Source: a virus (lineage: Duplodnaviria; Heunggongvirae; Uroviricota; Caudoviricetes). Taken from it: a stretch of DNA of 64,000 bases. The notes beneath the pieces are model-generated. The model was not told the origin of the DNA and made no database searches. It saw only the letters and a program-made list of their open reading frames with translations. The position numbers were made by a program, and so were the translations under genes. The stretch lies in IMG/VR virus record IMGVR_UViG_3300024273_002067; one strand, 5' to 3'. Positions 1 through 64,000 of this stretch are shown here, piece after piece (positions within the stretch are counted from its first letter, which is position 1; each line of letters begins with the position of its first letter).

Positions 1-117
1 TCTTATGGAAGATTTTAATAAAGATAAAAGAATACAACAGTTAGACTTTAGAATATACCCAACTAAGAATGATGTCGAAGAAGTTGAATCAGATAAGAAT
101 TTCATTAAGTGGGTAGA

Positions 118-146
118 TTAAACCAAAACAAAGATGAGTAAAGAAG
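118..146 (+). repeat. Conserved stop/start junction copy 1 (TTAAACCAAAACAAAGATGAGTAAAGAAG)
   Basis: Near-identical ~30-nt motif read directly at six gene boundaries within 1.5 kb; contains ATG of the downstream gene. Confidence 0.8.
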
Positions 147-346
147 AACAATATTGGGAACAAAAAGGATACGATGCTAAGTGTTGGGGGTATGTTATAT
201 TAGATTTTGTATGGGATAAAGATAAGAAAGAACACCCAAAGAAGTATCAGAACTCATATCGTCTTGGACAATGGAGAGCCTATGAAGAAGGAAAGTCATT
301 TAAGAATGAAAAACCATATTTTGATAAACCAAAACAAAGAAAATGA
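134..346 (+). CDS. hypothetical small protein (MSKEE...)
   Basis: ORF with ATGAGTAAAGAAG start motif; stop overlaps next start (AAAATGAGTT). Confidence 0.5.
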   Translation: MSKEEQYWEQKGYDAKCWGYVILDFVWDKDKKEHPKKYQNSYRLGQWRAYEEGKSFKNEKPYFDKPKQRK

Positions 347-663
347 GTTATAAAGAAAAATTTAAAGAGAAAAATGTAGACTCTTATAATGAGTTAGATA
401 AATTCTTAGAAAAAAAAGGTTCAAAAATTAAATACATTGTAACCTCCAACGAGTTAGCAGTGTATCTTACAGATGAAAAAGTTACGACTGGTTCTTGGAT
501 ATGGAACAATAAGATTATGATTCCCAACCCTTATCAAGCAAGTAATAAGTTGGACTTTATATTAAAAAATGACACTGTATATACGATAATATTTTCAATT
601 CCTTGCATATGTGGTATATATGAAGATGAAGAACATGTTACCAAAAACAAAGAAGATGAATAA
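343..663 (+). CDS. hypothetical protein, C-terminus ...KNKEDE
   Basis: ORF; ends in the conserved junction with TAA overlapping the next ATG. Confidence 0.5.
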   Translation: MSYKEKFKEKNVDSYNELDKFLEKKGSKIKYIVTSNELAVYLTDEKVTTGSWIWNNKIMIPNPYQASNKLDFILKNDTVYTIIFSIPCICGIYEDEEHVTKNKEDE

Positions 664-670
664 AGATAAA
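638..670 (+). repeat. Conserved stop/start junction copy 2
   Basis: CCAAAAACAAAGAAGATGAATAAAGA; stop of 343..663 and ATG at 656. Confidence 0.7.
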
Positions 671-910
671 GACTTAAAGACTCAATCAGATGAGATAATA
701 AGATTGAAAGCAGAACTCAAAAGAGTTACCAAAAAAGCATCTATCTTAGAGCAGGATGTTTTTAAACTGATAGCTGCGGAAGAATCCAAAGAGAAGGATG
801 AGATGATAGATGCTTTAATAGATGAGTTAGAAGGCACTACTAAGACAGACCATACCTTTAGACTAATTGAAAAAGCTAGAAAGTTAATCTTTTTAAAACA
901 CAGAAAATGA
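656..910 (+). CDS. hypothetical coiled-coil protein (start re-called to ATG 656; ORF track starts at GTG 611)
   Basis: Internal ATG sits in the conserved junction; the upstream part of the track ORF begins with GTG. Confidence 0.45.
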   Translation: MNKDKDLKTQSDEIIRLKAELKRVTKKASILEQDVFKLIAAEESKEKDEMIDALIDELEGTTKTDHTFRLIEKARKLIFLKHRK

Positions 911-1077
911 TAAAAATAACATTAATTCAAGAAGAGTTAGAGAAAGAAATTAGACAAGCTTTTGTTTATGGTCAAGGGAATAGAGCTTTGATGGAAGTTG
1001 GTTTAGAAAAAGATGAAACAGAGGACTATGTTAATAGTAGAATGAGGAGTTTATTAAATCAAGACAAAGATGAGTAA
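907..1077 (+). CDS. hypothetical 56-aa protein, C-terminus ...NQDKDE (not in ORF track, below 60 aa)
   Basis: ATGA overlap with the upstream stop; ends in junction copy 3. Confidence 0.45.
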   Translation: MIKITLIQEELEKEIRQAFVYGQGNRALMEVGLEKDETEDYVNSRMRSLLNQDKDE

Positions 1078-1083
1078 AGAAGA
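1054..1083 (+). repeat. Conserved stop/start junction copy 3
   Basis: TTAAATCAAGACAAAGATGAGTAAAGAAG. Confidence 0.75.
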
Positions 1084-1324
1084 TAAGATAAAAGAAGCTA
1101 TTACAGATATACTATGGATGGCTATTAGATATGCTGATGGAAGACATACTTATGCACCATCAACAGTTAGAAGAGCTGTTAAAGTTATTAAAGAAGTTTA
1201 TCCAGACTTTAAACTAAAGGAAGATAAAACTCTTATCCAACCAAATGAAAAGGATTTATTTGGTGCCTCTTCTAAGGAGGATTATTTATATGACTTAGTA
1301 AATCAAACCAAAGATTATGAGTAA
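1070..1324 (+). CDS. hypothetical protein (MSKED...)
   Basis: ORF starting in junction 3 and ending in junction 4. Confidence 0.5.
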   Translation: MSKEDKIKEAITDILWMAIRYADGRHTYAPSTVRRAVKVIKEVYPDFKLKEDKTLIQPNEKDLFGASSKEDYLYDLVNQTKDYE

Positions 1325-1326
1325 TT
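1301..1326 (+). repeat. Conserved stop/start junction copy 4 (degenerate)
   Basis: AATCAAACCAAAGATTATGAGTAATTC. Confidence 0.55.
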
Positions 1327-1451
1327 CAGAATTAGCAATAAAGATTGTTGAACTATTTAATCCAAATATGGGAGGAAAATGGGACTCTATAATGTATGAG
1401 CAGAAAAAATTAGTATTAGACATATTAAACCAAAACAAAGAAGATGAGTGA
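1317..1451 (+). CDS. hypothetical 44-aa protein, C-terminus ...NQNKEDE (not in ORF track)
   Basis: ATGAGTAA overlap with the upstream stop; 45 codons counted directly. Confidence 0.45.
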   Translation: MSNSELAIKIVELFNPNMGGKWDSIMYEQKKLVLDILNQNKEDE

Positions 1452-1455
1452 AGAA
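1425..1455 (+). repeat. Conserved stop/start junction copy 5
   Basis: TTAAACCAAAACAAAGAAGATGAGTGAAGAA. Confidence 0.8.
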
Positions 1456-1617
1456 TTAACACTAAAAGAAAGAGAGGTTTTATGTGAGCAAAAAGGAGCT
1501 ACTTGGGATTTACCATTTGAACATAAAGTAGCTGATAAGTGGAGAATACCTAAATTAAGAGATAAATTAACACTAGAGCAAATAGAACACTTAAACCAAA
1601 ACAAAGAAGATGAGTAA
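1444..1617 (+). CDS. hypothetical 57-aa protein, C-terminus ...NQNKEDE (not in ORF track; the antisense track ORF 1425..1766 is probably spurious)
   Basis: 58 codons counted; begins and ends in conserved junctions. Confidence 0.45.
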   Translation: MSEELTLKEREVLCEQKGATWDLPFEHKVADKWRIPKLRDKLTLEQIEHLNQNKEDE

Positions 1618-1622
1618 AGAAA
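1591..1622 (+). repeat. Conserved stop/start junction copy 6
   Basis: TTAAACCAAAACAAAGAAGATGAGTAAAGAAAC. Confidence 0.8.
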
Positions 1623-2344
1623 CAAAATCAAAAGACTTATTGACCTGGGAGGGTTATGAGTGGCAAGTTGGAGAGAGGTGGGGATTAATGCATCCCGAAA
1701 AAACAGAGTGCTGGTATGATGAGTCAGCCGTTGAAATAGTAGGAGATGAATTACACCTTCACACACACCACAACCCAGTTACAATAGATGGTAAAGAATC
1801 TCCTTTTGGTGTAGGGTTAATAAATTGTACAACAAAGTTTGGCTACGGCAGATATGACATAGACATAAAGTTGCCAAAAGGACCTTGCCTTTGGCCAGCT
1901 TTCTGGATGTGGGCTTTTGAATCATGGCCTCCAGAAATAGATGTTTTCGAAGGGTATTCTAACAAAAGAGGTAGCTATACTAACTTTAGTAATTTTCATG
2001 AATTCATAATGGGTAAATTTTGGAAGGTACAAACAAATGTGCACTTAGGCAAGGTGCCTAAAAATTATTCTACTGGTGCTAAAAGTCACTGGCTTAGTTG
2101 GACTTCTCCAGATAAAGTATTCAACAAATATAGCTTAGAATGGTACAAAGATGAAGTAAATATACTTTTCAATGATAAGTTGGTTCGTAAGATAACTGAT
2201 GAAAGTGTATTAGAACAATTACGAGGTAAAGATATGAACGTTATTATAAATAACGGTATACAGAAAGAGCATGTAAATTTAGTTGACAAAAAATTTAAGT
2301 CTACTATGATTTGTAAAAATTTTAGATATTCAAAATATAATTAA
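1610..2344 (+). CDS. Glycoside hydrolase family 16-like (laminarinase / beta-glucanase fold)
   Basis: WPAFWMW and catalytic ExDxxE-type motif PPEIDVFEG. Confidence 0.55.
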   Translation: MSKETKSKDLLTWEGYEWQVGERWGLMHPEKTECWYDESAVEIVGDELHLHTHHNPVTIDGKESPFGVGLINCTTKFGYGRYDIDIKLPKGPCLWPAFWMWAFESWPPEIDVFEGYSNKRGSYTNFSNFHEFIMGKFWKVQTNVHLGKVPKNYSTGAKSHWLSWTSPDKVFNKYSLEWYKDEVNILFNDKLVRKITDESVLEQLRGKDMNVIINNGIQKEHVNLVDKKFKSTMICKNFRYSKYN

Positions 2345-2355
2345 AACAATAGAAG

Positions 2356-2589
2356 ATGAAAAATAACTTATTAAACTTAAGTACAGAGTTAATTAAAAAA
2401 ATAAAATCACTTGAAGGATTTAATTCCCCATTAATTGAAGAAGAAATCATAAGGTCTTTAGCCATAGAGTTAGATGAATTGACTTCACCCAGTCAAGAAG
2501 AGAGGGTAAAGGCGTTACACAACATGTTTGCATTGGGCCAAATATTTAATAAGCACAGAGAAAAAAAAGAAGAAGAAAATGCAGATTGA
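2356..2589 (+). CDS. hypothetical protein
   Basis: ORF in a co-directional array. Confidence 0.4.
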   Translation: MKNNLLNLSTELIKKIKSLEGFNSPLIEEEIIRSLAIELDELTSPSQEERVKALHNMFALGQIFNKHREKKEEENAD

Positions 2590-2814
2590 TTTAAATATAT
2601 ACAGAATTGGAAAATCATATATCAAAATCAGAGCCAGACAAAAAGGGTCTAACCATAATAGGCATATACAACGAAACCTACAGAGATGTTGAGCCAGATT
2701 ATGAAGGGGCTAAAATTATAGTTTGGAATAATAGTTCAACTTCAAAAATAAATTAAAACATTTGTTATTGTAATATTTTTGTTATTAATTCGTTGTTAAT
2801 AAAAAAACATTACA

Positions 2815-3006
2815 ATGACTTGGTTTCAATTAAAAGATAAACAACTTCCCCAAAAAGGTAGCTGGGTTCTGATACGCTCATCACAAAAACATGTTCCAAA
2901 ATATGAAGTTTGCATATATGATGGTCATGGTGAATGGTTTATTCCAGCTTATGACGACTCTTGTGTGGAAAAAGATATTATAGAATGGTGCTATATTGAA
3001 AAGTGA
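2815..3006 (+). CDS. hypothetical protein
   Basis: ORF. Confidence 0.35.
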   Translation: MTWFQLKDKQLPQKGSWVLIRSSQKHVPKYEVCIYDGHGEWFIPAYDDSCVEKDIIEWCYIEK

Positions 3007-3127
3007 GAATACAGCAGTTAAAATATCACATATACATAGTAATGTCATCTGAAGAGGTAGTGCTATATCAAGGTAGTATATTTGGGTGTAAACGATATCT
3101 TGAGATTAATTTAAAAACAAAACACAA

Positions 3128-3421
3128 ATGAAAGACTTAATAGAAATGTCAGAAGGAAATCCTGGTGCATTAACTTGTTTAATGGGTATAATGAAATTTG
3201 AAAATCCAGAAGATTTAGTTAATGGTGTTAAAATAGTTTCAAAACTAAAAACTCTAAACATAAAAGGCACAGACATTTATGTGCTCTGGAGTGATTTAGC
3301 CGAAAGAGACTATTCTAAAATGGCTAATATATGTGAAAAATGTCCAGATGAAATTTTAGTAGATGCATGCTCAAGGCAAGACTACTCAGGTGTTGAATTA
3401 GTTAAAAGTTATATATCATAA
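3128..3421 (+). CDS. hypothetical protein
   Basis: ORF followed by a terminator. Confidence 0.4.
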   Translation: MKDLIEMSEGNPGALTCLMGIMKFENPEDLVNGVKIVSKLKTLNIKGTDIYVLWSDLAERDYSKMANICEKCPDEILVDACSRQDYSGVELVKSYIS

Positions 3422-3476
3422 AAGAGCAAGAGTTATTAAAAAAGTTATTAAAAAAATAATATAAATTAATTTATAG

Positions 3477-3510
3477 CGTTGAATCAAGTGTTTGTTTCAA
3501 CGTTTTTTTT
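3477..3510 (+). terminator. Rho-independent terminator (CGTTGAA-loop-TTCAACG followed by T8)
   Basis: Perfect 7-bp stem and T-run read in the sequence. Confidence 0.7.
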
Positions 3511-3539
3511 GCATTTAAACATAAAAGTTTGTACATTTG
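3508..3539 (+). promoter_or_regulatory. Bacteroidota-type promoter (TTTG -33 box, 20-nt spacer, TACATTTG -7 box)
   Basis: Matches the TTTG / TAnnTTTG sigma-A consensus of Bacteroidetes; sits 21 nt upstream of ATG 3561. Confidence 0.45.
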
Positions 3540-3560
3540 TAATACAAAAACACATGACAT

Positions 3561-3743
3561 ATGAATAAAGATATTTTAAAGAAAATAATAGGATACATTC
3601 TAATTTTGTTAGTAATTCTAATAACAATTAAACTCATTAAGGTTCTTCCTGTCATTATGAAACTTATGGCTTTGGCAGCCAATATATTAACTATATACTT
3701 AGCCTACACTTATTTTATTAATAACAAACAAAACAAAAATTAA
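3561..3743 (+). CDS. small membrane protein
   Basis: Hydrophobic ORF. Confidence 0.4.
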   Translation: MNKDILKKIIGYILILLVILITIKLIKVLPVIMKLMALAANILTIYLAYTYFINNKQNKN

Positions 3744-3747
3744 AATT

Positions 3748-4566
3748 ATGAACATTTTTAAATCAGTTGCAATAGGACTTGTGTCCTTAATTCTCTTAGT
3801 ATCCCTTTTTATGTCCTGGGTAGATGTAGACCCTGGTCAAGAAGGATTTGCATACAGACCTTACGGCGGCGGTGTTGACGTGGAGTCCAGTTATACTGAG
3901 GGTACTTATTTTATAGCACCTTGGAATGATGTTATAACGTACAACATTCTTCAGCAGTCCAAATCCTACAATTCAACCGTAATGGATGTGAACGGTACAG
4001 ACATATCTGTGGAGGTAGCCGTAAACTTCTCAGTAAGAAAAGGAAGCTCATCAAAACTTCACTTAAAACATGGAATTGGATACATTCAATTTATAGATGA
4101 TAAAGTTAAGGGCGCAATTAAAGATGTAGTTGGTCGATATACTTACCAAGAGGTATATTCAACAAAGCGTGAAGCTCTAGAGGGTGAGATAGAAGAAATT
4201 TTACTAGAAGATTTTAAGGGCAATTATATAGTGTTTCATTATGTTGAAATTGCTGATGTAAATCTACCATCAAATATAGCAGCAGAAATTACGAACAAGG
4301 AAACTCAAAAACAGAAAAATCTTACTGCTCAGCAAAAGCAACAAGAACAAATTTATCTTGCTGCTGCAAAAGTGGAAACAGCTAAAGGTGATTCTGCTAA
4401 AGTGGTAATTAATGCTACAGCTGAAGCTGCGTCAATAAACATTAAACAAAAACAACTTAAACAATCTCCTCAATACATTGAGTACCTTAAAGCACAAAAG
4501 TGGAATGGACAAATGCCTCAAGTTGTTGGAAATGGAAGCGGACTAATCATAGACTTGAACAAATAA
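3748..4566 (+). CDS. SPFH/band-7 (prohibitin/HflC-like) membrane protein
   Basis: N-terminal TM segment, SPFH-like core and Q/K-rich coiled-coil tail. Confidence 0.55.
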   Translation: MNIFKSVAIGLVSLILLVSLFMSWVDVDPGQEGFAYRPYGGGVDVESSYTEGTYFIAPWNDVITYNILQQSKSYNSTVMDVNGTDISVEVAVNFSVRKGSSSKLHLKHGIGYIQFIDDKVKGAIKDVVGRYTYQEVYSTKREALEGEIEEILLEDFKGNYIVFHYVEIADVNLPSNIAAEITNKETQKQKNLTAQQKQQEQIYLAAAKVETAKGDSAKVVINATAEAASINIKQKQLKQSPQYIEYLKAQKWNGQMPQVVGNGSGLIIDLNK

Positions 4567-4570
4567 TATC

Positions 4571-5638
4571 ATGAACATAGAACGCGACTACCTAAGATTA
4601 TTAAAAGACATACTCGATAATGGGCGTGAAAAAGAAGACCGTACTGGTACAGGTACAATCTCTCTATTTGGTAGACAAATCAGACACGATATGTCAAAAG
4701 GATTTCCACTAATTACCACCAAAAAAATGTATTGGAAAGGAATTGTAACAGAATTGATATGGTTCTTACGTGGTGATACAAACATCAAATACCTTGTTGA
4801 TAATGATTGTCATATTTGGGATGGTGATTGTTATCAAGCATATTTAAAAAACAGAGACTCACAATACATTGGGCCTTATTATACAAAAGAAGAATTCATT
4901 AACAAAATCAAAACAGATGATGAGTTTGCAAAGAAGTTTGGGTCACTCGGCCCCATCTATGGTAAGCAATGGAGAAATTGGACTAAAGATAAAGATGCTG
5001 GCGCTGTTGAAGGTGGTGTCTTTGTAGAATATGAACAAATAGACCAAATCAAAAATTTAATAGAACAACTTAAAACAAACCCAGATAGTAGACGATTAAT
5101 GGTTAACGCTTGGAATGTTGGGGAAATTTCACAAATGGCACTTCCACCCTGTCATTATGGATTTCAAGTTTATACAAGGGAGTTGAGTTACAACGAGCGT
5201 TATGATATTTGGTTTACGAATAATTACGAAACAGGTATGGAACGTAACTACGACAATAGACCTGACTTTGATGATGAATATTATACACCAACACCTAGCA
5301 GAGCAATCTCCTTAATGTTTAATCAACGTTCAGTAGATACTTTCTTAGGTTTACCATTCAACATAGCATCTTATGGTTTACTATTAAAAATAATAGCCAA
5401 AGAAGTTAATATGGTTCCTGATGAATTGATTGGTAATTTAGGTGATGTTCATTTGTATAAGAACCATATTGAACAAGCAAAAGAACAGTTAACCAGAGAA
5501 CCGATGAATTTGTCTGATGTTAGACTTAGAAATTATGAAAACTTAGAAAGTCTTTTAAATACTAAAAACTCAATGGATAACCTTCAACTATGGCATTATG
5601 ATTCACACCCATCAATTAAAGCGCCCCTCTCCAATTGA
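4571..5638 (+). CDS. thyA: Thymidylate synthase (ThyA) with an ~45-aa insertion
   Basis: dUMP-binding and catalytic-Cys regions (RTGTGT, LPPCH); insert between FQVY and the RAISLMFNQRSVDTFLGLPFNIASY block. Confidence 0.9.
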   Translation: MNIERDYLRLLKDILDNGREKEDRTGTGTISLFGRQIRHDMSKGFPLITTKKMYWKGIVTELIWFLRGDTNIKYLVDNDCHIWDGDCYQAYLKNRDSQYIGPYYTKEEFINKIKTDDEFAKKFGSLGPIYGKQWRNWTKDKDAGAVEGGVFVEYEQIDQIKNLIEQLKTNPDSRRLMVNAWNVGEISQMALPPCHYGFQVYTRELSYNERYDIWFTNNYETGMERNYDNRPDFDDEYYTPTPSRAISLMFNQRSVDTFLGLPFNIASYGLLLKIIAKEVNMVPDELIGNLGDVHLYKNHIEQAKEQLTREPMNLSDVRLRNYENLESLLNTKNSMDNLQLWHYDSHPSIKAPLSN

Positions 5639-5865
5639 CAAAAGAAGATATAGATAGAATCATAGAGATGGCCTGGGAAGACAGGACTCCTTTTGATGCT
5701 ATACAATATCAGTTTGGAATCAAGGAAAATGATGTTAGAAAACTGATGAGGAAGTATATGAAGAAAAGTTCTTTTATAATGTGGAGAAAAAGAGTTAAAA
5801 GTAGAAAGACTAAACACAAAGTCAACAATTTAAGTACTAGATTTAAATCTAAAAATCAAAAATAG
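5635..5865 (+). CDS. DUF2805-like small protein
   Basis: WEDRTPFDAI...WRKR motif; ATGA overlap with thyA. Confidence 0.4.
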   Translation: MTKEDIDRIIEMAWEDRTPFDAIQYQFGIKENDVRKLMRKYMKKSSFIMWRKRVKSRKTKHKVNNLSTRFKSKNQK

Positions 5866-5866
5866 A

Positions 5867-6070
5867 ATGAAAAGGGAAAGGTTTGAAGATATTAATGGAA
5901 AGGGTTATTTGGAAATAGTACATAAAGATAAGACTTTAATCAAAAATCCTGAAACGCTAGAAGAAGTTATAGAAGAGTTGAAAGATAGATTTGAGTTTGT
6001 GGAAGATAAGTCTATATTAGAAAAGGCTATAAAAGACATTAAAAAGAGTTGGAATAAAATAAATAAATAA
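5867..6070 (+). CDS. hypothetical protein
   Basis: ORF. Confidence 0.4.
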   Translation: MKRERFEDINGKGYLEIVHKDKTLIKNPETLEEVIEELKDRFEFVEDKSILEKAIKDIKKSWNKINK

Positions 6071-6080
6071 ATAAATAAAT

Positions 6081-6659
6081 ATGGAAACAGTACAATTAAT
6101 TTTAAAAATATTTTGGATGGTATGGATACCATGGATGTTTTTATTTTTTGGGTCTATGGCGTTATCACATTTGGGATACCCCAAACTAAATCATTTTATT
6201 TTAAAATATCTTTATTATTTTAGTAAAGAAGATAGAGATGCTAGAAAAAGAAGAAAACAAGCAAAGATAAGAATGTATGGCACCCGCGAAGAAAAAATAG
6301 AATTGCACAACAAGCTCAACCCAGACTATCAACTAATGACTAATGATGAGCTTTTTGATAAGTATGAAGGAATATCAAGAGATAAAGTGACAATATTACC
6401 AACCCCAACCTTTCTTTTGGACACAAGAACAAATAGTTTATATAGTGACTGCAAAGAAAGACAAGATGAATTAGATTTTATAAGAGAACAGATGAATGAA
6501 GGTAAGTACGTTACAGCCCCACAACCTAAACCATATTTAAGCACAAAAAGTGTGTTAACCTATTCTGGTGTAATTGATATGGCTAAAATTAATAAATCAG
6601 CAGAAAAAATATTTATATTTCCCCAAAAAGATGAGTATTATAGATTTATATCCATTTAA
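6081..6659 (+). CDS. hypothetical protein with an N-terminal TM segment
   Basis: ORF. Confidence 0.4.
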   Translation: METVQLILKIFWMVWIPWMFLFFGSMALSHLGYPKLNHFILKYLYYFSKEDRDARKRRKQAKIRMYGTREEKIELHNKLNPDYQLMTNDELFDKYEGISRDKVTILPTPTFLLDTRTNSLYSDCKERQDELDFIREQMNEGKYVTAPQPKPYLSTKSVLTYSGVIDMAKINKSAEKIFIFPQKDEYYRFISI

Positions 6660-6673
6660 AAAAACTAAACAAC

Positions 6674-7039
6674 ATGGAAAACAAAACAATAACTCTTGAA
6701 GGAGTAGAGTACAAATTGGTACCAGTAGAAAAGATTGCAGAAAGTGAATCAGTAACATTTTATTATGCATGTGATAGTGATTGTGGTTACTTTGAGTTTA
6801 ATGTATTACTAAATGATGATGGTGAAATATGGGAAGATACACAATCAATAACCTATTATCCAGAAGGAGCTATCAATACAAACAATAGAGAGTACTGGGA
6901 TAACAATGATTTCTTACTTGATGTGTTAGAAGATAATGAAAATATTGAAGTAACAAATCTAAGAAAAGAAATTGGTGACCCTAAATTTATAAGCCTAATT
7001 AATATTTTACAAAAAGTTCATGAAAAAGGATGGATATAA
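6674..7039 (+). CDS. hypothetical acidic protein
   Basis: ORF. Confidence 0.4.
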   Translation: MENKTITLEGVEYKLVPVEKIAESESVTFYYACDSDCGYFEFNVLLNDDGEIWEDTQSITYYPEGAINTNNREYWDNNDFLLDVLEDNENIEVTNLRKEIGDPKFISLINILQKVHEKGWI

Positions 7040-7057
7040 ACAAATAAAACAAAACAA

Positions 7058-7444
7058 ATGAAAAAATTATTATTACTAACACTATTACTACCTGGGTTTC
7101 TTTTCTCACAAAATGTTTTTGGTCAAACAAAAGAAGAAGTATATGAGTATTTGGTTTCTATAGATTGCAAATTCCCAGAAATAGTTACAGCTCAATCAAT
7201 TTTAGAGACTGGTCACTTTAAATCTTATAGCTGTAGAGTTAGGCATAATTTATTTGGTCTTAGATATAATAATAAATATTTTATCTTTGACAGCTGGGAG
7301 GAGAGTTGTGATGCATATATTAGCAAAGTTCAATACAAATATAAAAGTGGGAACTACTATGTGTTTTTAGAAAAGTTAGGATATGCTTCTGACCCCGATT
7401 ATTGTAAAAAATTAAAAAAGATAAAAACACAAATTAATAAATGA
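7058..7444 (+). CDS. Secreted peptidoglycan hydrolase, mannosyl-glycoprotein endo-beta-N-acetylglucosaminidase (FlgJ-like) domain
   Basis: Signal peptide; AQSILETGHF...NLFGLR and GYASDPDY motifs typical of the glucosaminidase domain. Confidence 0.65.
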   Translation: MKKLLLLTLLLPGFLFSQNVFGQTKEEVYEYLVSIDCKFPEIVTAQSILETGHFKSYSCRVRHNLFGLRYNNKYFIFDSWEESCDAYISKVQYKYKSGNYYVFLEKLGYASDPDYCKKLKKIKTQINK

Positions 7445-7623
7445 TTCTAAATCATTTAACTCCACAAGAAGTTTTTTTAAAAGAGGTAACTAAATGTCTA
7501 CAGAAAAACTTAGAGTTAAAAGCTGAGATTATAGAAAAAATAAATTCCACTTACGGTGGAGAAAAGTTAAGTTGGATTAAAAAATATAATGGACTCTTTA
7601 TTGAATTATACATACATAGATAA
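7441..7623 (+). CDS. hypothetical protein
   Basis: ORF; ATGA overlap. Confidence 0.35.
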   Translation: MILNHLTPQEVFLKEVTKCLQKNLELKAEIIEKINSTYGGEKLSWIKKYNGLFIELYIHR

Positions 7624-8050
7624 ACAACAGCGAGAAGGCTTAACTCTCAAATGGGAAGAGATAGGATTGTTGGGACTGACAGATTGTTACAATAAAAAGT
7701 TTGAACTTGCATTATGTTATGAGAAAATGGCGCAACATATTATTTATAAATCTGATGAAAAAAATAGTAGTAAAATTCTAAAGGAAGAAAGGTTAGTTAA
7801 CACAATGGTATTCGGATTGTTGTACAGGGTATTAAAAATAGAAAAAAATGGATTGTTTTACAGCATTGAAAATTTATATGATGATTTCAAGGAGTTTATA
7901 AAAGACAATTTACATATTTTTGATATTCCAGCATATAACATGGTGGATACGGAAGCAGAAGCGTGTTTACTTTACTTAGAAGTTTGTAAAGATAGAATGA
8001 TAAAAAAACACTTTATGTTTAAAAGGTTATTAACAGAAAAAACAATTTAA
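7589..8050 (+). CDS. hypothetical protein
   Basis: ORF. Confidence 0.4.
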   Translation: MDSLLNYTYIDKQQREGLTLKWEEIGLLGLTDCYNKKFELALCYEKMAQHIIYKSDEKNSSKILKEERLVNTMVFGLLYRVLKIEKNGLFYSIENLYDDFKEFIKDNLHIFDIPAYNMVDTEAEACLLYLEVCKDRMIKKHFMFKRLLTEKTI

Positions 8051-8052
8051 AA

Positions 8053-8313
8053 ATGAAAATACAAACTTTACTATTCATTATATTAATTACAAATTGTGTT
8101 TATTGTCAAGAATATTATACAGAATACACTAAAGCTTCTTTTGTGACCCAAAATAGAGACACACTGTATCTAATAGACGACCCCCTTGGATATAGTATAA
8201 AAAAAACGTGGGAAGATAAAAAATTGAAAGATATTAAGCCTGTTATAATATTTAAGGACTATATTTGGATAGAAGAAAAACACAAAGCATTGAAATATGA
8301 AAAAGTTAATTGA
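8053..8313 (+). CDS. secreted hypothetical protein
   Basis: Signal-peptide-like N-terminus. Confidence 0.4.
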   Translation: MKIQTLLFIILITNCVYCQEYYTEYTKASFVTQNRDTLYLIDDPLGYSIKKTWEDKKLKDIKPVIIFKDYIWIEEKHKALKYEKVN

Positions 8314-8405
8314 TAATATTGTAGAAATTGTTATAAAAAAGAGGTTTTCATATGTAGACCTTATAGTAATAGCTGTTATCGAATTTATAATACTAAACCT
8401 TACAA

Positions 8406-8996
8406 ATGGCTAAACTTTACTTCAGATATTCCACAATGGGAGCAGGTAAGTCTTTAGACTTATTAAAAACAGCTCACAATTACGAAGAAAGAAAAAAGAA
8501 AGTTTTTCTTTTCACATCGGATTTGGATAATAGATATGGAAAAAAGAAAATAACCTCTAGGCTAGGAATAAGTCGTGATGCGAACACTTTCAACGAAGAA
8601 AATGATTTATATAAAATGGTACATGAACACATAGTTGTTAATAATGAAGAGCTTACTTGTGTCTTAGTTGATGAAGCACAATTTTTAACAAAGGAACAAG
8701 TGTGGCAATTAACTGATATTGTAGACCAGTTAAACATTGTGGTTATTGCATATGGATTACGTTCTGACTATCAAGGAGAACCATTCGAAGGTTCTACATA
8801 CTTAATGACTCTGGCAGATAGAATAGAAGAGCTAAAGACAATTTGTGAATTTGGAGACAAAGCTTCAATGAATATGAGACTACTGAATGGTGAGCCAATT
8901 TTTCAAGGTGAACAAGTTCAAATTGGAGGAAATGAATCTTACCTTCCTGTTTGTAGAAAGTATTTTAAAAAACAAAAACAAAAAACAAATGGTTGA
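8406..8996 (+). CDS. tdk: Thymidine kinase
   Basis: P-loop GAGKS, VDEAQF, C-terminal zinc ribbon. Confidence 0.9.
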   Translation: MAKLYFRYSTMGAGKSLDLLKTAHNYEERKKKVFLFTSDLDNRYGKKKITSRLGISRDANTFNEENDLYKMVHEHIVVNNEELTCVLVDEAQFLTKEQVWQLTDIVDQLNIVVIAYGLRSDYQGEPFEGSTYLMTLADRIEELKTICEFGDKASMNMRLLNGEPIFQGEQVQIGGNESYLPVCRKYFKKQKQKTNG

Positions 8997-9270
8997 CTTA
9001 AACATATGTAGACCTGGTGATATTTTATCTTCCTCTCATGGAGCAATATTGAAGTACATTGAATCACTTGGAGAAGATGACTACATGGACCATAAAGTTC
9101 AGTACTTAAAAGTAAATAATGTATATGGAAATGGAAAAAGTAGAGATGTGTTGGGAGAGTCTTATGGCTCAAGAGATAGGTGGGGTTTTGTGTACAAAAA
9201 AAACAGAAAAGAGAGTGACCACAATATCGTAGAAATAAGAAAAGCATTAATAATAGAAAGAAAAAAATAA
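8989..9270 (+). CDS. hypothetical protein (start re-called to ATG 8989; ATGGTTGA overlap with tdk)
   Basis: Internal ATG overlapping the tdk stop in the same start/stop overlap style seen elsewhere. Confidence 0.4.
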   Translation: MVDLNICRPGDILSSSHGAILKYIESLGEDDYMDHKVQYLKVNNVYGNGKSRDVLGESYGSRDRWGFVYKKNRKESDHNIVEIRKALIIERKK

Positions 9271-9470
9271 TGGAACTAAAAACCTCAATAGAATTACCAG
9301 TTATTCATAATGTAAAATATAATCGCATAAAGTTTTACAAAATAGATGCAATAGCTAAAGCAAAAGATTATAATAAAGATGTAACTATAGTTTTTTCTTC
9401 AGGGCTTGAATATGTTTGCGATATACCATATGATGAACTTGAGGAACTAATTTTAAGAAACAAAAAATAA
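9270..9470 (+). CDS. hypothetical protein
   Basis: ORF. Confidence 0.4.
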   Translation: MELKTSIELPVIHNVKYNRIKFYKIDAIAKAKDYNKDVTIVFSSGLEYVCDIPYDELEELILRNKK

Positions 9471-9489
9471 AACCAGCAATATAAAAAAT

Positions 9490-11157
9490 ATGAAATCAGC
9501 AGAATTCCTAACGAAAACAACATCAGAAAAAGAAATTTTCACGTATGAAGACTTTACACATGAGCAAGTAATGATGTATGAAGCAACTAAAGACTTTATT
9601 AACAAAACTATAATTCCTAATATTGAATCTATAGAAAAACAAGAAGGCACAATAGTTTCTGACATATTGAAACAGGCGGGCGAATTAGGACTTTTGGGAG
9701 TCACCGTACCCGAATCTCTAGGAGGCTTAAGCATGGACTTTAACACATCTATGTTAATAGCTGATATAATTGGAATATCTGGTTCATTTGGAACAACTTA
9801 TGGTGCGCACACTGGAATAGGTACTTTGCCTATTTTATACTATGGAAATAAAGTTCAGAAAGAGAAGTACATACCTAAATTAGCTACTGGTGAACTTGTT
9901 GGATGTTATTGCCTAACCGAACCTGGTGCTGGCAGTGATGCTAACGCTGGTAAAACTAGTGCAAAAAGAAGCAAGGACAAAAAAAGTTTTATAATAAATG
10001 GTCAAAAAATATGGATTAGCAATGGTGGATTTGCTGATATTATGATTGTTTTTGCAAAAATAGGAAAAGACAAAAACCACAGTGCATTTATTGTTGAATC
10101 AAAAACAAAAGGTATCACAATGGGGCCAGAAGAAGTTAAGTTAGGAATTAAAGGCTCTTCTACAAGACAAATATTTTATGAAAATGTAGAGGTTCCTTCT
10201 GAAAATTTACTAGGAAAAAGAGGTCAAGGATTTGAAATAGCTTTAAACATATTAAACATTGGCAGAATTAAGTTATGTGCATCTGCAATAGGAGGTGCCA
10301 AACAATTAATAACACAGTCAAAAGAATATGCAGAAGACAGGAAGCAGTTTGGAACTGAAATAAGAAACTTTGGCGCTATAAGAGAAAAGGTAGCTTTAAT
10401 GATGTCTAAGACGTTTGTTTCTGAAAGTTTAATGTATAGAGCTGGGCAGGACATTGAGTCAAGAGGAGCTTCGGTAGGCACAGTTAAAGCTACAAGTGAA
10501 TATGCTATAGAGTGTGCAATTGCAAAGGTGCATGGTTCTGAAGTTTTAGACTATGTTGTTGATGAGTCTTTGCAAATTCATGGTGGAATGGGTTATTCTG
10601 CTGAATTCCCAATAGAAAGGGCTTATAGAGACTCTAGAATAGCAAGAATATATGAAGGTACCAATGAAATAAATAGACTTATGTTAGTTGGACAATTTCT
10701 TAAAAAAATAAAAAACAAAGAGTTGTCAATCAACAAAAATGTTATTAAAGCCTATTCAAAAATAATAACCCCCTCACAACTAACTTGTTGCAGTGGCATT
10801 TCTCTAATTGAAAATCATAAAATTTTACTTGGATTCTTAGTTGCTAAAGTGTATAAGAAGTTTGGTAAAAACTTATTTAATCATCAACAGGTTGTTATGT
10901 GGATTGCGGATATTATAATAGAAATATATGCAAATGAAAGCGGTTTTTTAAGGTCTAAAAAGACTGGTTACTTGAGCCAAAAAGAAATGTCTAAACTATA
11001 CTTGTATGAATCAAATCAGCTTATAAATAAAGTTGCCACAAAAATAGTTGACTCATCGACCAGTGGTGTTGGTAGGTTTTTCGCTAAAAAAATAGTAAAT
11101 AAATTAACTAACCAGTCACACGAAAATAGAGAAGATTTAACAATTAAAATGTATTAA
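9490..11157 (+). CDS. Acyl-CoA dehydrogenase with an ~170-aa C-terminal extension
   Basis: CLTEPGAGSDA motif and FAD/ACAD fold regions. Confidence 0.8.
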   Translation: MKSAEFLTKTTSEKEIFTYEDFTHEQVMMYEATKDFINKTIIPNIESIEKQEGTIVSDILKQAGELGLLGVTVPESLGGLSMDFNTSMLIADIIGISGSFGTTYGAHTGIGTLPILYYGNKVQKEKYIPKLATGELVGCYCLTEPGAGSDANAGKTSAKRSKDKKSFIINGQKIWISNGGFADIMIVFAKIGKDKNHSAFIVESKTKGITMGPEEVKLGIKGSSTRQIFYENVEVPSENLLGKRGQGFEIALNILNIGRIKLCASAIGGAKQLITQSKEYAEDRKQFGTEIRNFGAIREKVALMMSKTFVSESLMYRAGQDIESRGASVGTVKATSEYAIECAIAKVHGSEVLDYVVDESLQIHGGMGYSAEFPIERAYRDSRIARIYEGTNEINRLMLVGQFLKKIKNKELSINKNVIKAYSKIITPSQLTCCSGISLIENHKILLGFLVAKVYKKFGKNLFNHQQVVMWIADIIIEIYANESGFLRSKKTGYLSQKEMSKLYLYESNQLINKVATKIVDSSTSGVGRFFAKKIVNKLTNQSHENREDLTIKMY

Positions 11158-11412
11158 TGAGCATTCAAAAAAAGTGTTTTAAAGCGCTAGCATACTTTAA
11201 CAGAAAATGCCTACCCAGTTTATCAAAAAGACGTGTTGACATAATGAATATGAAAACTTGGCACAAAGTTTTGTTGGCTTATAAGTGGTGGGTTTTAAAG
11301 AACTCATTAGATTAGACTAATAGGCTATTAATTACGTCTTTATTTTGGTGTTAAATTATGATTCTTATAAAAAAAGTCATATATTAGCATTGCTAAACTA
11401 AAAAACTCAAAC

Positions 11413-11511
11413 ATGGAAGGCATAGAAATAACAATAGGAGTATTTTCTTTGGTGTCTGTAACAATATTTTTTGCAGCAAGAAGATGGTACAAAAGAAATA
11501 AAAATAGATAA
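11413..11511 (+). CDS. possible 32-aa single-TM miniprotein
   Basis: Small hydrophobic ORF in a 430-nt gap; weak. Confidence 0.2.
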   Translation: MEGIEITIGVFSLVSVTIFFAARRWYKRNKNR

Positions 11512-11588
11512 TTGAAAAAATTATTAAGAAACCTTTTCATATTTCTTTATATAAGGAAGATGGGTAAATACAAAAAAGGCAAAAGTAT

Positions 11589-11822
11589 ATGGAAATTTTA
11601 AATACTAATAAACATATATTTAAAAAACAATTGTTGATTGAAAATAAATTTGTAAACCACCTAGAGATATATAAAACTATGAAAAAATGGAAAGATTCTG
11701 GTGTTCTTGATGATTTAATCGTTAATTATGACACTCAAACTCCATTCCTGCCTATTCGCAATAATGATAGCACACAGATAGTTCCTCCCGAGGATGATGA
11801 TGACGAATTAGACATATTCTGA
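11589..11822 (+). CDS. hypothetical protein
   Basis: ORF. Confidence 0.4.
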   Translation: MEILNTNKHIFKKQLLIENKFVNHLEIYKTMKKWKDSGVLDDLIVNYDTQTPFLPIRNNDSTQIVPPEDDDDELDIF

Positions 11823-12208
11823 TGAAAGAAAATGCAAAAGACAAACCAGACCAAGTTGTAGACAACCCAGGCATAATGCCTTACACTACAAATGTGGGAG
11901 CTCCTGCTATAAAATATGAAAATGTTGATTTGTGGAAAAAGAGAGGCGCCAACAAAGTTAACCATCACTTACAGACTAGATTTGAGGAAATTAAAAAAGA
12001 ATACCAAGACTTAATTAAAGAGTTTGAAAATAACAATTTGGTTTACAGTGCTAAATATTCATTTGAACCTGTAATTGGAGAAACTTACTACTTATATGAA
12101 TCAAAAAAAGGTGGCACGTTTTTATCTTTAATAAAACCTGAAGAGTGGAGCCAAAAATTCTTGGGTGGCTTTCAGATAGATAGCCAATTTAAGTGGAACA
12201 AATTATGA
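11822..12208 (+). CDS. hypothetical protein
   Basis: ORF. Confidence 0.4.
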   Translation: MKENAKDKPDQVVDNPGIMPYTTNVGAPAIKYENVDLWKKRGANKVNHHLQTRFEEIKKEYQDLIKEFENNNLVYSAKYSFEPVIGETYYLYESKKGGTFLSLIKPEEWSQKFLGGFQIDSQFKWNKL

Positions 12209-12403
12209 ACTTATAAAAGATGTGAATAATAATGGTAGAATTTATCCAAAAGATTTCTTTATTAGAGAGGTAAACAGAATGGAGAGAAGAAAAGATTTGG
12301 TTATAAGAAAACTTTTAATTGAAAAAAAGAATAAAATTGAACTTAATGGCGTCCTTCAAAGAGTGATAGATTTAAGTGTTAGGTAGTAAATAAATAAATA
12401 ATT

Positions 12404-12892
12404 ATGATAACAGATAAATACGTATTTTTTTGGAGTGGAATCTGCTCACAGTGGGCCGCTTCTGAATTTGAAATTGATGGACAAAAATATACTTGTGCAG
12501 AACAGTATATGATGTATAAAAAAGCTCTTCTTTTTGAAGATGAGGAAGTGGCAAATGCCATAATGAGAACCAATAGCCCAAAAGAACAAAAAGCTTTAGG
12601 AAGAAAAGTTAGAGGTTTTGACAAAGATAAGTGGGAAGAAGTTTGTAAAGAATATGTTTATGAAGCTAACTACGCTAAGTTCACGCAAAACCCACACATG
12701 CTTGAAGAGTTAAAAACTTATGGTGACAGAGAAATTGTTGAGAGTAGTCCAGAAGATTCTATTTGGGGCATTGGAATGCACGAAACTCATCCTGACATTC
12801 TTGACAAATCTAAGTGGCAGGGCCAAAATTGGCTTGGTGAAGCGATAATGCGAGTTAGAGATGAGTTATTAACTGAAAATGTAAACGGTTAA
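12404..12892 (+). CDS. NADAR (YbiA-like / DUF1768) domain protein
   Basis: Aligns along its length with E. coli YbiA (AEQYMMYKKALLF, SP...ALGRKV, AKF, WGIG). Confidence 0.7.
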   Translation: MITDKYVFFWSGICSQWAASEFEIDGQKYTCAEQYMMYKKALLFEDEEVANAIMRTNSPKEQKALGRKVRGFDKDKWEEVCKEYVYEANYAKFTQNPHMLEELKTYGDREIVESSPEDSIWGIGMHETHPDILDKSKWQGQNWLGEAIMRVRDELLTENVNG

Positions 12893-12894
12893 TT

Positions 12895-13263
12895 ATGAGT
12901 GTTAACTTAATATACAGACACACAGGTGACGGAAAGTTTGTTGCTGAAATGGAAGACGGTTCTTTTAAAGACTTGGGTCCCAAAGCTGTAGGCATGATTA
13001 GATATACTTACTTTGAAGATTATCAGTTGCCAGAAGTTGGTTGGGAAATAACAAGAGGCAAGCTTTTAGAGGATTACCAACCAAAGATGTTGAAAGATTA
13101 TCAAAGTGGAAAATTTGAAATTTCTCATACCGATGAAAATGGTGTTAATCATTATAAAGAAAAAGAAGTGTCTCATATAGATGATGAAGGGGTTAAGCAT
13201 TTTAAAGAAAAAGAGGCTCCTAAAGCAGAAGAAGTTGAAGTAAAACAAACTAAAGAAAAATAG
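12895..13263 (+). CDS. hypothetical protein with an internal duplication
   Basis: HTDENGVNHYKEKEV / HIDDEGVKHFKEKEA repeat. Confidence 0.4.
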   Translation: MSVNLIYRHTGDGKFVAEMEDGSFKDLGPKAVGMIRYTYFEDYQLPEVGWEITRGKLLEDYQPKMLKDYQSGKFEISHTDENGVNHYKEKEVSHIDDEGVKHFKEKEAPKAEEVEVKQTKEK

Positions 13264-13266
13264 TAT

Positions 13267-13776
13267 ATGTGGGACATGCAAGAAAATGATTCTTTTGAAA
13301 CTGAAAGAACAGAAACATACAAAAACATAGCTAGAGAGCTAGAGTTTAAAAACGTTAAAGAAATGGTTTCAACAAATAAGAGTTTGAAACTAACAAAAGC
13401 AATAGGACTTTTATGTAAAGCCTATGAAGTTCCCAATGTTTTAGAAAGAAAAGAGTACAAGCCAACAAAAAAAGAGATTTCTATTGCTGAATCAATTGAA
13501 AGTCAAGCAGCCAAATTAGCCAAGAGAGAATGGAATTATTACTTTAAGGCTGGTACTGAAGTAACTCTTGATAAAACAATGTTTCCAGAAAAAGAAGACG
13601 TTTTTGATTTTACGTATAACCTAAAAAGGTTTGCTGGGGTTAGGGGGATTGTTGTCCAAGTTTCTTATGATTTGCATGCGTTTGGACAAGGAACTTCATA
13701 TAATATGGATATTGATTTTAATGGAGAGATTGCAAGAAATGTATGGGCTCCTTATGTTATTGAATATGAAAAGTAA
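13267..13776 (+). CDS. hypothetical protein
   Basis: ORF. Confidence 0.4.
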   Translation: MWDMQENDSFETERTETYKNIARELEFKNVKEMVSTNKSLKLTKAIGLLCKAYEVPNVLERKEYKPTKKEISIAESIESQAAKLAKREWNYYFKAGTEVTLDKTMFPEKEDVFDFTYNLKRFAGVRGIVVQVSYDLHAFGQGTSYNMDIDFNGEIARNVWAPYVIEYEK

Positions 13777-13883
13777 ACCTATTATTTGTGATTCTTGTAT
13801 TGGAGGCAACTTGTTTGATGACATAGAAAGATATGAGACATTAGATGAGGTTGAAAATAGAATAAAAAAATTATTATTATAAA

Positions 13884-14111
13884 ATGAAAGAAGTAAATAC
13901 AATAGATTTAAAATATTTTAAAAAGTATGTCAGAAGTTATAATGAAAATAATTTTCAATACAATGAAACTTTTATAAGAGATATGTTATATGGTATAGGA
14001 TTGTCTGTTGATAAAGATAATTTTAGAATGGCTAATGGATTCAGAAAATTTGAAGACCTATTGTTGGATGAGGTTATTATTCATCGTAAATTATTATTAG
14101 AAAGAGAATAA
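13884..14111 (+). CDS. hypothetical protein
   Basis: ORF. Confidence 0.35.
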   Translation: MKEVNTIDLKYFKKYVRSYNENNFQYNETFIRDMLYGIGLSVDKDNFRMANGFRKFEDLLLDEVIIHRKLLLERE

Positions 14112-14115
14112 TACA

Positions 14116-14364
14116 ATGAACCCTTTTGATACTGAAATAAAACATAAGGATGGAATCTCTTCTTTAAAAGTGCATGTTATGTACATAGACGGAGACTTTA
14201 AGATTTGTGATGGTTGTGATAAAAGAAAAGAACGTATTGCTGCCATAAGAATGATTTGTGGTGATGTTGCCTGCATTTGTCAAGATTGTATTATGGATTT
14301 GTCTAGAGCTTGGGATGAGCCAAGAACTTTATTGACAGAATTTATGGATATTTATGAGAAATAG
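14116..14364 (+). CDS. C4 zinc-ribbon protein resembling the ClpX N-terminal zinc-binding domain
   Basis: CDGCD-x12-ICGDVACICQDC; pattern Cx2C...I.G...IC..C. Confidence 0.35.
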   Translation: MNPFDTEIKHKDGISSLKVHVMYIDGDFKICDGCDKRKERIAAIRMICGDVACICQDCIMDLSRAWDEPRTLLTEFMDIYEK

Positions 14365-14465
14365 TTTTATTTCTTAATGGGTTTTTATATTTTTTTTATT
14401 ATCTTTGGCTGTGTTGTTCTAATTTCTGGAATTATGTTAGACAACTATGTTAATAATAAAAATGA

Positions 14466-14999
14466 ATGAATATAATATCAACTGGCATAGAAGGGTTATT
14501 AGTAATTGAGCCAAGCATATTTGAAGATGAGAGGGGTTATTTTTATGAATCCTACAATAAAGAAAGGTTTGATTCTTTAGGTATATTTTCTGGCGCTTTT
14601 GTACAAGACAACCAAAGCAAGTCAAACAAAGGTGTGTTGAGAGGGTTACACTTTCAAAATGCTCCGTTTGCCCAGGGGAAACTTGTTAGAGTTATAAGCG
14701 GCTCAGTTTTAGATGTTGCTGTTGATTTGAGAAAGGATTCAAAAACTTATGGAAAGCATTTTTCTATTAAGTTAACTGGTGATAACAAAAAAATGTTCTG
14801 GGTTCCTGAGGGGTTTGCTCATGGATTTTCAACTCTGGAAGATGACACTATATTTTCTTATAAATGTACCAACTATTACCACAAGAACTCTGAAGGTTGT
14901 ATTTTGTGGAATGATTCTAACCTAAGTATAGATTGGGGCGTGTTAAATCCAATTGTTTCAGAAAAAGATAAAAACGGAATTAAATTTAGTGATTTTTAA
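14466..14999 (+). CDS. rfbC: dTDP-4-dehydrorhamnose 3,5-epimerase (RmlC, cupin)
   Basis: Aligns along its length with RfbC (FEDERGYF, VQDN.S.S.KGVLRGLHFQ, WVPEGFAHGF). Confidence 0.9.
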   Translation: MNIISTGIEGLLVIEPSIFEDERGYFYESYNKERFDSLGIFSGAFVQDNQSKSNKGVLRGLHFQNAPFAQGKLVRVISGSVLDVAVDLRKDSKTYGKHFSIKLTGDNKKMFWVPEGFAHGFSTLEDDTIFSYKCTNYYHKNSEGCILWNDSNLSIDWGVLNPIVSEKDKNGIKFSDF

Positions 15000-15003
15000 T
15001 TAT

Positions 15004-15261
15004 ATGGTGGGTGAGAATAGTAGGAGGCTTTTAATTGAAAATAGTAGAGAACTTTTTTTGAGTGCAGAATTAAAGGCTAGAAGAATAATAAGAACTAATG
15101 GAAATTTTAACGTAAGAGAAGATGTTAAATTTATAGAATCACTAAAAGAAGGGTTGCTAATAAGTTACAAAGATAATAAAGAGCTATCTAAGTATATTGA
15201 CTATTGGAATTTAGTTTTATACTACTTGAGGAAAATTGTATATGAAAATGAATGTTTATAA
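15004..15261 (+). CDS. hypothetical protein (start re-called)
   Basis: ORF. Confidence 0.3.
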   Translation: MVGENSRRLLIENSRELFLSAELKARRIIRTNGNFNVREDVKFIESLKEGLLISYKDNKELSKYIDYWNLVLYYLRKIVYENECL

Positions 15262-15281
15262 TCAAGATGTAAAAACAATTC

Positions 15282-15665
15282 TTGAAGTGTATAAAATATT
15301 TAAAAAATAATATGAAAAAAATTAATTGGTTTGAGTCAGCTGGTGTTCTTGGCGGAGAAAGGGGTTTAGAAGTAGATTTTAAATCTGGCAAAATAGAATA
15401 TCATAATGGAAAGACGTCTAAAATAGATGGAAATGAAAAAGAAGTTTTATGGGTTATAAATAAAAATATTGAACAGATATCAAAAAAAATACATAAACTA
15501 TCTCACAGACTAAACTTAATAAAGCCAGAAAGGAGAAAGATAAGTGGAGGATATGCAGAATTGTCCGCACTATCAGAAGAGGGAAAAATTAGGTATCGAG
15601 ATAAAATAAAAAAGCTAAATTTAGATTTAGATTTTTATTATGAAAAAAAAGAAATATATGAATAA
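15282..15665 (+). CDS. hypothetical protein
   Basis: ORF. Confidence 0.4.
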   Translation: MKCIKYLKNNMKKINWFESAGVLGGERGLEVDFKSGKIEYHNGKTSKIDGNEKEVLWVINKNIEQISKKIHKLSHRLNLIKPERRKISGGYAELSALSEEGKIRYRDKIKKLNLDLDFYYEKKEIYE

Positions 15666-15811
15666 GAACAACAAAGCAGAAGAAATTAATTTTTAATTTT
15701 ATAAAATTTCTTATATTCTTTTCTGTCTTTTATGACTACAACTCCAATTAAAGTAATAGAAATTACATAAAAAGTTACAATCGACAATAATTCTAAGTAA
15801 TTCATCTTTCT

Positions 15812-16906
15812 TTAGTTTTTTAAATTATAATAAGTCCAACTAAACTGTTCCATATCTATTCCACTTAACATTTCGCTTACCACTACAGCTGTGCCATAAT
15901 TTTCTTCAACATTTACATTTCCAAATAAAGAAATATAACCGACAGCATCCGCTCTAAAATGTGCTTGTGATAAACCATCGTAAATAACTTCAGAATTAAC
16001 AATTGTAAATGGAGCATTCCACTGGCCTTCGCCACCATCTATTTCAAAAGCGTGGTCAGTAGACAGACTAGGCACTATAAGAACATTGTCAATGTCTCCA
16101 CTGTAAGCCTGGTCAATGTCTATGCAGTCGTCACCAACATTCCATACTAATAAATTAGAACAATTGACATTTCCACCAAACCATTCTATGCCATCGTCTT
16201 GATTGGCAACCACTTCAATGTTGTTAATAGTTGTTAAATTTCCGACTCCAGCCAAAGTTAGTCCATTAATTTCATTACCCTCACCAATATTTGAGCCTCC
16301 ATGTCTTATCGAAACATAAGATAGAATACCGCTATTATCAAAATCATCAGCTCCGCCATATAAACCATTTTGGTCTGATGCAGGAATTCCTTCAATTTGT
16401 ATCGATTGCATATTCCCAGGTGCTGATATGGGTGCTTTTCCACATATTATAATACCACCCCACAATCCATAAATATTTTCATTTAAAGAATTTCCTATCA
16501 CCTGGCCCACCTGAATATCGTCTGCTATTGATGTGAAAATTATTGGTTGTTCTGGTGTTCCTTGAGCGTTAATCTTACCCCCTCTTGCCACAATTAAACA
16601 AGATGCATTAGCTCCCGTTCCTGCTTCTGCCTTTATAATTGTACCCGGCTCTATTGTTAGAGTGACTCCATCCACAACACTAACCCTACTTTGGATAATC
16701 CATATTTTGTCTGAAGTTAATGTTGTATTTGTTGTAATATTGCCAGTTATAGTATGTTCTGGAAATGTGTGTTCACAAGAGCCATCATTTTGTTCTGCAT
16801 GTTGATTGTAGTTGTTAGCAGTAGGGTCAGTGCATCCTTTTTTCTTACAAGAATATAGTGTTAACGAAGCTATAAATGCTAAAATTAATATTGTTGTTTT
16901 TTTCAT
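15812..16906 (-). CDS. Lipoprotein, right-handed beta-helix (pectate-lyase-like) repeat protein
   Basis: Lipobox LYSC; Flavobacteria-type CTDPTANNYN...DGSCEH motif; repetitive G/N-rich beta-helix. Confidence 0.55.
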   Translation of the reverse strand: MKKTTILILAFIASLTLYSCKKKGCTDPTANNYNQHAEQNDGSCEHTFPEHTITGNITTNTTLTSDKIWIIQSRVSVVDGVTLTIEPGTIIKAEAGTGANASCLIVARGGKINAQGTPEQPIIFTSIADDIQVGQVIGNSLNENIYGLWGGIIICGKAPISAPGNMQSIQIEGIPASDQNGLYGGADDFDNSGILSYVSIRHGGSNIGEGNEINGLTLAGVGNLTTINNIEVVANQDDGIEWFGGNVNCSNLLVWNVGDDCIDIDQAYSGDIDNVLIVPSLSTDHAFEIDGGEGQWNAPFTIVNSEVIYDGLSQAHFRADAVGYISLFGNVNVEENYGTAVVVSEMLSGIDMEQFSWTYYNLKN

Positions 16907-17069
16907 CTTTAGTTTTAATAATAAATAAAAGCAATAATTATTAATTTAGCGTTTTACTATTAACAAATTGTTACCATATCACAGTGTTATTGTTAATGTA
17001 GAATTTTTAAAAAAATAATATAAAAATATACTTTTTTTAACTTATTTATGTTTTCAAAAACAGACAAAA

Positions 17070-17369
17070 ATGAGTTTAAAAAAAATGAAAAAGGAGTATC
17101 GTGATACTTCAAAAAAAGAGATTGCAAAAGGTGTTGCTGAAAATTTTACATACGGCTTTTTGGGCTCGACATTAATCGTATTTATTTCTAGTGGAATAGA
17201 CATAGCAGTTCTGTTTAGCTATATGGTATACTACTTCTTTTTGGGAAGAGTTGTAAATAGACCCAAATACGTAACATCAATTGGTAAGTTTATAGTATTT
17301 CCAATACCAACATCAATAGGAGCATTTATTGGGTATAAATTAGCTAATTTTATTTCAGTATTCTTTTAA
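17070..17369 (+). CDS. membrane protein
   Basis: 2-3 TM segments. Confidence 0.4.
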   Translation: MSLKKMKKEYRDTSKKEIAKGVAENFTYGFLGSTLIVFISSGIDIAVLFSYMVYYFFLGRVVNRPKYVTSIGKFIVFPIPTSIGAFIGYKLANFISVFF

Positions 17370-17379
17370 TTATATATTT

Positions 17380-17946
17380 ATGGGTATGAATGAAATTTTA
17401 AAAAAAATTTACGAATCTTCAGCATACACTAAAGAAGTTAAGAACGAAACTGTTTTTAATGAAAATACAGTAGGAAGCCCAGTATACGGAGAAGTAACTC
17501 AAAGTGGCACTGAAGCTATAATAGATAAGTTTTCAGAATACTTTAATGTAGACACTGTATTTTATGACTTGGGCTCTGGATTAGGTAAAATGGTGGCTCA
17601 TGTTGGATTGACTGTGGGAGCAAAATCAATAGGTATAGAATACAGTAAAGAAAGACATGGTGGAGCAAGTGTGATGAAGGATAACTACATCCCAGATTGT
17701 GATAATGTATCATTCAAAAATGGAAATGTATTAGACTTTGACCTTTCCGATGCTACAGTTATATATATGGATAATACAGTTTTTCCAAAACACATAGATT
17801 TAGAAATATACAAAAAATTAAGTAGTGGCTGTCTAGTGTTGTATAAAAAGAAGTTAATTGGCATAGAAGAAGAACAGAACTTTCAAAGAGACTTAGTGGA
17901 CAGAACATATCATCAAAGAGGTTTATATTGGATGACTAAATCTTAA
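17380..17946 (+). CDS. Class I SAM-dependent methyltransferase, DOT1-like motif set
   Basis: FYDLGSGLGKMV...GIE and VIYMDNTVF resemble the DOT1 DLGSGVG and VIFVNNFAF motifs. Confidence 0.5.
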   Translation: MGMNEILKKIYESSAYTKEVKNETVFNENTVGSPVYGEVTQSGTEAIIDKFSEYFNVDTVFYDLGSGLGKMVAHVGLTVGAKSIGIEYSKERHGGASVMKDNYIPDCDNVSFKNGNVLDFDLSDATVIYMDNTVFPKHIDLEIYKKLSSGCLVLYKKKLIGIEEEQNFQRDLVDRTYHQRGLYWMTKS

Positions 17947-17984
17947 AATTTGTAATATTTTCTATTAAACTACGTTATTAACGT

Positions 17985-18323
17985 ATGATTTATGAAAAAG
18001 AAATAAAAGGAGAAATTATAAATATTGAAGTTGGAATGGGCGCAACTAAAAGTGTTGGAAGTGATTCATATCCATATACTGTAATTAAAGTTCAGAGTAA
18101 TGGAAGTGAAATACATGCACAACGTGATATATCAACTCCAACTGAAGATAGCGAATATTACGGCAATCAATCTTACACCTATGTCCCAGACCCAGAATCA
18201 GAAATTGAAATTTTTACTCTAAGAAAAAATGGATATTTTGTAAAAAAAGGAAAACCGTTAAACTATTATTGGGATAGCATATGTCTTGGTACAAGAAGAT
18301 GTTATAGAGACCCCTCTTTTTAA
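17985..18323 (+). CDS. hypothetical protein
   Basis: ORF. Confidence 0.4.
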   Translation: MIYEKEIKGEIINIEVGMGATKSVGSDSYPYTVIKVQSNGSEIHAQRDISTPTEDSEYYGNQSYTYVPDPESEIEIFTLRKNGYFVKKGKPLNYYWDSICLGTRRCYRDPSF

Positions 18324-18474
18324 AAAAACAAGTATTAATACTTATAAGTATCGTAACTTATACTTATAGGGAACTATAGGTGCACATGTATTTTAAACAT
18401 ATACACCACCCAAATTTCATGGTTTTACTAAGGTTGTAACTATATATTGCTGTAACCAAAAAAAAACAAAAAAC

Positions 18475-20091
18475 ATGAAAAAGATTATTATCAACTTATC
18501 ACTATTAGCATTAGGACTAATAATGTCAAACACCTTAACTGCTCAAGCGTCATCTGTATGGGCTACTGTTGAAAGTTTAGAAGCACTAAAACAAGACAAA
18601 AACTTTCAAGACTTACAACAAGAATTAAACTTAAAGTACGAACAAGCTTTATCATCTTCAAAAAAAGAACATTTACAAAAAGTTTATGAATTTAAATGTG
18701 AATGTGATGAAGTAGACCTTTATACATCAATGCACAAAATTAATTCAGTTAACAAAATTGAATATGGACCTAAATACGAAAGCTTATCAGAACCAAATGA
18801 CTATAATTCATTAAGCACAAACTCAAGTTGGCATCTAGATTTAATTAATGCTCAATTAGCTTGGCAATTTACACATGGAAATATTGACATTGCTATATCA
18901 GACCAAAACTACTTTGTAGAACATGAAGAGCTAATTGGTGCAGTATCTTACCATGACACCACCAACACCTCTTCTCAGACTCACGGTACTGCAGTAGCTA
19001 TAACAGCTGCAGGAAACACAAATAATGGCGTAGGTCTTTCTAGCATTGGATACAACTCAACTCTTTCGCTATATAGAATGAACTATGGAGAAGTTTTATC
19101 TGCTTCATATAATGGAGCTAAAGTAATAAACTTAAGCTGGACTAGTGGATGTGCCTATAACCAATATTTACAAGATGCAATAAATGAAGTTTACGAAAAT
19201 GGAACATTTATAGTGGCCGCAGCTGGTAATGGCTCTACATGTGGAGGCTCAGAAGCATTAGTTTATCCCGCTGCTTATGACAACGTATTTGCTGTGTCTA
19301 GCGTTGGAGAAAATGATTCTCACGAAAACCCAAACGGAGCCACTCATCAACACAACAGTTCTGTTGACATAATGGCTCCTGGGTATGATGTTCCGATAAG
19401 TGCCGCTCCAGGATGGTACCTATATGGTAGTGGAACTTCTTATGCGTCTCCAATGGTTGCTGGAACTGTGGGGCTTATGATTTCAGTTAATCCAGACATT
19501 ACAAATGAAGAAATAGAAACAATATTATCTCAAACAGCTTGGAACATTGATGAAGCAAACCCTAGTTACATTGGAAAAATGGGCTCTGGTAGGCTAGATG
19601 CAGGATATGCTGTTGCTCAAGTTCAAAGAAATTTAGATATTGCTGCTGCAAATGATAATAATGATGATGGGAATAATGGTCACGGAAATGATGAAGATGG
19701 TGTAGATGACACCAACCCAGGAAATGGGCACGGAAATTCAAACCCAAGTTATGAACATGCAAAACCATCAAAAGGAGACAATGTACATGTAGGCGATGTC
19801 GTAGATAATCCAAATGGAGGTTCGAACAATGTGCACAAATCATTTTCCGATGCTAGTATCAATAGGATAGTTGTATTTCCAAACCCTTCTCATGGAGACT
19901 TTAGAATAAAGTGGAAAGGAATGGATATGGAGCTTTTATATATTTACAATTCCAACTTTCAGATAGTACAAAGACATAGAGTGGAAATGTATAACCAAAT
20001 TAGCCTAACGCTATTACAGCCTGGTAATTACGTGGCAATGTTAGTGGATAGCAATGGAACTAGATATAGAAAGAGAATAATAATTTTTTAA
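18475..20091 (+). CDS. Secreted subtilisin-like (S8) serine peptidase with a T9SS C-terminal sorting domain
   Basis: Signal peptide; GTSYASPMVAG Ser motif and HGT His motif; C-terminal FPNPS... beta-sandwich tail. Confidence 0.75.
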   Translation: MKKIIINLSLLALGLIMSNTLTAQASSVWATVESLEALKQDKNFQDLQQELNLKYEQALSSSKKEHLQKVYEFKCECDEVDLYTSMHKINSVNKIEYGPKYESLSEPNDYNSLSTNSSWHLDLINAQLAWQFTHGNIDIAISDQNYFVEHEELIGAVSYHDTTNTSSQTHGTAVAITAAGNTNNGVGLSSIGYNSTLSLYRMNYGEVLSASYNGAKVINLSWTSGCAYNQYLQDAINEVYENGTFIVAAAGNGSTCGGSEALVYPAAYDNVFAVSSVGENDSHENPNGATHQHNSSVDIMAPGYDVPISAAPGWYLYGSGTSYASPMVAGTVGLMISVNPDITNEEIETILSQTAWNIDEANPSYIGKMGSGRLDAGYAVAQVQRNLDIAAANDNNDDGNNGHGNDEDGVDDTNPGNGHGNSNPSYEHAKPSKGDNVHVGDVVDNPNGGSNNVHKSFSDASINRIVVFPNPSHGDFRIKWKGMDMELLYIYNSNFQIVQRHRVEMYNQISLTLLQPGNYVAMLVDSNGTRYRKRIIIF

Positions 20092-20183
20092 TATGAAAAA
20101 AAACTTAAGACTTTTTATTAGTATTTTCTTGACTAATTTTATAATATTGCAATTAATTAAAACTATAATAACATAGAAACATA

Positions 20184-20212
20184 AAAACCTCACTATTTAA
20201 GTGAGGTTTTTA
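20184..20212 (+). terminator. Rho-independent terminator (AAAAACCTCACT-loop-AGTGAGGTTTTT)
   Basis: 12-bp perfect stem and T-run. Confidence 0.65.
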
Positions 20213-20231
20213 TGTTTATTAATAAAAATTA

Positions 20232-20444
20232 ATGAAATTATTTAATAAAAAAATGAAAAGTGAAATTGACGTTGACATTGACATTGATAGATTAAAGGCT
20301 ATAAGTGAAAATATAAACAAGTGTGTAAATCGTTATTTTAGAATTAAAATAAAGAAGAACATAAGAACTTTCACTGGTATAAATGTGGACAGATTTAATT
20401 TGCTTAATATTTATAAACAAAAAAATGACAAAATCAAAAATTAA
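20232..20444 (+). CDS. hypothetical protein
   Basis: ORF. Confidence 0.35.
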   Translation: MKLFNKKMKSEIDVDIDIDRLKAISENINKCVNRYFRIKIKKNIRTFTGINVDRFNLLNIYKQKNDKIKN

Positions 20445-20634
20445 AAAAATTTCAAAACATGCATTTCACATATTGCCAATAGTTGGTTTAGGTATATGTG
20501 GGATACTTTATCCAGGATGGATAAAAAACGGATATCTATATGAATGGTACCCAACTATTGCGGCTGGGATTGCTGTCTATGGAGGGTTTATAGCTAACTT
20601 AGTCTGGTACATAAAACAAAGGAAACACCTTTAA
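20425..20634 (+). CDS. small membrane protein (start re-called)
   Basis: 2 TM segments. Confidence 0.35.
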   Translation: MTKSKIKKISKHAFHILPIVGLGICGILYPGWIKNGYLYEWYPTIAAGIAVYGGFIANLVWYIKQRKHL

Positions 20635-20637
20635 AAA

Positions 20638-21069
20638 ATGAATACTATTATACTATTTTCAATATATATATTATTTATAATTATATCTGGTGCATCTGAG
20701 GCTGTGATGGATAAAATTCAATTTCATTATAACAAATCTATCTTTTTACAATTTAAAAAACAGCTATTCTGGGACCCTAGCATGTCTTGGAAGAACAAAT
20801 ATAAAAATGGAGACCCTAAGCAAGGTTGTAAATTCATTTTCTCCACTACATACTTTGTTTTTGCCACTGATGCATGGCACTTATTTAAATTCCTAAAAAA
20901 CACATTCATATTTGCGTCAATTGGAATAGCAATGTATGCACAAACTTGTGCTTTAAAGGATTTTGATTTATCTAAAATTTTAACTATATTGCTATTTGTA
21001 ATATTAGGAAGAGCCTTTTACGGCTTATCTTTTAATTTATGTTTTGATAAAATATTAAAATCAGATTGA
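20638..21069 (+). CDS. membrane protein
   Basis: Multi-TM ORF. Confidence 0.4.
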   Translation: MNTIILFSIYILFIIISGASEAVMDKIQFHYNKSIFLQFKKQLFWDPSMSWKNKYKNGDPKQGCKFIFSTTYFVFATDAWHLFKFLKNTFIFASIGIAMYAQTCALKDFDLSKILTILLFVILGRAFYGLSFNLCFDKILKSD

Positions 21070-21458
21070 AACTATTTGTTAGTAATAAAATTGAAGTTAG
21101 AGATTCCAGCCTATCAGGAAGGGGTGTTTTTGCCAATAAAGATATAAAGGCGGGGGAAATATTAGAAGAATGTCATCATGTTATTTTAGAAAACACATTT
21201 AAAACTCAAGACCCCATGTTACAAACGTACATTTTCTCTTGGCCTAAAGGCTCTCACGGAGGGAAAAACTCATCTTCTGTAGTTCTGGGTATGGGCTCTA
21301 TATTTAACCACAGTGATAATAATAATGCTGATTGGGTCACAGATGAAATTAGGAACTTGTATTCATTTTATGCAATAAAAGACATAAAAAAAGATGAAGA
21401 GATATTTACTAATTATGGCATAATGTACAAAGATGTTGTGGGTACTAATAACAAATAA
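21066..21458 (+). CDS. SET-domain protein (lysine methyltransferase fold), minimal 130 aa
   Basis: GRGVFA, IFNHS.NNNA, EEIFTNYG motifs. Confidence 0.7.
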   Translation: MKLFVSNKIEVRDSSLSGRGVFANKDIKAGEILEECHHVILENTFKTQDPMLQTYIFSWPKGSHGGKNSSSVVLGMGSIFNHSDNNNADWVTDEIRNLYSFYAIKDIKKDEEIFTNYGIMYKDVVGTNNK

Positions 21459-21469
21459 AAAAACAAACA

Positions 21470-21706
21470 ATGAGTGATAGAGCAAAAAAAAGGTACGCAA
21501 ATAAGCAATTGAAAAAGAATTTAGAAAAGCAAAGCTTAAGTATAGGCGAAACAAGCATTTTTAACAAAAGTTTTATGATAGATTCAAAAAAACTTGATTC
21601 TATAGAGAAAATACAAAAGGCATTTGAACTAATTAAAATTAAGTTCAACCCACCAAATGAAGAGGCTTACAATGAATATTCAGATATACTTTCCGATTAT
21701 GAATGA
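21470..21706 (+). CDS. hypothetical protein
   Basis: ORF. Confidence 0.4.
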   Translation: MSDRAKKRYANKQLKKNLEKQSLSIGETSIFNKSFMIDSKKLDSIEKIQKAFELIKIKFNPPNEEAYNEYSDILSDYE

Positions 21707-21768
21707 GGAATAAAATGTAATATTTTATAAAAAAATTCGTTATAATAAGGAATTAAAAAAATTAAAAC

Positions 21769-21969
21769 ATGTATTGGATTTGGAGAAAAATTATTAGAAG
21801 ACCAGTCTCATCAATTTCTTTGTTGAGGAACACAGAGCTTTTTTTGGAAATAGAAAGAAAGTCAGATAGACAATTGCTAAACAATCTTAATAAGAGATAT
21901 CAAAAAAATAAATCAATAATAGATTTATATGAACAACAACCGAGACACATAATAGACGAACCAGGTTAA
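21769..21969 (+). CDS. hypothetical protein
   Basis: ORF. Confidence 0.35.
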   Translation: MYWIWRKIIRRPVSSISLLRNTELFLEIERKSDRQLLNNLNKRYQKNKSIIDLYEQQPRHIIDEPG

Positions 21970-21979
21970 TATATTAGTA

Positions 21980-22537
21980 ATGAAATTTGTTGAAAACGTA
22001 ATACATAACTCACTAACAATTAAAGGTATAACTGTTGAGCTTTTTATATTAAAACAAAATAAAATTGTTACTCAAAAAGTTTTTGATGACTATGAGATGT
22101 TTGAAGATACAGATGGTAAAATATACTATGTTGAGCACAATATGATTGGTTTAGAATTAAATCTATTTAGACCCATCTTAATTTCTAAGTCTGAAATGCC
22201 ACTGAAAGGAGACATGATTTTATTTACTAACATTTTTGAAACTGGTGAATGTTCAATTGAAAATGCAGAAAAAAACTTATCAAACAAAGATGTTTATAAT
22301 TTTCACACCAACAAAAAAGAGATTTATAAAATAATTGTTAACTATAATGAATTTGAATTTAAAAGTCATTTAGAAAACATAAAAAAAGGCTCTTGGGTTC
22401 ATGGACAACAATTTTTTGTTGAATGCGATTCTGGTGTTTACGACAAAAATAGATTAAAAGAAGTGGATTATAATTTATATGACTCTTCTTTAAGTATATT
22501 TAAAATCAAAGAACCTATCGTAATACATATGTTTTAA
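21980..22537 (+). CDS. hypothetical protein
   Basis: ORF. Confidence 0.4.
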   Translation: MKFVENVIHNSLTIKGITVELFILKQNKIVTQKVFDDYEMFEDTDGKIYYVEHNMIGLELNLFRPILISKSEMPLKGDMILFTNIFETGECSIENAEKNLSNKDVYNFHTNKKEIYKIIVNYNEFEFKSHLENIKKGSWVHGQQFFVECDSGVYDKNRLKEVDYNLYDSSLSIFKIKEPIVIHMF

Positions 22538-22580
22538 GATATTTATTTTAATATTAAAAAGAGAAAATAAACAAATATAA

Positions 22581-23645
22581 CTATCTGTTATATATTTTTT
22601 CAGAAGAGCCATCTTGATACATTATGACTACTATACCCCTATAACTTCCATCAACCTCTTGCCCTGACAGGTTAAACCTTTTATATATTGACTTTTTTTG
22701 ATAGTTTCTTACAACAGATATTGGTCCAAAAGTTTCACTTTTACCATCATTATCATACTGAACAAGTCTGTAATAAGTTATTTCATTAAATCTATCGTCA
22801 GGATAATGATAATCTATTTTAGAAACACTATGTCCAGCAGCGCCTTGCACATTTATTACTGTCCAAATCTCGCCATCAGTTGAGCTTTCTACCATAAAGT
22901 AATCAGAGTTATACTCTGATTCTGTAGTCCAATTTATAAAATTATATTCATCAATAGGCTCAGCTTCAAAAGAAGACAGTTCAACTGGTAGAGATGTTGG
23001 AGACACTTCATAAAGTTCAAAATTATCCATCCACCACTCTTCCCCTGCTCTAGTGACTCTTGCGTAAACATCTATTGCAATCTGAGTAGGCCCCGCAGGA
23101 ACATAAAGTTCAATGTAAGAATAGCCATCTCCAGTACCATTTCTATCACCACCAGAGGAAGGTTGAAAAGTTGTTAAATAGCCTGTGGATATTTTTCCAG
23201 CAGTAGCTGTGGATGAATAGTCCCATGTCGCATTATTAAATCCTTTAACTCTTATTTCACTAACAAAACCTCCGCCATTCTTGCTTAGTTGAACATCTAT
23301 GTAATCACCACCATCTAAACCCGCAGTAGACGCTGTAGGGCTAGTTATTGTTTGAGCAGCTAATCGCATTCTAAATATATGGTCTTTACCGTTATCAACA
23401 GTTATGTTTGGGAGTGAATACCAATCTTCCTCCCTTGCATTGTTACCACCTCCATATATTACTGCACTAGAAGATGGAGATACTGATATATTATTAAAAT
23501 AACCTGTAGTAGCAGCTGGCGTCCACCATGCACCACTCCAGTCGAATGATTCAATATAGTCAGAAGCTATTAGAGTTTCCGTGTTTTGAGATTTTAAGGT
23601 GCTTACAAAAGTTAAAAATAGAGTAATTAAGATAAAGTTTTTCAT
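22581..23645 (-). CDS. Secreted beta-rich protein with a T9SS C-terminal sorting domain
   Basis: Signal peptide; C-terminal ...YYRLVQYDNDGKSETFGPISV... motif. Confidence 0.6.
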   Translation of the reverse strand: MKNFILITLFLTFVSTLKSQNTETLIASDYIESFDWSGAWWTPAATTGYFNNISVSPSSSAVIYGGGNNAREEDWYSLPNITVDNGKDHIFRMRLAAQTITSPTASTAGLDGGDYIDVQLSKNGGGFVSEIRVKGFNNATWDYSSTATAGKISTGYLTTFQPSSGGDRNGTGDGYSYIELYVPAGPTQIAIDVYARVTRAGEEWWMDNFELYEVSPTSLPVELSSFEAEPIDEYNFINWTTESEYNSDYFMVESSTDGEIWTVINVQGAAGHSVSKIDYHYPDDRFNEITYYRLVQYDNDGKSETFGPISVVRNYQKKSIYKRFNLSGQEVDGSYRGIVVIMYQDGSSEKIYNR

Positions 23646-23746
23646 GTAATAGTTTTTTACAAATATATTATTGTGTTATATAAAATAAATAGAATGTTAT
23701 TTTGTTTTGTAATATTTTATAAAAAAAATCGTTTCATAATAATAGT

Positions 23747-24334
23747 ATGTCATTACATAAGAATCAAATAACATTATTGGGAACCATAGTCTTTGACCCG
23801 CTTGGAATGACTAAAAAACATGAAAAGCAATCTTCCTGGAAAAAGGTAGCTATGATTCACTTTGAAACACAAAAAGAGTATTGTGGTGGAATTTGTGAAT
23901 ACTATTCTTGGTTTATAAATAAACGTTTTAACATAGGACTATTAAAGCCAATAAGAGGTGCTCATGTCACTTTTATAAATGATAGAGAGGAAGACATAAT
24001 TAATGACTGGAGTTGTGTTAAGAACAAGTTTAACAACAAAAAAATAGAAATAACACTAAACGCAGAGCCAAGAACAGACTCGGCAGAATGCAAAGACTCA
24101 AGAATAACTCACAATTGGTGGCTAAATGTTTCAAATGAATCTAGATTAGAGATTCAGAAAATAAGAAATGAACTAGGATTGGGAGACCCGTTCTTTGGGC
24201 TACACATGACTATAGGTAGAGCGGAAAATTTTAAAGAAAATTCAAAAACTGGTGTGTTGAGGGCAAAAAAAATGAATGTAGAACAATCTATATACATTCA
24301 TAATTTAATTAAAAAAGGATTTATTAGATTTTAG
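23747..24334 (+). CDS. Putative 2H phosphoesterase (LigT-like)
   Basis: Two H-x-T-x motifs (GAHVTF and GLHMTI) about 80 aa apart. Confidence 0.4.
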   Translation: MSLHKNQITLLGTIVFDPLGMTKKHEKQSSWKKVAMIHFETQKEYCGGICEYYSWFINKRFNIGLLKPIRGAHVTFINDREEDIINDWSCVKNKFNNKKIEITLNAEPRTDSAECKDSRITHNWWLNVSNESRLEIQKIRNELGLGDPFFGLHMTIGRAENFKENSKTGVLRAKKMNVEQSIYIHNLIKKGFIRF

Positions 24335-24659
24335 AATAAAAAGGATTTTCACTTTCCTTTAATAATTTTAGGTTATCATCTATTTTCTTGCATTCTTTTT
24401 TAAAATTCACAACCCTATCTTCTGGCAATTCAAACCACTCTCTACCACCATCTGTAGAGTGAGACTTATATCCTCTGTGCAATATTGTTTCTATTTTTCT
24501 ATAATTTTCAGAAGAGTACGTCTTCAACAAAACCAACTCACCACTTGAGCCCGTTTGCAATTGTTTAAGTCGCTTACTGACATCACCCTTAGTTATGCCA
24601 ACCTTGAATCTATGTGGTTCTGAACTCCAATCTGTTATTAAATATATGCTACCCTTCAT
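24324..24659 (-). CDS. T5orf172 (MUG113 / GIY-YIG-like) domain protein
   Basis: IYLI...KVGIT...RLKQLQTG...LHRGY...GGREWFELPED pattern. Confidence 0.6.
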   Translation of the reverse strand: MKGSIYLITDWSSEPHRFKVGITKGDVSKRLKQLQTGSSGELVLLKTYSSENYRKIETILHRGYKSHSTDGGREWFELPEDRVVNFKKECKKIDDNLKLLKESENPFYSKI

Positions 24660-24745
24660 TAAGACGAATTAAAGAAAAAAAACAAAACCTGTAAATAGTT
24701 GTCTTGTATAATTTACTTTTATTGTTTTTATTTTATATTTGCACT

Positions 24746-25012
24746 ATGGACTATGAATTTATTTTTGAAAAAGGAAAACACATGGGAAAAACAGTAGATT
24801 GGGTTAGTGACAACGACCCAGCCTATCTTGTCTGGGTTGAGGAGTGTAAGCCAGAACTTTTGCTGCCAAATCCCAAAAAAAGAAAGCACATAGAGGTTGA
24901 CTATTCCAATAATACAATAAGAAAATATATAGAGCCTGAAATAGATAAAGCAGAAAGTGCATTAAAGCCAAACTTGGACTTTTGGGAGTCTTCTAAAAAT
25001 AAAAAACAATAA
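24746..25012 (+). CDS. hypothetical protein (start re-called to ATG 24746 downstream of a TATATTTG box)
   Basis: A -7-like box lies inside the track ORF 24704. Confidence 0.35.
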   Translation: MDYEFIFEKGKHMGKTVDWVSDNDPAYLVWVEECKPELLLPNPKKRKHIEVDYSNNTIRKYIEPEIDKAESALKPNLDFWESSKNKKQ

Positions 25013-25027
25013 ATTTGTAATTTTTAT

Positions 25028-25057
25028 TTTATTTTTTCGTTTTTAATGTTATATTTG
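25028..25057 (+). promoter_or_regulatory. Candidate Bacteroidota -7 box TATATTTG (plus TAAATTTG at 25010) upstream of the 706-aa gene
   Basis: TAnnTTTG motifs. Confidence 0.3.
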
Positions 25058-25085
25058 TATTTCCAATTTAAAATTTATTAATATT

Positions 25086-27206
25086 ATGAACTTCACAGAA
25101 GAGCAACTAACTGAACTTAATGTTTCTACAATAAAAAGAACCAGTGAAAACCAACTGACTTTAGAAGACTACTCTAACTCAAGACCTTCTTTATCTAAAA
25201 ACATAATTCAATTTAGAAATGGTTTTGTAAACCTTAAAGATTCTGGTTATGACAATTTACAGATTGCCATGAGTGTAGTTTCTGAATTGATGAATTTTGG
25301 GTACATAGTAAATCAAGATGGTATAGGAAACATATCTAGAGCTTCTAAAGAAGATATAGTAATATTTCATAATGAAGTTTTAGACTACATTAAAACAATG
25401 ACTGGTTCAGATAGGGATTATCAACCTTTTTGGCCTAACTTTCCTGAAAGTGTAATGAATAAAAGTGAAGCAGAACTTTGGATTCACCAAATTATACATT
25501 ACAGCTCAAATGGTACATATATACCTAACGAATTAACAAGAAGGTCAAGAACAGCATTTGAACACGCTAACTATACGACTTTAGACTCTGGTGATGATGT
25601 TATGTTTTCCAACATTTTTACAAATTTAGTTTCTGTTAATGGAAGCTTAAGCCCAGATGACAAAGATGTAGTTCAGTGGTTTGTTGATAGTGATTGGAAA
25701 TTGAATCTTCCAAACCAAATACCTTTTAAGGAAACATTATGCTTTTTGGTAAGTATAGGGGTTAAATGTGAAATAAAAACGGTTACCGATGTTTTAAGGG
25801 TGGCAGTTTATATGTCTGGTGGTGACATTAGCCTTCGTAAAAACACTAAAAACAAAACTCTTTTCAAGAAGTTTAAAAGGTCTGAAAGAAAAATGATTCT
25901 ATCACTTTTAGAATCAACAAGGTGTGACGAATCAGAAGCGGTACTTAAACTTTCTAAATGGATTAGGTTAGGAGAGATATTACATCCAGGTGAATATAAA
26001 AACAAATTCCCAAAATCTTTTAATATGTTTAAAAGACTAAGGAATGATAAAGTTATTTCTTGGAATGCTAGTGTAGATAAGGAATTTAAAAAAGACTTGG
26101 AAAGTGGCTTAAAAAAGCTTTCAGAAAGACCTGGGGAATTCTTTAGGAGAATAGATGCTTTGGTAAGAAAAAATACTAATCAAATAGATAAGATATTGAC
26201 TTACATCAAAAGTGTTGGAACAAAAGTTTCAAATAAAGTTTTGTTTGAGACTTATGAACACTTTGGAAAAAGAGCTAATAAAAGTGATTTCAGAAGTATA
26301 ACACTTTCTGGTAGTAGAAGCAACTTTTCTTTACCCACTCTTGAGAAGCTGTCTGAATACGCTGTAAATTCAATACAAAAAAGTATTAAAGACTCTTTAA
26401 GGGTAAAATTTAAAGAACTTCCAAAAATGTCTAATGTTTGGATTGATGAAGAGCTTAAAAATATTCCTATGCCTAAAAACATGAGGTCAGTAAGTTCGTC
26501 TTTGGTTCCAATAATAAGAGGTGAAAGAATTAAAGTTAAAAATAAAGACGCAAAAGTTGTTAGAGCCTTTGTTCACTGGTTTGATGAGCGTGGAAATCAA
26601 GATTTAGATTTAACTGCTATATTCATAGGCGACAATAAAGTGGAGCACATTGGATGGAATGGTGGTCACAGCTCTATCTTAGGATGCTACTCTGGGGATG
26701 TGAGACATAAGAAAGGTGCTTGTGCTGAATATATAGACATTAAAGTAGATAAAGCATTAGCTAATGGCTACAAGTATGTTGTAATGGATGTCAGGAATTA
26801 TAATAATACTGGGTTTAACTCATTGCCTCAGTGTGTTGGAGGCTGTATGGAAAGAGAAGATGCGGTTAAAGGAGAGGTTTGGCTTCCAAAAACCATAGAG
26901 GGTTCTATGAGGCTTCAGTCAGAGTCAAACTCTACCATTATGTTTGTTTTTGACTTGGAGAAAATGGAATATATAATTCTAGACGTTGATTCTATAGGAA
27001 ATGTCGCTTCATCAAATTTTCAAGAAATTTCAAACTCTATAAGAGAATATTGTGAGCCGCCTGTATTTTCAGTCTATGACTTAATTGTGATGCACGTAGA
27101 TGCTAGAGGTGGTAAGATATCTAAAAAGGAAGATGCCAATAACACTTTTGATTTTAAAGACTTCAGAGGTTCTTATGTTGAAACTTTAAAACTAATGGGA
27201 GTATGA
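25086..27206 (+). CDS. Large protein with a TerD-like C-terminal domain
   Basis: The last ~170 aa (DLDLTAIF...GD..H...YIDIKVD...YVVMDVRNY...STIMFVFDL) resemble the TerD beta-sandwich; the N-terminal 500 aa are unrecognised. Confidence 0.4.
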   Translation: MNFTEEQLTELNVSTIKRTSENQLTLEDYSNSRPSLSKNIIQFRNGFVNLKDSGYDNLQIAMSVVSELMNFGYIVNQDGIGNISRASKEDIVIFHNEVLDYIKTMTGSDRDYQPFWPNFPESVMNKSEAELWIHQIIHYSSNGTYIPNELTRRSRTAFEHANYTTLDSGDDVMFSNIFTNLVSVNGSLSPDDKDVVQWFVDSDWKLNLPNQIPFKETLCFLVSIGVKCEIKTVTDVLRVAVYMSGGDISLRKNTKNKTLFKKFKRSERKMILSLLESTRCDESEAVLKLSKWIRLGEILHPGEYKNKFPKSFNMFKRLRNDKVISWNASVDKEFKKDLESGLKKLSERPGEFFRRIDALVRKNTNQIDKILTYIKSVGTKVSNKVLFETYEHFGKRANKSDFRSITLSGSRSNFSLPTLEKLSEYAVNSIQKSIKDSLRVKFKELPKMSNVWIDEELKNIPMPKNMRSVSSSLVPIIRGERIKVKNKDAKVVRAFVHWFDERGNQDLDLTAIFIGDNKVEHIGWNGGHSSILGCYSGDVRHKKGACAEYIDIKVDKALANGYKYVVMDVRNYNNTGFNSLPQCVGGCMEREDAVKGEVWLPKTIEGSMRLQSESNSTIMFVFDLEKMEYIILDVDSIGNVASSNFQEISNSIREYCEPPVFSVYDLIVMHVDARGGKISKKEDANNTFDFKDFRGSYVETLKLMGV

Positions 27207-27439
27207 TTAAGAGTTTATTATATTTAGTCACTTCCTTAATTCTTACAAATTTCATATTTAGCTGCAAAACAAAAGAAACATCTTGTGATGCTTATTCCGA
27301 AATAATGTTAATACAAAAAGATACACTATGCATAGATTCTCAGCATATACACATTGAATCTGAAAGCTTATGTGCATACTTTGATGACATAGAAACTGTA
27401 TATGTTGACACTTTTTATTTAAAAATACCAAAACAATAA
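27203..27439 (+). CDS. secreted or membrane small protein
   Basis: Signal-like N-terminus; ATGA overlap. Confidence 0.35.
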   Translation: MIKSLLYLVTSLILTNFIFSCKTKETSCDAYSEIMLIQKDTLCIDSQHIHIESESLCAYFDDIETVYVDTFYLKIPKQ

Positions 27440-27440
27440 A

Positions 27441-27830
27441 ATGAAACATATAACTACGCATCCAATTAAAAAGTCAGACTTAGGTTTCCACGGAAATCTA
27501 TTCGGTGGAAAATTATTGGCGTGGATGGACGCTGCAGCTGCTGGCTTTGCATCAGAAGTTTGTGACACCCCCAGAATGGTAACAAAGGCAATTGACAAAT
27601 GTATATTTAGCAAACCTGGTAAAGAAGGTCAGTTACTTAAAATATATGGAGAAGTAGAACATATAGGAAGAACAAGTTTAACTGTTAATTTAGAAGCAAG
27701 AAGTCATAGCGTTTATGATGGTCACCAAACCGTTATGCTATCAACTAAAATGGTTTTTGTAAGAATAGATGAACAAGGTGATGCAATACCAATTTCAGAA
27801 AGAGTAAAAGAGAAGTATGAAACTAAGTAG
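27441..27830 (+). CDS. Acyl-CoA thioesterase (hotdog fold, YciA/BFIT-like)
   Basis: HGNLFGGKLLAWMD motif. Confidence 0.7.
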   Translation: MKHITTHPIKKSDLGFHGNLFGGKLLAWMDAAAAGFASEVCDTPRMVTKAIDKCIFSKPGKEGQLLKIYGEVEHIGRTSLTVNLEARSHSVYDGHQTVMLSTKMVFVRIDEQGDAIPISERVKEKYETK

Positions 27831-27832
27831 AG

Positions 27833-27985
27833 AAGAAATATTGACAGCTTTAGCTTGCGTAATTGGACTGCTTATAATGTTCTTAAATCAAAAAAGTGAT
27901 GATGAAAGAATTTTTTCACTTCTAATAATACCAGTGTTGATGTTGCTATATATTAGAAAAGAATTAAAAAAAGATAAAAAAAAAT
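27833..27985 (+). CDS. possible 50-aa membrane miniprotein
   Basis: Hydrophobic ORF, not in track. Confidence 0.25.
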
Positions 27986-28149
27986 AAAAAAAGTATTTAG
28001 ATTCAAAAAAAAATCATATATTTACATAAGCAAACAGAGGCTACGTTTTTAGTTACTTCTATATAACTATAAATAAATAAAATCACTGATTACAATTCCC
28101 TCAGTTTGTTTTTAAAAAATTAAAAATTTAGACTATATTATATTAAAAC

Positions 28150-28283
28150 GGCTCGCCAACCAGTTACTTCTAAGCTCTAAACAGAAAGAAGACACAAGCA
28201 TAAGGCATACTGGTAAAAATTTCCGATAATATAGATTTAAAATGTTTGTGTATTCGTAAAACCTAAAGGAGTTGGCGACAATT
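28150..28283 (+). ncRNA. Candidate structured non-coding RNA (closing helix TCGCCAAC / GTTGGCGA)
   Basis: Relatively GC-rich, ORF-free, 8-bp long-range complementarity, immediately upstream of a strong terminator. Confidence 0.2.
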
Positions 28284-28303
28284 TAAACTGTAATCAACTT
28301 AAC

Positions 28304-28340
28304 AAAAAAGAGTATCTCGATAGATTTACTCTTTTTTTTT
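28304..28340 (+). terminator. Strong bidirectional rho-independent terminator (AAAAAAGAGTA-loop-TACTCTTTTTTTTT)
   Basis: 11-bp stem, T9 run. Confidence 0.7.
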
Positions 28341-28401
28341 GCTTAAAATTGTAATATTTTTCAAATTATATCGTTATAGTAATAAGATAAAAAACAATAT
28401 T

Positions 28402-29283
28402 ATGAGTAAAGCAATTTCATATAACGATGTAAAAGTAATAGATAAAAAAGCCATAAAAATAGGAGACCCTGTTTTTGATAACTTTATTTCAGAACAAGGC
28501 GGAATAGAGTTGGCTACTATGATTACAATAGCTGGTACTCCTGGTGCTGGTAAAACGACTCTTTGCAAGAAATTGCAAAAAGATTTAGGAGAAAATGACG
28601 AATCTATTTTCTTTTCTTTAGAGAGTAGAAAGGGTTCAGTTGCTAGACAGACTAGTAGAGTGAAAACTGGTGATAATGAAAAAATTTGCGATGTTGACGA
28701 CTTTAAAACATGGAAATCATTCATGGATTATATATATGAAACAAAGCCCCTTATGGTTGTGGTTGATTCACTTCAACATGCTGCAACTCTATTGTCTAAT
28801 GAGAATGGAAAGCATAAATACGATAATTATAAAAACATAGTAAAAGATTTGTATGACTGGAAGGATGTTACTCAAGGAATTGTAGTTCTTATAGTACAGT
28901 TGAATGGTAAGGGTGATGTAGAGGGACCTATTGCTACAGTGTTTGATGTAGACTGTCCTATATTTTTGACTGCAAACCCTAAGACAAATGAAAGAACTAT
29001 GCACACTGAAAAAAACAGAATGGGACCAATAGGTAAAATATATTATGAATTTGTTAATGATGATAGATGCTTTAAGTTTACTTCAGAAGAAGATTGGGGC
29101 TCTGTAGAAAGTGAAGAAATGTTGTCTGAAAATTTGCTAAAAGATGTTGCAGGTTTTATAAATTCTATAAAAAAAACAGATGAAAATAAGTTTAATAAAA
29201 TAAAGTCTAAAGTCAAAAAAATATCTAGCAATGACTCTGTTGATTATATTATACAAATGCTAGAAATTTATAAAGAACACTAA
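28402..29283 (+). CDS. DnaB-family helicase C-terminal (RecA-fold) ATPase (start re-called to ATGAGTAAAG at 28402)
   Basis: Walker A GTPGAGKTT, FFSLES (H1a), VVVDSLQ (Walker B), LIVQLN (H3). Confidence 0.5.
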   Translation: MSKAISYNDVKVIDKKAIKIGDPVFDNFISEQGGIELATMITIAGTPGAGKTTLCKKLQKDLGENDESIFFSLESRKGSVARQTSRVKTGDNEKICDVDDFKTWKSFMDYIYETKPLMVVVDSLQHAATLLSNENGKHKYDNYKNIVKDLYDWKDVTQGIVVLIVQLNGKGDVEGPIATVFDVDCPIFLTANPKTNERTMHTEKNRMGPIGKIYYEFVNDDRCFKFTSEEDWGSVESEEMLSENLLKDVAGFINSIKKTDENKFNKIKSKVKKISSNDSVDYIIQMLEIYKEH

Positions 29284-29344
29284 ATTGAATTTTAAAATTT
29301 GTTTTATAAGAAAAAAAACATATTTTCGTTAAAAGAATTAAATT

Positions 29345-30496
29345 ATGAATGAAGCCTTAATAGCTAAAGAAATAAAAGTGAACTCAAGTATTAAAAACAA
29401 AGAAAACAAAGAAGACAAGTTTGATTTTGACGACATACTAATAGAGCCATCAAAAACTACATCAATACATACTCGAAATGATATTAATATACATTATGAC
29501 TATGAAGATTTTGGATTATTTTCTAAACTCCCCCTAATTGCTGCGCCAATGGACACAGTTGTTTCTTCTGAAAATTATTTTGATTTTTTCGAGTTAGGGA
29601 TAAATGTATGCCTCCCTAGAGGGGAACATTTATATTTTGGAGAAAATTTAAACTCAAAATCACAAACAAAAATAAACAAAGTTAAATTTGGAAATAGAAT
29701 GGTTTTTGAGTCTTTTTCACTAATAGACTTTACAAAACACTTTGTCGCTAAAAAAGCTAAATTTTATCCAAAACACGTTTTGATAGATATTGCTAACGGA
29801 CATATGTCAGACCTAGTTTATGTAACCAAAAAAGCAAAAGAGTATTACGGAAGTACAATGGTATTAATGGTTGGTAATATAGCTAACCCAGAAACTTACA
29901 AAACTCTATCTAGAGCTGGGGCTGACTATATTAGGTGCGGGATAGGCAATGGGCAAGGCTGTTTAACAACTTTACAAACAGGCATCGGTTATCCAATGGG
30001 CTCTTTAGTGAAAGAGTGTTATGAAGCTTCTAAAAAATTGCCTAAAAAAAATAGGGCCAAAATAGTTGCAGATGGAGGAATGAAAAAATATTCAGACATC
30101 ATAAAGGCACTGGCCCTGGGTGCCGACTATGTGATGGTTGGTTCAATTTTTAATAAATCTCTTGAGTCTTGCGGGCAAAACTATTGGTCTGGCATACCTG
30201 TTGGGAAAAATGTTGCTAATTTTTTATACAAAAAAGGATTCAAAGTTAAAAAAAGATTTAGAGGCATGTCAACGAAAGAAGTTCAAAAAAAGTGGGGAGG
30301 GAAAAATTTAAAAACATCTGAAGGTGTCGTTAGGATTAGAGATGTGGAATACACTTTAAAGTCTTGGGTTGAAAACTTCTCTCATTACCTAAAGTCTGCA
30401 ATGAGCTATACAAACTCATACACTATTGAAGAGTTTGTTGGAAAGCCTAAAACGAACAAAATAAGCAATAACTCTTTTAAGAGATTTAATAAGTAA
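29345..30496 (+). CDS. guaC: GMP reductase / IMPDH-family enzyme (no CBS domains)
   Basis: FDDILIEPSK, PLIAAPMDTV, GIGNGQGCLTT (catalytic Cys), ADGGM...GADYVMVGS. Confidence 0.8.
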   Translation: MNEALIAKEIKVNSSIKNKENKEDKFDFDDILIEPSKTTSIHTRNDINIHYDYEDFGLFSKLPLIAAPMDTVVSSENYFDFFELGINVCLPRGEHLYFGENLNSKSQTKINKVKFGNRMVFESFSLIDFTKHFVAKKAKFYPKHVLIDIANGHMSDLVYVTKKAKEYYGSTMVLMVGNIANPETYKTLSRAGADYIRCGIGNGQGCLTTLQTGIGYPMGSLVKECYEASKKLPKKNRAKIVADGGMKKYSDIIKALALGADYVMVGSIFNKSLESCGQNYWSGIPVGKNVANFLYKKGFKVKKRFRGMSTKEVQKKWGGKNLKTSEGVVRIRDVEYTLKSWVENFSHYLKSAMSYTNSYTIEEFVGKPKTNKISNNSFKRFNK

Positions 30497-30499
30497 AAT

Positions 30500-30727
30500 A
30501 TGAAGCCACCAAAAAAAAGAACAATAGGAGAGATAAGACAGACTAAAGACTCTGTATACAACCATCCAAAATCACACAATGAATTAGACTATGAATCAAT
30601 GCGATTACATGCTGATAAATTTATTGATAAAGAGCACTTTCATCTTAAGTCAAACCTAAACGCCTCTCAATACTCTGATGTAATTTCTGCTTTAGTTGAC
30701 TATAAAAACAATTTTAAAAATGTGTGA
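30500..30727 (+). CDS. hypothetical protein
   Basis: ORF. Confidence 0.35.
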   Translation: MKPPKKRTIGEIRQTKDSVYNHPKSHNELDYESMRLHADKFIDKEHFHLKSNLNASQYSDVISALVDYKNNFKNV

Positions 30728-30893
30728 AGATAAATGTCAAAATGATTCCGTTGAATTCTTGTTGAAAAACAAAAAAATAAAACATTCAGAAATTAATGAT
30801 GTTAAAAAGATATATTCTGAAATTGAAAGATGTAATAATTTACTATTTTTGAAATTAAAAAAAGAATTAATTAACAAAGGATGGATTGCATGA
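30696..30893 (+). CDS. hypothetical protein
   Basis: ORF. Confidence 0.3.
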   Translation: MTIKTILKMCEDKCQNDSVEFLLKNKKIKHSEINDVKKIYSEIERCNNLLFLKLKKELINKGWIA

Positions 30894-31300
30894 GTCAAGA
30901 GCTATTTGATATATCGATAATATTTTGTTTACACTTTGTAGGAGACTTTTTGCTTCAAAGTAGAAGTATGGGAAGAAATAAAGGTAAGAGTATTTTATGG
31001 TTATTTGCACATGTATTTGTATATACCACCTTTTTGTTTTGGGGATGGAGTTCATTTGTTGGGTTTAGTGAATATTCATTTTACGTAATGTTCGGCGTAT
31101 ATCATCTAATTTTCATAACACACTTTTTAACAGATTTAATTACGAGCAAAATAAGTGGTTATGCATATCTAAAGTGTACAGATAACAATTTATCTAAGAA
31201 ATTAAAATATAGATGGGAACATATGTTTTGGTCAATAATTGGATTAGACCAACTTATACACATAATATCTTTGATATTAATATATAATTATTTAAATTAG
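30881..31300 (+). CDS. membrane protein
   Basis: Multi-TM. Confidence 0.4.
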   Translation: MDCMSQELFDISIIFCLHFVGDFLLQSRSMGRNKGKSILWLFAHVFVYTTFLFWGWSSFVGFSEYSFYVMFGVYHLIFITHFLTDLITSKISGYAYLKCTDNNLSKKLKYRWEHMFWSIIGLDQLIHIISLILIYNYLN

Positions 31301-31305
31301 CGCAC

Positions 31306-31572
31306 ATGAAAGTAGTTTGCATAAATGATAGCGATAAGCCTATAGATATACCAGAGCACAAATGGGTAAAGAAAGATGAGATATACACAATTGCAAAAGT
31401 TGTGAAATTAAACCTACAAACAAATGCCTTAGGTGTGGAGCTGGAAGAAATTGACTTGATAGGGTGTTTTCCCTATGAGTATTTTTTAGCAAATAGATTT
31501 GCGCCACTGCAACCAGAAAAGTCTCTACAAAAAGAGCTGGAAGGGGAGTTAGAAATAGAAAATACGATTTAG
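31306..31572 (+). CDS. hypothetical protein
   Basis: ORF. Confidence 0.4.
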   Translation: MKVVCINDSDKPIDIPEHKWVKKDEIYTIAKVVKLNLQTNALGVELEEIDLIGCFPYEYFLANRFAPLQPEKSLQKELEGELEIENTI

Positions 31573-31576
31573 ATAT

Positions 31577-33427
31577 ATGGATTTAAAAAAAATATCAGAC
31601 GAAATAAAAGAAATTGTATCCAATAGGCAAAAGGAACTAAACCTCTCCTTTGTTGAAGACACTCATACTTATTTTATGAAAAACTTACAGGGGGAAATGG
31701 TGAGCAACTACCCTTCTGTGTCTACTGTATTAAAAAGTTTTTATACACCTTTTGACGCAGAGTCAACAAAAAGCTTTAAAAATTGTGGCGGAGACCCAGA
31801 AAAAGAAAAGTCGCTTCTGAAGGAGTGGAGTGATTCTGGAACTTACGCATCTCACATGGGCAGTAGAGTTCACTTTATCTTAGAAGACTATTTGGTTGAA
31901 TTATATGGAGCCTACAAAGAAGTTAGGTTACCAATCTTCGAGTGTGATGATGAACAAACTGAAAACGGAGATTCTATGATTGTTGCTGGCAAGTCTTTTT
32001 TAGACTTAATGCACTCAAGGGGAGCTGTTTTATTAGATACTGAAATGGTTTTAGGTAGTCCCGAATTGGGGTACACTGGTCAACCTGATAAAGTTTGGCT
32101 CATAGTTGGAAAAGATGGTAATCCTGGTATTTTAGTAACAGATTGGAAAGGTTTACCACTAGATACACCAATACTAACAGATAGCGGTTGGAAAAGTATG
32201 GGTACCCTAAATAAATCTGATAAGGTATATGATAAAGATGGTGACTTAGTTAATATCATGAATATATCACAAGTTAAAAATAAGAAGTGTCTTAAGATTA
32301 AATTTGATAATAATGAAGAGGTTGTTTCTGATTTTGAACATAGATGGTTAGTTTATACTGAGAGTAGTGGTGTTAAAAAAGAAAGAGTCATGACAACTCA
32401 AGAGATTAAAGATTATAATGATGGTTTAATTAAAAGAGATTCATATAAAATATTAAAGATTTCAAACCCAAAACCATTAAATAACCCTAAAACTGAATTA
32501 CCAATAGACCCTTATGTCTTAGGTATGTGGTTAGGTGATGGTCATAGTATTGATGCTAAGATAACTCAAGCTAATGAAGTTGTTTGGTCTGAAATTAAGA
32601 AAAGAGGTTATAAGGTTGGAAATGATGTATCACAAGGTGGTGCTGGTAAAGCAACAACTAGAACTATATTTGACTTACAAGGTAGGTTAAGAAAAACATC
32701 TTTATTAAGCAATAAACATATACCAGAAATTTACTTATCCAGTTCATATGAACAAAGGTTAGATTTACTTAGGGGGTTAATGGATAGTGACGGTACATAT
32801 AATAAAACTAGAAATAGTTTTGTAATGGAAACAACTAGAGAAAGTCAAGCTGATTATACTGCTGAAATAATATCTTCTTTAGGCATTAAACCTACTAAGA
32901 GTTCATTTTATAAGAAATTTAACGGTAAAATTATTAAATGCTACAGAACATCGTTCGTAACTAGTGAATTTAACCCATTCTTATCTAGAAATCAAGACCT
33001 AGTGTTAAACCTAAAGAAAGATAGAAGAACTTATAGAACTATAGTATCGGTCAAAGAGGTGGAATCAGTACCAACTAAGTGTATTGAAGTGGATAGTCCG
33101 TCTAGTACATTCTTATGTGGTAAATCGTTATTAGTAACACACAACACAAATAAGCCAAAAAACTTCGTTTCACAATTCTACACCAAACCTATGTTAACTC
33201 CCTTTACAGAGTATGACGACACATCTCTGGGTCACTATTATGTACAACTACCACTTTATGCAAAACTACTCTTAGATATGCTAAAGGGCTCTAAATATGA
33301 AAACATACCACTTCTTGGCGGTATAGTAGTATTGCTAAAAAAAGATGCAACATTTGAAGAGTATAGAATACCTAAGGAAGTTCTAACCATTGTAGACAAA
33401 ATGAATGTTTCACTATACTTAAAGTAA
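31577..33427 (+). CDS. PD-(D/E)XK (YqaJ/RecB/Cas4-like) nuclease interrupted by an intein
   Basis: Exteins carry GQPD, TDWK and QLPLY motifs; the insert 32150..33145 has two LAGLIDADG-like motifs and a terminal HN|T. Confidence 0.6.
   Translation: MDLKKISDEIKEIVSNRQKELNLSFVEDTHTYFMKNLQGEMVSNYPSVSTVLKSFYTPFDAESTKSFKNCGGDPEKEKSLLKEWSDSGTYASHMGSRVHFILEDYLVELYGAYKEVRLPIFECDDEQTENGDSMIVAGKSFLDLMHSRGAVLLDTEMVLGSPELGYTGQPDKVWLIVGKDGNPGILVTDWKGLPLDTPILTDSGWKSMGTLNKSDKVYDKDGDLVNIMNISQVKNKKCLKIKFDNNEEVVSDFEHRWLVYTESSGVKKERVMTTQEIKDYNDGLIKRDSYKILKISNPKPLNNPKTELPIDPYVLGMWLGDGHSIDAKITQANEVVWSEIKKRGYKVGNDVSQGGAGKATTRTIFDLQGRLRKTSLLSNKHIPEIYLSSSYEQRLDLLRGLMDSDGTYNKTRNSFVMETTRESQADYTAEIISSLGIKPTKSSFYKKFNGKIIKCYRTSFVTSEFNPFLSRNQDLVLNLKKDRRTYRTIVSVKEVESVPTKCIEVDSPSSTFLCGKSLLVTHNTNKPKNFVSQFYTKPMLTPFTEYDDTSLGHYYVQLPLYAKLLLDMLKGSKYENIPLLGGIVVLLKKDATFEEYRIPKEVLTIVDKMNVSLYLK
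32150..33145 (+). mobile_element. Intein with LAGLIDADG homing-endonuclease domain (~332 aa)
   Basis: N-terminal block A-like LPLDTPILTDSG, LGMWLGDGHS and LLRGLMDSDGT dodecapeptides, C-terminal LLVTHN followed by Thr. Confidence 0.6.
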
Positions 33428-33454
33428 AATTATTTAAATAAAAAACCCCACCAC

Positions 33455-34249
33455 ATGAGAACGTTAATTTTAATAATATCCGCATCCCTTTTTGCTGGAT
33501 GTGGTGGAGAAGATTTAACAAACACATCTAACAAGGAGGTCATTCGGATAATAGAAGACTTTGGTTTTGTTGGATTAAATGAGAATGAAATAATAGAGGC
33601 GTTAAACACACCTAAGAGTTCTATAGATGACAACCCGCCCTGTTATAACATAGAGGACTTGTCTGCTTTCTTGACTCATTTTGGTTCTTGCGCTAAAGAT
33701 ATTATTCCAACATTATCTAACGACTACTTTCAAGATGCAAATTGTAATGTCGCTAAATGGGAATCTTCAGCAAGAGAGTTCAATCCTATTGACTCAACAG
33801 GTGTCAATACTAATCTCAACCCTATGTCTATAAAGTGGTTTCTAGATTCAGATAATTATATAAATACAGGCTCTGATTTTACGCTACCATTTTACACTTA
33901 TAATGATGGCGTTATAAATTCTGATTGCGATGGAATATTCCAACCCAGTTGTAATGGTGCGCATAGTGTAGTTATTCAAATGGAATTTGAAGATGGCACT
34001 ATCTACAGAAGAATCGGAACAGGTTTCGCTAGTGTTAATAATACACCTTCAGATATTCCGCAGTGCGAATTAAGCATTTTAGATTATAGCCCTAGTGACT
34101 TAAGTCATTTCGACTTTGATACATTTACACCTATAAAATTTGAACCTTATGAATTTATAATTCAAGGTCTAGAGTGGGACTTAGATAATGATGACTGCGT
34201 TTCCACTAGCGATTTAAACCTATTCCTGATAGGCTTCGGTGATTGTTAA
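33455..34249 (+). CDS. Lipoprotein with two dockerin-like Ca-binding repeats
   Basis: LFAGCGG lipobox; DLSAFLTHFGSC and DLNLFLIGFGDC repeats. Confidence 0.45.
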   Translation: MRTLILIISASLFAGCGGEDLTNTSNKEVIRIIEDFGFVGLNENEIIEALNTPKSSIDDNPPCYNIEDLSAFLTHFGSCAKDIIPTLSNDYFQDANCNVAKWESSAREFNPIDSTGVNTNLNPMSIKWFLDSDNYINTGSDFTLPFYTYNDGVINSDCDGIFQPSCNGAHSVVIQMEFEDGTIYRRIGTGFASVNNTPSDIPQCELSILDYSPSDLSHFDFDTFTPIKFEPYEFIIQGLEWDLDNDDCVSTSDLNLFLIGFGDC

Positions 34250-34386
34250 AGTTAAAAAAAGTTGTGCTTTCAGAAAGGTTATAAGGTCATAAAAATAAAT
34301 TATTTTTTATTTTTTAATATAATTAATCCATTTTTCTAAAAAAATAATTATTTATAAATGCAGGACCCCGAACACATGATTTAAAA

Positions 34387-34959
34387 ATGAACACAAAAGA
34401 ACAGCTTATACTAAAGTTTAGAAAACTTCAAACCGTTTTTTCTGTATTACTTTTCTTTTTTATCTTAATGTTCTTTCTGGTTGTAACAAAATTTGACGTT
34501 AAAGAAACTCAAATATCTCACTGGGGTGTTCTTGAAAATGTGGGTTGGGTTTTTAATTATGGAATAATATTAGTTTCTATATCAACCTTCTTTAATGTTT
34601 TTTTTTACATAAAGAATCACAATAGGATATTTCACAAAAAAACATTACACCTACTGTTTTTCTTTGTGTCTATTTCTCTCTTTTTAGTAGGCCTTTTTCC
34701 AGTAGATATAAACCCATCAATTCATAACCCTTCTGCTTTTTTATATTTTTTTTCATATCCTTTTTCCATTTTTCTGTTATCACACTTAAATAGGAAAAAT
34801 ATAATATATAAAGAGTGGATTACTCACTTAGTGGTGTCATCACTAATGATTGTACTTCCGCTAATATTCATATCGTTGTTTAGTGGAATGGCTATTGCTG
34901 AAATGGTTCATACACTACTGGTTATGTTTTGGAATATACGAATACTGGTGAAAAACTAA
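34387..34959 (+). CDS. integral membrane protein
   Basis: 5-6 TM segments. Confidence 0.45.
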   Translation: MNTKEQLILKFRKLQTVFSVLLFFFILMFFLVVTKFDVKETQISHWGVLENVGWVFNYGIILVSISTFFNVFFYIKNHNRIFHKKTLHLLFFFVSISLFLVGLFPVDINPSIHNPSAFLYFFSYPFSIFLLSHLNRKNIIYKEWITHLVVSSLMIVLPLIFISLFSGMAIAEMVHTLLVMFWNIRILVKN

Positions 34960-35017
34960 TTTATTCATTTTTTCTTTATTTATTACATATTTATTTACGA
35001 ACAAGTAAAATAACATT

Positions 35018-35248
35018 ATGACAGTACCTGGTATGGGGGTATCCTTTAAAGAATTCGCTAAAAACCCAATAGTAGCACTATTATTTATGGCCCTAATGGC
35101 TATAGGATATCTATATTATGACAATAAATCTAATCTTACCAATCAAGTTGAAGATTTAAGAGATGAGATAACAATATTAAAATCAGACTATAAAGAATTA
35201 AACGATAAATTTATAGAGACAATACAAAAAATCAACAATGAAAATTAA
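35018..35248 (+). CDS. small TM/coiled-coil protein
   Basis: ORF. Confidence 0.4.
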   Translation: MTVPGMGVSFKEFAKNPIVALLFMALMAIGYLYYDNKSNLTNQVEDLRDEITILKSDYKELNDKFIETIQKINNEN

Positions 35249-35750
35249 ACAAAGAACAGTAAACGTATTAACATTTATTTTAGGGCTAGTTATTTTAATT
35301 GTAATTTTTAATAAACTAAAGTCTGAAGAACACGATAAACAAGAAATAAAACAAGAAATAAAAAAATTTCACACAACTAAAGACAGCACAATTAGATTGG
35401 TAGATGATTTTGTGTTTTCATACCAACAAAAAAAAGAAATTCAAAAAAAAGAACTTGATTCTTTAAATCAAATTCTTGTCAACAATAAAATGCTTTCTAA
35501 AAAAGAAATGGTAGAACTTAGAAACAAAATAAAAAATAAATCTATTATTATAAATGAAATATCTCAAAAAAATATAATAGAAAAAGATTCAATTATTTAT
35601 AACACAATTAAACAAGACACAATTATTTATGATACGATAATTGAAAACACAATAATAAGAGATACTCTTTACTTTACTGATACGTTGTATAAAATAGATA
35701 CTATATTTTACAAAAAAGAAGACATAAAAAGAATAAAGTTTAATAACTAA
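35238..35750 (+). CDS. membrane-anchored repeat protein (DTIIY-type short repeats)
   Basis: N-terminal TM segment; repeats DSIIYNTI / DTIIYDTI / NTIIRDT / DTLYKIDTIFY. Confidence 0.4.
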   Translation: MKIKQRTVNVLTFILGLVILIVIFNKLKSEEHDKQEIKQEIKKFHTTKDSTIRLVDDFVFSYQQKKEIQKKELDSLNQILVNNKMLSKKEMVELRNKIKNKSIIINEISQKNIIEKDSIIYNTIKQDTIIYDTIIENTIIRDTLYFTDTLYKIDTIFYKKEDIKRIKFNN

Positions 35751-36211
35751 ACCTTATTATTATTCTTACTGTTAAAAATAACCTCTATTTCTTTTATTTT
35801 TTCCATAAACTCTCCAGCAACTGCATCTAATTCTGAATGGAAATCATTAGAGCATTTTACAGAATATAAATTTTTACTCAATGTTATTTCTAACAAAACT
35901 AACTCTGTATTATAGTCGATAAATTTAGGAAATTCTGAAAGGAATTTTATGGCATCTTCTTTTTCTCTAAAAACAGAAACCTTATCTTTCATTATGTCTT
36001 CGTAAACATCAGTGCCCCTCTGATAAAGAGAACTATAAGAATTTTCTGAAACAAGTCTAGATTTATACCTAAAAAGACCAGTTACAACAGAGTAATAATT
36101 TAGATTCTTTTTTTCAGCGACTTTATATCCAACAATTTTTTTTTCATTCAATCTATGAAAATTTGTGTATTTACACAACAGCTGTTCGCAAAGTCTATTT
36201 GAAGCGTTCAT
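35747..36211 (-). CDS. hypothetical protein
   Basis: ORF. Confidence 0.4.
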   Translation of the reverse strand: MNASNRLCEQLLCKYTNFHRLNEKKIVGYKVAEKKNLNYYSVVTGLFRYKSRLVSENSYSSLYQRGTDVYEDIMKDKVSVFREKEDAIKFLSEFPKFIDYNTELVLLEITLSKNLYSVKCSNDFHSELDAVAGEFMEKIKEIEVIFNSKNNNKV

Positions 36212-36235
36212 TATTTCGTAAAGTTAATAAAATAA

Positions 36236-36502
36236 TCAAACAAAATCATCATTTTCATCCAATTCCTCAGACTCTTCTACAGTATCACCACCTTCTGTTT
36301 CACCAGCTGAACTGGTTACATTATTAAAATATATATGTGTGTCGTTTTTACGCTCTTGCTTAGACGCATCACTTTGGCTTCCATAATAACCATAACCACC
36401 CTGATTCTTCTGAACGTCTGGACCTCCGCCTGGGGCCCTGTCAACCTCTGTAGATACTATTTCCGACAAAACTTCTCTTACTATATTTCTTATATCATCC
36501 AT
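36236..36502 (-). CDS. acidic Gly-rich small protein with N-terminal IVREVLSEIV motif
   Basis: Shares its N-terminal motif with 45573 and 50064. Confidence 0.45.
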   Translation of the reverse strand: MDDIRNIVREVLSEIVSTEVDRAPGGGPDVQKNQGGYGYYGSQSDASKQERKNDTHIYFNNVTSSAGETEGGDTVEESEELDENDDFV

Positions 36503-36552
36503 TTCAATATATAAATATGTATAAATATTATCTTACTGTAATATATTTGAAT

Positions 36553-37107
36553 TTATAACTTGCACATGTTTAAACATATTATAGCTGTATTGTATGCATC
36601 GGTATCGGCTCTATGTGGAGTTCCTTCAAATTGAATACCAATTTCTTTTAGTGCATTTTCCACACTGTATAGCCTACTTTTATTTTGTTGCAATTTAGAA
36701 AAACACTTCTGTATATCCTTGTGATTTTTTGAGAATGGAAATTCTACACCTTTTGACTTACACTCTTTAGTCAGATGAGTCTTATCAATCACCCCCCAAC
36801 TCCCCCAATTTGTTTCTTTTAAATTGTATTTAGATTCTAAAAGTGAAAAAGCTTCAGATAATGAAATTCCATGTTTTTTAACTTGCTCATCCGTTATTGA
36901 AGTTAGCTTAGTGCAAAAATTACTCACATTAGACATTTCAGGCTTTATTAAAAATCTGTCTTGTTTTATTATTTTTTTATTTACTAAATCAATCTCAACC
37001 AAACCTATGTCTAGTATTTCTTGAACCATACCCCTGGGCGGCCTTCCCCTCCAACAAGTAAACTCAAAATCAACAACTAAAAACATTTCACTTTCCATAT
37101 GCAACAA
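36553..37107 (-). CDS. DEDDh 3'-5' exonuclease (ERI-1 / 3'hExo-like)
   Basis: VVDFEFTC (Exo I) and HRADTDAYNTA (Exo III). Confidence 0.7.
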   Translation of the reverse strand: MLHMESEMFLVVDFEFTCWRGRPPRGMVQEILDIGLVEIDLVNKKIIKQDRFLIKPEMSNVSNFCTKLTSITDEQVKKHGISLSEAFSLLESKYNLKETNWGSWGVIDKTHLTKECKSKGVEFPFSKNHKDIQKCFSKLQQNKSRLYSVENALKEIGIQFEGTPHRADTDAYNTAIICLNMCKL

Positions 37108-37209
37108 CTTAATACACTGCTTACATTAAATATGTAACAATTTACATTTAGCTACATTAAGTAATAATGTTTTTTTTCTTTTATTTATTAAGGTCCAACA
37201 AAAAAATTA

Positions 37210-37461
37210 ATGAAAGAAAATAAAGACGATAAAAAAAAAGATATTGTAGAAATAAAAAAGAAAAGCTCTGAACTTAAACTACTAATAGAAAAATATCAAA
37301 AAAGTCTTAAAGAAATACAAGGCGATTGTAAGCACACTCCTACAGTAAAGTTAGTTTCTGACAATGGGATAACAAATGCACTTAGAGTCGTATGTAGAGA
37401 TTGTGAAAAAATAATAGGATACCCTTCTGCAAGTGATACGGACAAATTTTATAATATTTAA
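37210..37461 (+). CDS. hypothetical protein with a CxxC...CxxC zinc ribbon
   Basis: GDCKH...CRDCEK. Confidence 0.35.
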   Translation: MKENKDDKKKDIVEIKKKSSELKLLIEKYQKSLKEIQGDCKHTPTVKLVSDNGITNALRVVCRDCEKIIGYPSASDTDKFYNI

Positions 37462-37973
37462 TTAAATGTTTTTTCATTTAGTATGATATTAAATTCAAAA
37501 ACAACACTTTTGGCGTATGACATTAATTTTGACTCCATATCGAAATAAATTTCACACTCATTTTTTGTAAAATCAGATTGTGAAAAAATTTTTGAATAAG
37601 AAAATGATATAAATACTAAAGATAATTCATCATACTTATCATGGTCAGTTCTAAAATTGTTTAAACAAGGATAAGGAATTGACCATGAACGATAAGCGTT
37701 TTGATATTGAGACAACTCAAAATAAGCTTTATTTAAATTTTCTAAATTTCTATAAATACATTTTTTTACGTCAAAAAAAACATAATAATGATAATCTATA
37801 GAATATTCATCTTTTTTTTCATTATAATTAACTTCTTGAAACAGCACTTTATCATGAGTAATTATAGATATTTTTTCATTTTTAGAAACTCCATAAATCT
37901 TATTAGAATTATCTAAAAGTTTTTGAAAATAATCATTCATTTTTATTTTTTCTTCTAATAAAAGCAATTTCAT
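37458..37973 (-). CDS. hypothetical protein
   Basis: ORF. Confidence 0.4.
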   Translation of the reverse strand: MKLLLLEEKIKMNDYFQKLLDNSNKIYGVSKNEKISIITHDKVLFQEVNYNEKKDEYSIDYHYYVFFDVKKCIYRNLENLNKAYFELSQYQNAYRSWSIPYPCLNNFRTDHDKYDELSLVFISFSYSKIFSQSDFTKNECEIYFDMESKLMSYAKSVVFEFNIILNEKTFN

Positions 37974-38014
37974 AAATTTAATGTAACATTTTTCAATTCA
38001 AAGTAAAGCTTATG

Positions 38015-38046
38015 TTTGTTTTATGGTATTAAAATATTTATATTTG
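38015..38046 (+). promoter_or_regulatory. Bacteroidota-type promoter (TTTG, 20-nt spacer, TATATTTG)
   Basis: Consensus boxes 29 nt upstream of the rhomboid gene ATG. Confidence 0.4.
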
Positions 38047-38074
38047 TTATAAGTTTAATTTTCTAATAAAAATT

Positions 38075-38968
38075 ATGATTTTAAATAAAAACAAACAAAA
38101 AGGATTAAAGAGACTTGTATTTATAAATGTTGCTTTTTTTCTTATAGCAAATGTTATAATGTCTGCTTCTGGTAGCTATGATTTAATGTCAGACTTTGCC
38201 TTAAGCTCTAGCTTTATGCATGTCATATTAAAGCCGTGGACTTTACTTACTAGCATGTTTTTACATATAGACTTTTTTCACTTACTCTTTAACATGTTAT
38301 ACCTATTTATATTTGGACAAATTTTATCCGAAAGATTAGGCAGCCAATCTGTAGTTACAGTATATCTTTTGGGTGGAATTGTTGGGGCAATATTTTATTT
38401 ATTATTTTATAACTTAATATCTATTGACCCCAGATATCTGGCCATGGGGGCTTCTGGTGGCGTTATGGCAGTTATGTCTGCTGCAACAACAATTAATCCA
38501 AATAAAGGAGTTTCAATAATGTTTTTGGGTAAAATAAAGATAAAATGGATTTTTATATTTTTATTTATTATGACCAGTGTATATAATATAAACATAAATA
38601 CTGGTGGCAAAATTGACCACATGGGAGGTGCTATGTTTGGCTTTATTTACATAACTCTAATAAAAAACAGAAACCTATACCTGGGGAAGTGGTTGGATAA
38701 TATTTGTGTTTATTTTTCAGATAAATTTTCAATAAATAAAACAACATTTAAAATTAAAAAAGATGAATCAAATATCAAAACTGGATTTAGGGGAGCTCAA
38801 GATAGGAGAGACAAAAAAACAAGAGAAGTGGCGGTTGATAATTTTTTAGAAAAAACAGAAATAAACGAAGAAATGGATAAGTTGCTTGCAAGGGTTAAAA
38901 AAGTTGGGTTTGATAACTTAAGCGAATCAGACAGGCAAAGACTAGTATATTTAAGTAAAAAAATGTAA
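38075..38968 (+). CDS. Rhomboid-family intramembrane serine protease
   Basis: GASGGVMAV (Ser) and DHMGGAMFG (His) in TM helices. Confidence 0.7.
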   Translation: MILNKNKQKGLKRLVFINVAFFLIANVIMSASGSYDLMSDFALSSSFMHVILKPWTLLTSMFLHIDFFHLLFNMLYLFIFGQILSERLGSQSVVTVYLLGGIVGAIFYLLFYNLISIDPRYLAMGASGGVMAVMSAATTINPNKGVSIMFLGKIKIKWIFIFLFIMTSVYNININTGGKIDHMGGAMFGFIYITLIKNRNLYLGKWLDNICVYFSDKFSINKTTFKIKKDESNIKTGFRGAQDRRDKKTREVAVDNFLEKTEINEEMDKLLARVKKVGFDNLSESDRQRLVYLSKKM

Positions 38969-38969
38969 T

Positions 38970-39284
38970 ATGAGCAATAAAGAGAGAATAGAAATTGAAC
39001 CTGGTTTTTTTGTTGGTGAAACTGTAATATTGTTAGAAGAGACTGAATTTACAAAAGTTCACAAGATAAAAATTGGCACTGTGGGCGTAGTATCAAAAGA
39101 CGATAACTTAGAAACGCTGAAGGGGTGGAAAGCTATAAATGTAGAAGAAGGCTTCAAGAGCGAAATAGATAAAATGACTCCAGAAAAAATAGATGAGCTA
39201 TATAATCATTTATCTAGGATTGGAAAGATTAAAAATGCTGACAAGCTAGATGATTTAGCAAAAATTAAAACAAATAAACAATAA
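38970..39284 (+). CDS. hypothetical protein
   Basis: ORF. Confidence 0.4.
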   Translation: MSNKERIEIEPGFFVGETVILLEETEFTKVHKIKIGTVGVVSKDDNLETLKGWKAINVEEGFKSEIDKMTPEKIDELYNHLSRIGKIKNADKLDDLAKIKTNKQ

Positions 39285-39847
39285 TGAAAGAAACACTGCC
39301 TTTGGCTAAATGTAGAACTCTGTTCTTTGGGAAAGACGTTGATATGGAATCTATAGAATCTATATCTGAAAATATTATAAAGATAAATGAAGATGATAGT
39401 TTTTTAGAAAAGCTTTATCCTGTATATGGATTGAAATATGAGCGTAAACCTATAAAAATAATGATTGACAGTTATGGCGGATACGTTTACCAGTGTATGG
39501 GATTGATAGGTATTATGGAAAGTTCAAAAACAGAAATACACACTTATGCCACTGGGGCTGCGATGTCTTGTGGTTTCATAATGTTAATATGTGGACATAA
39601 AAGATTTGCATACAAACACGCTACACCTATGTATCATCAAGTTTCGACTGGCTTCTGGGGTAAAACTCAAGATATGGAAGAGAGTTATAAGGAAACAAAA
39701 AGACTTCAGGGCAAATTTGAATCATTAACTTTAGAGAAAACAAAAATATCTAAATCAAAATTAAAAGAAATTTTAAAGACAAAACAGGATTGGTATATGG
39801 ATGCGGAAGAGGCTGTGTCCTTTGGTGTTGTGGATAAAATAATATAG
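39284..39847 (+). CDS. ClpP-family (S14) serine peptidase, short divergent paralogue
   Basis: GAAMSCG (Ser) and YHQVSTG (His) motifs. Confidence 0.65.
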   Translation: MKETLPLAKCRTLFFGKDVDMESIESISENIIKINEDDSFLEKLYPVYGLKYERKPIKIMIDSYGGYVYQCMGLIGIMESSKTEIHTYATGAAMSCGFIMLICGHKRFAYKHATPMYHQVSTGFWGKTQDMEESYKETKRLQGKFESLTLEKTKISKSKLKEILKTKQDWYMDAEEAVSFGVVDKII

Positions 39848-40152
39848 TGAAGTGGGTTTCACATAATAGATTGATTGTTGAAAAAACTTCTTCAAAAGAA
39901 ACTTTAAGTGAATGTCAAAATGATTTTTATAGTTTATATGAGGGTGTGTCACTATTCAATTATAAATTTAATACAGTTAACAGAGTGTTTCGTTATAACA
40001 AAATGTCTGATAAAGAAAAAAAAACTCTTTTGTCCTTGTTAGATAGTGCGACAACCACAGATGAAATTAAAAAAATAATAAAAATAAATAAACTCCAAAC
40101 AAACTTGCGGCATATAGACACCCAGGAGAGAGTACGACATTTAGATTTATGA
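39847..40152 (+). CDS. hypothetical protein
   Basis: ORF. Confidence 0.4.
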   Translation: MKWVSHNRLIVEKTSSKETLSECQNDFYSLYEGVSLFNYKFNTVNRVFRYNKMSDKEKKTLLSLLDSATTTDEIKKIIKINKLQTNLRHIDTQERVRHLDL

Positions 40153-40643
40153 TGGAAATTGAATGGCTATTAGTTAATTATAAACATGACAAGGATAATG
40201 ATAAAATGTATTCTGATTGTGTAGAAATAAAAGATAATAAAATTTTTAATGATTTAACATTTTCGCAATCAATTAGAGGTAATGTGAAAAATGTTGGATT
40301 TTTTAAATTTCGTATAACTAAAGGTTGTGATATAAGATATTATGCTAATTTCAGTAGAATAAAAAATCATTCAAGATTTAAAAACAAATTCTTATTAACA
40401 TTAACTGGTCAAATTGATGTTTTAAGCCCAAGCCACCATAATAGCAATCAGGCCAAAATTCAAGTCGCAGGCTCTTATGACAAAGCAAGAGATGCACTTC
40501 AGGCTGCGAATGACATTTCTAATGGCTTTATAAATTCATTAGTTAGTGGTGGAGATAATTTGGAATTTTGCAAAGAAAGCAAAAAATTATTAATAGAAAA
40601 AAAACATGAGCTTCGGTTCGTTGGGCGACCACAATTAAAATAA
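40149..40643 (+). CDS. hypothetical protein
   Basis: ORF. Confidence 0.4.
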   Translation: MMEIEWLLVNYKHDKDNDKMYSDCVEIKDNKIFNDLTFSQSIRGNVKNVGFFKFRITKGCDIRYYANFSRIKNHSRFKNKFLLTLTGQIDVLSPSHHNSNQAKIQVAGSYDKARDALQAANDISNGFINSLVSGGDNLEFCKESKKLLIEKKHELRFVGRPQLK

Positions 40644-40648
40644 AAATT

Positions 40649-41209
40649 ATGATTAAAGAAATAGTAAAATATGGTGATGATATACTTAGAATTGTTTGTG
40701 AGAAATACGCTTCTGGTGCTATTGACATCAATGAATTAATTTCAAACCTAAAAGACACACTTAACTCAGTTAAAAATGGAGCAGGATTAGCTTCTCCACA
40801 AATAGGCATTAATAATAGAGTTTTTGTAACCAGAAACTATAGAGACGACAAGCCAGATGAAATGCTTACATTCATAAATCCAGAAATAATAACAAAGTCT
40901 AAAGAACAAGTTAAGGTTCCTGATGGCTGCTTAAGCATACCCAATATACACTCTGAAACAGAAAGACATTCTTACATAACAGTATCTTACCTGGATGAGG
41001 GGCTAAATAGAGTGGAAGAAGAGTTAGAGGGATTTCAATCTGTTGTGTTTCAACATGAACTAGACCACTTAAATGGCGTTTTGTTTTTAGACTTGTTAAG
41101 TCAGGAAGAAAAAGAAAAGATTGAAGAGTTTATTTTGAGACAGAAAAGTGAGCCTAACATATTTTATATTGAAGGAAAAATAATTGAAATGAGTTTAAAA
41201 AATGGCTAA
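40649..41209 (+). CDS. def: Peptide deformylase
   Basis: GAGLASPQIG, GCLSIP, HELDHLNG motifs. Confidence 0.85.
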   Translation: MIKEIVKYGDDILRIVCEKYASGAIDINELISNLKDTLNSVKNGAGLASPQIGINNRVFVTRNYRDDKPDEMLTFINPEIITKSKEQVKVPDGCLSIPNIHSETERHSYITVSYLDEGLNRVEEELEGFQSVVFQHELDHLNGVLFLDLLSQEEKEKIEEFILRQKSEPNIFYIEGKIIEMSLKNG

Positions 41210-41423
41210 AAAAATAATGTTTGAAGAAGTGATGCGTGAAGAGTCTAGAATTTTTAGAGTTAATATGGGAACTATACCTCCAGGTGAGGTTGAAGCTTTT
41301 TTGGCCAAAATTAAATCAGAATATAAGAAAAGTCCCATCATGCATTTCCAACAAAACTTATACAAAAGAACCCTCATTACAGAGAAGGTAGAAAAATTCC
41401 CACCATTGCCATATGAAAGATAG
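41202..41423 (+). CDS. hypothetical protein
   Basis: ORF. Confidence 0.35.
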   Translation: MAKKIMFEEVMREESRIFRVNMGTIPPGEVEAFLAKIKSEYKKSPIMHFQQNLYKRTLITEKVEKFPPLPYER

Positions 41424-41487
41424 CTATTACTTTCCAATAAGATAAAAGGATTATTGACTTTTGTAAAAAATATGTTATTTATAATAT

Positions 41488-42195
41488 ATGTACAAAAGAC
41501 TATCAGGATTCAACATAAGGAAGGCAATGGAGTTGGAAATATCTATAGAAGATATTTTTCAAATAACCACGGAAGAAGAGGGGGATAAAGCAGCTAAAGA
41601 AATATACTTAGATGACATAACACACTCTTCAGAGATAGATAATATAGATGAAATTTTTAAAGATGATAAAAATATAATTTTTTACTATTCTCCCAAAAAA
41701 GAGGTTATCATAAACGAAACTCTTAAAGCTTATATTTATGAATTTTATGTAGCAAGTCGTGAATTTGAACCAGGAGCTGGTGATTCTATAATATTATCTG
41801 AAAAGTCTAAAGAAATTATGTTTTTAAACACAGAGGTAATTGGTAACTCTGATTTTATAGAAAACATTATGGCTGCCCAAAGATATTTGGGACAATTTGA
41901 AAAAGCTATATTCAAAAGAAAATTTATTGGAATAGGAAACTTTCAAATGGAAGAATACGCTATAAGTCATTTAATGGTTGGATTCTCAGAACTTCATTTA
42001 CTGGACTTCTTCATAAAGGACAGTAATTTAATATCTACCATTACAAATATAATATCAGCAGAATATGAAAAAGATATTTTGGAGCAAAAAGAATATTTTA
42101 CAGAAGAAGAGTTTGAGGTTTTAATGCAAACTGTTAATAAGCACAAAAAGATTCTAAGCGGAAGAAATAGTGGATTAGACTTTGATTTTACATAA
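41488..42195 (+). CDS. hypothetical protein
   Basis: ORF. Confidence 0.4.
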   Translation: MYKRLSGFNIRKAMELEISIEDIFQITTEEEGDKAAKEIYLDDITHSSEIDNIDEIFKDDKNIIFYYSPKKEVIINETLKAYIYEFYVASREFEPGAGDSIILSEKSKEIMFLNTEVIGNSDFIENIMAAQRYLGQFEKAIFKRKFIGIGNFQMEEYAISHLMVGFSELHLLDFFIKDSNLISTITNIISAEYEKDILEQKEYFTEEEFEVLMQTVNKHKKILSGRNSGLDFDFT

Positions 42196-42251
42196 TTACG
42201 ATAAATCCTCAAGAAAGCCCTCGACTTTAGTCGTGGGAGGATGTCAAATAA

Positions 42252-42659
42252 TTACTTTCTGTCAAAATCTGCAAATACTTCGCCCCAATCTTTAGTCTTC
42301 CATTTCAAAACTTCACTTTTGTAAGTGTTATTTTTTAACCAATTTTCAGCTCTAGATATAACTTCCCACAAATCTTTAGTTCTGGAACTGTAGTCCATCC
42401 CACTATTTACCTTCTTGTTTCTAACCCATGCAATAGCTGTATTTGAGTCTGTATAAACATCCTTTTCTATGCCTTCTGATTTCATTTTTGCCAACGCATG
42501 AACAACTGCCAAGAACTCTCCAACATTATTAGTTCCAACAGAAAATGTTTCATGAAAATAAACATTTCCATTATCTGTCCAAACTCCTCTGTATTCCATG
42601 ATTCCTGTTTTGCTTGAATAAGCAGCATCTACTGATATAGTGTTTTTTTTAAACATCAA
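42252..42659 (-). CDS. rnhA: Ribonuclease H (RNase HI type)
   Basis: DAAYS...G, NNVGEFLAVVHAL, YTDS motifs. Confidence 0.8.
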   Translation of the reverse strand: MMFKKNTISVDAAYSSKTGIMEYRGVWTDNGNVYFHETFSVGTNNVGEFLAVVHALAKMKSEGIEKDVYTDSNTAIAWVRNKKVNSGMDYSSRTKDLWEVISRAENWLKNNTYKSEVLKWKTKDWGEVFADFDRK

Positions 42660-43135
42660 TTAACATATTTATATCTATAAGGATTTTTATCTGATATATG
42701 ATTTTTCAATTCTAAAATATTTGTTTTAAAATTAAGAGAAAAAGATTTAAACAATTCTTCAAAAACTTTATCATGCTCATCTTCTTTAAAAAAGCCATGA
42801 AAATTTAATCCTATATAAACAATTTTTTGGTTTTTTAATTTATATCTAGAAGATACCAAACTAACCTTAAACCTCTTTAAGTTAATGTATTTAAATTTAT
42901 TTTTAAAAAAAATACTTATCAAGTTCACATATCCGAATGTACCATGTTGTTCTCTTTCTGATTTTATTAGAAAATCATAACTAAAAGGAAAAACGACAAC
43001 AAATTCAGACGTTTTACTTTTTGTAACATCTAAAATAAGACAATTTTCATCATATAGAAATTTAGCACCTTTTATTCGAGAAACTATTTGACAATATTGA
43101 CCTCCAACTTTAGACTCTACTAAAAGATGTCTCAT
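42656..43135 (-). CDS. hypothetical protein
   Basis: ORF; ATGA overlap. Confidence 0.4.
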   Translation of the reverse strand: MRHLLVESKVGGQYCQIVSRIKGAKFLYDENCLILDVTKSKTSEFVVVFPFSYDFLIKSEREQHGTFGYVNLISIFFKNKFKYINLKRFKVSLVSSRYKLKNQKIVYIGLNFHGFFKEDEHDKVFEELFKSFSLNFKTNILELKNHISDKNPYRYKYVN

Positions 43136-43142
43136 AATTAAT

Positions 43143-45443
43143 TTACTTTTTCTTTTTGTAAGGCTTCTTTTTAGAAGTTTTAGAATTCTTTATTATTTCT
43201 TCACACTCCTTTAAGGTTAAATCTTTAGGCTCATATGATTGTGGTATTTTGAAATTTTTCTTTCCCTTCTTAATGTAAGCACCGTACTTACCTTTTAAGA
43301 CAAATATATCTTTACTTTCAAAATCTTTTATAACTCTATTCTTTTGTTCCTCTAAAGACTCTTTAATTAAAGAAACTGCTTCATCATAATTTATTGTTTC
43401 TGGCTTATATTCTTCTGTTATAGATGCATAAACTTTATCCAACCTAACATATGGGCCAAACTTTCCTATTGCAACAGATAGCTCAGAACCTTCATACTCC
43501 CCCAAAACTCTAGGCCAATTCAATAACTCTATTGCTTGTTCTAAAGTTATCGAGCCAAACTCTATAGTCTTATCTATTTTAGCAAATTTTGGCTTTTCCT
43601 CATCGTCTTTATCTCCCATCTGTACCATTGGTCCATATCTGCCTATTTTAGCATATACAACCCTAAGAGTCCCTGGGTGTGTCCCCAACTCTCTAATCCC
43701 AACTTTACCTTCTTCTTCATTGGCTTTTTTAACTTTTTCAGAGAATGGTTCATAGAAATCTCTTATAACTGAAACCCACTCAGCATTACCTTTAGCTATT
43801 TCATCAAAATTACCTTCTACGGTTGCTGTGAAATTGTAATCCATAACCTTATCAAATGTACCCAGAAGATATTCAGTAACTATCATTCCCATTTCAGAAG
43901 GTACAAATTTCTTTTTTTCTCCTCCATAGTTTTCGACACTTGTTTCTTCAGTAATTGAATCATTTTTTAAAAAAAGTTTATCTACACTTTTTTCTGACGG
44001 CTCCACATCTCTCAATTCAACGTATTCTCTTTTTTGTATTGTAGAGATTATACTGGCATATGTCGAAGGTCTTCCTATGCCTAACTCTTCTAACTTTTTT
44101 ACTATAGAAGACTCAGAATATCTAGTTGGAGGCCTTTTAAATGTCTGAAAGGCGTTTATTTCTACACAATTAATTAAATCATCTTTAATTAAGTTAGGTA
44201 ACAATCCAGACTCATCTTCTCCACCCTTATCTTCTGGTGTATACAATTTGAGAAAACCATCAAAATTTACAACTTCACCTTTTGTGACAAATTTTTCTTT
44301 TGAATTTGACAACTTAGTCTTTATAGTTGTTCTCTCTATTTTGGCATCTGACATTTGTGATGCCATTGTACGCTTCCATATTAAATTATATAGTTTTTTA
44401 CAATCTTCTGAATCTCCAACAATATCTACCGATGGGTTTACTGGCCTTACTGCTTCGTGAGCCTCTTGTGCCCCTTTAGACTTTCCTTTGTACTTTTTTC
44501 TATTTGAATATTCACTACCAAATTTATTTATTATTTCACTTTCAATATCATTAAGAGAGTCTTCAGAAAGAGTAACAGAATCAGTTCTCATATAGGTAAT
44601 ATGACCGCCCTCATAAAGTGACTGTGCTGCGCTCATTGTTCTATTTAAAGAAAAGCCCATTCTAGAGCTGGCGGCTTGCTGTAAAGTGGAAGTTGTAAAT
44701 GGGGCGGGTGAAGTCTTTTTTCCAGGCTTTTTTTCTACTGAGTCTACACTAAACTTAGCTACCTGACACTTTTCCAAAAAAGATTTTGCGTCTTTTTTTT
44801 CTGAAAATCTTTTATCAAGAACTCCATTAAATTCACTTCCCTTAAAATCCATTAAAGATGTAACCTTGAAATCTGAACTTGTTGTAAATTTTTTAATTTC
44901 ATTCTCTCTTTCTACCAATATTCTTAATGCGACAGATTGAACTCTACCACCACTAAGACCAGGTTTAACTTTTTTCCATAACAAAGGAGATAAGTCAAAG
45001 CCAACAAGACGGTCTAGAACACGCCTAGCCTGTTGTGCATTAACCATATTCATATCTAAATCTACTGGGTTTGATATTGCTTCCAGTATTGCCTTTTTAG
45101 TTATTTCAGTAAAAATAATTCTCCTAGTTTTCGAGTCAGGCAACTTGAGACACTCTTTGATGTGCCAAGATATTGCAGTACCCTCTCTATCATCATCTCC
45201 TGCTAGCCAAACGACTTCTGCCTTATCAGCTAATTTTTTAATTCCTTTTACAACATCCTTTTTGTCTGATGATATAATGTATTTAGGAGTGAAATCATTT
45301 TCTTTGTCTATACCTTTGTTTCCCTTATCTAAGTCTCTAATGTGACCATAACTGGCTACCACTTTATACTCATTACCTAAAAAGCCTTGTATTTTATTTA
45401 TCTTACCTGGCGACTCTACTATTACTAAATTTTTTGCTGACAT
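43143..45443 (-). CDS. topA: DNA topoisomerase I (type IA)
   Basis: Toprim N-terminus VIVESPGK, catalytic Tyr region, C-terminal Zn-ribbon-less basic tail. Confidence 0.9.
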   Translation of the reverse strand: MSAKNLVIVESPGKINKIQGFLGNEYKVVASYGHIRDLDKGNKGIDKENDFTPKYIISSDKKDVVKGIKKLADKAEVVWLAGDDDREGTAISWHIKECLKLPDSKTRRIIFTEITKKAILEAISNPVDLDMNMVNAQQARRVLDRLVGFDLSPLLWKKVKPGLSGGRVQSVALRILVERENEIKKFTTSSDFKVTSLMDFKGSEFNGVLDKRFSEKKDAKSFLEKCQVAKFSVDSVEKKPGKKTSPAPFTTSTLQQAASSRMGFSLNRTMSAAQSLYEGGHITYMRTDSVTLSEDSLNDIESEIINKFGSEYSNRKKYKGKSKGAQEAHEAVRPVNPSVDIVGDSEDCKKLYNLIWKRTMASQMSDAKIERTTIKTKLSNSKEKFVTKGEVVNFDGFLKLYTPEDKGGEDESGLLPNLIKDDLINCVEINAFQTFKRPPTRYSESSIVKKLEELGIGRPSTYASIISTIQKREYVELRDVEPSEKSVDKLFLKNDSITEETSVENYGGEKKKFVPSEMGMIVTEYLLGTFDKVMDYNFTATVEGNFDEIAKGNAEWVSVIRDFYEPFSEKVKKANEEEGKVGIRELGTHPGTLRVVYAKIGRYGPMVQMGDKDDEEKPKFAKIDKTIEFGSITLEQAIELLNWPRVLGEYEGSELSVAIGKFGPYVRLDKVYASITEEYKPETINYDEAVSLIKESLEEQKNRVIKDFESKDIFVLKGKYGAYIKKGKKNFKIPQSYEPKDLTLKECEEIIKNSKTSKKKPYKKKK

Positions 45444-45572
45444 CTATTAATTATCAATGATTTAAAGACAAATATAACATTTTTTAATTAAACATAAAAG
45501 AAAACTTTACATAAAACAAGTCATTATTATAATAAAACTTAATATTTATATCTGAAACGTATTTTTAATATA

Positions 45573-45983
45573 ATGAAAGAAAAATCAGTCAGACTGTTAG
45601 TGAGGGAGGTTATTAGTGAGATTGCTATGTCAATGGGTGGTTCTGGGTGGGACAGCAACAATGATATCCAGTCATTTCATGGATATCCTTCTGGGTATGG
45701 TCAATTTCCTTATTTATATACAGACATACCTGAAATGTTGCCCGGTGCAGAGGAGATAAATAAAAACAGTGAGCATATAAAAATAAAAAAATACGAAAAC
45801 AACAATGAAGTATATGACTTTCCTTTTGAGAATTTTAAAAAAGGATTTGAAATTGAAAAATCAGAACTAGAAAAACAAAAACAACTGTTGAATGTTTTTG
45901 ACATAGCAAAAAAAGTTATAGACAATTTAAGAAAAGACAAAAATTTTTATCAAGATGAGAATGCTGGAGATACACCGCAGTAA
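45573..45983 (+). CDS. small protein with N-terminal LVREVISEIAMSMGG motif
   Basis: Shares its N-terminal motif with 36236 and 50064. Confidence 0.45.
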   Translation: MKEKSVRLLVREVISEIAMSMGGSGWDSNNDIQSFHGYPSGYGQFPYLYTDIPEMLPGAEEINKNSEHIKIKKYENNNEVYDFPFENFKKGFEIEKSELEKQKQLLNVFDIAKKVIDNLRKDKNFYQDENAGDTPQ

Positions 45984-45987
45984 AGTT

Positions 45988-46185
45988 ATGGTTATATTGG
46001 AAGTGGACTATAGCGAATTCGAAAGAAACCATTTTGATGATATATGGGATGCGATTAGAGATGTTTACGAAGAAGAACTTTACAAGCTAAAAAAAATAGA
46101 GAGAAAAAAAGATAAAATGCATGTTAAACTTAACATACTAAGAAGACGTGCATATTTAAAAGAAAGAAAAAAAACTAAACAATAG
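45988..46185 (+). CDS. hypothetical basic protein (start re-called)
   Basis: ORF. Confidence 0.3.
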   Translation: MVILEVDYSEFERNHFDDIWDAIRDVYEEELYKLKKIERKKDKMHVKLNILRRRAYLKERKKTKQ

Positions 46186-46537
46186 TTATATAACTTACAC
46201 CATTCGTCATAGTTATTTTCTCTAAATTTATATATGTAAGATTACCAGACACACTTTCATGTAAAGACTCCCACCTTTCTGTTAATAAAATCTTTTTTCC
46301 AAAAGCAAAACAAGCGAAAGACTCTATTGAAGCATAATCCATATCATCATCTAGCTCTGATTTTCTACTTTTTTTGAGTGTGTAATAAAGAAATGATGAT
46401 TCATATTCTTCAATTTCCGAAATTTGACTAAGGTTAATTCTGACAACACCCCAATCATATACAATTACATAACGATTACCAGTATTGGCTGGGTTATGTA
46501 TTGTTCCTTGAATATATTTTCTCTTAGCAAATTCCAA
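46175..46537 (-). CDS. hypothetical protein
   Basis: ORF. Confidence 0.4.
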   Translation of the reverse strand: MEFAKRKYIQGTIHNPANTGNRYVIVYDWGVVRINLSQISEIEEYESSFLYYTLKKSRKSELDDDMDYASIESFACFAFGKKILLTERWESLHESVSGNLTYINLEKITMTNGVSYITIV

Positions 46538-46538
46538 T

Positions 46539-47297
46539 CTATAGCTTTTTTAACATAATCTCCTTTACAACTTCATTGTCATAAGACACTAAATCATAAG
46601 TGACATCTGTCACTTCAACTCCACACACTCTTCCTTCTGAGTTTTTTAATATCAACTTAGTGCCCTTAGATAAGTGCTCCAAGACACTTTCTGGTGGCAA
46701 CTCTATGTCAGACATGGTAAAGTTTAGATTTTCTATATTTACTCTAGTGTGGCTTCTAGTTTCTTTTACTATCTCATTAACAATAGTTTGACCAGTTATG
46801 CTTTTCATCGAAGCCTCTTGCACTAAAAACTCTTGTTTTTTCTCTTGAAAATAACTGTTTATCTCTTTAGTTTTTGTTTCTATTAATGATTCAAGATTTT
46901 TAGAAACTTTTTCTATTTGAGATTCAATTTCTAATTTTGTTTCTTCTCCTAAACTTATTATGCTAGCCTTCTCTTTTTCCTTTTCCCTTTTAACCACCTC
47001 TTCCTCTTCCAGCATTTTAAGCAACTCTTCCTCGTTTTGCTTTTTTATACTCTCCTTCGATACAACATAATTTCCATTGGAGTAGTTTTCAATTACGTAA
47101 TTTACATAATCATCTCTATTTGCACTTTCGTTATAAGAGGGGTGCCCTTTAAAGTTATATCTTATAATTAGAGTCTTTATTGCATCGTACTCCCTTCCAT
47201 TATAGTTTTTAACTATTCTGTCTACCTCTTTTATTTTAGCAGGATTATAATGATTATACAAATCAATAAGTGCTTTCTTAAAACTGTCAGAATCCAT
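46539..47297 (-). CDS. coiled-coil hypothetical protein
   Basis: ORF. Confidence 0.4.
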   Translation of the reverse strand: MDSDSFKKALIDLYNHYNPAKIKEVDRIVKNYNGREYDAIKTLIIRYNFKGHPSYNESANRDDYVNYVIENYSNGNYVVSKESIKKQNEEELLKMLEEEEVVKREKEKEKASIISLGEETKLEIESQIEKVSKNLESLIETKTKEINSYFQEKKQEFLVQEASMKSITGQTIVNEIVKETRSHTRVNIENLNFTMSDIELPPESVLEHLSKGTKLILKNSEGRVCGVEVTDVTYDLVSYDNEVVKEIMLKKL

Positions 47298-47312
47298 TTT
47301 CTTTTATTTTAT

Positions 47313-47341
47313 AAATAAAACAAAAAAAGGCTGATTAACAG
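47313..47341. terminator. Bidirectional rho-independent terminator (A7GGCTG-loop-CAGCCT7)
   Basis: 12-bp stem flanked by an A-run and a T-run. Confidence 0.65.
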
Positions 47342-47368
47342 CCTTTTTTTGAAGTTTAAAAACTTAAC

Positions 47369-47851
47369 CTAGAATGGCAAGTCATCATCCGTACCACCTA
47401 CAGCAGCTTGTGGTGCGGCAACTTGTGGCGTAACGGCTGGTGCAGCAGCTTGTGGTGCAGCAGCTTGTGGCGCAGCAGCTTGTGGTGCAGCAGCTTGTGG
47501 TGCAGCAGCTTGTGCGTTCTCATTTCTTCTTCCGTCTGTTAGGATTCTGAAATCTCTAGCATTTATATCTGTATATCTAATTTTACTACCATCTCTTTCA
47601 ACGGTTCTATACTTTAATTCTCCTTCAACAAAAACTAAACTACCTTTTTGCAAGATTCTCTGAGCATTTTCTGCTAACTTTCCAAACATTGTGATATTAT
47701 GCCAAGAAGTCTCTTCTTGCTTTACACCACTTTTGTCAGTCCAGTTTTTGTTTGTGCCTACTGAGATTCTAGCCAATGTAGTTCCATTGTCTAACGTTTT
47801 TACATCTGGGTCCGCCCCCAGTCTTCCTAATACTTCTACTTTGTTTACCAT
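47369..47851 (-). CDS. ssb: Single-stranded DNA-binding protein (bacterial SSB type)
   Basis: OB fold, AAPQA x6 linker, acidic DDDLPF tail. Confidence 0.9.
   Translation of the reverse strand: MVNKVEVLGRLGADPDVKTLDNGTTLARISVGTNKNWTDKSGVKQEETSWHNITMFGKLAENAQRILQKGSLVFVEGELKYRTVERDGSKIRYTDINARDFRILTDGRRNENAQAAAPQAAAPQAAAPQAAAPQAAAPAVTPQVAAPQAAVGGTDDDLPF
47400..47520. repeat. 15-nt tandem repeat (GCAGCTTGTGGTGCA x ~7) encoding the SSB linker
   Basis: Read directly. Confidence 0.8.
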
Positions 47852-47910
47852 AATTATTATTTATTTTATATTAATTCAAAATTAGTCATTTAAGTTTACA
47901 TATTCAAACT

Positions 47911-49929
47911 TTACTTAAATATTTTTTTAATAATGTTTTTTACTAAGCCTTTTTCCTCAGCATTATCTATACTAACATTACTTACATTTTCTTTTCTAAT
48001 AATAAAAAGCTCTTGCTCAGACATCTGACCTGGCATCAATCTTTGTCTAGAAGAATCAGGATTCATGTCGCTAGAAAAAGAAGTTTTAGTTTGTATTTTA
48101 TTGTTACTACAAAAAACAAAAATACTATCTATCAACTCTTTAGTAGCCCTACTATTATAGTATCCTTTCAATTGTTCTAGCTCTATTGTCTTGCCATTTC
48201 TCAAAAATCCAGCAGTAGCTCTTTCGCCAGTAATCATATGAGTTACATTTATAGCTAAATATTTTTTATCACAAATTCTATTTAAATATGTATATATGCA
48301 ATGATGCATTTGTAACCCTTCTAAGTTCAATCTTTCGGCTGTGTCAACTATTTCAAATTTCACATCTCCAACTTGAGTATTTAAATGCTTAAAATCAGAA
48401 GTTGCTTTTTTGTAAAATTCAGATTTTTTAGCATCTTTCATAACGTTATACCTGGAAGTGTAGTCGTCATGCAAGTCTTTCAATTGCTTAAAGTTTTTGC
48501 ACTTAAAAATCACTTTTTGCTTTACTTCCAATAAATCAACTACCCTTAAAGAATCTCTATATATTGTGACATAATCACTACCTGATTTATCCATTTTACA
48601 ATCTAGAATATGTCTTATGTTTTTAAAAGTCAAACATGTATCATCTGTTATATTTCTAGACTTTACCACTTTAGACAAAACTTCATAAACCCTTTTTTGT
48701 TCAAAATTTTGCAACAAAAATTCTAACTGATTCTTTGAAGTTATTTCAAGTAAATAAGATTTATTCAAAGTTTCTAAATGAGAAATTATTTTTATTGAAT
48801 TATATATAGTGGAGCTTACTTTCAAAAATTCTGAATCAAACACTTTTTTTAACGAAACCAACTCATCTTTCATGCCACTACGTGATGAGGTACCTGCTTT
48901 AGAAAATAGCATGGAAACCTCCATTATTGATTGTGGATTAGTTGCTTTTTTTTCTTTGTAAATATCTGGTTTACATATGAAAGTACTTTCTGTCCACGCT
49001 TTAAAGAAATTGTATCCTTTTGTGTGAATTATACAGGATGCACTTTCAAAGGACAAAATGGACAACATAAGTTTATAACTATTCATAGAGTTGAAAAGAT
49101 AATCGCCTAGATTTAGTTTCTTTTTAACAATTTCACTATCTCCAAATCCACTATCTAAATTCTGATAATATTCTACATTTCCAAACTCATCTTTTTCTAT
49201 TTGAATTTGACTTTTAGATTTTATGAAATCAATAAAATAAACAGAATTAAATTTATCCAAATCTTTAATTTGTTTCTTTATTAATTCTAAAGATTTTAAC
49301 ACATTTTCAAAGCCTGTATATTTAATAGAATCAGAGTAGAAAAAAAACTCTTCTAAATAAGCAACATTTGTGATGTCTAAACCAAAACTTTCAGAGTCCT
49401 TACCTTTAATTGAAGAGTCAATAACTTCACTTTTTTTTGCACTCAATTCCCTAATAGAATTTTCACCTTTAACAAAAGGTTTAGACAAATTTATTTTAGA
49501 AGTCTTATTAAGCATATCAATTTCTAGAAAATCTAAAGATTCAGAAAATTTTAATTCACGATTTCCAGAAATGTATTCAACCACATTTTTCATCCTGCTA
49601 AGTACAAGTTTTTCTTCTTCAACTTTTACACTATAAGCTACTCCATACAACTCTGTTAAATTAGGCTCTAACAAATATAACTTTTCTAAGTTATCGTAAA
49701 CAGTATTGCATGAAGTGCAAGTTATTGACTTTAAACTTTCTGAGTCTTCAGTTAATTCATCATAATTTTTTATGACATTTCTAACGAGTTTACCATTAAA
49801 CTTTTGAATACTGCCGCATTTACAATACAGTATTTGGCCTTTTGTGGAAATGTTTGATTCTTCAGACGCAACTGAAACAACCATACTAGAAGACAAATCA
49901 ATAATAAATGAAGGCTTTTTTATGGACAT
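47911..49929 (-). CDS. Large hypothetical protein, possible PcfJ-like C-terminal region
   Basis: LNLEGLQMHHCIYTYL resembles the PcfJ EG..M.HC motif; weak. Confidence 0.3.
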   Translation of the reverse strand: MSIKKPSFIIDLSSSMVVSVASEESNISTKGQILYCKCGSIQKFNGKLVRNVIKNYDELTEDSESLKSITCTSCNTVYDNLEKLYLLEPNLTELYGVAYSVKVEEEKLVLSRMKNVVEYISGNRELKFSESLDFLEIDMLNKTSKINLSKPFVKGENSIRELSAKKSEVIDSSIKGKDSESFGLDITNVAYLEEFFFYSDSIKYTGFENVLKSLELIKKQIKDLDKFNSVYFIDFIKSKSQIQIEKDEFGNVEYYQNLDSGFGDSEIVKKKLNLGDYLFNSMNSYKLMLSILSFESASCIIHTKGYNFFKAWTESTFICKPDIYKEKKATNPQSIMEVSMLFSKAGTSSRSGMKDELVSLKKVFDSEFLKVSSTIYNSIKIISHLETLNKSYLLEITSKNQLEFLLQNFEQKRVYEVLSKVVKSRNITDDTCLTFKNIRHILDCKMDKSGSDYVTIYRDSLRVVDLLEVKQKVIFKCKNFKQLKDLHDDYTSRYNVMKDAKKSEFYKKATSDFKHLNTQVGDVKFEIVDTAERLNLEGLQMHHCIYTYLNRICDKKYLAINVTHMITGERATAGFLRNGKTIELEQLKGYYNSRATKELIDSIFVFCSNNKIQTKTSFSSDMNPDSSRQRLMPGQMSEQELFIIRKENVSNVSIDNAEEKGLVKNIIKKIFK

Positions 49930-50063
49930 AATTATTTAATATTTATTTTTTTAAAAATCAATGTATTTTAGTTATCTGTGAAATTAATAAGTTTAATGTT
50001 ATAAACAAAAAAATATATGTTTTTTTTTAATATTTATAGCAAAGTACTTTAATAAAAAAAATT

Positions 50064-52889
50064 ATGCATAATAATAAAAAGCTTTATGAAGAAGTTTCAA
50101 GAATGATTGAACTATTAGGAGGAGAGCAAAAAGATTCAAAAACACTTAAAGAGTCTTTTGACAATAAAGTGATATCTAAAAGAAATTTAACAGAATCTAT
50201 AGATGACATAGACTTCACTAACTTATTTGATGATGACTTAAACGATGAGGAATTAGACAAAAAAATAGATAGCAAATTTTCGTCACTTTCAGCCAATGAT
50301 GACATTTCTTTACTGGGCAAGTTAGCTCTGGTTACGGGTTCAATTAACAAATTACAAGCTGCGATGTTTGATTTGCAAAAAAAGGATTTGTTGACTCTAA
50401 AAGACTTAAGTTCTGAAAGAATTAATAGAGATGACGATAAAGGTGCTGTAGTTCATAAAGGAAGAAAAATTTTATACCCTGGGCAATCTGTTGCAGATTT
50501 TAGAGACATGATGAACAAGGGAAGGCTTATGTTAAAGGTTGGAAATGAATCAGAAAATCTAGACGGAGACAATGTAGGCAAGGTATTTAAGTGGCTAGGA
50601 GGAACTCAAGGAACAAAAACTTTACATAATATTGGATTTGGAAGCGATGGTAAATTGAGTAAAAAAGGAAATGCTGAACTAAACTTTCTAGCAAGAATTC
50701 TTTCTAATCAGCCAAAAGATGATTCAGAACAGAAAATAATAGAAACATTTGGAGATGCTGCAAAAAATAATGCACTAAAAATATTACTTGACCTATATAA
50801 AGTTGCAGGTACAAACATTCTACTTCCACTCCTAAACATGGAGCCAACACCAGAAAATTTAGATTCTATTTCAGATGGAGTTACTAAGGCGTTGAATAAC
50901 TTAGCTGGCATTAGTGGAGATAAGCTAGAGGCTAAAGAAACTAGCTGGGACTCTTCGAGAAATGTTGGGTCTTGGATTTTACAAGTTGCAAAGAATTATG
51001 CTAAAAATGCAATTAAAAAAAATACTGAATACTTACCAAATATAAATTCTGCTAATCAATTTTTAGAAGATATGCTAAGTAGGGAGGGAGTCATTTCTTT
51101 TTTATCAAGAAAAGAACCTTCACATGACAACTATGCTGACTCAGTAGAAAAAGTGGGTGAGAAATATTTATACAAATATTCAAAAATTGATGATGCTATT
51201 GATGACTTAAGAAATTCAACTAAAGTTAAAAATCATCATTTAATGCCATATAATTTAGAAATATCTAAATACAAAGATTTATTTTCACTAGAAAGAAAGG
51301 CGCCTATATCAATGAGTCCTGAAATGGAAAAAGAAATAGGACAAAAAGTTGCTGATGAAGAAAGTTTACTAAACTTAGATAGTGGTGATGAAATGAAAAT
51401 AAGAAACATATTGTCTAAAGTTGTTGATTTTATGACTTTAGATTCTAAAAAATATGGAATCAAACAAGCTACTCACGACCCTAGTTATTTATCTATTTCT
51501 GACAAAAAGGAAATACAATCAGGTAGAGATGAGTCTTTAATTAGAAAGAGAAAAGAGCTAGCAAAAGAAAATGCTATAAACTTCATGTATAACTTTTTAT
51601 TGTCTGCAGTTGGTAACACTAAGTATGGTACAGATATAGGCATTTCTGGTAAGGTGAGTCCAGAAATTATGTCTGACTGGATAGAGTCTCAAAGAAAGAC
51701 AATGTTGACCAAGCTTATAAAAATAGAAAAAGCAAACAATCCCGATATAGATAGTGAGAAAATAAAGGAAAGAGCTGAAAAGCTAGGACTTTTAACTAAA
51801 GGAGGTAAATTTGCTCAATCATTTAAAGGTGGTTTAAAGGATTACTTTTCTAACAACAAAGAAGAATTGTCTAAAATAATGAAACTAGTTTCTTCAACAT
51901 CTCCTGAAGGATACGAGGTAGAGTCTGATATCGAAACTATATTCGAACAGAAAGTTAGGGCTAGAATTCAAGAAATAATTAGAGAGTCATTTGTCATAAA
52001 AGAAGAAGAGTACGAAGACAATAATTTAGAAGAAGATGAGTTAGATAAATTGATAAATGCATTTGGAGACAGGTTTTCTAAAGCAACATCTTACAATAGA
52101 GCTGGGAATGGTGGATTAGACAAAGAAATTAAAAGCATTGTAGATGGAAATCTATCAAAGTGGCACTTTGAAAATAGTGAACAAGGTCAACATAACTACA
52201 TCAGCTCAGTACTAGCTTCTATGTATAACACATTAAGCAGTTCACAACAAAGAAATGTCTTAAAACACATTTTTCTTTCTTTCTTCCCAAGAGGTGAGGA
52301 AAGTAGAATAGTTACACAACTAATAAACAAACAAGTACCAGGCTCTTTAATGAGCAATAGACCAGAAATGTGGGATGTTATTATATCTTCTGAAAATGAT
52401 GGAACTCTATTGTTACAAAAAGCCTTAGAAACATATGAGCCTAAAGGCTCATTATTTAAGTACTTATTGAGAAGAATTCTTAACGAAGCTAGAAATAAGT
52501 CCAGAAAAGAAGATGCCTCATTACATAAAGGTGAAAGGACTTATCACAGTACTTCTGTAGATTCTATTGACGCACCATTAGGAAGCGATGAAGACGGGAG
52601 TAGAGCATATGAACTAGAGGCAGAAGATTCTTCTGATGATAAAATAGGTGAATTAAGAGACAGAATTTCAAACTATCTATATAAAGCAGAAGATGCTGGA
52701 TTACTTTCTGGTAGTGAGTTAAATTTATTGAAATCAATCAGTCAATTTGGTTCCGAAGTAATGGATAACGATAAAATTAACTATGAACTATTGGGAACAA
52801 GAATAGGAAAAAGCGCTTCTAATGTTGGAACTATGATGTCCAACATAGTAAAGAAGATGAAGCAAGGTAGAGAAAAGGGAATTGTATAA
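50064..52889 (+). CDS. 941-aa protein with N-terminal LYEEVSRMIELLGG motif and C-terminal sigma-region-4-like HTH
   Basis: N-terminal motif shared with 36236 and 45573; C-terminal YELLGTRIGKSASNVGTMMSNIVKKMK. Confidence 0.45.
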   Translation: MHNNKKLYEEVSRMIELLGGEQKDSKTLKESFDNKVISKRNLTESIDDIDFTNLFDDDLNDEELDKKIDSKFSSLSANDDISLLGKLALVTGSINKLQAAMFDLQKKDLLTLKDLSSERINRDDDKGAVVHKGRKILYPGQSVADFRDMMNKGRLMLKVGNESENLDGDNVGKVFKWLGGTQGTKTLHNIGFGSDGKLSKKGNAELNFLARILSNQPKDDSEQKIIETFGDAAKNNALKILLDLYKVAGTNILLPLLNMEPTPENLDSISDGVTKALNNLAGISGDKLEAKETSWDSSRNVGSWILQVAKNYAKNAIKKNTEYLPNINSANQFLEDMLSREGVISFLSRKEPSHDNYADSVEKVGEKYLYKYSKIDDAIDDLRNSTKVKNHHLMPYNLEISKYKDLFSLERKAPISMSPEMEKEIGQKVADEESLLNLDSGDEMKIRNILSKVVDFMTLDSKKYGIKQATHDPSYLSISDKKEIQSGRDESLIRKRKELAKENAINFMYNFLLSAVGNTKYGTDIGISGKVSPEIMSDWIESQRKTMLTKLIKIEKANNPDIDSEKIKERAEKLGLLTKGGKFAQSFKGGLKDYFSNNKEELSKIMKLVSSTSPEGYEVESDIETIFEQKVRARIQEIIRESFVIKEEEYEDNNLEEDELDKLINAFGDRFSKATSYNRAGNGGLDKEIKSIVDGNLSKWHFENSEQGQHNYISSVLASMYNTLSSSQQRNVLKHIFLSFFPRGEESRIVTQLINKQVPGSLMSNRPEMWDVIISSENDGTLLLQKALETYEPKGSLFKYLLRRILNEARNKSRKEDASLHKGERTYHSTSVDSIDAPLGSDEDGSRAYELEAEDSSDDKIGELRDRISNYLYKAEDAGLLSGSELNLLKSISQFGSEVMDNDKINYELLGTRIGKSASNVGTMMSNIVKKMKQGREKGIV

Positions 52890-52894
52890 TTACT

Positions 52895-53770
52895 TTATTC
52901 AAAACCTATATTTCCAGAAGCATTATTAGAGTATGTAGATGATATAATATTGTCCCTCATCTCTTTTAACTCTTCTAGCTTTTCCAAATAATTGTAACCG
53001 TATAATTCTACTGATTCTATCAAATTTTTAATGTGGCCAATAGATAAGCCATTAGTTTCTTTTGATATTTTACCAACTTTACTTTTGCTAATTTTTATAT
53101 CTAATTTTTCACAAAAAGACTTTATATACTGCCCCCTCTCTAGTTCGTCTGGGTATTCTATGAAATACTTTTCCTCAAACATTCCTGGCTTATCTGTTAA
53201 AAATTCAGCTATCTTTGCCTCATAATTGGTTGTTGCAATAAAATATATCCCATCTTTATTATCATTAGACTTAAGAATGTTTTTTACAGCTGATATTCCG
53301 TACTTTTCTAAAGACACTCCAAACTCTTCCATGATAATTAACATATCAGCATCATTGTTGCTTTCCTTTATGAAAGATATAAAGCTACTTAAATCAGTTG
53401 GGTCTTCTACATAAACAACAATACCATCATATGATTCGGCCATTCTTCTACATAAATACTTTTTGCCACAACCTGGTTGACCGTGTATTAATATGGCCCT
53501 ATTATACTCAACTCCAGAAGACTTATATTTACTTTTTAAATTGATAAAACTATTAAAATCATCTTTAATATCTTGATAATAAGCATTTAATATTTCAACG
53601 GGATTATCATTTTTAAAGTGTAACTTTGACAAATGTGCCCCATGCTCTAATGAATAGTTTAGACTATATATACCCTTTGGTATTTCGCTATATACTGGTT
53701 TGGCTGGGTGGTAGTTTTCTCCATCTTCTGAAGTCCACACTCTTTTAGTTTTATTTTCTGACATAAACAT
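52895..53770 (-). CDS. AAA+ ATPase
   Basis: Walker A GQPGCGKK, Walker B LIIMEEF, sensor-1 ATTN. Confidence 0.7.
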   Translation of the reverse strand: MFMSENKTKRVWTSEDGENYHPAKPVYSEIPKGIYSLNYSLEHGAHLSKLHFKNDNPVEILNAYYQDIKDDFNSFINLKSKYKSSGVEYNRAILIHGQPGCGKKYLCRRMAESYDGIVVYVEDPTDLSSFISFIKESNNDADMLIIMEEFGVSLEKYGISAVKNILKSNDNKDGIYFIATTNYEAKIAEFLTDKPGMFEEKYFIEYPDELERGQYIKSFCEKLDIKISKSKVGKISKETNGLSIGHIKNLIESVELYGYNYLEKLEELKEMRDNIISSTYSNNASGNIGFE

Positions 53771-53854
53771 TTAATATAATTCAATATAAGAAAAATATAG
53801 ATAAAGTCAACATAGATTATAAAAAATGTTTTATATTTATTAATAAATCTAATT

Positions 53855-54676
53855 ATGAAAGAAAGTAAATCACATAACTTATTTTTAAAAAACTTTTTAA
53901 CAGAGAGTTATAAATCTGTAGATGAAAAAGTTAATGAAATTAAAGAGAAGATAAAAGAGTTAGAATCAGAAGAGGAAGTTGCAATAAAAAATTGGGGTGG
54001 AACTGATGGAGACGAAGATGTAGAATTTAGTCCTGAAGAGTTTTTTGGAGCAGCAGGAGATGCTGCTGAAGAAGATATAAAGTCAGACCCAACAATGGGA
54101 GGAAGTGATGAGTTTGCATCCTTTGGAAGTATGGAAGACCCCAGAATGCTAAAGAGCTTAACTGAGGAAGAGTTTAGGCTTATGATTAGAAAGACAATAA
54201 GCGAGTCAGGATACCCTGCTTTGGATGGTGGTGAAAATGCAGACGGTGGAGAAGCTGAAAATGATAATAATGATGATGCTACAGTAGCAGAATCTGAAGA
54301 TAACTTAGAAGAAGAAAGAATAGCTAACACAGAAGCAAGTAAAGATGTTAATGAGTTGAGAAATTTCATAGGTAGTCACATATACGGAGAAGACTTAGGT
54401 GATTTGGGTAAAATGTATGTTGCTTACTCGTATGGAGAGCAATTCCCAGCTTATTTGCACTATAAAGACAAATGGTACCACAATACTGATTATTATATGT
54501 TAGAAGACGGTAAAATTAATAAACCTACAGAAAAGCACAAAAAAGACATGAAGCCTTCAAAAGAAACTCATGGAATGTCTACAATAGGTCTACAGTCTTT
54601 AATTAGAGCATTTAAGAAAAAGAATCAAATTGGTGAAAATAACCATACAGATGTTGAGCCTGGTGAAAAGAATTAA
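53855..54676 (+). CDS. highly acidic protein
   Basis: D/E/G-rich ORF. Confidence 0.4.
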   Translation: MKESKSHNLFLKNFLTESYKSVDEKVNEIKEKIKELESEEEVAIKNWGGTDGDEDVEFSPEEFFGAAGDAAEEDIKSDPTMGGSDEFASFGSMEDPRMLKSLTEEEFRLMIRKTISESGYPALDGGENADGGEAENDNNDDATVAESEDNLEEERIANTEASKDVNELRNFIGSHIYGEDLGDLGKMYVAYSYGEQFPAYLHYKDKWYHNTDYYMLEDGKINKPTEKHKKDMKPSKETHGMSTIGLQSLIRAFKKKNQIGENNHTDVEPGEKN

Positions 54677-54683
54677 TTAATTT

Positions 54684-55196
54684 CTAATTATCCTGACCTG
54701 AAGTTTCTTCAATTATTTCACCTATAATATCCATCCAAAGTATTGTAGCCCAATCCTCAGCACTTTTTTCCCAAGGTCTATCATCGTATGGTATATATTC
54801 TGTTATACGTTCTCCTAGCCAATATTTTGGGTTTTGACACAAATCTCCATTTGCCATATCTATTACGTGACCCATCTCATTAAGTAATGTCCAGACTCTA
54901 GACACTTTTTCTGTAAGACTTTCATTTATAGATATTTGATAAACATTTTCTGAATACTGATATGTAATACCTTTTATTAGATACTCTAATGGTTCATTAC
55001 CATTTAACAATACAAAAACATTTGTATCGCATATATACTTTTTTAGAACCCTATCTGCCACCTCTACCTCAAATGAAGGTGTAGAAAAGTGAGGTATTAA
55101 TTTTTGAGAGTTAATATAATTACTAAATAATAAAAATATTATAATAAAAAAATTAATATTTTTATTATTTAAACTTTGTATATATTTAGATTTCAT
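54684..55196 (-). CDS. secreted hypothetical protein
   Basis: Signal peptide. Confidence 0.4.
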   Translation of the reverse strand: MKSKYIQSLNNKNINFFIIIFLLFSNYINSQKLIPHFSTPSFEVEVADRVLKKYICDTNVFVLLNGNEPLEYLIKGITYQYSENVYQISINESLTEKVSRVWTLLNEMGHVIDMANGDLCQNPKYWLGERITEYIPYDDRPWEKSAEDWATILWMDIIGEIIEETSGQDN

Positions 55197-55203
55197 TTGT
55201 TAA

Positions 55204-56178
55204 TTATTCTATAATAATTTTTTTACTATAAAGTATATTTTTTGAAGTAGCCACAACCAAGTAGGTGCCTGCAGATAAGTGGTCAGTTTTATCAATGGCA
55301 ATCAAATGCTCTCTACAATCTATAACTTCTATTTTAGAGTAAACTTCATTTCCTCTTACATCTCTAAGAACAACTAAAATTTCTTGTCTACCTATACAAT
55401 TAACATCCTTAAATAGAATATTAATACAATCACCTCTCTTTAATGGAGTTGGGTATATGTCCATTACACCATCTCCATTGGGAGCATGTTCAACAGGAAT
55501 AATATTAAACGTCTCTTGCTCACCATTAAAATCTACCTGCGTAAGCCTATAGTAAGACAATCCTCTTAGTGGGTTACTGTCAATTTCAAAGTAGTTAATT
55601 ATATTGACACTGTTGCCTGCTCCTTTTGTTTCAATTGTAATTTTCCAATCTATTGCATCTTGACTTTTCTCTACAATGAAGTAATCGTTATTAATCTCAG
55701 AAGCAGTTGACCATGATATCTCAACAATGTTTTCATTTACAACAGCATTAAATTCTATTAATTTAATGGGTAAAAATCCGCCATTACTTACAGTGGCTGG
55801 GCCTGTTAGAGGTGGGTCGTTCCCGCTCCACCAAGTATTAGAGCCAATATTTAATCTAGAACCTGAGTTGCCCCCAGTTAGTGTCCCTCCAGCATATACC
55901 TGAACTACACCATCACTATCTAAATTTATTTTTCTTCCATTACTAAATAACATCGTTCCATAAACCTCAATCCTCATGTTAACATAGGTAGGACTATTTA
56001 AATCAATTACAACAGACATTGAAGCGGGTATTCGCATTGTATCTCCTGTATTTGCAGGTACATAACCACAATCCCACGAAGCAGCACTACTCCAGTCACC
56101 ACCATCGTCAATTAAAGTACATATAGCAGAACTAGTAAGTGTAAGTGATAATAAAAATAGTAATAGTAAGTTTTTCAT
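55204..56178 (-). CDS. Secreted protein with a T9SS C-terminal sorting domain (start re-called to MKNLLLL)
   Basis: Signal peptide; C-terminal LSYYRLTQVDFNGEQETF motif. Confidence 0.55.
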   Translation of the reverse strand: MKNLLLLFLLSLTLTSSAICTLIDDGGDWSSAASWDCGYVPANTGDTMRIPASMSVVIDLNSPTYVNMRIEVYGTMLFSNGRKINLDSDGVVQVYAGGTLTGGNSGSRLNIGSNTWWSGNDPPLTGPATVSNGGFLPIKLIEFNAVVNENIVEISWSTASEINNDYFIVEKSQDAIDWKITIETKGAGNSVNIINYFEIDSNPLRGLSYYRLTQVDFNGEQETFNIIPVEHAPNGDGVMDIYPTPLKRGDCINILFKDVNCIGRQEILVVLRDVRGNEVYSKIEVIDCREHLIAIDKTDHLSAGTYLVVATSKNILYSKKIIIE

Positions 56179-56236
56179 ATGTTTATGTTTTGTTATAAAT
56201 GTAAATATTTCCAAACTTCATAAGTAATTATACTAA

Positions 56237-56422
56237 TTAATCTTCATCATTTAGATTTTGTATATATTTAGCCTTATCAATTTCCGACCTTCTTTTTACT
56301 GATTTTTTTACAAACTCTTTTCTCTCTCTAATATCATTAAGCATCTTAGTTTTGAAAACTTTATTTTTTAAATTTTTCAAAGCCTGATTTATATTTCCTT
56401 TAGCGACTTTTATTTTAAGCAT
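56237..56422 (-). CDS. rpsU: Ribosomal protein bS21
   Basis: MLKIKV...ALKN.K.K....ML.DIRERKEFVKKSVKRR aligns with bacterial S21, closest to the Bacteroidetes type. Confidence 0.8.
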   Translation of the reverse strand: MLKIKVAKGNINQALKNLKNKVFKTKMLNDIRERKEFVKKSVKRRSEIDKAKYIQNLNDED

Positions 56423-56435
56423 GTGTTATAAATTT

Positions 56436-57395
56436 TTATTTCTTAGACGTTGACCACCAATCTTTACTTTTATTATCAACAACAACTTTCGCCATCTCAT
56501 CAACACCTTTCTCATCAACTTTTAACATATCTACAGTTAAGTATTTAGACATTATCGAGCAAGCTTCAGAGTAGTTAGTTTTTGCCTTTCTTACATTTTC
56601 AGAAAGTTCTGTTATGTCTAAAAAGTTACATAGAGTTAAAAACATCTTTATATTATCATCTGTATAACTTGAATCTATACCACTTCTAAATTCAGCATAA
56701 GTAGGAAGTGCTTCACCTAAAACTACAGTACCGTCTTTGTATAAAGATTTTAATAAAGACTCAAATATGGCCTTATCTTCTTCAAGTTTTTTTTTCTTTT
56801 CATCAACAATTACTTGATAATCTTCTTTGTTAGATATATTTTTATCAACACTTTCTTGACCAGAATCCTCATCAGGCCCTTCGACAGAGTCGTTATCACT
56901 ATTAACCAATTCACCATCAGTGCCTTCTTCTACTTCTTTTTGATATTTCACAAAGAAATGTAATGAAGTTAAAGATATTACTGGTAACAAGCCGCCCTCT
57001 AAAAATGCTAAATACCTTTTCATACTAGGTATGTCCGTAATGTCCGAGCCGAGCATTTCCCATATTGGACCAGTTAATTCAATCCAAGAAACGAATAGCT
57101 CACCATTTGGGTCTATCTCTTTATATGAGTAAAATATATTACCTAACATTTGAATGAATGTTACAATTCCAAACATAAACCATACACCACCCTTAACTCT
57201 ATTTGTAGCAGCAACTAAAGCAGTTATTGCGGCAATTTCTATTGCAATAGATAAATATACAGCCCAACTAAATGGATTGGCCATGTCATACCAAGTAACA
57301 ACGTGAGAAATGGATATTCCTGCCACCAATAAAATTGGAACAAGAAACATAGCTCTATTCGGATTTTCTTTTACCCACTTAAATAAACTTATCAT
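56436..57395 (-). CDS. membrane protein with an acidic cytoplasmic domain
   Basis: 4-5 TM segments followed by a D/E-rich segment. Confidence 0.4.
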   Translation of the reverse strand: MISLFKWVKENPNRAMFLVPILLVAGISISHVVTWYDMANPFSWAVYLSIAIEIAAITALVAATNRVKGGVWFMFGIVTFIQMLGNIFYSYKEIDPNGELFVSWIELTGPIWEMLGSDITDIPSMKRYLAFLEGGLLPVISLTSLHFFVKYQKEVEEGTDGELVNSDNDSVEGPDEDSGQESVDKNISNKEDYQVIVDEKKKKLEEDKAIFESLLKSLYKDGTVVLGEALPTYAEFRSGIDSSYTDDNIKMFLTLCNFLDITELSENVRKAKTNYSEACSIMSKYLTVDMLKVDEKGVDEMAKVVVDNKSKDWWSTSKK

Positions 57396-57721
57396 TTTTG
57401 CAAGTCTTTAATGTTGTTTTTTACTAATGAATGTAATTCCATCAATTGAGAACCTCTGTCCTTAGATGAAATCCAGTTATCGTATTCAAGATGAATGTTT
57501 ATTTTTTCAACCCTTATAACTTCTGGTATACTATCTATTTTTTGACTTAAACTATTTATTTTTTGACTTAAACTATCTACTACAAAAGTTTGTTGTTCAC
57601 TTATCTTTTGTTGCTTATTAATATCTCCAGACTTTGAACAAGATTTGAAGAAGAAAAACACAAGGGCTACAGATAAAATGTAAATTTTATACTTTTTTAA
57701 AAAATCTTTTACTTTTTTCAT
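57392..57721 (-). CDS. membrane-anchored small protein
   Basis: N-terminal TM segment; short tandem repeat SLSQKI(N/D)S. Confidence 0.4.
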   Translation of the reverse strand: MKKVKDFLKKYKIYILSVALVFFFFKSCSKSGDINKQQKISEQQTFVVDSLSQKINSLSQKIDSIPEVIRVEKINIHLEYDNWISSKDRGSQLMELHSLVKNNIKDLQK

Positions 57722-57806
57722 AATTGTTATTATTATTGTTATTGTTACTTATAAATATTCATAAAAACAAATATATGTTATATAATAAAAAAATCAACAA
57801 TTAAAG

Positions 57807-58922
57807 TCACTTAATAAAGTGCTCTCTAAATGACCTGTAAATCCCAGGAACGCCTTCTTGTTTGTTGCCTTTAATATTGTCTAAACTACTTCTAATTGAC
57901 TCGTCAACTTCGTATGATTTAGGTATTTCAATATTAATATACACAAACATGTCACCCACCACTTCTCTGCCATATACTGGTAGTCCTTTGCCAGATATTC
58001 TAAACACTTTACCCACATGTGAATTGGGGGGAATATTTATTTTTATATTACCGTAAGGGGTGTCTATTTCTAAATTTGGATTTCCGAATATAGCATCAAC
58101 AAGACTTATAGTTTTGTCTAAAACAATATCGTCACCTTCTATCAAGAACTTATCATGCTCTTTTTCAAACACATCAATCAATAAATCTCCACTATGACCG
58201 CCCTTAATAAAATCGCCTTTCCCCTTAATTGCAAAAGGCATATTAGACCTAGAGCCTTTAGGTATGTTTATATCAACTTCTTCTTGCTCATTGAAGTTGG
58301 AGCCCAAACCACCACAAGGCACACATCTTTCTTTTATTATAGTTCCTCCACCTTGACAATGATTACAATCTACCTCCTGCCTTATAACTCCCAACGGTGT
58401 AACTTGTTGCATAACAACACGACCTCTACCAGCGCAACTATTACAGGTCACATGACTATTGCCACCCTTTGAGCCTAAGCCATTACAACTTTTACATTTA
58501 GACTTTCTTTTTATAACAACTTTTTTATGAATTCCATTAACTATTTCTTCTACTGTTATGCCCAATTTAATCCTCAAGTTCCTTCCCTTTGATTTTTTAG
58601 GTGCACTATATGAATTTCTTGAACCACCAAAGAATTCTCCAAACAAATCATCCATAGATGGGTTACCGCCAAAACCACGATTATACTGTTGCCCATTATT
58701 TGCACCCATATGACCATGGGCATCATATTTTGACCTCTTATCACCATTACCTAATACGTCATAAGACTCTGAAATTTCTTTAAATTTTTCCTCAGCCTGT
58801 TTGTCGCCATGATTTTTGTCTGGGTGGTATTTTATAGCAAGCTTTCTATAAGATTTTTTAATCTCTACAGAAGTAGAAGACTTTGTTACTCCCAAAATTT
58901 TATAATAATCTAATTGTGACAT
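57807..58922 (-). CDS. dnaJ: Molecular chaperone DnaJ (full-length type I)
   Basis: J-domain HPD, G/F-rich region, four CxxCxGxG zinc repeats, C-terminal domains. Confidence 0.9.
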   Translation of the reverse strand: MSQLDYYKILGVTKSSTSVEIKKSYRKLAIKYHPDKNHGDKQAEEKFKEISESYDVLGNGDKRSKYDAHGHMGANNGQQYNRGFGGNPSMDDLFGEFFGGSRNSYSAPKKSKGRNLRIKLGITVEEIVNGIHKKVVIKRKSKCKSCNGLGSKGGNSHVTCNSCAGRGRVVMQQVTPLGVIRQEVDCNHCQGGGTIIKERCVPCGGLGSNFNEQEEVDINIPKGSRSNMPFAIKGKGDFIKGGHSGDLLIDVFEKEHDKFLIEGDDIVLDKTISLVDAIFGNPNLEIDTPYGNIKINIPPNSHVGKVFRISGKGLPVYGREVVGDMFVYINIEIPKSYEVDESIRSSLDNIKGNKQEGVPGIYRSFREHFIK

Positions 58923-58962
58923 TTAATAAATGTAGCACATAAATAAAAAAAATAAATAGATA

Positions 58963-59406
58963 TTAAGAGTTTCTTACCATTATAAACCTTGCTCTTGTTT
59001 TGTGTTTATCATTTGAATAAAAAAGGCTTTCAATTCTAAATGATGATTCTAAAATCTTACTAGAGTCAAAGTGACACAACGTAACCAAATCTGTACCATG
59101 CACCTCTGAAGATGTCCAGCAAGGTGGTAAAAAATTTAAAAAAGGATATTTATTATGTATAGAATTTCTATCAAGCCTCCATTGGCCAAAACCATATTCT
59201 ATCTCACATTCGTCACGAATTAATTTTAAAATATAATAACATTCATATTCAGTTGGAAGCCTCCACCCTTGTCCATATTTAGCACAATATACCTTAGCAT
59301 CTTGCCATCCCAAATTTAATTTATTTTCAGGAATTTTAATAGACAGATTATTGATATACAATCCATTTTCCAGTATTAAATGACGATTAAAATTATTGTT
59401 GTACAT
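58963..59406 (-). CDS. hypothetical protein with GWRLPT motif (DUF1566/FGE-like fragment?)
   Basis: Motif only. Confidence 0.3.
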   Translation of the reverse strand: MYNNNFNRHLILENGLYINNLSIKIPENKLNLGWQDAKVYCAKYGQGWRLPTEYECYYILKLIRDECEIEYGFGQWRLDRNSIHNKYPFLNFLPPCWTSSEVHGTDLVTLCHFDSSKILESSFRIESLFYSNDKHKTRARFIMVRNS

Positions 59407-59408
59407 AT

Positions 59409-59434
59409 AAAAAAGGCCTCGATTTCCCGAGGCC
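59409..59434 (-). terminator. Minus-strand rho-independent terminator (GGCCTCG-loop-CGAGGCC plus T-run on the minus strand)
   Basis: 7-bp GC-rich stem just downstream of the clpP stop. Confidence 0.55.
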
Positions 59435-59454
59435 TATATTGGTTATATTTAACT

Positions 59455-60207
59455 TTATTTCTTAGTTTTAGAAGAACCTTTCTTTGTTGGAGGCTCCAAA
59501 CCAACCACATGGTCAATAACACCATATTCTAAAGCTTCAACTGCTGTCATCCAATAATCTCTATCACAATCTGCATGTATAGTATCAAATTTTTGACCAG
59601 TGTGATGAGCTATAATGTCATACAATTCTTTCTTAAGCAAATTAATCTGAGTAGCAGTTATTTCAATGTCTGAAGCTTGTGATTGGCCAATACCACCCAA
59701 AGGCTGGTGTTGCATTGAGCGTGAGTGCTTTAGAGCATATCTTTTCCCCTTCTCTCCTGCAGTGAGCAAAACAAAAGCCATAGAAGCACACAACCCCATA
59801 TTATAAGTTCCCACACTTGGTTTTACAGCTTGCATAGTGTCATATATTCCAAGGCCAGCATATACAGAGCCACCAGGGCTATTAATGTACATTTTCACAT
59901 CTTTTTTAGCATCTACGGACTCAAGATATAAAAGTTGAGCGTTAATAACATTTGCAACTTGGTCTGTAACTGGCATTCCCATGTATATGATTCTATCCAT
60001 CATCAATCTAGAGAAAACATCCATAGCAACAGCATTCATCTGTCTTTCTTCAATAATGTTTGGCGTCATTCCTACTGGACTCGTTTCCAAAATAGAAACT
60101 GGATTGATTACGCTTCTCATTTGAAAGTTTTCATAATCGTGAAGAGTTAAACTAGATACTCCATGGTCTCTAGCAAACAGTCTAAAATCTTTCTTTATAT
60201 TATTCAT
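59455..60207 (-). CDS. clpP: ATP-dependent Clp protease proteolytic subunit ClpP (start re-called to MNNIKK)
   Basis: Ser GLCASMA and His MQHQPLGG motifs; the track ORF overlaps the upstream gene stop by 95 nt, and the ATG at 60207 lies 1 nt after its stop. Confidence 0.85.
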   Translation of the reverse strand: MNNIKKDFRLFARDHGVSSLTLHDYENFQMRSVINPVSILETSPVGMTPNIIEERQMNAVAMDVFSRLMMDRIIYMGMPVTDQVANVINAQLLYLESVDAKKDVKMYINSPGGSVYAGLGIYDTMQAVKPSVGTYNMGLCASMAFVLLTAGEKGKRYALKHSRSMQHQPLGGIGQSQASDIEITATQINLLKKELYDIIAHHTGQKFDTIHADCDRDYWMTAVEALEYGVIDHVVGLEPPTKKGSSKTKK

Positions 60208-60208
60208 A

Positions 60209-62293
60209 TTATTTTTTATTTTTTTTTGTGACAACTTTTTTAGCAACTTTTTTAACAACGACCTCATCAGATTTAGAGATGTAGTCAACAGACAATTTAT
60301 CACCCATTTTTATTTCACCTCTCAATACGGCTTGTGATGCTGGGTTTTGTATGTACTTAGTCACAGCTCTTATCACGGGTCTTGCACCAAATTCCTCACT
60401 GTAGCTCTCTTTTAATAAGAACTCTTTCATTCTTTTAGTTACAGTAAGTTCGTACTCTCCATTCTCATACATTCTTTTTGTTAAAGAATTTACGTGTATA
60501 TCTACAATTTTAGAAATGTCTTCTTCCTTTAAAGTATTAAAGACAACTTTCTCATCAATTCTATTGATAAATTCTGGCCTGAACACTTTCTTTAGAGACT
60601 TTGCAATAACATCATTAACATTCATGTCATCAGTTGTACCAGAATCAAAGCCAACAGGAGTTACATCTAGCTCTTTAACTCCAATGTTAGAAGTCATTAT
60701 TATGATAGTATTTTTGAAGTTAATTTCTCTACCTAAACTATCAGTCAACATTCCTTCATCTAGTATTTGCAACAAAACATTACTAACATCTCTATGAGCC
60801 TTTTCTATTTCATCAAAAAGAATAACGCTATAAGGATTGTTTTTGACAGCGTCTGCCAACTGACCACCTTCGTCATGACCAACATACCCAGGAGGTGAAC
60901 CTATCATTCTAGAAACCGAATGAGGCTCCATATATTCTGACATATCTAACCTAATTAAAGACTCATCATTACCAAACATATATTCAGCCAAAGCTTTAGT
61001 TAATTCAGTTTTACCTACACCAGTTCTTCCCAAAAACAAAAATGATGCAATAGGTCTATTTGGATTGTGAAATCCTGCTGCAGAGCGTTGAACAGCTTCA
61101 GACACTTTCTGTACAGCCTCATCTTGGCCAATTACTCTAGCTTTAATTTCTTCAGGCATTTTTATCAACCTCAAACCTTCATCATCAGTAAGCTTTTTAA
61201 CGGGTATACCAGTCATTCTAGCGACAACTCTAGCTATCTCTTCAAGTAAAACATCAACTTTATTTTCTTTACTATCCCTGTCCCAGCTAAACTTATCCAA
61301 TTCTAATTGCTTCTCCATCTTTCTAATGGCATCTCTTGATTCCGCTGCCATTTCAAACTCTTGCTTTTTAATGTGTGAAGACTTAAGTTCTACTTGAGAC
61401 TCTATATCTCTTTCTAGTTTAAGAATTTCTTCAGGAACATTTATATTGTCTATGTGAACTCTAGAGCCAACTTCGTCCATGATGTCTATTGCCTTATCGG
61501 GAAACTGCCTTTCTGTAATATACCTTTCAGCATATGTTATACAAGCATCTATAGCCTCTTCATTAAAAGAAACGTTGTGAAAGTTTTCATAGTGTTGCTT
61601 TATATTCATAAGAATTTCCTTAGTCTCCTCAGTAGTTGGAGGAGCAACCTTGACCTTTTGAAACCTTCTTTCTAAAGCCCCATCTTTTTCAATAGTCTTC
61701 TTGTACTCATCTATAGTGGTTGCCCCAATACACTGAATAGCACCCCTAGATAGAGCTGGCTTAATCATGTTTGCAACATCTAATGAACCTTGAGCATTAC
61801 CAGTCCCTATTATAGTATGTATTTCGTCAATAAAAACAATTACATCTTGATTCTCTTCTAACTCCTCTATTATGGCCTTCATTCTTTCTTCAAATTGACC
61901 TCTATACTTTGTGCCAGCAACAATAGATGACATCTCTAGTTCAACTATTCTTTTATCATGCAAAATTCTGCTAACTTCTTTATTTACAATTTTCATTGCT
62001 ATACCCTCAGCTATCGCCGTCTTACCAACTCCTGGGTCTCCTATTAATACAGGATTATTCTTTTTTCTTCGACTCAATATTTGTATTAATCTATCAATCT
62101 CTTCCTCCCTTCCTATAACAGGGTCTAGCTGATTATTCATGGCTAATAGCGTTATATCTTTACCAAAAGAATCTAGCGCTGGTGTCTTTGATTCCTTTCC
62201 ATCTTTTCTTTTAATTCTCTTTCCATCATTAGGCTCTTTCCTTCCACCCAATGATTCAAATTCACTTTCATCTGAAGACATATTGATATTCAT
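60209..62293 (-). CDS. Clp/Hsp100 double-AAA+ unfoldase (ClpC/ClpA-like, no N-domain)
   Basis: Two Walker A motifs (GDPGVGKTA and GRTGVGKTE), Clp signature regions, arginine fingers. Confidence 0.85.
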   Translation of the reverse strand: MNINMSSDESEFESLGGRKEPNDGKRIKRKDGKESKTPALDSFGKDITLLAMNNQLDPVIGREEEIDRLIQILSRRKKNNPVLIGDPGVGKTAIAEGIAMKIVNKEVSRILHDKRIVELEMSSIVAGTKYRGQFEERMKAIIEELEENQDVIVFIDEIHTIIGTGNAQGSLDVANMIKPALSRGAIQCIGATTIDEYKKTIEKDGALERRFQKVKVAPPTTEETKEILMNIKQHYENFHNVSFNEEAIDACITYAERYITERQFPDKAIDIMDEVGSRVHIDNINVPEEILKLERDIESQVELKSSHIKKQEFEMAAESRDAIRKMEKQLELDKFSWDRDSKENKVDVLLEEIARVVARMTGIPVKKLTDDEGLRLIKMPEEIKARVIGQDEAVQKVSEAVQRSAAGFHNPNRPIASFLFLGRTGVGKTELTKALAEYMFGNDESLIRLDMSEYMEPHSVSRMIGSPPGYVGHDEGGQLADAVKNNPYSVILFDEIEKAHRDVSNVLLQILDEGMLTDSLGREINFKNTIIIMTSNIGVKELDVTPVGFDSGTTDDMNVNDVIAKSLKKVFRPEFINRIDEKVVFNTLKEEDISKIVDIHVNSLTKRMYENGEYELTVTKRMKEFLLKESYSEEFGARPVIRAVTKYIQNPASQAVLRGEIKMGDKLSVDYISKSDEVVVKKVAKKVVTKKNKK

Positions 62294-62379
62294 GTTTATT
62301 TAATTTTAAATTGTTTTTATTATAAATAATATTTGTTCTGTAAAATTAACTATTAATTTCAATTAAACAAATTATAAAT

Positions 62380-62709
62380 TTAATTTTTTAATGCAATAAT
62401 CCATTCTTTTATTCTTTCATTATCTACTGGGAACTTTAGGGCAAACTCATCTTTAGAGCTAAATCCCACAAAGCCAGAAGCTTTGAATTTAAAACCTAGT
62501 ATGTTAGAGTAGTTTGCAACTATTTCTGTTCCTTCTTTATTTATAAAATCTACCTCAAATGTTCTTGGATTTTTTAAGTCACCCGTTATGTGGTATATAG
62601 ATTTTATTAATTTTGAATCACCTCTAAATTTTCTAAATATATATTTAGAATCATATTTAGTCAAATAAATTCTACCAAGCTCATCTTTTATTTCAATTGG
62701 GCTATTCAT
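62380..62709 (-). CDS. hypothetical protein
   Basis: ORF. Confidence 0.4.
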   Translation of the reverse strand: MNSPIEIKDELGRIYLTKYDSKYIFRKFRGDSKLIKSIYHITGDLKNPRTFEVDFINKEGTEIVANYSNILGFKFKASGFVGFSSKDEFALKFPVDNERIKEWIIALKN

Positions 62710-62774
62710 AATGTAAATATAATGATTTTTTATGATTTTTAAACACTATTTACAAATATAGTAATCAATAATTT

Positions 62775-63209
62775 ATGAAAAAAAAAATTGGTGCAGGAAT
62801 ATTTGCGATTGACAAAAATAGTGGAAAAATATTATTATGCCAAAGAGGTTTAGACACCTCTTTCTCTGAAATGTGGGCTGTATTTGGAGGTACCTTTGAA
62901 GAAAAGGACGGGACACCAAAACAAACTGCAAAAAGAGAATTTTTTGAAGAGACTGGATGTGTTGTTGATTATAAAATATCTAGAGAGCCTTTTTTTTTGA
63001 ATTCCAATAGATTTATAGACTTTTATACATATTTAGGAGTATTTGACGGGCAGCCAGAAATAAGAATAAATGAAGAGAGTCTTAGCTATGGGTGGTTTCA
63101 CATAGACAATTTGCCAACAAACATAATACCTGGTATGGGAGAAATGCTTGATGACAAAATGCCTGAAATTAAACGATTAATAAATACTATGTCTAACTCT
63201 AATTATTGA
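62775..63209 (+). CDS. Nudix hydrolase
   Basis: Nudix box GGTFEE...REFFEETG. Confidence 0.75.
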   Translation: MKKKIGAGIFAIDKNSGKILLCQRGLDTSFSEMWAVFGGTFEEKDGTPKQTAKREFFEETGCVVDYKISREPFFLNSNRFIDFYTYLGVFDGQPEIRINEESLSYGWFHIDNLPTNIIPGMGEMLDDKMPEIKRLINTMSNSNY

Positions 63210-64000
63210 ATGCATTTTTAAGTATATGCTTTATTACAGAGACGGTAAATCCATTACCTATCATTCTATACCTTTCAGTTCTGGATACATTTTTCACATT
63301 TGTGTAACCATCTGGTAAGCATTGTAACCTTTCGCATTCAACTATAGTTAATTTTCTAAATCCTTTTTGATTAAATTCTAAAGCCTTTTTTCCTCTAGCA
63401 TCTAGTTGCAAACTTTTCTTTTCTCCAGAAAATTTATACATTTTTTCTGTACCTTTTACAAACTTATCCATAAAAACTTCTTCACCCTCTTTTAGTGATG
63501 ATTTTTCTACTTTTTTACTTTTAAAAACTATTTGTCTTTTACTTTTTTTAACATACATATCAAAATTTGAACCTTTAAAATAGTTTGCATCTATACAATA
63601 GGACTTTTCCTTGTTTGTATATCCATTTTCTAAAACGTCTTTTAACTTTTTTCCCTCATCTTTAGGTTGAGGCACAACTATGCTAGTCCAATAAAGCCTA
63701 TTTCTCTTTTGGGCAGATAATTTTTCAGAATTTATATTTACATAAGGAGTTCCCATAGCTCTGGATATTGCTGTTTTACTATCTAAACTCATGCTCGCCA
63801 CATTCTCTAAGACAAAGTGTTTTGGATTTAACTTCTCTTTAGCTTCTATATAATTCCAAAACAAACCACTCCTTTCGCCATCCAAGCCTTTTCTGTTACT
63901 TTTGGCTATACTCAAGTCTTGACATGGTGAACCTCCAATAAGCAAATCTACCTTTCCATCACAAATGTCTAATATCTTTTTGTAGTCTAAAGATTTTACA
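63199..64000 (-). CDS. DNA cytosine-5 methyltransferase, partial (N-terminus beyond the window end)
   Basis: Motif IV DLLIGGSPCQDLS, ENV motif VI; the reading frame stays open upstream of the track's TTG start up to position 64000. Confidence 0.75.
   Translation of the reverse strand, partial: VKSLDYKKILDICDGKVDLLIGGSPCQDLSIAKSNRKGLDGERSGLFWNYIEAKEKLNPKHFVLENVASMSLDSKTAISRAMGTPYVNINSEKLSAQKRNRLYWTSIVVPQPKDEGKKLKDVLENGYTNKEKSYCIDANYFKGSNFDMYVKKSKRQIVFKSKKVEKSSLKEGEEVFMDKFVKGTEKMYKFSGEKKSLQLDARGKKALEFNQKGFRKLTIVECERLQCLPDGYTNVKNVSRTERYRMIGNGFTVSVIKHILKNAFNN

Follow-up and report, generated by a model that had tools for sequence, protein, structure and literature searches.

A class 3 intein with a LAGLIDADG endonuclease domain at the motif III lysine of a RecB/MGME1-like nuclease from an uncultured marine virus

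Described relatives and the marine locus

Class 3 inteins are defined by the lack of an N-terminal nucleophile together with the presence of a WCT triplet (PMC2807308), and their mechanism has been described in PMC2807308 and PMC6195587. Members of this class carrying a LAGLIDADG domain have been reported from phage Cas4/RecB-like exonucleases, where they occupy motif III (Kelley, 2016; PMC5050341), and the same arrangement is found in a 2025 survey of actinobacteriophages (bioRxiv 10.1101/2025.01.02.630785). Among the actinophage carriers are the cluster C1 mycobacteriophages, ScoobyDoobyDoo and Streptomyces phage Frankenweenie (gp79). Here we describe a RecB/MGME1-like nuclease gene of an uncultured marine virus that has very probably been invaded at D-W-K|T by a mobile intein of this class. 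The class 3 motif III allele was already known, and it is the marine, probably large-phage host lineage that is new.

The similarity to the actinophage elements is extensive. Frankenweenie gp79, annotated as a Cas4 exonuclease, reads LVDWK|GLALDTP...VVTHN|TT, and its intein is 39.5% identical over the full length to the one from the marine virus. The insertion point is alike, after the motif III Lys and before Thr (the 'EFKT' of the literature), as is the architecture of a class 3 domain plus a LAGLIDADG homing endonuclease in ~330 aa, with Gly1 and Thr+1 in common. The hosts, however, are different: compared with the actinophage Cas4 proteins the marine extein is Fe-S-less, has neither PF12705 nor any other Pfam match and has a fold nearest to MGME1, and the genome is that of an uncultured marine virus with 31% GC. 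PF12705 and a Cys cluster at the C-terminus are present in some other hosts of this intein family (P0216 and P0226). Class 3 inteins in TerL of mycobacteriophages Omega and LittleE, their cluster relatives and Synechococcus phages B3/B23 are 35–38% identical over the whole 332 aa, although they sit in another extein and at another site (the nucleotide-binding motif of the ATPase); extein switching between the TerL and Cas4 intein sites has been proposed in the literature.

The best relatives with solved structures are the DnaB-1 mini-inteins of Mycobacterium smegmatis and M. chimaera (6bs8 and 6rix, E 2.5e-12; PMC6195587, PMC7664689), which show an identical constellation of D-x-x-H-x-W, Cys F:4 and a C-terminal T-H-N, with C238 as the equivalent here of their Cys48, but are only 139–145 aa long, lack an endonuclease, begin with Ala1, are followed by Ser+1 and interrupt the DnaB P-loop. 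The DnaB intein of mycobacteriophage Bethlehem, the founding class 3 intein, can be compared by its description (PMC2807308): it shares the missing N-terminal nucleophile, the WCT, Thr+1, the LAGLIDADG endonuclease and a phage host, and differs in having Pro1, against Gly1 here, and a helicase as extein. In overall fold the insert comes closest to PI-SceI, the Sce VMA1 intein (Foldseek E 2e-15), with the Hom_end family in common, although PI-SceI is a eukaryotic class 1 intein (Cys1, Cys+1) with ~15% identity.

The gene was analysed within a stretch of 64,000 nucleotides (the window; IMG/VR record IMGVR_UViG_3300024273_002067), and all features given below lie on its plus strand. The virus is probably a large phage. 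Neither a megablast search with 9 kb around the gene nor a tblastn search with the extein gave a match among 50,697 phage records, and a scan of GTDB genomes found the nuclease in only three MAGs. The window contains no tRNAs. A giant-virus origin was considered and found no support, the mimivirus-type early promoter motif AAAATTGA not being enriched (9 observed vs. 18.8 expected). An HMM search with the intein found no second copy in any of the six-frame ORFs of the window. A 355-aa thymidylate synthase was also considered as a possible carrier of a mini-intein and discarded; it is of the long L. casei type, and its further insert of ~40 aa is too short.

A nuclease gene interrupted after D-W-K

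The precursor gene (31577..33427) encodes 616 aa plus a stop, and contains an in-frame insert of 996 bp (32150..33145) that corresponds exactly to the 332-aa intein, G192..N523, placed there by the first-pass annotation. This insert, in which a LAGLIDADG homing endonuclease domain interrupts a class 3 splicing domain, separates an N-extein of aa 1–191 (31577..32149), with H99/E103, E156, D171 and D189-W-K191, from a C-extein of aa 524–616 (33146..33424) containing a QLxxY motif (Q557..Y561, nt 33245-33259). The motifs quoted in that annotation are all found in the translation: GQPD at aa 168, TDWK at 188–191, GLPLDTPILTDSG at 192–204, LGMWLGDGHS at 315–324, LLRGLMDSDGT at 397–407 and LLVTHN|T at 518–524; YVQLPLY lies at 555–561. 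The joined exteins amount to 284 aa (computed mass 32.3 kDa) and the free intein to 37.7 kDa.

Intein-free alleles, a comparison that the annotation had proposed, are available and lack the insert. One of them, P0001, has 284 aa and matches the joined exteins at 98% identity and 100% coverage, so that at both DNA and protein level the flanks of the insert reconstitute the host protein; its DNA alignment to the window ends at nt 32149 and restarts at 33147. Three syntenic loci (L001–L003) all lack the insert, and L001 is colinear with the window up to nt 32149, at 98.3% identity, resuming at 33147, with GGAATTTTAGTAACAGATTGGAAA|TCAAATAAGCCAAAAAACTTC as the site sequence around its junction. A Tara Oceans contig, syntenic and ~95–98% identical, is without exactly the 996-bp insert and encodes a protein of 284 aa that shares 98% identity with the exteins when joined, and nine intein-free homologs show a clean gap of 332 columns at K191|T524 in the protein alignment. 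The insert therefore begins directly after the D-x-K lysine, with the junctions fixed by these alleles at K191|G192 and N523|T524, and the offset of one or two residues that had been allowed for is ruled out. The same evidence makes a class 1 intein, its true boundary shifted by one or two residues to a Cys, Ser or Thr, hardly conceivable: apart from the earlier caveat itself, it could appeal to Thr197 and Thr201 a few residues downstream, but Gly is invariant at position 1, and at position 2 the query and the crystallised class 3 inteins are already in register.

In the closest intein-free allele the +1 residue is Ser rather than Thr, as in 24% of the intein-free genes, and for this reason the allele may differ from the target that was actually invaded. 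The presence/absence polymorphism could equally reflect precise loss of the intein as its recent gain. A cluster of 28 substitutions is found in the N-extein between 31627 and 32032. We considered whether these mismatches could be a homing co-conversion tract and rejected the idea, since they are not contiguous with the insertion site; on the same ground the cluster is left as unexplained recombination within the gene.

What the joined exteins encode is a PD-(D/E)XK nuclease, as had been claimed. Their AlphaFold model (pLDDT 94.9) finds MGME1, AdnAB, Cas4 and Dna2 as best folds in the PDB (Foldseek), and also Exo5 and lambda exonuclease, MGME1 being the closest and lambda exonuclease a weak match (E 1.4e-2). 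The N-extein matches PHROG 298 'exonuclease' (E 5.9e-13). The (D/E)XK triplet is D189-W190-K191 (32141..32149), whose D and K never vary, either among 88 homologs free of the intein or among 66 that carry it; E156, D171 (in GQPD) and Q557 are also invariant, and H99/E103 resemble motif I. Together with the folds matched by the model, the invariant D171, D189-x-K191 and Q557..Y561 place the protein among the RecB-like members of the superfamily. The joined exteins gave no match in Pfam even at E<=10, the full protein none in NCBIfam, and a profile of the 88 intein-free homologs none among PDB sequences, so that, with Pfam and the PDB profile search giving nothing, the nuclease assignment comes from structure prediction and Foldseek.

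The first-pass label, YqaJ/RecB/Cas4-like, holds in its RecB part (RecB/MGME1-like) and is not borne out by HMM for YqaJ or Cas4. Cas4 was discarded in the absence of a Pfam match, being characterized by PF12705 (PDDEXK_1) and a four-Cys Fe-S cluster, with one of the cysteines N-terminal and three C-terminal, while the exteins have only two Cys (C70 and C123) and no Fe-S cysteine cluster; the YqaJ/lambda-exonuclease family was discarded with no Pfam or NCBIfam match. The extein belongs to a distinct, Fe-S-less RecB/MGME1-like family for which there is no Pfam model.

Splicing domain and class 3 signature

The insert is a real and cleanly delimited class 3 intein with a LAGLIDADG endonuclease. 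A phmmer search against the PDB retrieved the class 3 DnaB intein 6bs8 (E 2.5e-12), as well as 6rix/6riy, with residues 2–67 and 298–332 of the query aligned to the two ends of the mini-inteins 6bs8/6rix; the alignment with 6bs8, whose sequence there is ALALDTPLPTPSGW, starts at position 2 of both. Among PHROG families, those of intein-containing terminases match aa 191–530, with E-values down to 2.9e-33. In the predicted structure the HINT fold is recognizable by its similarity to 6bs8/6rix (target TM 0.78–0.81), and the AlphaFold model of the precursor (pLDDT 87.9, with low confidence at both junctions, aa 190–194 and 525–528) also matches PI-SceI, the Tli/Pho VMA inteins, PI-PfuI and I-DmoI by Foldseek. 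Searches of the full protein against Pfam and NCBIfam found no Hint or intein model on the splicing domain, and consequently its assignment draws on structure prediction together with the matches in the PDB and PHROG.

Blocks A, B, F and G of the splicing domain, the His-Asn end and Thr+1 can all be recognized from the 6bs8/6rix termini and from 66 homologous inteins; the latter have 30–74% overall identity and interrupt diverse PD-(D/E)XK nucleases, always at D-[WY]-K|T. Block A (GLPLDTPILTDSG, 32150..32188) starts with Gly in all 66 and therefore has no N-terminal nucleophile; the first residue had been given as Gly or Leu rather than Cys/Ser, and it is Gly, not Leu. The core of block B, S251-DFEHRW (32327..32347), contains D252 (B:7), H255 (B:10) and W257 (B:12), each conserved in 66/66 and aligned with D62/H65/W67 of DnaBi1 (PMC6195587). 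In block F (PTKCIEVDSPSSTFLC, 33071..33118), C502 is the F:4 cysteine, present in every homolog and aligned with RC(118)VEVD of 6bs8. Block G, SLLVTHN|T (33125..33148), aligns with PTHN of 6bs8 and comprises T521 (G:5), H522, N523 and T524 (+1), again invariant in the 66, which bears out the earlier description of an LLVTHN end followed by Thr. One further cysteine, C238 (intein Cys47; 32288..32290), is conserved in 62/66 and aligns with Cys48 of 6bs8 (DnaBi1). Metagenomes yield about 440 related inteins, every one of which has Gly1, WCT and Thr+1.

With no Cys, Ser or Thr at position 1 (Gly192) and a WCT triplet (W257, C502 and T521) that aligns with W67, C118 and T137 of Msm DnaBi1, the class 3-like option put forward at first is the right one. 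Its alternative, the Ala/Gly1 or class 2 (KlbA-like) type, in which the +1 residue attacks the amide of the N-terminal junction with no block F intermediate, shares the lack of a nucleophile at position 1. Class 2 is, however, defined by an absent WCT and the use of Cys+1 (PMC2807308), whereas here the WCT is invariant, Thr is found at +1 in 66/66 and the nearest relatives with a solved structure belong to class 3; we regard class 2 as most improbable.

The course of splicing, including a block F branched intermediate, as well as the cleavage of DNA, is proposed by analogy with homologs 13–40% identical, and we modelled the splicing scheme by homology on the MP-Be DnaB, Dra Snf2 and Msm DnaBi1 inteins. 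The Gly at intein position 1 precludes an N-S acyl shift. C502, aided by His255, Trp257 and Asp252, would instead attack the K191-G192 peptide bond to give the thioester of the branched intermediate, and transesterification would transfer the N-extein to the oxygen of the Thr524 side chain. Cyclisation of Asn523 would then release the 37.7-kDa intein, and an O-N acyl shift would leave a native ...VTDWK-TNKPK... junction in an active nuclease of 284 aa. The unspliced precursor should be inactive, given that motif III and the remaining parts of the active site are kept apart.

It is also conceivable that the insertion is dead or domesticated, i.e., that it does not splice or has become a permanent domain, the nuclease being inactive or repurposed. 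Arsp-FB24 Arth_1007 is an intein pseudogene, examples with class 3-like sequences are on record (PMC3196547), and some relatives of the present element have degraded endonuclease domains. Against this, the ORF is intact, the splicing residues are all kept here and invariant in 66 divergent copies, the catalytic residues of the extein are intact, and a non-splicing copy, by cutting D-x-K|T, would destroy a gene conserved in thousands of homologs. A dead or domesticated element appears very unlikely in the light of these features, and a splicing class 3 intein is the reading that we favor.

Endonuclease domain, mobility and meaning

The homing endonuclease domain occupies approximately aa 305–480 (32489..33016), with limits placed from Pfam, the secondary structure of the model and the PI-SceI/I-DmoI folds. 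Both LAGLIDADG dodecapeptides noticed in the first-pass annotation are present, LGMWLGDGHS (32519..32548) with the candidate catalytic D321 and LLRGLMDSDGT (32765..32797) with the candidate D405, the Asp being conserved in 60/66 homologs in each case. Pfam Hom_end (PF05204) is matched above its gathering threshold (E 1.5e-5, 25.5 bits vs. 21.1) and LAGLIDADG_3 just below its own, the match spanning aa 382–455 and including the second motif, and the predicted structure matches the folds of PI-SceI and I-DmoI.

By analogy, endonuclease activity and homing may be expected. The LAGLIDADG domain would cut intein-free alleles across the ...GATTGGAAA|(A/T)CAAATAAGCC... site, and repair from an intein-bearing copy would then spread the element, which would explain the existence of near-identical genomes with and without the intein. 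Alternatively, the intein could splice with an inactive endonuclease, the polymorphism resulting from vertical inheritance plus precise loss or from general recombination, and the 28 substitutions at 31627–32032, not contiguous with the insertion site, do show that recombination has occurred in the gene. We consider this alternative unlikely, if the least improbable of those discussed. D321 and D405 are both kept, as in 60/66 homologs, the domain is complete and modelled with confidence, and the same intein family is found at the same site in very divergent nucleases, where the identity of the exteins is far below that of the inteins, a pattern that requires horizontal spread. Five homologs with shortened inteins (238–279 aa, endonuclease deletions) represent the degeneration expected in a homing cycle and also speak for mobility, so that a mobile element is the preferred interpretation here.

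A more speculative reading, which we think improbable, is that the intein is a redox-gated switch on a viral recombination nuclease and the marine clade a possible reservoir of the actinophage Cas4/TerL inteins. In M. smegmatis DnaBi1, Cys48 forms a reversible disulfide with the block F Cys and splicing is paused under oxidative stress; the suggestion of a switch comes from the conservation of C238 in 62/66 and its alignment with that residue. The marine clade that the reservoir idea concerns is abundant and has invariant Gly1 and Thr+1. If the redox toggle were true, maturation of the nuclease in large marine viruses would depend on the redox state of the host.

The importance of the finding is modest. 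For annotation, the gene should be described as an intein-containing nuclease instead of a 616-aa protein whose function is unknown. The class 3 allele of Cas4/RecB motif III, known from cultured actinobacteriophages, now also has a representative in an abundant marine lineage of uncultured viruses and in a nuclease family without a Pfam model. Finally, the window and the Tara Oceans contig form a natural intein-plus/intein-minus pair, with ~95–98% genome identity and a homing site known to the nucleotide, which would make them a convenient system for homing, for the requirement of Ser vs. Thr at +1 and for the chemistry of Gly1 class 3 inteins.

An intein with a LAGLIDADG endonuclease in a viral nuclease gene

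The ORF at 31577..33427 (+) encodes, from both the ORF listing and the translation of the window, a protein of 616 aa in which all the sequence strings quoted in the first-pass annotation were found. The motifs TDWK (aa 188-191) and VTHN (aa 520-523), located by script on the + strand, bound an insert of 332 aa, G192..N523 (nt 32150..33145, +), exactly the coordinates that had been proposed. Joining aa 1-191 to aa 524-616 yields a 284-aa protein, which used as query against 5.8 billion proteins retrieved 5,558 homologs. All of the best 120 are 251-319 aa long, and the top match, P0001 from Tara Oceans, also has 284 aa (98% identity, 100% query coverage). When the window protein was aligned with nine intein-free homologs (61-98% identity), a single clean 332-column gap appeared at K191/T524. 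The P0001 gene is carried by three metagenomic contigs, one of them (L001) part of a 145-kb scaffold, and on these the genes flanking the nuclease come in the window's order (AAA ATPase, IMPDH/GMP-reductase-like, DUF3307, 88-aa ORF, nuclease, 264-aa ORF, DUF998). By BLASTN, L001 follows the window at 98.3% identity as far as nt 32149 and restarts at nt 33147 (94.8%). A single difference marks the junction: at +1 the window has ACA (Thr) and L001 has TCA (Ser). Since these intein-free homologs fix both junctions, in protein and in DNA, the intein is settled as G192..N523, with K191 at -1 and T524 at +1, and the offset boundary once considered is ruled out; P0001 and L001 lack exactly the 332-aa insert.

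The insert is indeed an intein carrying a LAGLIDADG endonuclease, as first claimed. Within Pfam, Hom_end (PF05204) scores above its gathering score on aa 382-455 and LAGLIDADG_3 just below threshold on the same residues, while for aa 190-530 the matches are PHROG families whose members are intein-containing terminases, helicase loaders and primases (best E 2.9e-33). Among all PDB chains, the best phmmer matches of the intein are class 3 DnaB mini-inteins, from Mycobacterium smegmatis (DnaBi1, 6bs8, E 2.5e-12) and M. chimaera (6rix/6riy). They match in two segments, query 2-67 and 298-332, aligned with the N- and C-terminal halves of these 139-145-aa mini-inteins through to the last residue, the pattern expected of an endonuclease domain inserted in a loop of the HINT domain. 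The whole precursor was modelled with AlphaFold on a 66-sequence alignment, giving a mean pLDDT of 87.9; the two splice junctions are the only places where it falls below 50. In the PDB the model comes closest to PI-SceI (E 2e-15), the Tli and Pho VMA inteins, PI-PfuI, PI-TkoII and I-DmoI, and the class 3 DnaB mini-inteins are matched as well (target TM ~0.8). Both LAGLIDADG motifs of the window copy keep their acidic residues (D321 and D405).

Class 3 signature and predicted splicing route

Class 3 inteins are defined by having no Ser/Thr/Cys at position 1 together with a Trp-Cys-Thr (WCT) triplet at B:12, F:4 and G:5 (Tori et al., PMC2807308), represented in DnaBi1 by W67, C118 and T137 (PMC6195587). 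W257, C502 and T521 of the window ORF coincide with these residues in the phmmer alignment to 6bs8, and block B reads D-x-x-H-x-W, as in DnaBi1. The corresponding class 1 motif is T-x-x-H. With the intein alone as query 440 homologs were detectable. When 66 full-length proteins bearing the intein (30-74% identical overall) were aligned, all 66 had G1, D(B:7), H(B:10), W(B:12), C(F:4), T(G:5), H, N and T(+1). Gly1 and WCT being both invariant, the insert is a class 3 intein, the "class 3-like" option of the first reading. A class 2 intein is excluded because that class requires the absence of WCT and uses Cys+1, while the window has WCT and Thr+1. By the published class 3 route, Cys502 would attack the K191-G192 amide to give a block F thioester branch, the N-extein would be passed to the Thr524 oxygen, Asn523 would cyclise and an O-N shift would restore the peptide bond.

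A second cysteine, C238 (intein Cys47, window 32288-32290), is kept in 62 of the 66 related inteins and aligns with Cys48 of DnaBi1, which under oxidative stress is linked to the catalytic block F Cys by a regulatory disulfide (PMC6195587). A similar redox toggle in the window intein, suggested by analogy from the conserved Cys47, seems quite unlikely.

Host nuclease and source genome

The joined exteins gave no match in Pfam or NCBIfam, nor did their profile among PDB sequences; the N-extein matches PHROG 298 ("exonuclease"). For the intein-free allele AlphaFold gave a very confident model (pLDDT 94.9, pTM 0.90), which was matched by Foldseek to human MGME1 (E 7e-6), the AdnA/AdnB nuclease domains, Cas4, ACE1, Dna2, Exo5 and lambda exonuclease, all RecB-type PD-(D/E)XK nucleases. 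H99/E103, E156, D171 (GQPD), D189-x-K191 and Q557..Y561 vary little or not at all among homologs, and because D189-x-K191 is one of these, the intein is seen to split nuclease motif III directly after the Lys. With Thr at +1, the joined exteins regain the D-[WY]-K-T motif that is common in the family. The extein has only two cysteines and therefore lacks the Cas4 Fe-S cluster. It is RecB/MGME1-like and not Cas4 in the strict sense, so that of the original YqaJ/RecB/Cas4-like label the RecB-type fold stands and strict Cas4 does not. A role in viral recombination is plausible, given a Sak4/RecA-like ATPase gene 2.3 kb upstream.

The window has 31% GC, no tRNAs and no enrichment of the mimivirus-type promoter motif. 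It consists mostly of small genes without family assignment, interspersed with ThyA, acyl-CoA dehydrogenase, subtilase, GMP-reductase-like, topoisomerase IA, two ClpP, ClpB-like ATPase, DnaJ, peptide deformylase, rhomboid and DNA methyltransferase genes. A neighbouring ORF of 706 aa hits a PHROG whose function is unknown (E 5.5e-72) and has homologs in the large and jumbo phages XacN1, Xoo-sp13, SCTP-2 and Weasels2. The nuclease family is found on 439 IMG/VR contigs, up to 388 kb, and in only three of 185,579 GTDB species genomes, all three MAGs. We regard the source, with moderate confidence, as a large uncultured marine phage.

Several other features of this genome were observed. The subtilase (18475-20091, +) and a G8-domain protein (55204-56214, -) each end in a sub-threshold match to Por_Secre_tail, the sorting signal for type IX secretion that typifies Bacteroidota, which hints that this (probably viral) genome has a Bacteroidota host; one of the GTDB nuclease matches is a Flavobacteriaceae MAG. 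Two ClpP-family proteases (39284-39847, +; 59455-60303, -), a ClpB/ClpA-like double-AAA ATPase (60209-62293, -) and a full DnaJ (57807-58922, -) make up an unusually rich set of chaperones and proteases for a region of 31% GC that is virus-like and mostly resists annotation. ThyA (4571-5638, +; 355 aa) is of the long L. casei type, with a further insertion of ~40 aa at ~aa 205-245 relative to solved structures, too short for an intein. For 36000-42200 against L001, divergence is higher than before the nuclease: from ~1-2% on the upstream side it climbs to ~5-9% per 500 nt on the downstream side (36000-41000), and it peaks at 42000-42500. The two genomes are mosaics, not uniformly related.

Distribution, mobility and described relatives

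The insertion site, D-[WYFH]-K/T (the slash marking the intein), is the same in all 66 related inteins. Their host nucleases, some of which are genuinely Cas4-like (PF12705, with a cluster of C-terminal Cys), diverge far more than the inteins do, which together with the shared site implies that the family spread horizontally. Endonuclease deletions have shortened five of the 66 to 238-279 aa. In the nuclease family to which the window gene belongs, alleles free of the intein prevail, judging from the best-matching homologs and loci: the nuclease is uninterrupted in all of the best 120 of 5,558 database homologs and the best 80 of 439 IMG/VR loci. At +1, intein-free alleles (including loci L005-L087) have Thr in 67/88 (~76%) and Ser in 21/88 (~24%), L001, the closest of them, having Ser, while intein-bearing alleles have Thr only (66/66; window codon 33146-33148). 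Ser at +1 might make an allele resistant to homing or unable to support splicing.

In the N-extein coding region, 28 substitutions relative to L001 are clustered in ~400 nt (31627-32032), compared with 1-9 per 500 nt in the 1.5 kb upstream and just 2 in the 117 nt adjoining the insertion site. The cluster resembles a patch of recombination within the gene and, not being contiguous with the intein, is not a simple homing co-conversion tract. L001 also has, 7 kb upstream of the nuclease, a small gene with a GIY-YIG-like T5orf172/MUG113 domain (2748-3083; the corresponding position in the window would be ~24323-24658, - strand); such genes are often free-standing homing endonucleases.

Inteins of this kind have precedents. 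Kelley et al. (2016; PMC5050341) described 40 in Cas4 RecB-like exonucleases of cluster C1 mycobacteriophages, all inserted at one point of the PD-(D/E)XK motif, of class 3 and grouping with TerL1-d inteins. A 2025 survey (bioRxiv 10.1101/2025.01.02.630785) counted 138 in actinobacteriophage Cas4 exonucleases, placed that of ScoobyDoobyDoo in RecB motif III (EFK/T) and proposed extein switching from terminase for Cas4 inteins. When phage records were searched by tblastn, Streptomyces phage Frankenweenie gp79 ("Cas4 exonuclease and intron") showed 39.5% identity to the window intein, above the 35-38% of terminase inteins from mycobacteriophages and Synechococcus phages, and it reads LVDWK/GLALDTP...VVTHN/TT, with the same site, Gly1 and Thr+1. 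As both surveys and gp79 show the same arrangement, the window intein belongs to an already described allele family. The first-pass observation is thus confirmed and its interpretation, a class 3 intein with the boundaries as given, is supported; what is new is the host lineage and the nuclease subfamily in which this intein resides.

Follow-up and report, generated by a model that had tools for sequence, protein, structure and literature searches.

Two families of small acidic proteins encoded by an uncultured, giant marine phage begin with a common helix, φR-x-φ-φ-R-E-φ-φ-S-E-φ, which we read as an N-terminal capsid-targeting propeptide with a probability of roughly 45%. Profile comparisons show that the motif is real and shared, at the peptide level, by families with unrelated C-terminal parts, and a pattern scan of viral contigs shows that it is overwhelmingly N-terminal. 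Capsid targeting is the preferred reading because carriers in other phages often lie beside head genes, the lineage has a T4-type portal, motif genes are preceded by a TATTTAT box and the helix ends in L/I-x-E. The choice of proteins that T4 packs into its capsid and injects is set by a ten-residue N-terminal tag, on which T4 protein-delivery vectors are built; the injected proteins include anti-restriction and host-takeover factors. We know of no equivalent tag for the abundant, mostly uncultured marine myoviruses with T4-type portals.

Two small acidic protein families share an N-terminal motif

The window (the whole 64,000-nt stretch of IMG/VR record IMGVR_UViG_3300024273_002067 analysed here) contains three open reading frames that a first-pass annotation had grouped by a shared N-terminal motif; the reading frames and their N-terminal sequences are exactly as given there, and the motif is statistically real in two of them. 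The first encodes an 88-aa protein (36236–36502, minus strand; pI 4.06) in which the motif is accompanied by a conserved GGGPDVQKNQSGYGY segment and an acidic tail. Its motif copy, IRNIVREVLSEIV, occupies residues 4–16 (36455–36493, minus strand) and ends in L-S-E. The second encodes a 136-aa protein (45573–45983, plus strand; pI 5.00) whose N-terminal motif helix and small helical C-terminal domain are separated by a disordered Gly/aromatic stretch, and its copy, VRLLVREVISEIA, occupies residues 6–18 (45588–45626, plus strand), inside the interval flagged in the first pass, and ends in I-S-E. Both proteins had been described as acidic and Gly-rich; both are acidic, but only the 88-aa protein is Gly-rich overall (11.4% Gly versus 6.6%).

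When 1240 six-frame segments were searched with a profile built from 136-aa orthologues alone, the 88-aa N-terminus was the top foreign match (E 1.6e-5, 20.6 bits); the reverse search with the 88-aa profile recovered the 136-aa protein at E 0.007, and hhalign of the two families gave E 2.1e-5 over 32 columns. Shuffle tests with regular expressions yielded 0/2000, a count of little weight given that the expressions were written post hoc, after the motif had been seen. Codons differ between motif copies (Ser, for example, is TCG in one and AGT in another), and conservation therefore acts at the peptide level. The 136-aa family (30 clusters) retains the motif over a 50–100% identity range, with R7, R11, E16, G22 and G23 invariant, and the 88-aa family (23 clusters) is confined to this phage lineage.

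Neither protein has a family match in Pfam, PHROGs or NCBIfam, and tblastn of the 136-aa protein against cultured phages returned only two non-significant matches (E 0.9), in a Synechococcus phage. The AF2 model of the 136-aa protein, which is of low confidence (pLDDT 59.9), places a helix at residues 3–20 and disorder at residues 18–52. A ParB-like identity for the C-terminal extension of one 88-aa orthologue (L003), guessed from a DGRHR motif, was unsupported by Pfam and NCBIfam and was dropped.

A third copy lies at a module junction of a DUF8033-like protein

The first-pass annotation had suggested looking for further reading frames that start with the motif. One more copy, missed earlier, is present in the window, but it is internal: FRLMIRKTISESG, residues 107–119 of a 273-aa acidic protein (gene 53855–54676, copy 54173–54211, both plus strand), where it marks the boundary between two modules and again ends in I-S-E. 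From the N-terminus on, this protein has a coiled-coil/acidic module, then the motif helix and, past a disordered acidic linker, a C-terminal domain that is DUF8033-like. It is a better third member of the group than the 941-aa protein proposed originally. AF2 predicts a helix at residues 104–117 that ends at the Glu, low confidence over ~118–150 and, at ~155–260, a domain with a pLDDT of 94–98. The fold matches of this model in BFVD are DUF8033 proteins, and a Foldseek search against the PDB gave no significant match.

Homologues of ~150 aa carry the same helix at the extreme N-terminus, basal DUF8033-like members of ~100 aa consist of the core domain from the very start, and a marine subfamily has 25–30 extra residues made up of the motif and an acidic linker. 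The motif is an add-on ahead of a self-contained DUF8033-like core. Among 13 short (~150-aa) sequences with this N-terminal add-on, which were retrieved through the C-terminal domain and hence independently of the motif, 12 keep an [LIMF]-x-E where the helix ends or close by.

The motif recurs beside T4-type head genes in other phages

A DNA-pattern scan of IMG/VR returned 24 matches, 17 of which were foreign and within reading frames; on this evidence the motif is not specific to the phage described here. It lies 3–9 codons past an ATG in 15 of these 17 foreign viral reading frames, which fall into 8 sequence groups. Nine of the 17 lie within a few kilobases of homologues of gp20, gp21, gp22 or gp23, and one more lies beside TerL. 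The protease that adjoins the foreign carriers is a Peptidase_S77 (1.2e-25; phrog_207; tblastn to T4-like gp21), and in other marine phages the small proteins that bear the motif have genes flanked by the T4-type portal gene on one side and the S77 protease or scaffold genes on the other. In the cultured Flavobacterium phage vB_FspM_immuto, a homologous protein of 73 aa (gp072, YP_010114611.1) is encoded between gp20 and gp21, the protease being YP_010114613.1. hhalign of this small head-module family (A7) with the 136-aa family covers residues 1–17 of both (E 9.1e-6). The families with C-terminal parts A4, A5, A1/A8 and A7 are mutually unrelated outside the motif.

In metagenomes, the pattern scan identified at least six further N-terminal families. 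Among the 120 matches listed, however, ~66 were an internal helix of one HD-domain cellular enzyme family. The pattern thus also matches internal helices of cellular proteins, and the peptide alone is therefore not diagnostic. A portal-alignment scan of IMG/VR, in which only two N-terminal peptides served as query, returned a sister group only.

Motif genes of a T4-portal lineage carry a structural-gene-type upstream box

The window belongs to a lineage of myoviruses with a T4-type portal and a contractile tail. A Portal_T4 portal is encoded by both a 232-kb relative (IMGVR_UViG_3300028416_000004; 232,514 bp, of which roughly 85 kb were searched) and an 83-kb relative (100% and 80% identical to P0102, respectively), alongside TerL, tail sheath and tail tube; fibres were also found in IMG/VR relatives. 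According to T9SS sorting domains, the host of the lineage would belong to the Bacteroidota. Megablast of 20 kb of the window gave no match to a cultured phage.

In the 232-kb relative, a TATTTAT box precedes every structural gene seen as well as the orthologues of the motif genes, whereas replication genes carry TAnnTTTG instead; the window has the same split. By this comparison, the promoter-like box of the motif genes is that of structural genes. The box AATATTTATA lies 27 nt upstream of the 88-aa gene (36520–36529, minus strand), being of the type found before structural genes in the 232-kb relative, and again 32 nt upstream of the 136-aa gene (45541–45550, plus strand), whose L003 orthologue has TAATATTTATG about 27 nt before the second ATG. 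The 273-aa gene has TATATTTAT 23 nt upstream (53832–53840, plus strand; conserved in relatives L001, L003 and L032), and the 941-aa gene has AATATTTATA 35 nt upstream (50029–50038, plus strand; conserved in L001 and L003). As ClpA, DnaJ, NUDIX and further non-structural genes belong to the TATTTAT class too, late-type expression does not single out virion proteins.

The helix resembles capsid-targeting propeptides in design but not in sequence

The first-pass annotation had proposed a capsid-targeting propeptide shared by three proteins, marked by a GG and possibly processed by a ClpP-family enzyme. The core of this proposal gains circumstantial support from the N-terminal bias, the head-gene neighbours, the add-on architecture of the DUF8033-like carriers, the L/I-x-E end, the upstream box, and the T4-type portal and contractile tail of the lineage; membership of the 941-aa protein, the GG and the role of ClpP were not supported. 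As we would now put it, a portable amphipathic helix of ~13–17 residues, φ-R-x-φ-φ-R-E/K-φ-φ-S/x-E, placed at the N-terminus, would mark late proteins for the assembling prohead of a T4-portal-type myovirus. The helix may dock on the scaffold or core, and the head-maturation protease would probably remove it, or cut beside it, after the terminal L/I-x-Glu, leaving the cargo in the capsid and perhaps later in the host. In the window, the putative carriers are the two small acidic proteins and the 273-aa protein, the last with the helix at the junction of a variable acidic module and the DUF8033-like domain.

The closest analogy is to T4, in which internal proteins with nothing else in common are directed to the core by N-terminal propeptides of 10–19 residues (PMC9026906, PMC3012670) and gp21 cleaves after L/I-x-E (PMC9026906). 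Like the capsid-targeting sequences of IPI, IPII, IPIII and Alt, the motif is a short N-terminal amphipathic peptide of 10–19 residues on unrelated mature proteins and ends in the gp21 cleavage consensus L/I-x-Glu (PMC9026906), as do all three window copies; the carrier genes are likewise scattered outside the head module of a phage with a T4-type portal. The motif nevertheless has no sequence similarity to MKTYQEFIAE or MELITELFDE and has two invariant arginines four residues apart, which MKTYQEFIAE lacks; its putative cargo is acidic rather than basic. Nor did the motif show similarity to the N-termini of T4 gp67, gp68 and Alt (NC_000866).

The T4 proteins gp67 and gp68 offer a further parallel, since in other marine T4-like phages the motif heads a small protein encoded between gp20 and gp21 or gp22. 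With about 80 aa, N-terminal amphipathic helices with L/I-x-E and a very acidic tail, gp67 has the same layout as the 88-aa protein. However, gp68 has no hhalign relationship to the gp20–gp21 small-protein family (E 0.3), the window carriers lie outside any head module, and the small protein at the gp20–gp21-type position of P-SSM4 is without the motif. In phiKZ, 201phi2-1 and SPN3US, a distant gp21 homologue cuts after x-x-Glu and so strips many head proteins of N-terminal propeptides, which are often long (PMC9026906). These are giant myoviruses too, and the internal motif at the module junction of the 273-aa protein fits their propeptide pattern, but their sites are S/A/G-x-E with little context, unlike a 13-residue helix, and the window lineage is a different one, with a predicted Bacteroidota host.

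Several observations weigh against capsid targeting, among them the missing similarity to the T4 sequence, the non-structural genes of the TATTTAT class, the pattern matches in cellular proteins and the 7 of 17 foreign viral matches away from recognisable head genes. tblastn and HMM searches of the window and of ~0.6 Mb of redundant lineage loci (covering roughly 85 kb of the 232-kb relative) yielded short fragments only, and no S77 protease, scaffold or gp23/major capsid gene. In addition, two members of the 88-aa family have lost the first half of the motif, and in one more it has diverged.

If the motif is a targeting tag, injected proteins could be predicted from metagenomic sequence, several hypothetical small acidic families and the DUF8033 subfamily would gain a first functional handle, and engineers would have a second targeting peptide of distinct sequence at their disposal. 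A tentative extension, which we regard as doubtful, is that the φR-x-φφRE-φφ-x-E helix is a general, sequence-readable packaging tag in many uncultured marine T4-portal myoviruses, whose N-terminal or module-junction carriers would enter the prohead core, be cleaved after the Glu and reach the host together with the DNA. In that case, genome sequence alone would suffice to list the 'ejectome' of these phages, and that of the window would consist of small acidic proteins and a DUF8033-like domain, possibly with a processed sigma-like factor.

Alternative explanations for a shared helix

The most serious competitor, which we consider unlikely overall, is that the helix stays uncleaved and serves docking or oligomerization on late proteins through one common partner (a chaperone, the 941-aa sigma-like protein, or a membrane or DNA surface), unrelated to capsid entry. 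The helix is indeed strongly amphipathic (muH 0.35–0.65), the late-box class holds many non-structural genes, and 7 of the 17 foreign viral matches have no recognisable head genes nearby. In relatives, moreover, the DUF8033-like gene adjoins, is translationally coupled to or is fused with genes for 941-aa-like proteins, and one such fusion (P0206) has a motif-like helix at the junction, as read by eye from the sequence. A docking helix would account neither for the strong bias to the very N-terminus nor for the repeated occurrence of carriers between portal and S77 protease or scaffold genes, and it leaves unexplained the near-universal L/I/M-x-Glu at the helix end in sequences collected independently of the motif. 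Even a common docking helix would group several orphan late-phage protein families.

Shared ancestry or convergence without a common function appears improbable. The 88-aa and 136-aa proteins would then be old paralogues, and the motif elsewhere a generic Arg/Glu-rich helix at AT-rich 5′ gene ends. The small families had been called otherwise unrelated, which is true only in part: their alignment runs past the motif, through GG and SGYG, as paralogy would predict. Every Arg codon of the motif is AGR, typical of AT-rich genomes, and the matches in unrelated cellular enzymes point the same way. On the other side, the carrier families show no relationship in their C-terminal parts (hhalign E 0.19–0.44), and the motif was added onto a DUF8033-like core; common descent or chance also sits poorly with its N-terminal position across 8 foreign sequence groups and with its conservation, including R7, R11 and E16, at 50–100% identity.

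Still less probable is a degron or adaptor site by which the phage's own Clp machinery would recognise the motif proteins. N-terminal degrons are an established mode of Clp recognition, and the window encodes a canonical ClpP (59455–60267), a ClpA/B-like AAA+ protein (60209–62293) whose gene shares the TATTTAT box, and a second ClpP-family peptidase (39284–39847, plus strand; Pfam CLP_protease 1.8e-27) with Ser, His and Asp retained at the canonical triad positions, as read by eye from the sequence. Yet the motif recurs in T4-like head modules beside an S77 protease and not beside Clp genes, the conserved box of the operon that holds the ClpP-like gene is of the early type, and nothing ties the peptide to known recognition rules of ClpA, ClpX or ClpS.

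The same 39284–39847 protein had been nominated as the enzyme that processes the motif, a role it probably does not have. Its ClpP fold signature and best PHROG matches, which are head-maturation protease families, recall the ClpP-related head-maturation proteases of phages. It nonetheless scores 68.6 bits against the NCBIfam head-maturation model NF045542 (cutoff 120) and 83.4 against a ClpP subfamily model (cutoff 249), and its gene does not lie between portal and capsid genes. Its neighbours are a rhomboid protease, small reading frames and a peptide deformylase, in a non-structural operon that starts at the rhomboid gene and whose upstream box, conserved in L003, is of the early/host type TATATTTG; in a relative, the portal is about 60 kb away. 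We regard it as a poor candidate for the processing enzyme on the sub-cutoff score, the location outside a head module, the early-type box and the coexisting canonical ClpP and ClpA-like ATPase.

A double-glycine-type leader, cut after GG for export, is highly improbable: although GG is invariant in both small families and stands at a fixed distance after the motif in the 136-aa family (E-I-A-M-x-φ-G-G), the motif–GG spacing differs between them (5 versus 10 residues), the GG that the first pass took as common to its three proteins is not conserved in the 941-aa family and is absent from DUF8033-like and head-module carriers, and no C39 peptidase or ABC exporter was found among the window proteins scanned (a subset of reading frames).

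The 941-aa sigma-like protein has a different N-terminal peptide

The third protein of the original grouping (941 aa; 50064–52889, plus strand) has a different conserved N-terminal peptide, LYEEVSRMIELL (50082–50117, plus strand). Its N-terminus (LYEEVSRMIELLGG) had no match to the motif profile, and its own profile missed both the 88-aa and the 136-aa proteins. In place of GG, 941-aa orthologues have ELTENN or ELFESD, and the terminal Glu of the peptide is lost in a more distant orthologue (RMLQL). A likeness of this N-terminus to the T4 capsid-targeting sequence (Y-x-E-φ...φ-x-E) was considered and rejected, because the Glu lacks conservation and no profile links this N-terminus to the motif.

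The sequence of the 941-aa protein found no relative in the PDB, and tblastn against cultured phages returned nothing. Its sigma-like character is suggested by sub-cutoff matches to TIGR02937 (residues 780–934; E 1.4e-6, 28 bits against a cutoff of 42.9) and to Pfam Sigma70_r2 (residues 295–321; 18.5 bits against a cutoff of 24). A weak internal motif-like helix, VRARIQEIIRESF (residues 631–643; 51954–51992, plus strand), is directly followed by an acidic stretch and the C-terminal region of sigma-like character; for this helix the 273-aa-family profile matched orthologous copies only, at E 0.26–0.7, a lead rather than a finding.

A short N-terminal motif shared by two small proteins

The first-pass annotation proposed that three proteins share a short N-terminal amphipathic motif, possibly a capsid-targeting propeptide. 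Its three ORFs and their N-termini were exactly as described, and the shared motif was upheld for two of them, the 88-aa (36236–36502, −) and 136-aa (45573–45983, +) proteins, which have φR-x-φ-φ-R-E-V-φ-S-E-I-φ in common at residues 4–16 and 6–18, respectively. A profile built from 16 members of the 136-aa family only returned the 88-aa N-terminus as its top foreign match (20.6 bits, E = 1.6e-5 among 1,240 six-frame segments); the reverse search, from the 88-aa to the 136-aa family, gave E = 0.007, and profile–profile comparison of the two families gave E = 2.1e-5 over 32 columns. The two copies are encoded by different codons, Ser codon families included, so selection acts on the peptide. 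R7, R11, E16, G22 and G23 are invariant in the 136-aa family. Members of the 88-aa family keep the latter half of the motif (EIVSTEV) better than the first half, from which two of them lack four residues. The third protein, the 941-aa sigma-like product (50064–52889, +), does not belong to the set: the motif profile does not match its N-terminus, its own N-terminal profile misses the other two proteins, its GG is absent from orthologues, and the terminal Glu is gone in a more distant orthologue. A carrier overlooked by the annotation was found instead in an acidic 273-aa protein (53855–54676, +), where FRLMIRKTISESG occupies residues 107–119.

The 88-aa orthologue in the 232,514-bp relative (L003 1571–2176, −) is 201 aa long, ~110 residues of which form a C-terminal extension; the DGRHR within it recalls ParB/Srx, but neither Pfam nor NCBIfam matches the extension. 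In the 83-kb relative, two more late-box proteins to the right of the window (L038 3919–5640 and 8076–8603) have looser N-termini of similar style (MNKKDLKKLLKEAIAKRLMEKK and MKITRKELKAIISEEASKYIK) and may be more distant carriers; the second weakly matches a PHROG head scaffolding family (E = 0.0015).

The motif behaves as a portable add-on

An exhaustive HMMER search with the 273-aa protein revealed a modular architecture. Its C-terminal domain (approximately residues 145–273) is a widespread, DUF8033-like core of ~100 aa, modelled by AF2 at pLDDT 94–98; fold matches in BFVD are DUF8033 proteins, and a structure search of the model found no solved-structure relative of the domain. Basal members of the family start straight at the core, whereas a ~150-aa subfamily adds 25–30 residues ahead of it, made up of the motif and a short acidic linker (for example, MNSEQKIRNIVRNILSESIFE, MENNEEIRKIVRGILKNY and MEHEELRKIIKEVIIESRIFEE); the motif thus behaves as a portable add-on ahead of unrelated cores. 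In the window's 273-aa protein and a few others, an additional module is fused ahead of the motif, which thereby becomes internal, and in the orthologue of the 232-kb relative (L003 18350–19354, +) this module carries within it a tandem duplication of ~50 residues (EEFSPEEFFGDAGDAAEEDIKNDPEWGGKYGFTAFGTTEDPRMLKKLTKEN). Among 13 short add-on sequences collected via the C-terminal domain, and therefore independently of the motif, 12 have [LIMF]-x-Glu at or near the helix end. Helix 104–117 of the 273-aa AF2 model ends at the Glu and is followed by a low-confidence linker.

Adjacency of the 941-aa and DUF8033-like genes is conserved. In a 336-kb relative (L227 6387–10453), a 1,204-aa gene syntenic to the 941-aa gene ends where a 150-aa motif–DUF8033 gene begins, and a database protein of 1,196 aa (P0206), with a weak Sigma70_r2 match, has a DUF8033-like domain as its C-terminus. 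BLASTP of P0206 against the 941-aa protein gave no link (best E = 0.028). This arrangement suggests that the 941-aa-like and DUF8033-like proteins form a functional pair.

Other phages carry the motif beside head genes

We scanned IMG/VR with a degenerate DNA pattern back-translated from the motif and obtained 24 matches: 3 from the phage's own lineage, 3 outside plausible ORFs, 1 in a MIRE repeat and 17 within foreign ORFs. In 15 of these 17, the motif lies 3–9 codons past the ATG of the ORF, an N-terminal bias far above chance, since the scan pattern holds no positional information. The 15 fall into eight sequence groups that differ in their C-terminal parts, one of them with a BspA-type LRR domain. 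Homologues of T4-type gp20, gp21, gp22 or gp23 lie within a few kilobases of nine of the 17 foreign matches, and a tenth match adjoins TerL. In such head-gene loci the typical carrier is a small ORF with the portal on one side and the protease or scaffold on the other; the protease is a Peptidase_S77 (the T4 gp21 family). A cultured phage, Flavobacterium phage vB_FspM_immuto, encodes a 73-aa member of one such small-protein family from a gene located between gp20 and gp21. The 17 N-terminal residues of this family match residues 1–17 of the window's 136-aa family (E = 9.1e-6) and also match the 88-aa family (E = 0.004).

Metagenomes were scanned with the same pattern. Among the matches listed, about 66 of 120 fell in a helix inside the members of a single abundant ~386-aa family, which we read as an HD-domain dGTPase-type enzyme, and many others came from a high-GC soil family; at least six further families have the motif at the N-terminus. 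Because that internal helix dominates the metagenome matches, the peptide pattern by itself is not diagnostic, and the signal is its position in viral proteins.

A myovirus lineage with a T4-type portal

Walking beyond the right flank of the window, we encountered NrdAB and two complete sigma-70 genes (L032 18431–20293, on a Tara contig), and in more distant syntenic relatives T4-type TerL and portal genes adjoin the sigma genes. A protein-database search with the portal of these distant relatives returned P0102, which was then used to scan IMG/VR; it turned out to be the 232-kb relative's own portal (100% identity), with counterparts at 80% identity in the 83-kb and 79-kb relatives. Around it lie genes for TerL, fibre-like proteins, a tail sheath (6e-79), a tail tube (8e-28) and an adaptor-like protein; on this portal, sheath and tube, the lineage is assigned as a myovirus with a T4-type portal. 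For the head protease, scaffold and major capsid genes, tblastn and purpose-built HMMs recovered only short fragments across ~0.6 Mb of redundant lineage loci, which cover roughly 85 kb of the 232-kb relative. In the window, a 73-aa ORF (41202–41423, +) matches residues 252–307 of the T4-type portal immuto gp20 at 38% identity across 56 residues (local tblastn E = 8e-6); no ORF occupies the corresponding site in the 232-kb relative. The window ORF resembles a stray piece of a portal gene, or a mini-gene. The best S77 prohead-protease HMM match over the ~0.6 Mb was a weak one (E = 0.0017) to a stop-to-stop segment containing NNNGRIYPKDFFIREVNRMERRK (12180–12383, +), which may be a gene remnant, as there is no ATG at its start. 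Comparable gp23-like fragments adjoin the portal in sister phages (L041–L048; L089 17693–18067).

In the 232-kb relative, a TATTTAT box lies 11–48 nt upstream of every structural gene seen (TerL, portal, sheath, tube, adaptor-like, fibres and holin), whereas a topoisomerase, SSB, a PcfJ-like gene, NrdA, one sigma gene and DNA polymerase III have a Bacteroidota-type TAnnTTTG instead. The TATTTAT box also precedes the orthologues of the 88-aa, 941-aa and 273-aa genes; in the 136-aa orthologue it lies 27 nt before the second ATG, which is therefore the true start. In the window, the 88-aa, 136-aa and 941-aa genes are preceded by AATATTTATA at distances of 27, 32 and 35 nt, respectively, and the 273-aa gene by TATATTTAT at 23 nt; conservation of the boxes is seen in the relatives L001 (83 kb), L003 (232 kb) and L032 (the Tara contig). 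Judged by this upstream box, the motif genes would group with the structural genes, apart from the replication genes, in a class that also holds ClpA, DnaJ and NUDIX.

Both box classes run through the window, with TAnnTTTG (Bacteroidota sigma-A type) before replication genes and [AT]ATATTTAT[AT] before structural and other presumably late genes (for example, 45411–45418 upstream of the topoisomerase versus 45541–45550), and the split is kept in the 232-kb relative.

A head-targeting propeptide is proposed as the best explanation

In T4, N-terminal propeptides of 10–19 residues give unrelated internal proteins affinity for the scaffolding core and are removed by gp21, which cuts after L/I-x-Glu (PMC9026906, PMC3012670). 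The motif resembles them in position, portability, amphipathic helix and terminal L/I-x-Glu, and the wider system in genomic company in other phages, the lineage's T4-type portal and a putative late-type promoter, but differs in sequence. On these resemblances we favour a head-targeting propeptide, at a probability of roughly 0.45: the motif would confer scaffolding-core affinity on unrelated cargo and would be cut off after L/I-x-Glu. An uncleaved helix that docks its carriers onto a common partner is a less likely reading. Shared ancestry or convergence with no common function is unlikely, a tag for the phage's Clp system is still less probable, and a double-glycine leader is very improbable.

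The ClpP-like protein that the annotation put forward as the processing enzyme (39284–39847, +) scores 68.6 against a curated head-maturation cutoff of 120 and also falls under ClpP cutoffs, with Ser, His and Asp retained, by eye, at the ClpP triad positions. Its operon, far from the portal, includes a rhomboid protease and a peptide deformylase and has an early-type upstream box conserved in the 232-kb relative, and the window also has a canonical ClpP beside a ClpA-like ATPase; on these grounds, membership of a phage Clp system is the likelier role for the gene, ahead of that of prohead protease.

The head-targeting propeptide would, if borne out by experiment, be a known kind of element with a new sequence, new carrier families and a new phage group; we found no description of the motif itself, or of what DUF8033 does, in the searchable literature.

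The phage and its accessory genes

The window (G+C ~30%, short ORFs densely packed) encodes a bacterial-type SSB, a ClpA-like ATPase, two ClpP paralogues, DnaJ, ribosomal protein S21 and, as read from the sequence, a type IA topoisomerase. Sequence searches found no close cultured relative; its uncultured IMG/VR relatives include the 83-kb contig (~75–85% protein identity) and the 232,514-bp contig (~60%), and the window is therefore a piece of a marine jumbo phage. Bacteroidota T9SS sorting domains on window-encoded proteins point to a Bacteroidota host. Host-like genes include S21 (56237–56422, −), a full acyl-CoA dehydrogenase (9490–11157, +), a subtilase with a T9SS Por_Secre_tail (18475–20091, +) and a protein with a G8 domain that also has this tail (55204–56178, −).

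The canonical ClpP (59455–60267, −) and ClpA/B-like ATPase (60209–62293, −) genes overlap by 59 nt in different frames and are fused into a single 945-aa product in the Tara contig (L032 6682–9519), the difference being due to a frameshift in one of the assemblies or else genuine variation between fused and split forms. A 616-aa ORF with a Hom_end/LAGLIDADG segment (31577–33427, +) is probably an intein. Thymidylate synthase is intact in the window (4571–5638) and is split by a DUF7487 insertion in some field variants (L029 7220–9591). The SSB gene (47369–47851) has as its linker a run of PQAAA repeats (site 47398–47523, −), followed by the bacterial-type acidic tip DDDLPF.

Follow-up and report, generated by a model that had tools for sequence, protein, structure and literature searches.

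A phage-borne gene block for an N-domain-less ClpC, a ClpP and a type I DnaJ

Introduction

Does a stretch of viral DNA in which genes for a Clp unfoldase, a ClpP peptidase and a DnaJ follow one another specify a proteolytic machine of the phage's own, or do the products work with host partners? The locus that raises this question lies in the 64-kb stretch of DNA analyzed here as a whole (the window). The original prediction had placed clpC, clpP and dnaJ there on one strand and called their combination unusual. All three genes are present at the predicted positions, intact and complete, but the combination is less exceptional than supposed, since the block occurs on about ten contigs, both Clp proteins already belong to PHROGs families (phrog_4871, phrog_14336), and comparable gene sets in big phages have been reported before. 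What is new are the loss of the ClpC N domain and the remodelled docking surface between ClpC and ClpP.

Results

The block (Table 1), in the order MTase–NUDIX–orf109–ClpC–ClpP–DnaJ–orf109–orf319–bS21, was found again on about ten distinct contigs, metagenomic or from IMG/VR, that are 26 to 518 kb long. Nine relatives (L005, L086, L113, L115, L199, L200, L116, L117 and L007) have the gene order of the module in common. Relatives of the module are on contigs that measure 83 to 460 kb; one at 518 kb matches more loosely. The relatives at 74-97% identity come from IMG/VR or metagenomes and share the phage-like neighbours.

Table 1. Features of the gene block and other genes discussed in the text
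Feature	Position	Strand	Basis or remark
NUDIX hydrolase	62775..63209	+	divergent from clp block; Pfam
Conserved 109-aa gene	62380..62709	-	directly upstream of clpC
ClpC-type double-AAA+ unfoldase without N-terminal Clp_N, 694 aa	60209..62293	-	Pfam, PHROG, ClpC alignments
AAA1 Walker A GDPGVGKT	62018..62041	-	motif search
AAA1 pore loop KYRG	61898..61909	-	motif search
AAA1 Walker B VIVFIDEIH	61817..61843	-	motif search
M-domain (UVR-like) motif QEFEMAAESRD	61331..61363	-	alignment, motif search
AAA2 Walker A GRTGVGKT	61007..61030	-	motif search, homologue comparison
AAA2 pore loop GYVG	60878..60889	-	motif search, homologue comparison
AAA2 Walker B VILFDEIE	60803..60826	-	motif search, homologue comparison
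ClpP-docking loop PVGFD	60644..60658	-	alignments
ClpP1, 250 aa	59455..60207	-	PF00574 at E 3e-69
ClpP1 Ser142 motif	59773..59796	-	alignment, motif search
ClpP1 His167 motif	59701..59715	-	alignment, motif search
ClpP1 Asp217 motif	59548..59565	-	alignment, motif search
Intrinsic-terminator-like hairpin	59414..59435	-	9 pairs, 6 G-C, then T run
147-aa ORF	58963..59406	-	slot between clpP and dnaJ; variable
Type I DnaJ, 371 aa	57807..58922	-	Pfam J domain, CXXCXGXG, C-terminal domains
DnaJ HPD (residues 33-35)	58818..58826	-	motif search
DnaJ G/F region	58623..58676	-	motif search
DnaJ four CXXCXGXG motifs	58302..58496	-	motif search
Conserved 109-aa gene after dnaJ	57392..57721	-	N-terminal hydrophobic or lipoprotein-like segment
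Conserved 319-aa predicted membrane protein	56436..57395	-	N-terminal helices, acidic linker
Ribosomal protein bS21, phage-encoded, 61 aa	56237..56422	-	PF01165 at E 3e-11
Weak AAA-type ATPase, 291 aa	52895..53770	-	PF00004, 22.5 bits vs cutoff 21.2
ClpP2, 187 aa	39284..39847	+	PF00574 E 2e-27

The clpC stop codon (TAA, 60211..60209) is followed by a single T and then by the clpP start codon (ATG at 60207), exactly the 1-nt gap that had been claimed; homologue N-termini agree with this ATG and not with the longer GTG ORF. The spacing is also short in relatives (3 to 112 nt). Immediately 3' of clpP, and bordering on the 147-aa ORF at its start, we found the anticipated hairpin terminator, AGGCCTCGGGAAATCGAGGCCT followed by TTTTTT (59435..59414 on the minus strand). 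The two genes form a tight unit closed by this terminator, and are predicted from the spacing and the shared terminator to be co-transcribed.

The unfoldase had been described as ClpC/ClpA-type. A Pfam search detected AAA, AAA_lid_9, AAA_2 (E 1e-67) and ClpB_D2-small domains and no Clp_N domain, so the protein is a ClpC minus its N domain and not a ClpA-type ATPase. It matches phrog_4871 (E 7e-244), and its residues 30-676 align to residues 153-801 of S. aureus ClpC (E 1e-212); from residue 153 on, the alignment to both S. aureus and B. subtilis ClpC is unbroken. A tail of about 35 residues, acidic and then basic, takes the place of the N domain, and close relatives (72-97% identity) all measure 679-706 aa. 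The AAA1 motifs are invariant across 96 N-domain-less and 91 full-length homologues. The docking loop is shorter on both sides than in cellular Bacteroidota ClpC (DFGxGVGF...), a shortening that is clade-wide. F313 in the M-domain corresponds to F436 of S. aureus ClpC, and each of the 187 homologues has an aromatic (F or Y) at this position. S. aureus ClpC that lacks the N domain but has F436 forms head-to-head rods with ClpP in which proteolysis is blocked (PMC12583610); retention of the equivalent aromatic in phage ClpC counts against free ClpCP activity.

ClpP1 is a canonical ClpP, as predicted, with Ser142, His167 and Asp217 aligned to the catalytic triad. Its match to PF00574 spans positions 5-179 of 182, i.e. 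it corresponds to housekeeping ClpP end to end. It is of Flavobacteriia type, with the N-terminal extension of that lineage, a linker longer by about 10-13 residues and a basic tail at the C terminus. Identity to Flavobacteriaceae ClpP is 62-66%, extension (KEFxKFA...GINS) included, and the N-terminal loop segment TPNIIEERQMNAVAMDVFSRLMMDRII is the same in both. The pocket signature is LKYAYMYLV in the window versus LQYFITSLL in cellular forms. Within the close lineage, six of nine pocket positions show fixed changes relative to Flavobacteriaceae ClpP (Fisher p 2e-4), an enrichment that is lost on widening the group (p 0.15-0.18), and docking-loop and pocket changes are not in lockstep across relatives.

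The expectation of a full type I DnaJ on the same strand held, with end-to-end alignment to PDB 6jzb, but the supposed 530-nt gap before it consists of 532 nt that hold a real gene. This 147-aa ORF has a coding-type codon-position pattern, is 70% conserved in one relative, and gives a weak Lcl_C/DUF1566-like match under the Pfam cutoff; in relatives, the slot contains an Lcl_C gene, a GIY-YIG remnant or nothing. Neither DnaK nor GrpE was found in the 64-kb window. Of the genes 3' of dnaJ, the 109-aa gene, whose product has no Pfam match, is syntenic in L005, L086, L113, L115, L199 and L200, and the bS21 gene in L005, L113, L199 and L200. The 319-aa gene stays syntenic down to 58% ClpC identity (a single-sequence AF2 model of its product, with pLDDT 43, was unusable).

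For a cellular comparison, 185,579 bacterial and archaeal species genomes were searched for ClpC. The best 80 matches are all Bacteroidota-type and full-length (median 849 aa), with 53-57% identity to phage ClpC; no ClpC in these species-representative genomes exceeds 57%, and ClpP lies within 6 kb of ClpC in none of the 80 loci. Because cellular ClpC is this distant and never adjoined by ClpP, we conclude that a phage lineage put the module together from parts that are host-derived. The closest cellular relatives, Bacteroidota ClpC and Flavobacteriaceae ClpP, are by sequence the likely donors, and the hosts of the phage lineage would be Flavobacteriia-like Bacteroidota.

The module genes are real and under selection. 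Between the window and L005, amino-acid identity is 96% for ClpC and 94% for ClpP, compared to 71-83% for flanking genes, with third-codon-position identity being alike (0.64-0.68 for ClpC and ClpP, 0.55-0.74 for flanking genes). Higher protein identity at equal third-position identity speaks for strong purifying selection and not for recent transfer; this selection is much stronger on ClpC and ClpP than on their neighbours. Among the 80 best IMG/VR ClpC-like loci, ClpP lies within 8 kb in only 3, and contig L118 has ClpC and DnaJ without ClpP, suggesting that the ATPase can work without an adjoining phage ClpP. In L007 and L117, ClpP identity is down to 39-43%, with ClpC still at 55-58%.

The window itself contains no detectable capsid, portal or terminase gene, so that relatives and gene content are the basis for assigning it to a virus. 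Could it instead stem from a Bacteroidota chromosome, megaplasmid or conjugative element, with Clp and DnaJ as cellular stress genes? The missing hallmark virion gene, a PcfJ-like protein together with a topoisomerase, and the Bacteroidota ancestry shared by ClpC, ClpP1 and DnaJ would fit such a scenario. We nevertheless consider it very improbable, because the top cellular ClpC match is at most 57% identical and always full length, relatives at 74-97% are IMG/VR or metagenomic contigs with matching phage-like neighbours, syntenic relatives in IMG/VR reach 518 kb, and the 64-kb window has no tRNA or rRNA genes, no Rfam match and no core operon. Many of its proteins match phage-only families, jumbo-phage proteins among them, and it carries homing endonucleases, inteins, NAD-salvage genes, bS21 and PHROG matches. 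The NUDIX gene is part of the NAD-salvage neighbourhood, with NMNAT-like and NAMPT genes just past the window edge. Similar ClpP and ClpC are present in Lak and in 634-642 kb phages. Relatives and gene content support the view that the element behaves as a large phage and not as a bacterial chromosome.

Three further genes had been linked to proteolysis or ATPase function. The putative ClpX-ZBD-like zinc ribbon (14116..14364) has no Pfam or PHROG match even at E<=10, and the additional AAA+ ATPase is weakly supported by its score just above the cutoff; it is conserved in synteny with the module. The second ClpP-like peptidase, ClpP2, is real: its triad is intact and it has a 14-aa insertion, but the axial-loop region at the N terminus is missing. 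Its gene is situated between those for a rhomboid protease (38075..38968) and a peptide deformylase (40649..41209).

Discussion

The reading that we consider probable, although by no means assured, is that the module is a conserved proteostasis set of a large-phage lineage, consisting of a phage-owned ClpCP and a DnaJ. Phage ClpC and ClpP1 would most likely form a protease in which the N-domain-less ClpC hexamer docks via its PVGF loops on the ClpP tetradecamer, unfolds proteins and feeds them in. In the ClpC proteins studied so far, the N domain stabilises the resting state and binds MecA, McsB and phospho-arginine; S. aureus ClpC engineered to be without it binds ClpP adaptor-free and has raised ATPase activity (PMC12583610). 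As the phage protein has lost this seat of resting-state, adaptor and phospho-arginine control, it would be expected to need no host adaptor for binding ClpP. Substrates may be chosen via the pore, the charged tail at the N terminus or some further factor of the phage, and the retained F313 may still permit regulation. DnaJ would most likely recruit an Hsp70, either the DnaK of the host or a phage-encoded one from another locus, with clients being folded or handed over. The sequences establish what the genes are, that their motifs are intact, that they are conserved and selected, that their surroundings are of phage type and that their ancestry is host-derived; complex formation, adaptor independence, substrates and timing are the points that we infer for phage ClpCP. 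It is plausible that the module degrades or remodels host or phage proteins, as originally proposed, and together with bS21, peptide deformylase, ClpP2 and the rhomboid protease it may give the phage control of how proteins are made and turned over in the host during infection.

It is possible, but doubtful, that there is no self-contained machine and that each protein joins a host partner (host ClpP for N-domain-less ClpC, host ClpX or ClpC for ClpP1, host DnaK for DnaJ), the proteins boosting or redirecting host proteostasis and gene adjacency reflecting co-regulation only. ClpP1 is so close to host ClpP, down to the N-terminal loop segment, that mixed pairing with host partners is possible, and the 77 of 80 best IMG/VR loci without nearby ClpP, the ClpP-free L118 and the apparent swapping of ClpP in L007 and L117 all point in this direction. 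However, the 1-nt spacing and common terminator, the equally strong purifying selection on clpC and clpP, the remodelling of both docking loop and pocket relative to cellular forms, and the retention of the pair in about ten distinct contigs argue for two proteins that work together. A role in virion morphogenesis, in which ClpP1 would be a head-maturation protease and the assembly of a very large capsid would be chaperoned by the ATPase and DnaJ, seems unlikely. The top PHROG matches of ClpP1 are indeed "head maturation protease" families (phrog_94, E 4e-39), ClpP and ClpX of phage G were found by virion proteomics (PMC12484599), and assembly roles for ClpA and ClpX have been suggested in jumbo-phage reviews (PMC7824862). 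Yet of the 622 positions in the phrog_94 profile only 66-255 are matched, meaning that ClpP1 lacks the scaffold part, the protein resembles housekeeping ClpP over its whole length, and no portal, scaffold or capsid gene is near, the neighbours being NAD-salvage, methylase and bS21 genes.

Phage ClpC resembles its counterparts in the ClpC–ClpP systems of Firmicutes and Actinobacteria (ClpC of S. aureus and B. subtilis, ClpC1 of M. tuberculosis), and the engineered ClpC from which the N domain was removed. It has in common with them the pore loops and two AAA+ rings, an M-domain that is short and contains the aromatic equivalent to F436, and a (V/I)GF docking loop; it is set apart by the natural absence of the N domain and by the shorter loop. 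Cellular Bacteroidota ClpC is 838-878 aa long, has Clp_N and is unlinked to clpP, whereas the phage gene adjoins clpP and dnaJ.

Among phages, the bS21 phages of freshwater Bacteroidetes carry Clp protease and chaperones (Chen et al. 2022, PMC9723584), although the Clp genes were given no analysis there. Across 900 published bS21 phages, two pVOGs for ATP-dependent Clp protease are no more than ten genes away from bS21, one in 50 genomes and the other in 47. In the 47 genomes of Chen et al., bS21 is on the reverse strand amid terminase, portal, protease and capsid genes (PMC9723584); in the window it is co-directional with clpC, clpP and dnaJ, and virion genes are not nearby. By published description, the moraphages, large aquatic phages with predicted Bacteroidota hosts, are also similar: a ClpA-like ATPase VOG is a core gene (in 24 genomes), and DnaJ, in some together with DnaK, was acquired by transfer out of Flavobacteriales (Perez-Hernandez et al. 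2025, PMC12619734). That description does not include ClpP or the gene block, and moraphage genomes reach 307 kb, compared to 460-518 kb for relatives of the window. Jumbo phages sporadically carry ClpP, ClpA, ClpX and DnaJ (PMC7824862). Phage G likewise has unfoldase and ClpP genes side by side (PMC12484599), but its unfoldase is the single-ring ClpX and its host a Firmicute, whereas the window has a double-ring ClpC-type protein and a type I DnaJ in the block. Phage J-proteins have been proposed to recruit host Hsp70 (PMC12484599, PMC7824862), and Rki of phage RB43 is cited as a J protein that acts via host DnaK (in PMC12619734). The DnaJ of the window is a complete class A protein, with zinc fingers and client-binding domains. 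Rki, in contrast, is a small protein that consists of a J-domain only.

Results

The clp block and its products

By its sequence, the 694-aa ATPase of the clp block is a ClpC-type unfoldase (class I Clp/Hsp100) without an N domain. It matches phrog_4871 ("ATP-dependent protease") in a PHROG search with an E-value of 7e-244, and it aligns without a break to residues 153-801 of S. aureus ClpC (E 1e-212). With ClpA and ClpB, the alignment is split in two. A Pfam search of the protein did not find PF02861 (Clp_N), which occurs as a double repeat in ClpC and binds adaptors and phospho-arginine there. The continuous alignment and the missing Clp_N together speak for a ClpC that has lost its N domain, so that the originally predicted "ClpC/ClpA-type" unfoldase stands as far as the two AAA+ rings are concerned, but not as a ClpA-type enzyme. 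AAA1 carries the Walker A motif GDPGVGKT, a Walker B motif with DEIH and the pore loop KYRG; in AAA2, the equivalents are GRTGVGKT, DEIE and GYVG. The short, coiled-coil, UVR-like M-domain inserted in AAA1 is present with the motif QEFEMAAESRD, there are no gaps relative to S. aureus ClpC residues 400-470 (the M-domain region), and F313 is equivalent to S. aureus F436. The ClpP-docking loop PVGF spans residues 546-549. The (I/V/L)GF loop, the Walker A and B motifs of both rings and an aromatic residue equivalent to F436 are kept in 96/96 N-domain-less homologues, and each pore-loop motif is kept in all but one or two of them. In the place of the N domain there is a charged tail, with an acidic patch (SSDESEFES) followed by a basic one (GKRIKRKDGKESK). 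The acidic-then-basic pattern is conserved in lineage members as distant as about 72% identity, and the tail could be a docking or regulatory element.

ClpP1, the ClpP (MEROPS S14) encoded next to clpC, has its catalytic triad (S142, H167, D217) within a full-length ClpP fold match. The clpC stop and the clpP start read TAA-T-ATG, as expected from the claim that ClpP begins 1 nt past the ATPase stop, and the predicted hairpin terminator is also there, complete with its T run. A longer ORF with a GTG start and a 270-aa public gene call were set aside, because more than 30 homologue N-termini, cellular ones included, fit the ATG at 60207. The 46-aa N-terminal extension was considered as a phage-specific propeptide or targeting signal, but it is common to cellular Flavobacteriaceae ClpPs and is the normal Flavobacteriia-type N-terminus. 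The axial-loop segment in this part of the protein is identical to that of Flavobacteriaceae ClpP, and what the phage copy adds is limited to about 10-13 residues of linker and a basic tail at the C-terminus. ClpP1 matches phrog_94 in the peptidase part only, without fusion to a scaffold domain, and the portal, scaffold and capsid neighbors of a head-maturation protease were not found in the window or in the 6-10 kb flanks of the relatives' loci.

DnaJ is the full type I (class A) protein that had been predicted for the same strand, with all its domains and motifs: a J domain, a G/F stretch, four CXXCXGXG zinc motifs and the C-terminal client-binding domains. Its residues 4-336 align to the solved full-length DnaJ 6jzb. 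The sequence matches of the clp and dnaJ genes are far beyond chance. DnaJ had been placed 530 nt downstream of clpP; the 532-nt spacer is not empty and carries a gene for a 147-aa protein. We consider this ORF to be a real gene because it is 70% identical in a relative and because its codon positions are conserved in the order second, first, third. Relatives have an Lcl_C-domain gene (107 aa), a GIY-YIG remnant or nothing in this slot (for example at 20..714 of locus L115), which makes it a variable insertion site. Lcl_C paralogues are also found at other places in the same genomes. DnaK and GrpE were not found among the window ORFs scanned, the Pfam scan covering all but about 25 smaller ORFs.

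Of the two genes that always follow dnaJ, the shorter encodes 109 aa with a hydrophobic segment near the N-terminus, and the longer a membrane protein of 319 aa with several helices and an acidic linker. Relatives of the 319-aa protein are detectable at the same place down to 58% ClpC identity, and small genes that resemble the 109-aa one in size are also present there. The 319-aa gene is also present in L118, a locus with ClpC and DnaJ and without ClpP. A single-sequence AF2 model of the membrane protein reached a pLDDT of 43 and was unusable. The gene for ribosomal protein bS21 is syntenic in L005, L113, L199 and L200; its context differs from the virion-gene context in the bS21 phages described previously (PMC9723584). 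Sigma-70-like promoter sites (47 found, 42 expected) and the Bacteroidota -7 motif TAnnTTTG (110 found, 111 expected) occur at chance level.

Features of the clp block and further genes of the window
Feature	Coordinates	Strand	Remarks
ClpC-type ATPase, 694 aa	60209..62293	-	Pfam AAA, AAA_lid_9, AAA_2 (E 1e-67), ClpB_D2-small
Charged ClpC tail, residues 1-35	62189..62293	-	in place of the N domain
ClpP1	59455..60207	-	PF00574, E 3e-69, profile positions 5-179 of 182
Hairpin AGGCCTCGGGAAATCGAGGCCT, then T run	59435..59414	-	directly after clpP
147-aa ORF, Lcl_C/DUF1566-like	58963..59406	-	inside the 532 nt between clpP and dnaJ
DnaJ, 371 aa	57807..58922	-	three Pfam domains above cutoff; HPD at residues 33-35
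109-aa and 319-aa genes	56436..57721	-	always after dnaJ
bS21	56237..56422	-	co-directional with dnaJ, four genes downstream
G8-domain protein	55204..56214	-	C-terminal sorting domain
291-aa protein	52895..53770		predicted AAA+ ATPase
941-aa ORF	50064..52889	+	
Second proteostasis cluster	38075..41209	+	rhomboid protease (PF01694), 104-aa ORF, ClpP2, two small ORFs, peptide deformylase (PF01327, E 4e-45)
ClpP2	39284..39847	+	second ClpP-like gene
616-aa protein	31577..33427	+	LAGLIDADG or homing-endonuclease-type intein
SET-domain protein	21066..21458	+	PF00856, E 2e-17
Subtilase	18475..20091	+	C-terminal sorting domain
DOT1-like methyltransferase	17380..17946	+	PF08123, E 1e-11
Predicted "ClpX-ZBD-like" ORF	14116..14364		
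NADAR-domain protein	12404..12892	+	PF08719, E 6e-52
Acyl-CoA dehydrogenase	9490..11157	+	full
Thymidylate synthase	4571..5638	+	355 aa; profile of 266 positions
SPFH/Band 7 protein	3748..4566	+	

Relatives, gene order and ancestry

At least 598 IMG/VR stretches encode a ClpC-like relative. Among the best 80 of these, about 63 are N-domain-less (about 670-700 aa) and 16 are full length, and only 3 have a ClpP within 8 kb. In the protein database, the window ClpC belongs to a tight lineage with 74-97% identity, found on contigs of up to 240, 298 and 460 kb, in which all members have 679-706 aa, compared with 838-878 aa for cellular ClpC. Below this lineage, identity drops in a step to 64%, and next come full-length Bacteroidota ClpCs at 53-61%, mixed with other N-domain-less proteins. 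A neighbor-joining tree, which carries no support values, suggests two large N-domain-less clades and does not settle the number of N-domain losses.

The gene order MTase–NUDIX–orf109–ClpC–ClpP–(variable slot)–DnaJ–orf109–orf319–(bS21)–x–AAA–(~950-1030 aa)–PcfJ, in which orf109 and orf319 are the conserved flanking genes, is kept in L005 and L085 (83 kb), L086 (232 kb), L113 (298 kb), L115 (460 kb), L199 and L200. A shorter core, ClpC–ClpP–DnaJ–small gene–gene of about 300-346 aa, is found in L116 and L117 (58-64% ClpC identity), and L007 (518 kb) keeps the order more loosely. The syntenic relatives include contigs of 232, 298, 460 and 518 kb, three of them in IMG/VR, with about 20 kb read of each. 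The clp region itself is identical on four short-read assemblies, and the identical copies continue past the window with genes for an NMNAT-like protein, NAMPT, a nuclease and a UvrD helicase. The 941-aa ORF has no match in Pfam, PHROGs or phage records; its position is conserved (934-1034 aa) beside AAA-like and PcfJ-like genes in L113, L115, L199 and L200.

The ancestry of the block was traced across 185,579 species, each represented by one genome. The best 80 ClpC matches come from Bacteroidota (mostly Flavobacteriales), except for two from neighboring phyla; they are 53-57% identical and have a median length of 849 aa. None of these 80 loci has a ClpP within 6 kb, and a single one has a J-domain match. 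The ClpPs of Flavobacteriaceae (Mesonia, Robiginitalea, Zunongwangia, Zhouia) share 62-66% identity with ClpP1, and those of Lak phages or of 634-642 kb phages share less (47-58%). DnaJ is more diverged, with 47-97% identity in the phage lineage and 38-45% to cellular Bacteroidota DnaJ. The identity to cellular relatives, together with the lack of clpC-clpP linkage in these 80 loci, indicates that clpC, clpP and dnaJ are host-derived genes that came together in phages and were not captured as a ready-made operon.

Between the window and L005, protein identity is 96% for ClpC and 94% for ClpP, compared with 71-83% for flanking genes. Recent horizontal replacement could have explained such values, but it was rejected, as third-codon-position identity (0.68 for ClpC, 0.64 for ClpP) equals that of the flanks (0.55-0.74). 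Unequal protein identity at equal third-position identity speaks for strong purifying selection on ClpC and ClpP.

The ClpC-ClpP interface

The hydrophobic ATPase-docking pocket of ClpP, which we take to comprise E. coli ClpP positions 23, 60, 62, 82, 90, 92, 112, 114 and 189, has the signature LQYFITSLL in 47 sequences, among them all seven named Flavobacteriaceae ClpPs. ClpP1 and its close lineage have LKYAYMYLV or close variants instead, the substitutions relative to Flavobacteriaceae ClpP being Q60K, F82A, I90Y, T92M and L189V. When groups are defined without the pocket columns, 6/25 fixed differences of the closest 13 sequences fall in the 9 pocket positions (Fisher p 2e-4); for wider groups, positions 60 and 92 alone stay fixed (p 0.15-0.18). 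The docking loop of ClpC is shortened on both sides in the whole clade, to (T/S/K)PVGF versus DFGxGVGF in cells. Strict co-variation of loop and pocket was rejected, since L199, L200 and L116 pair the short PVGF loop with other pockets, and since the pocket enrichment is limited to the closest 13 sequences.

Phage or cell

No tRNA, Rfam family or cellular core operon was found in the 64-kb window, and neither were capsid, portal, terminase or tail genes. As there is no virion gene in the window, its viral origin rests on relatives and gene content. The window encodes thymidylate synthase, thymidine kinase, acyl-CoA dehydrogenase and a GMP-reductase-like enzyme, together with an intein-bearing protein, a topoisomerase, a PcfJ-like protein, SSB, NUDIX and NADAR proteins, a C5 methylase, lysin-like enzymes, peptide deformylase, a rhomboid protease and bS21. 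Several ORFs match phage-only families of unassigned function, and a 706-aa ORF (phrog_33734) has tblastn matches in the jumbo phages XacN1, Xoo-sp13 and SCTP-2. The virus reading is well supported, if not proven from the window alone.

Discussion

S. aureus ClpC without its N domain forms planar hexamers, binds ClpP without an adaptor and has raised ATPase activity (PMC12583610). In this N-domain-less form, head-to-head contacts of M-domains via F436 build ClpC/ClpP rods that block proteolysis, and N-domain deletion combined with F436A yields a highly active and more toxic enzyme, which degrades ssrA-tagged GFP (PMC12583610). The phage ClpC is a natural counterpart of the N-domain-less form and, like S. 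aureus ClpC, keeps the aromatic residue. By analogy with the N-domain-less S. aureus protein, it may be independent of adaptors such as MecA and McsB and may resemble that protein in hexamer or resting-state switching.

The data show gene identity, conservation and the phage context; complex formation, activity and substrates are inferred from them. We favor a model of a phage-owned ClpCP that escapes the N-domain-based control of the host. ClpC and ClpP1 would assemble into an active complex that degrades substrates, and regulation or substrate choice would go through the M-domain, the charged tail or a phage factor, while the adjacent full DnaJ would recruit an Hsp70. This is the most economical reading of the data, and we consider it rather probable. 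A more far-reaching alternative is that ClpC and ClpP1 form a deregulated, partly host-orthogonal pair, which would carry out adaptor-free degradation for host takeover or anti-defense, with DnaJ delivering or protecting clients. The N-domain loss, the short loop and the rebuilt pocket fit this alternative, as they would make the two proteins assemble with each other and not with host Clp partners. However, we take the loop and pocket changes as a lead, pointing to partial orthogonality to the host Clp proteins, and not as a result, and we regard the alternative as a whole as unlikely.

The original prediction described the module as unusual. The module is real and was correctly located, but it belongs to gene sets of a known kind and is not a rarity. 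PHROGs already has a family for the ATPase and one for full-length DnaJ. ClpP, ClpA, ClpX and DnaJ are sporadic jumbo-phage genes (Iyer and colleagues, PMC7824862), and ClpP and ClpX of phage G are encoded next to each other and both present in virions (PMC12484599). Among moraphages, a group of large phages from aquatic habitats that infect Bacteroidota, 24 genomes have a ClpA-like VOG, and DnaJ and DnaK of Flavobacteriales origin are frequent (PMC12619734). Compared by traits alone, they share with the window the ClpA-like core VOG, DnaJ and a Bacteroidota host (PMC12619734). The Clp and chaperone arrangement of the bS21 phages (PMC9723584) is very likely the same as that of the window. A literature phrase search for phage-encoded ClpP, ClpC and DnaJ found only the moraphage paper, and no functional study. 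Four points go beyond the literature found: ClpC has systematically lost its N domain, the ClpC–ClpP–DnaJ(–bS21) block was made in phages, the block is under strong selection, and the docking surface is remodelled.

More and more, large phages seem to carry parts of their own for translation and protein quality control, and the block combines an unfoldase, a peptidase, a J-protein and bS21 in a conserved unit under strong selection. If the pair is active and selective, it would show viral rewiring of regulated proteolysis and offer a compact adaptor-free ClpCP for study. If it only adds to host proteostasis, it is another auxiliary gene set of the kind found in big phages.

Other genes in the window

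The further claims of the original prediction fared unevenly. ClpP2 is real and has an intact triad; it is missing the N-terminal axial-loop region and has a 14-aa insertion. The 291-aa gene is syntenic in relatives, but its assignment as an AAA+ ATPase is weak. The supposed ClpX-ZBD-like protein has no Pfam or PHROG match even at E<=10, and only a CxxC...CxxC resemblance to a ClpX zinc-binding domain can be seen by eye.

Terminase PHROG matches of the 616-aa protein were discounted, as the same stretch matches homing-endonuclease families and is read as an intein. The length of thymidylate synthase relative to its profile implies an insertion of about 90 aa. Protein-lysine methyltransferases of the SET-domain and DOT1-like kinds, both encoded in the window, are better known from eukaryotes and giant viruses. 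The NADAR and NUDIX genes, together with genes of the NMNAT-like and NAMPT (or NAPRTase, NAD synthase, isochorismatase, Macro) kinds that lie just beyond the window or in relatives, point to a large NAD/ADP-ribose module beside the clp block. The subtilase and the G8-domain protein each carry a type IX secretion sorting domain at the C-terminus, a Bacteroidota trait, which suggests that they are exported via the T9SS of the Bacteroidota host. The SPFH/Band 7 protein, from a family linked to membrane-protease regulation, and the acyl-CoA dehydrogenase are unusual auxiliary genes for a phage.
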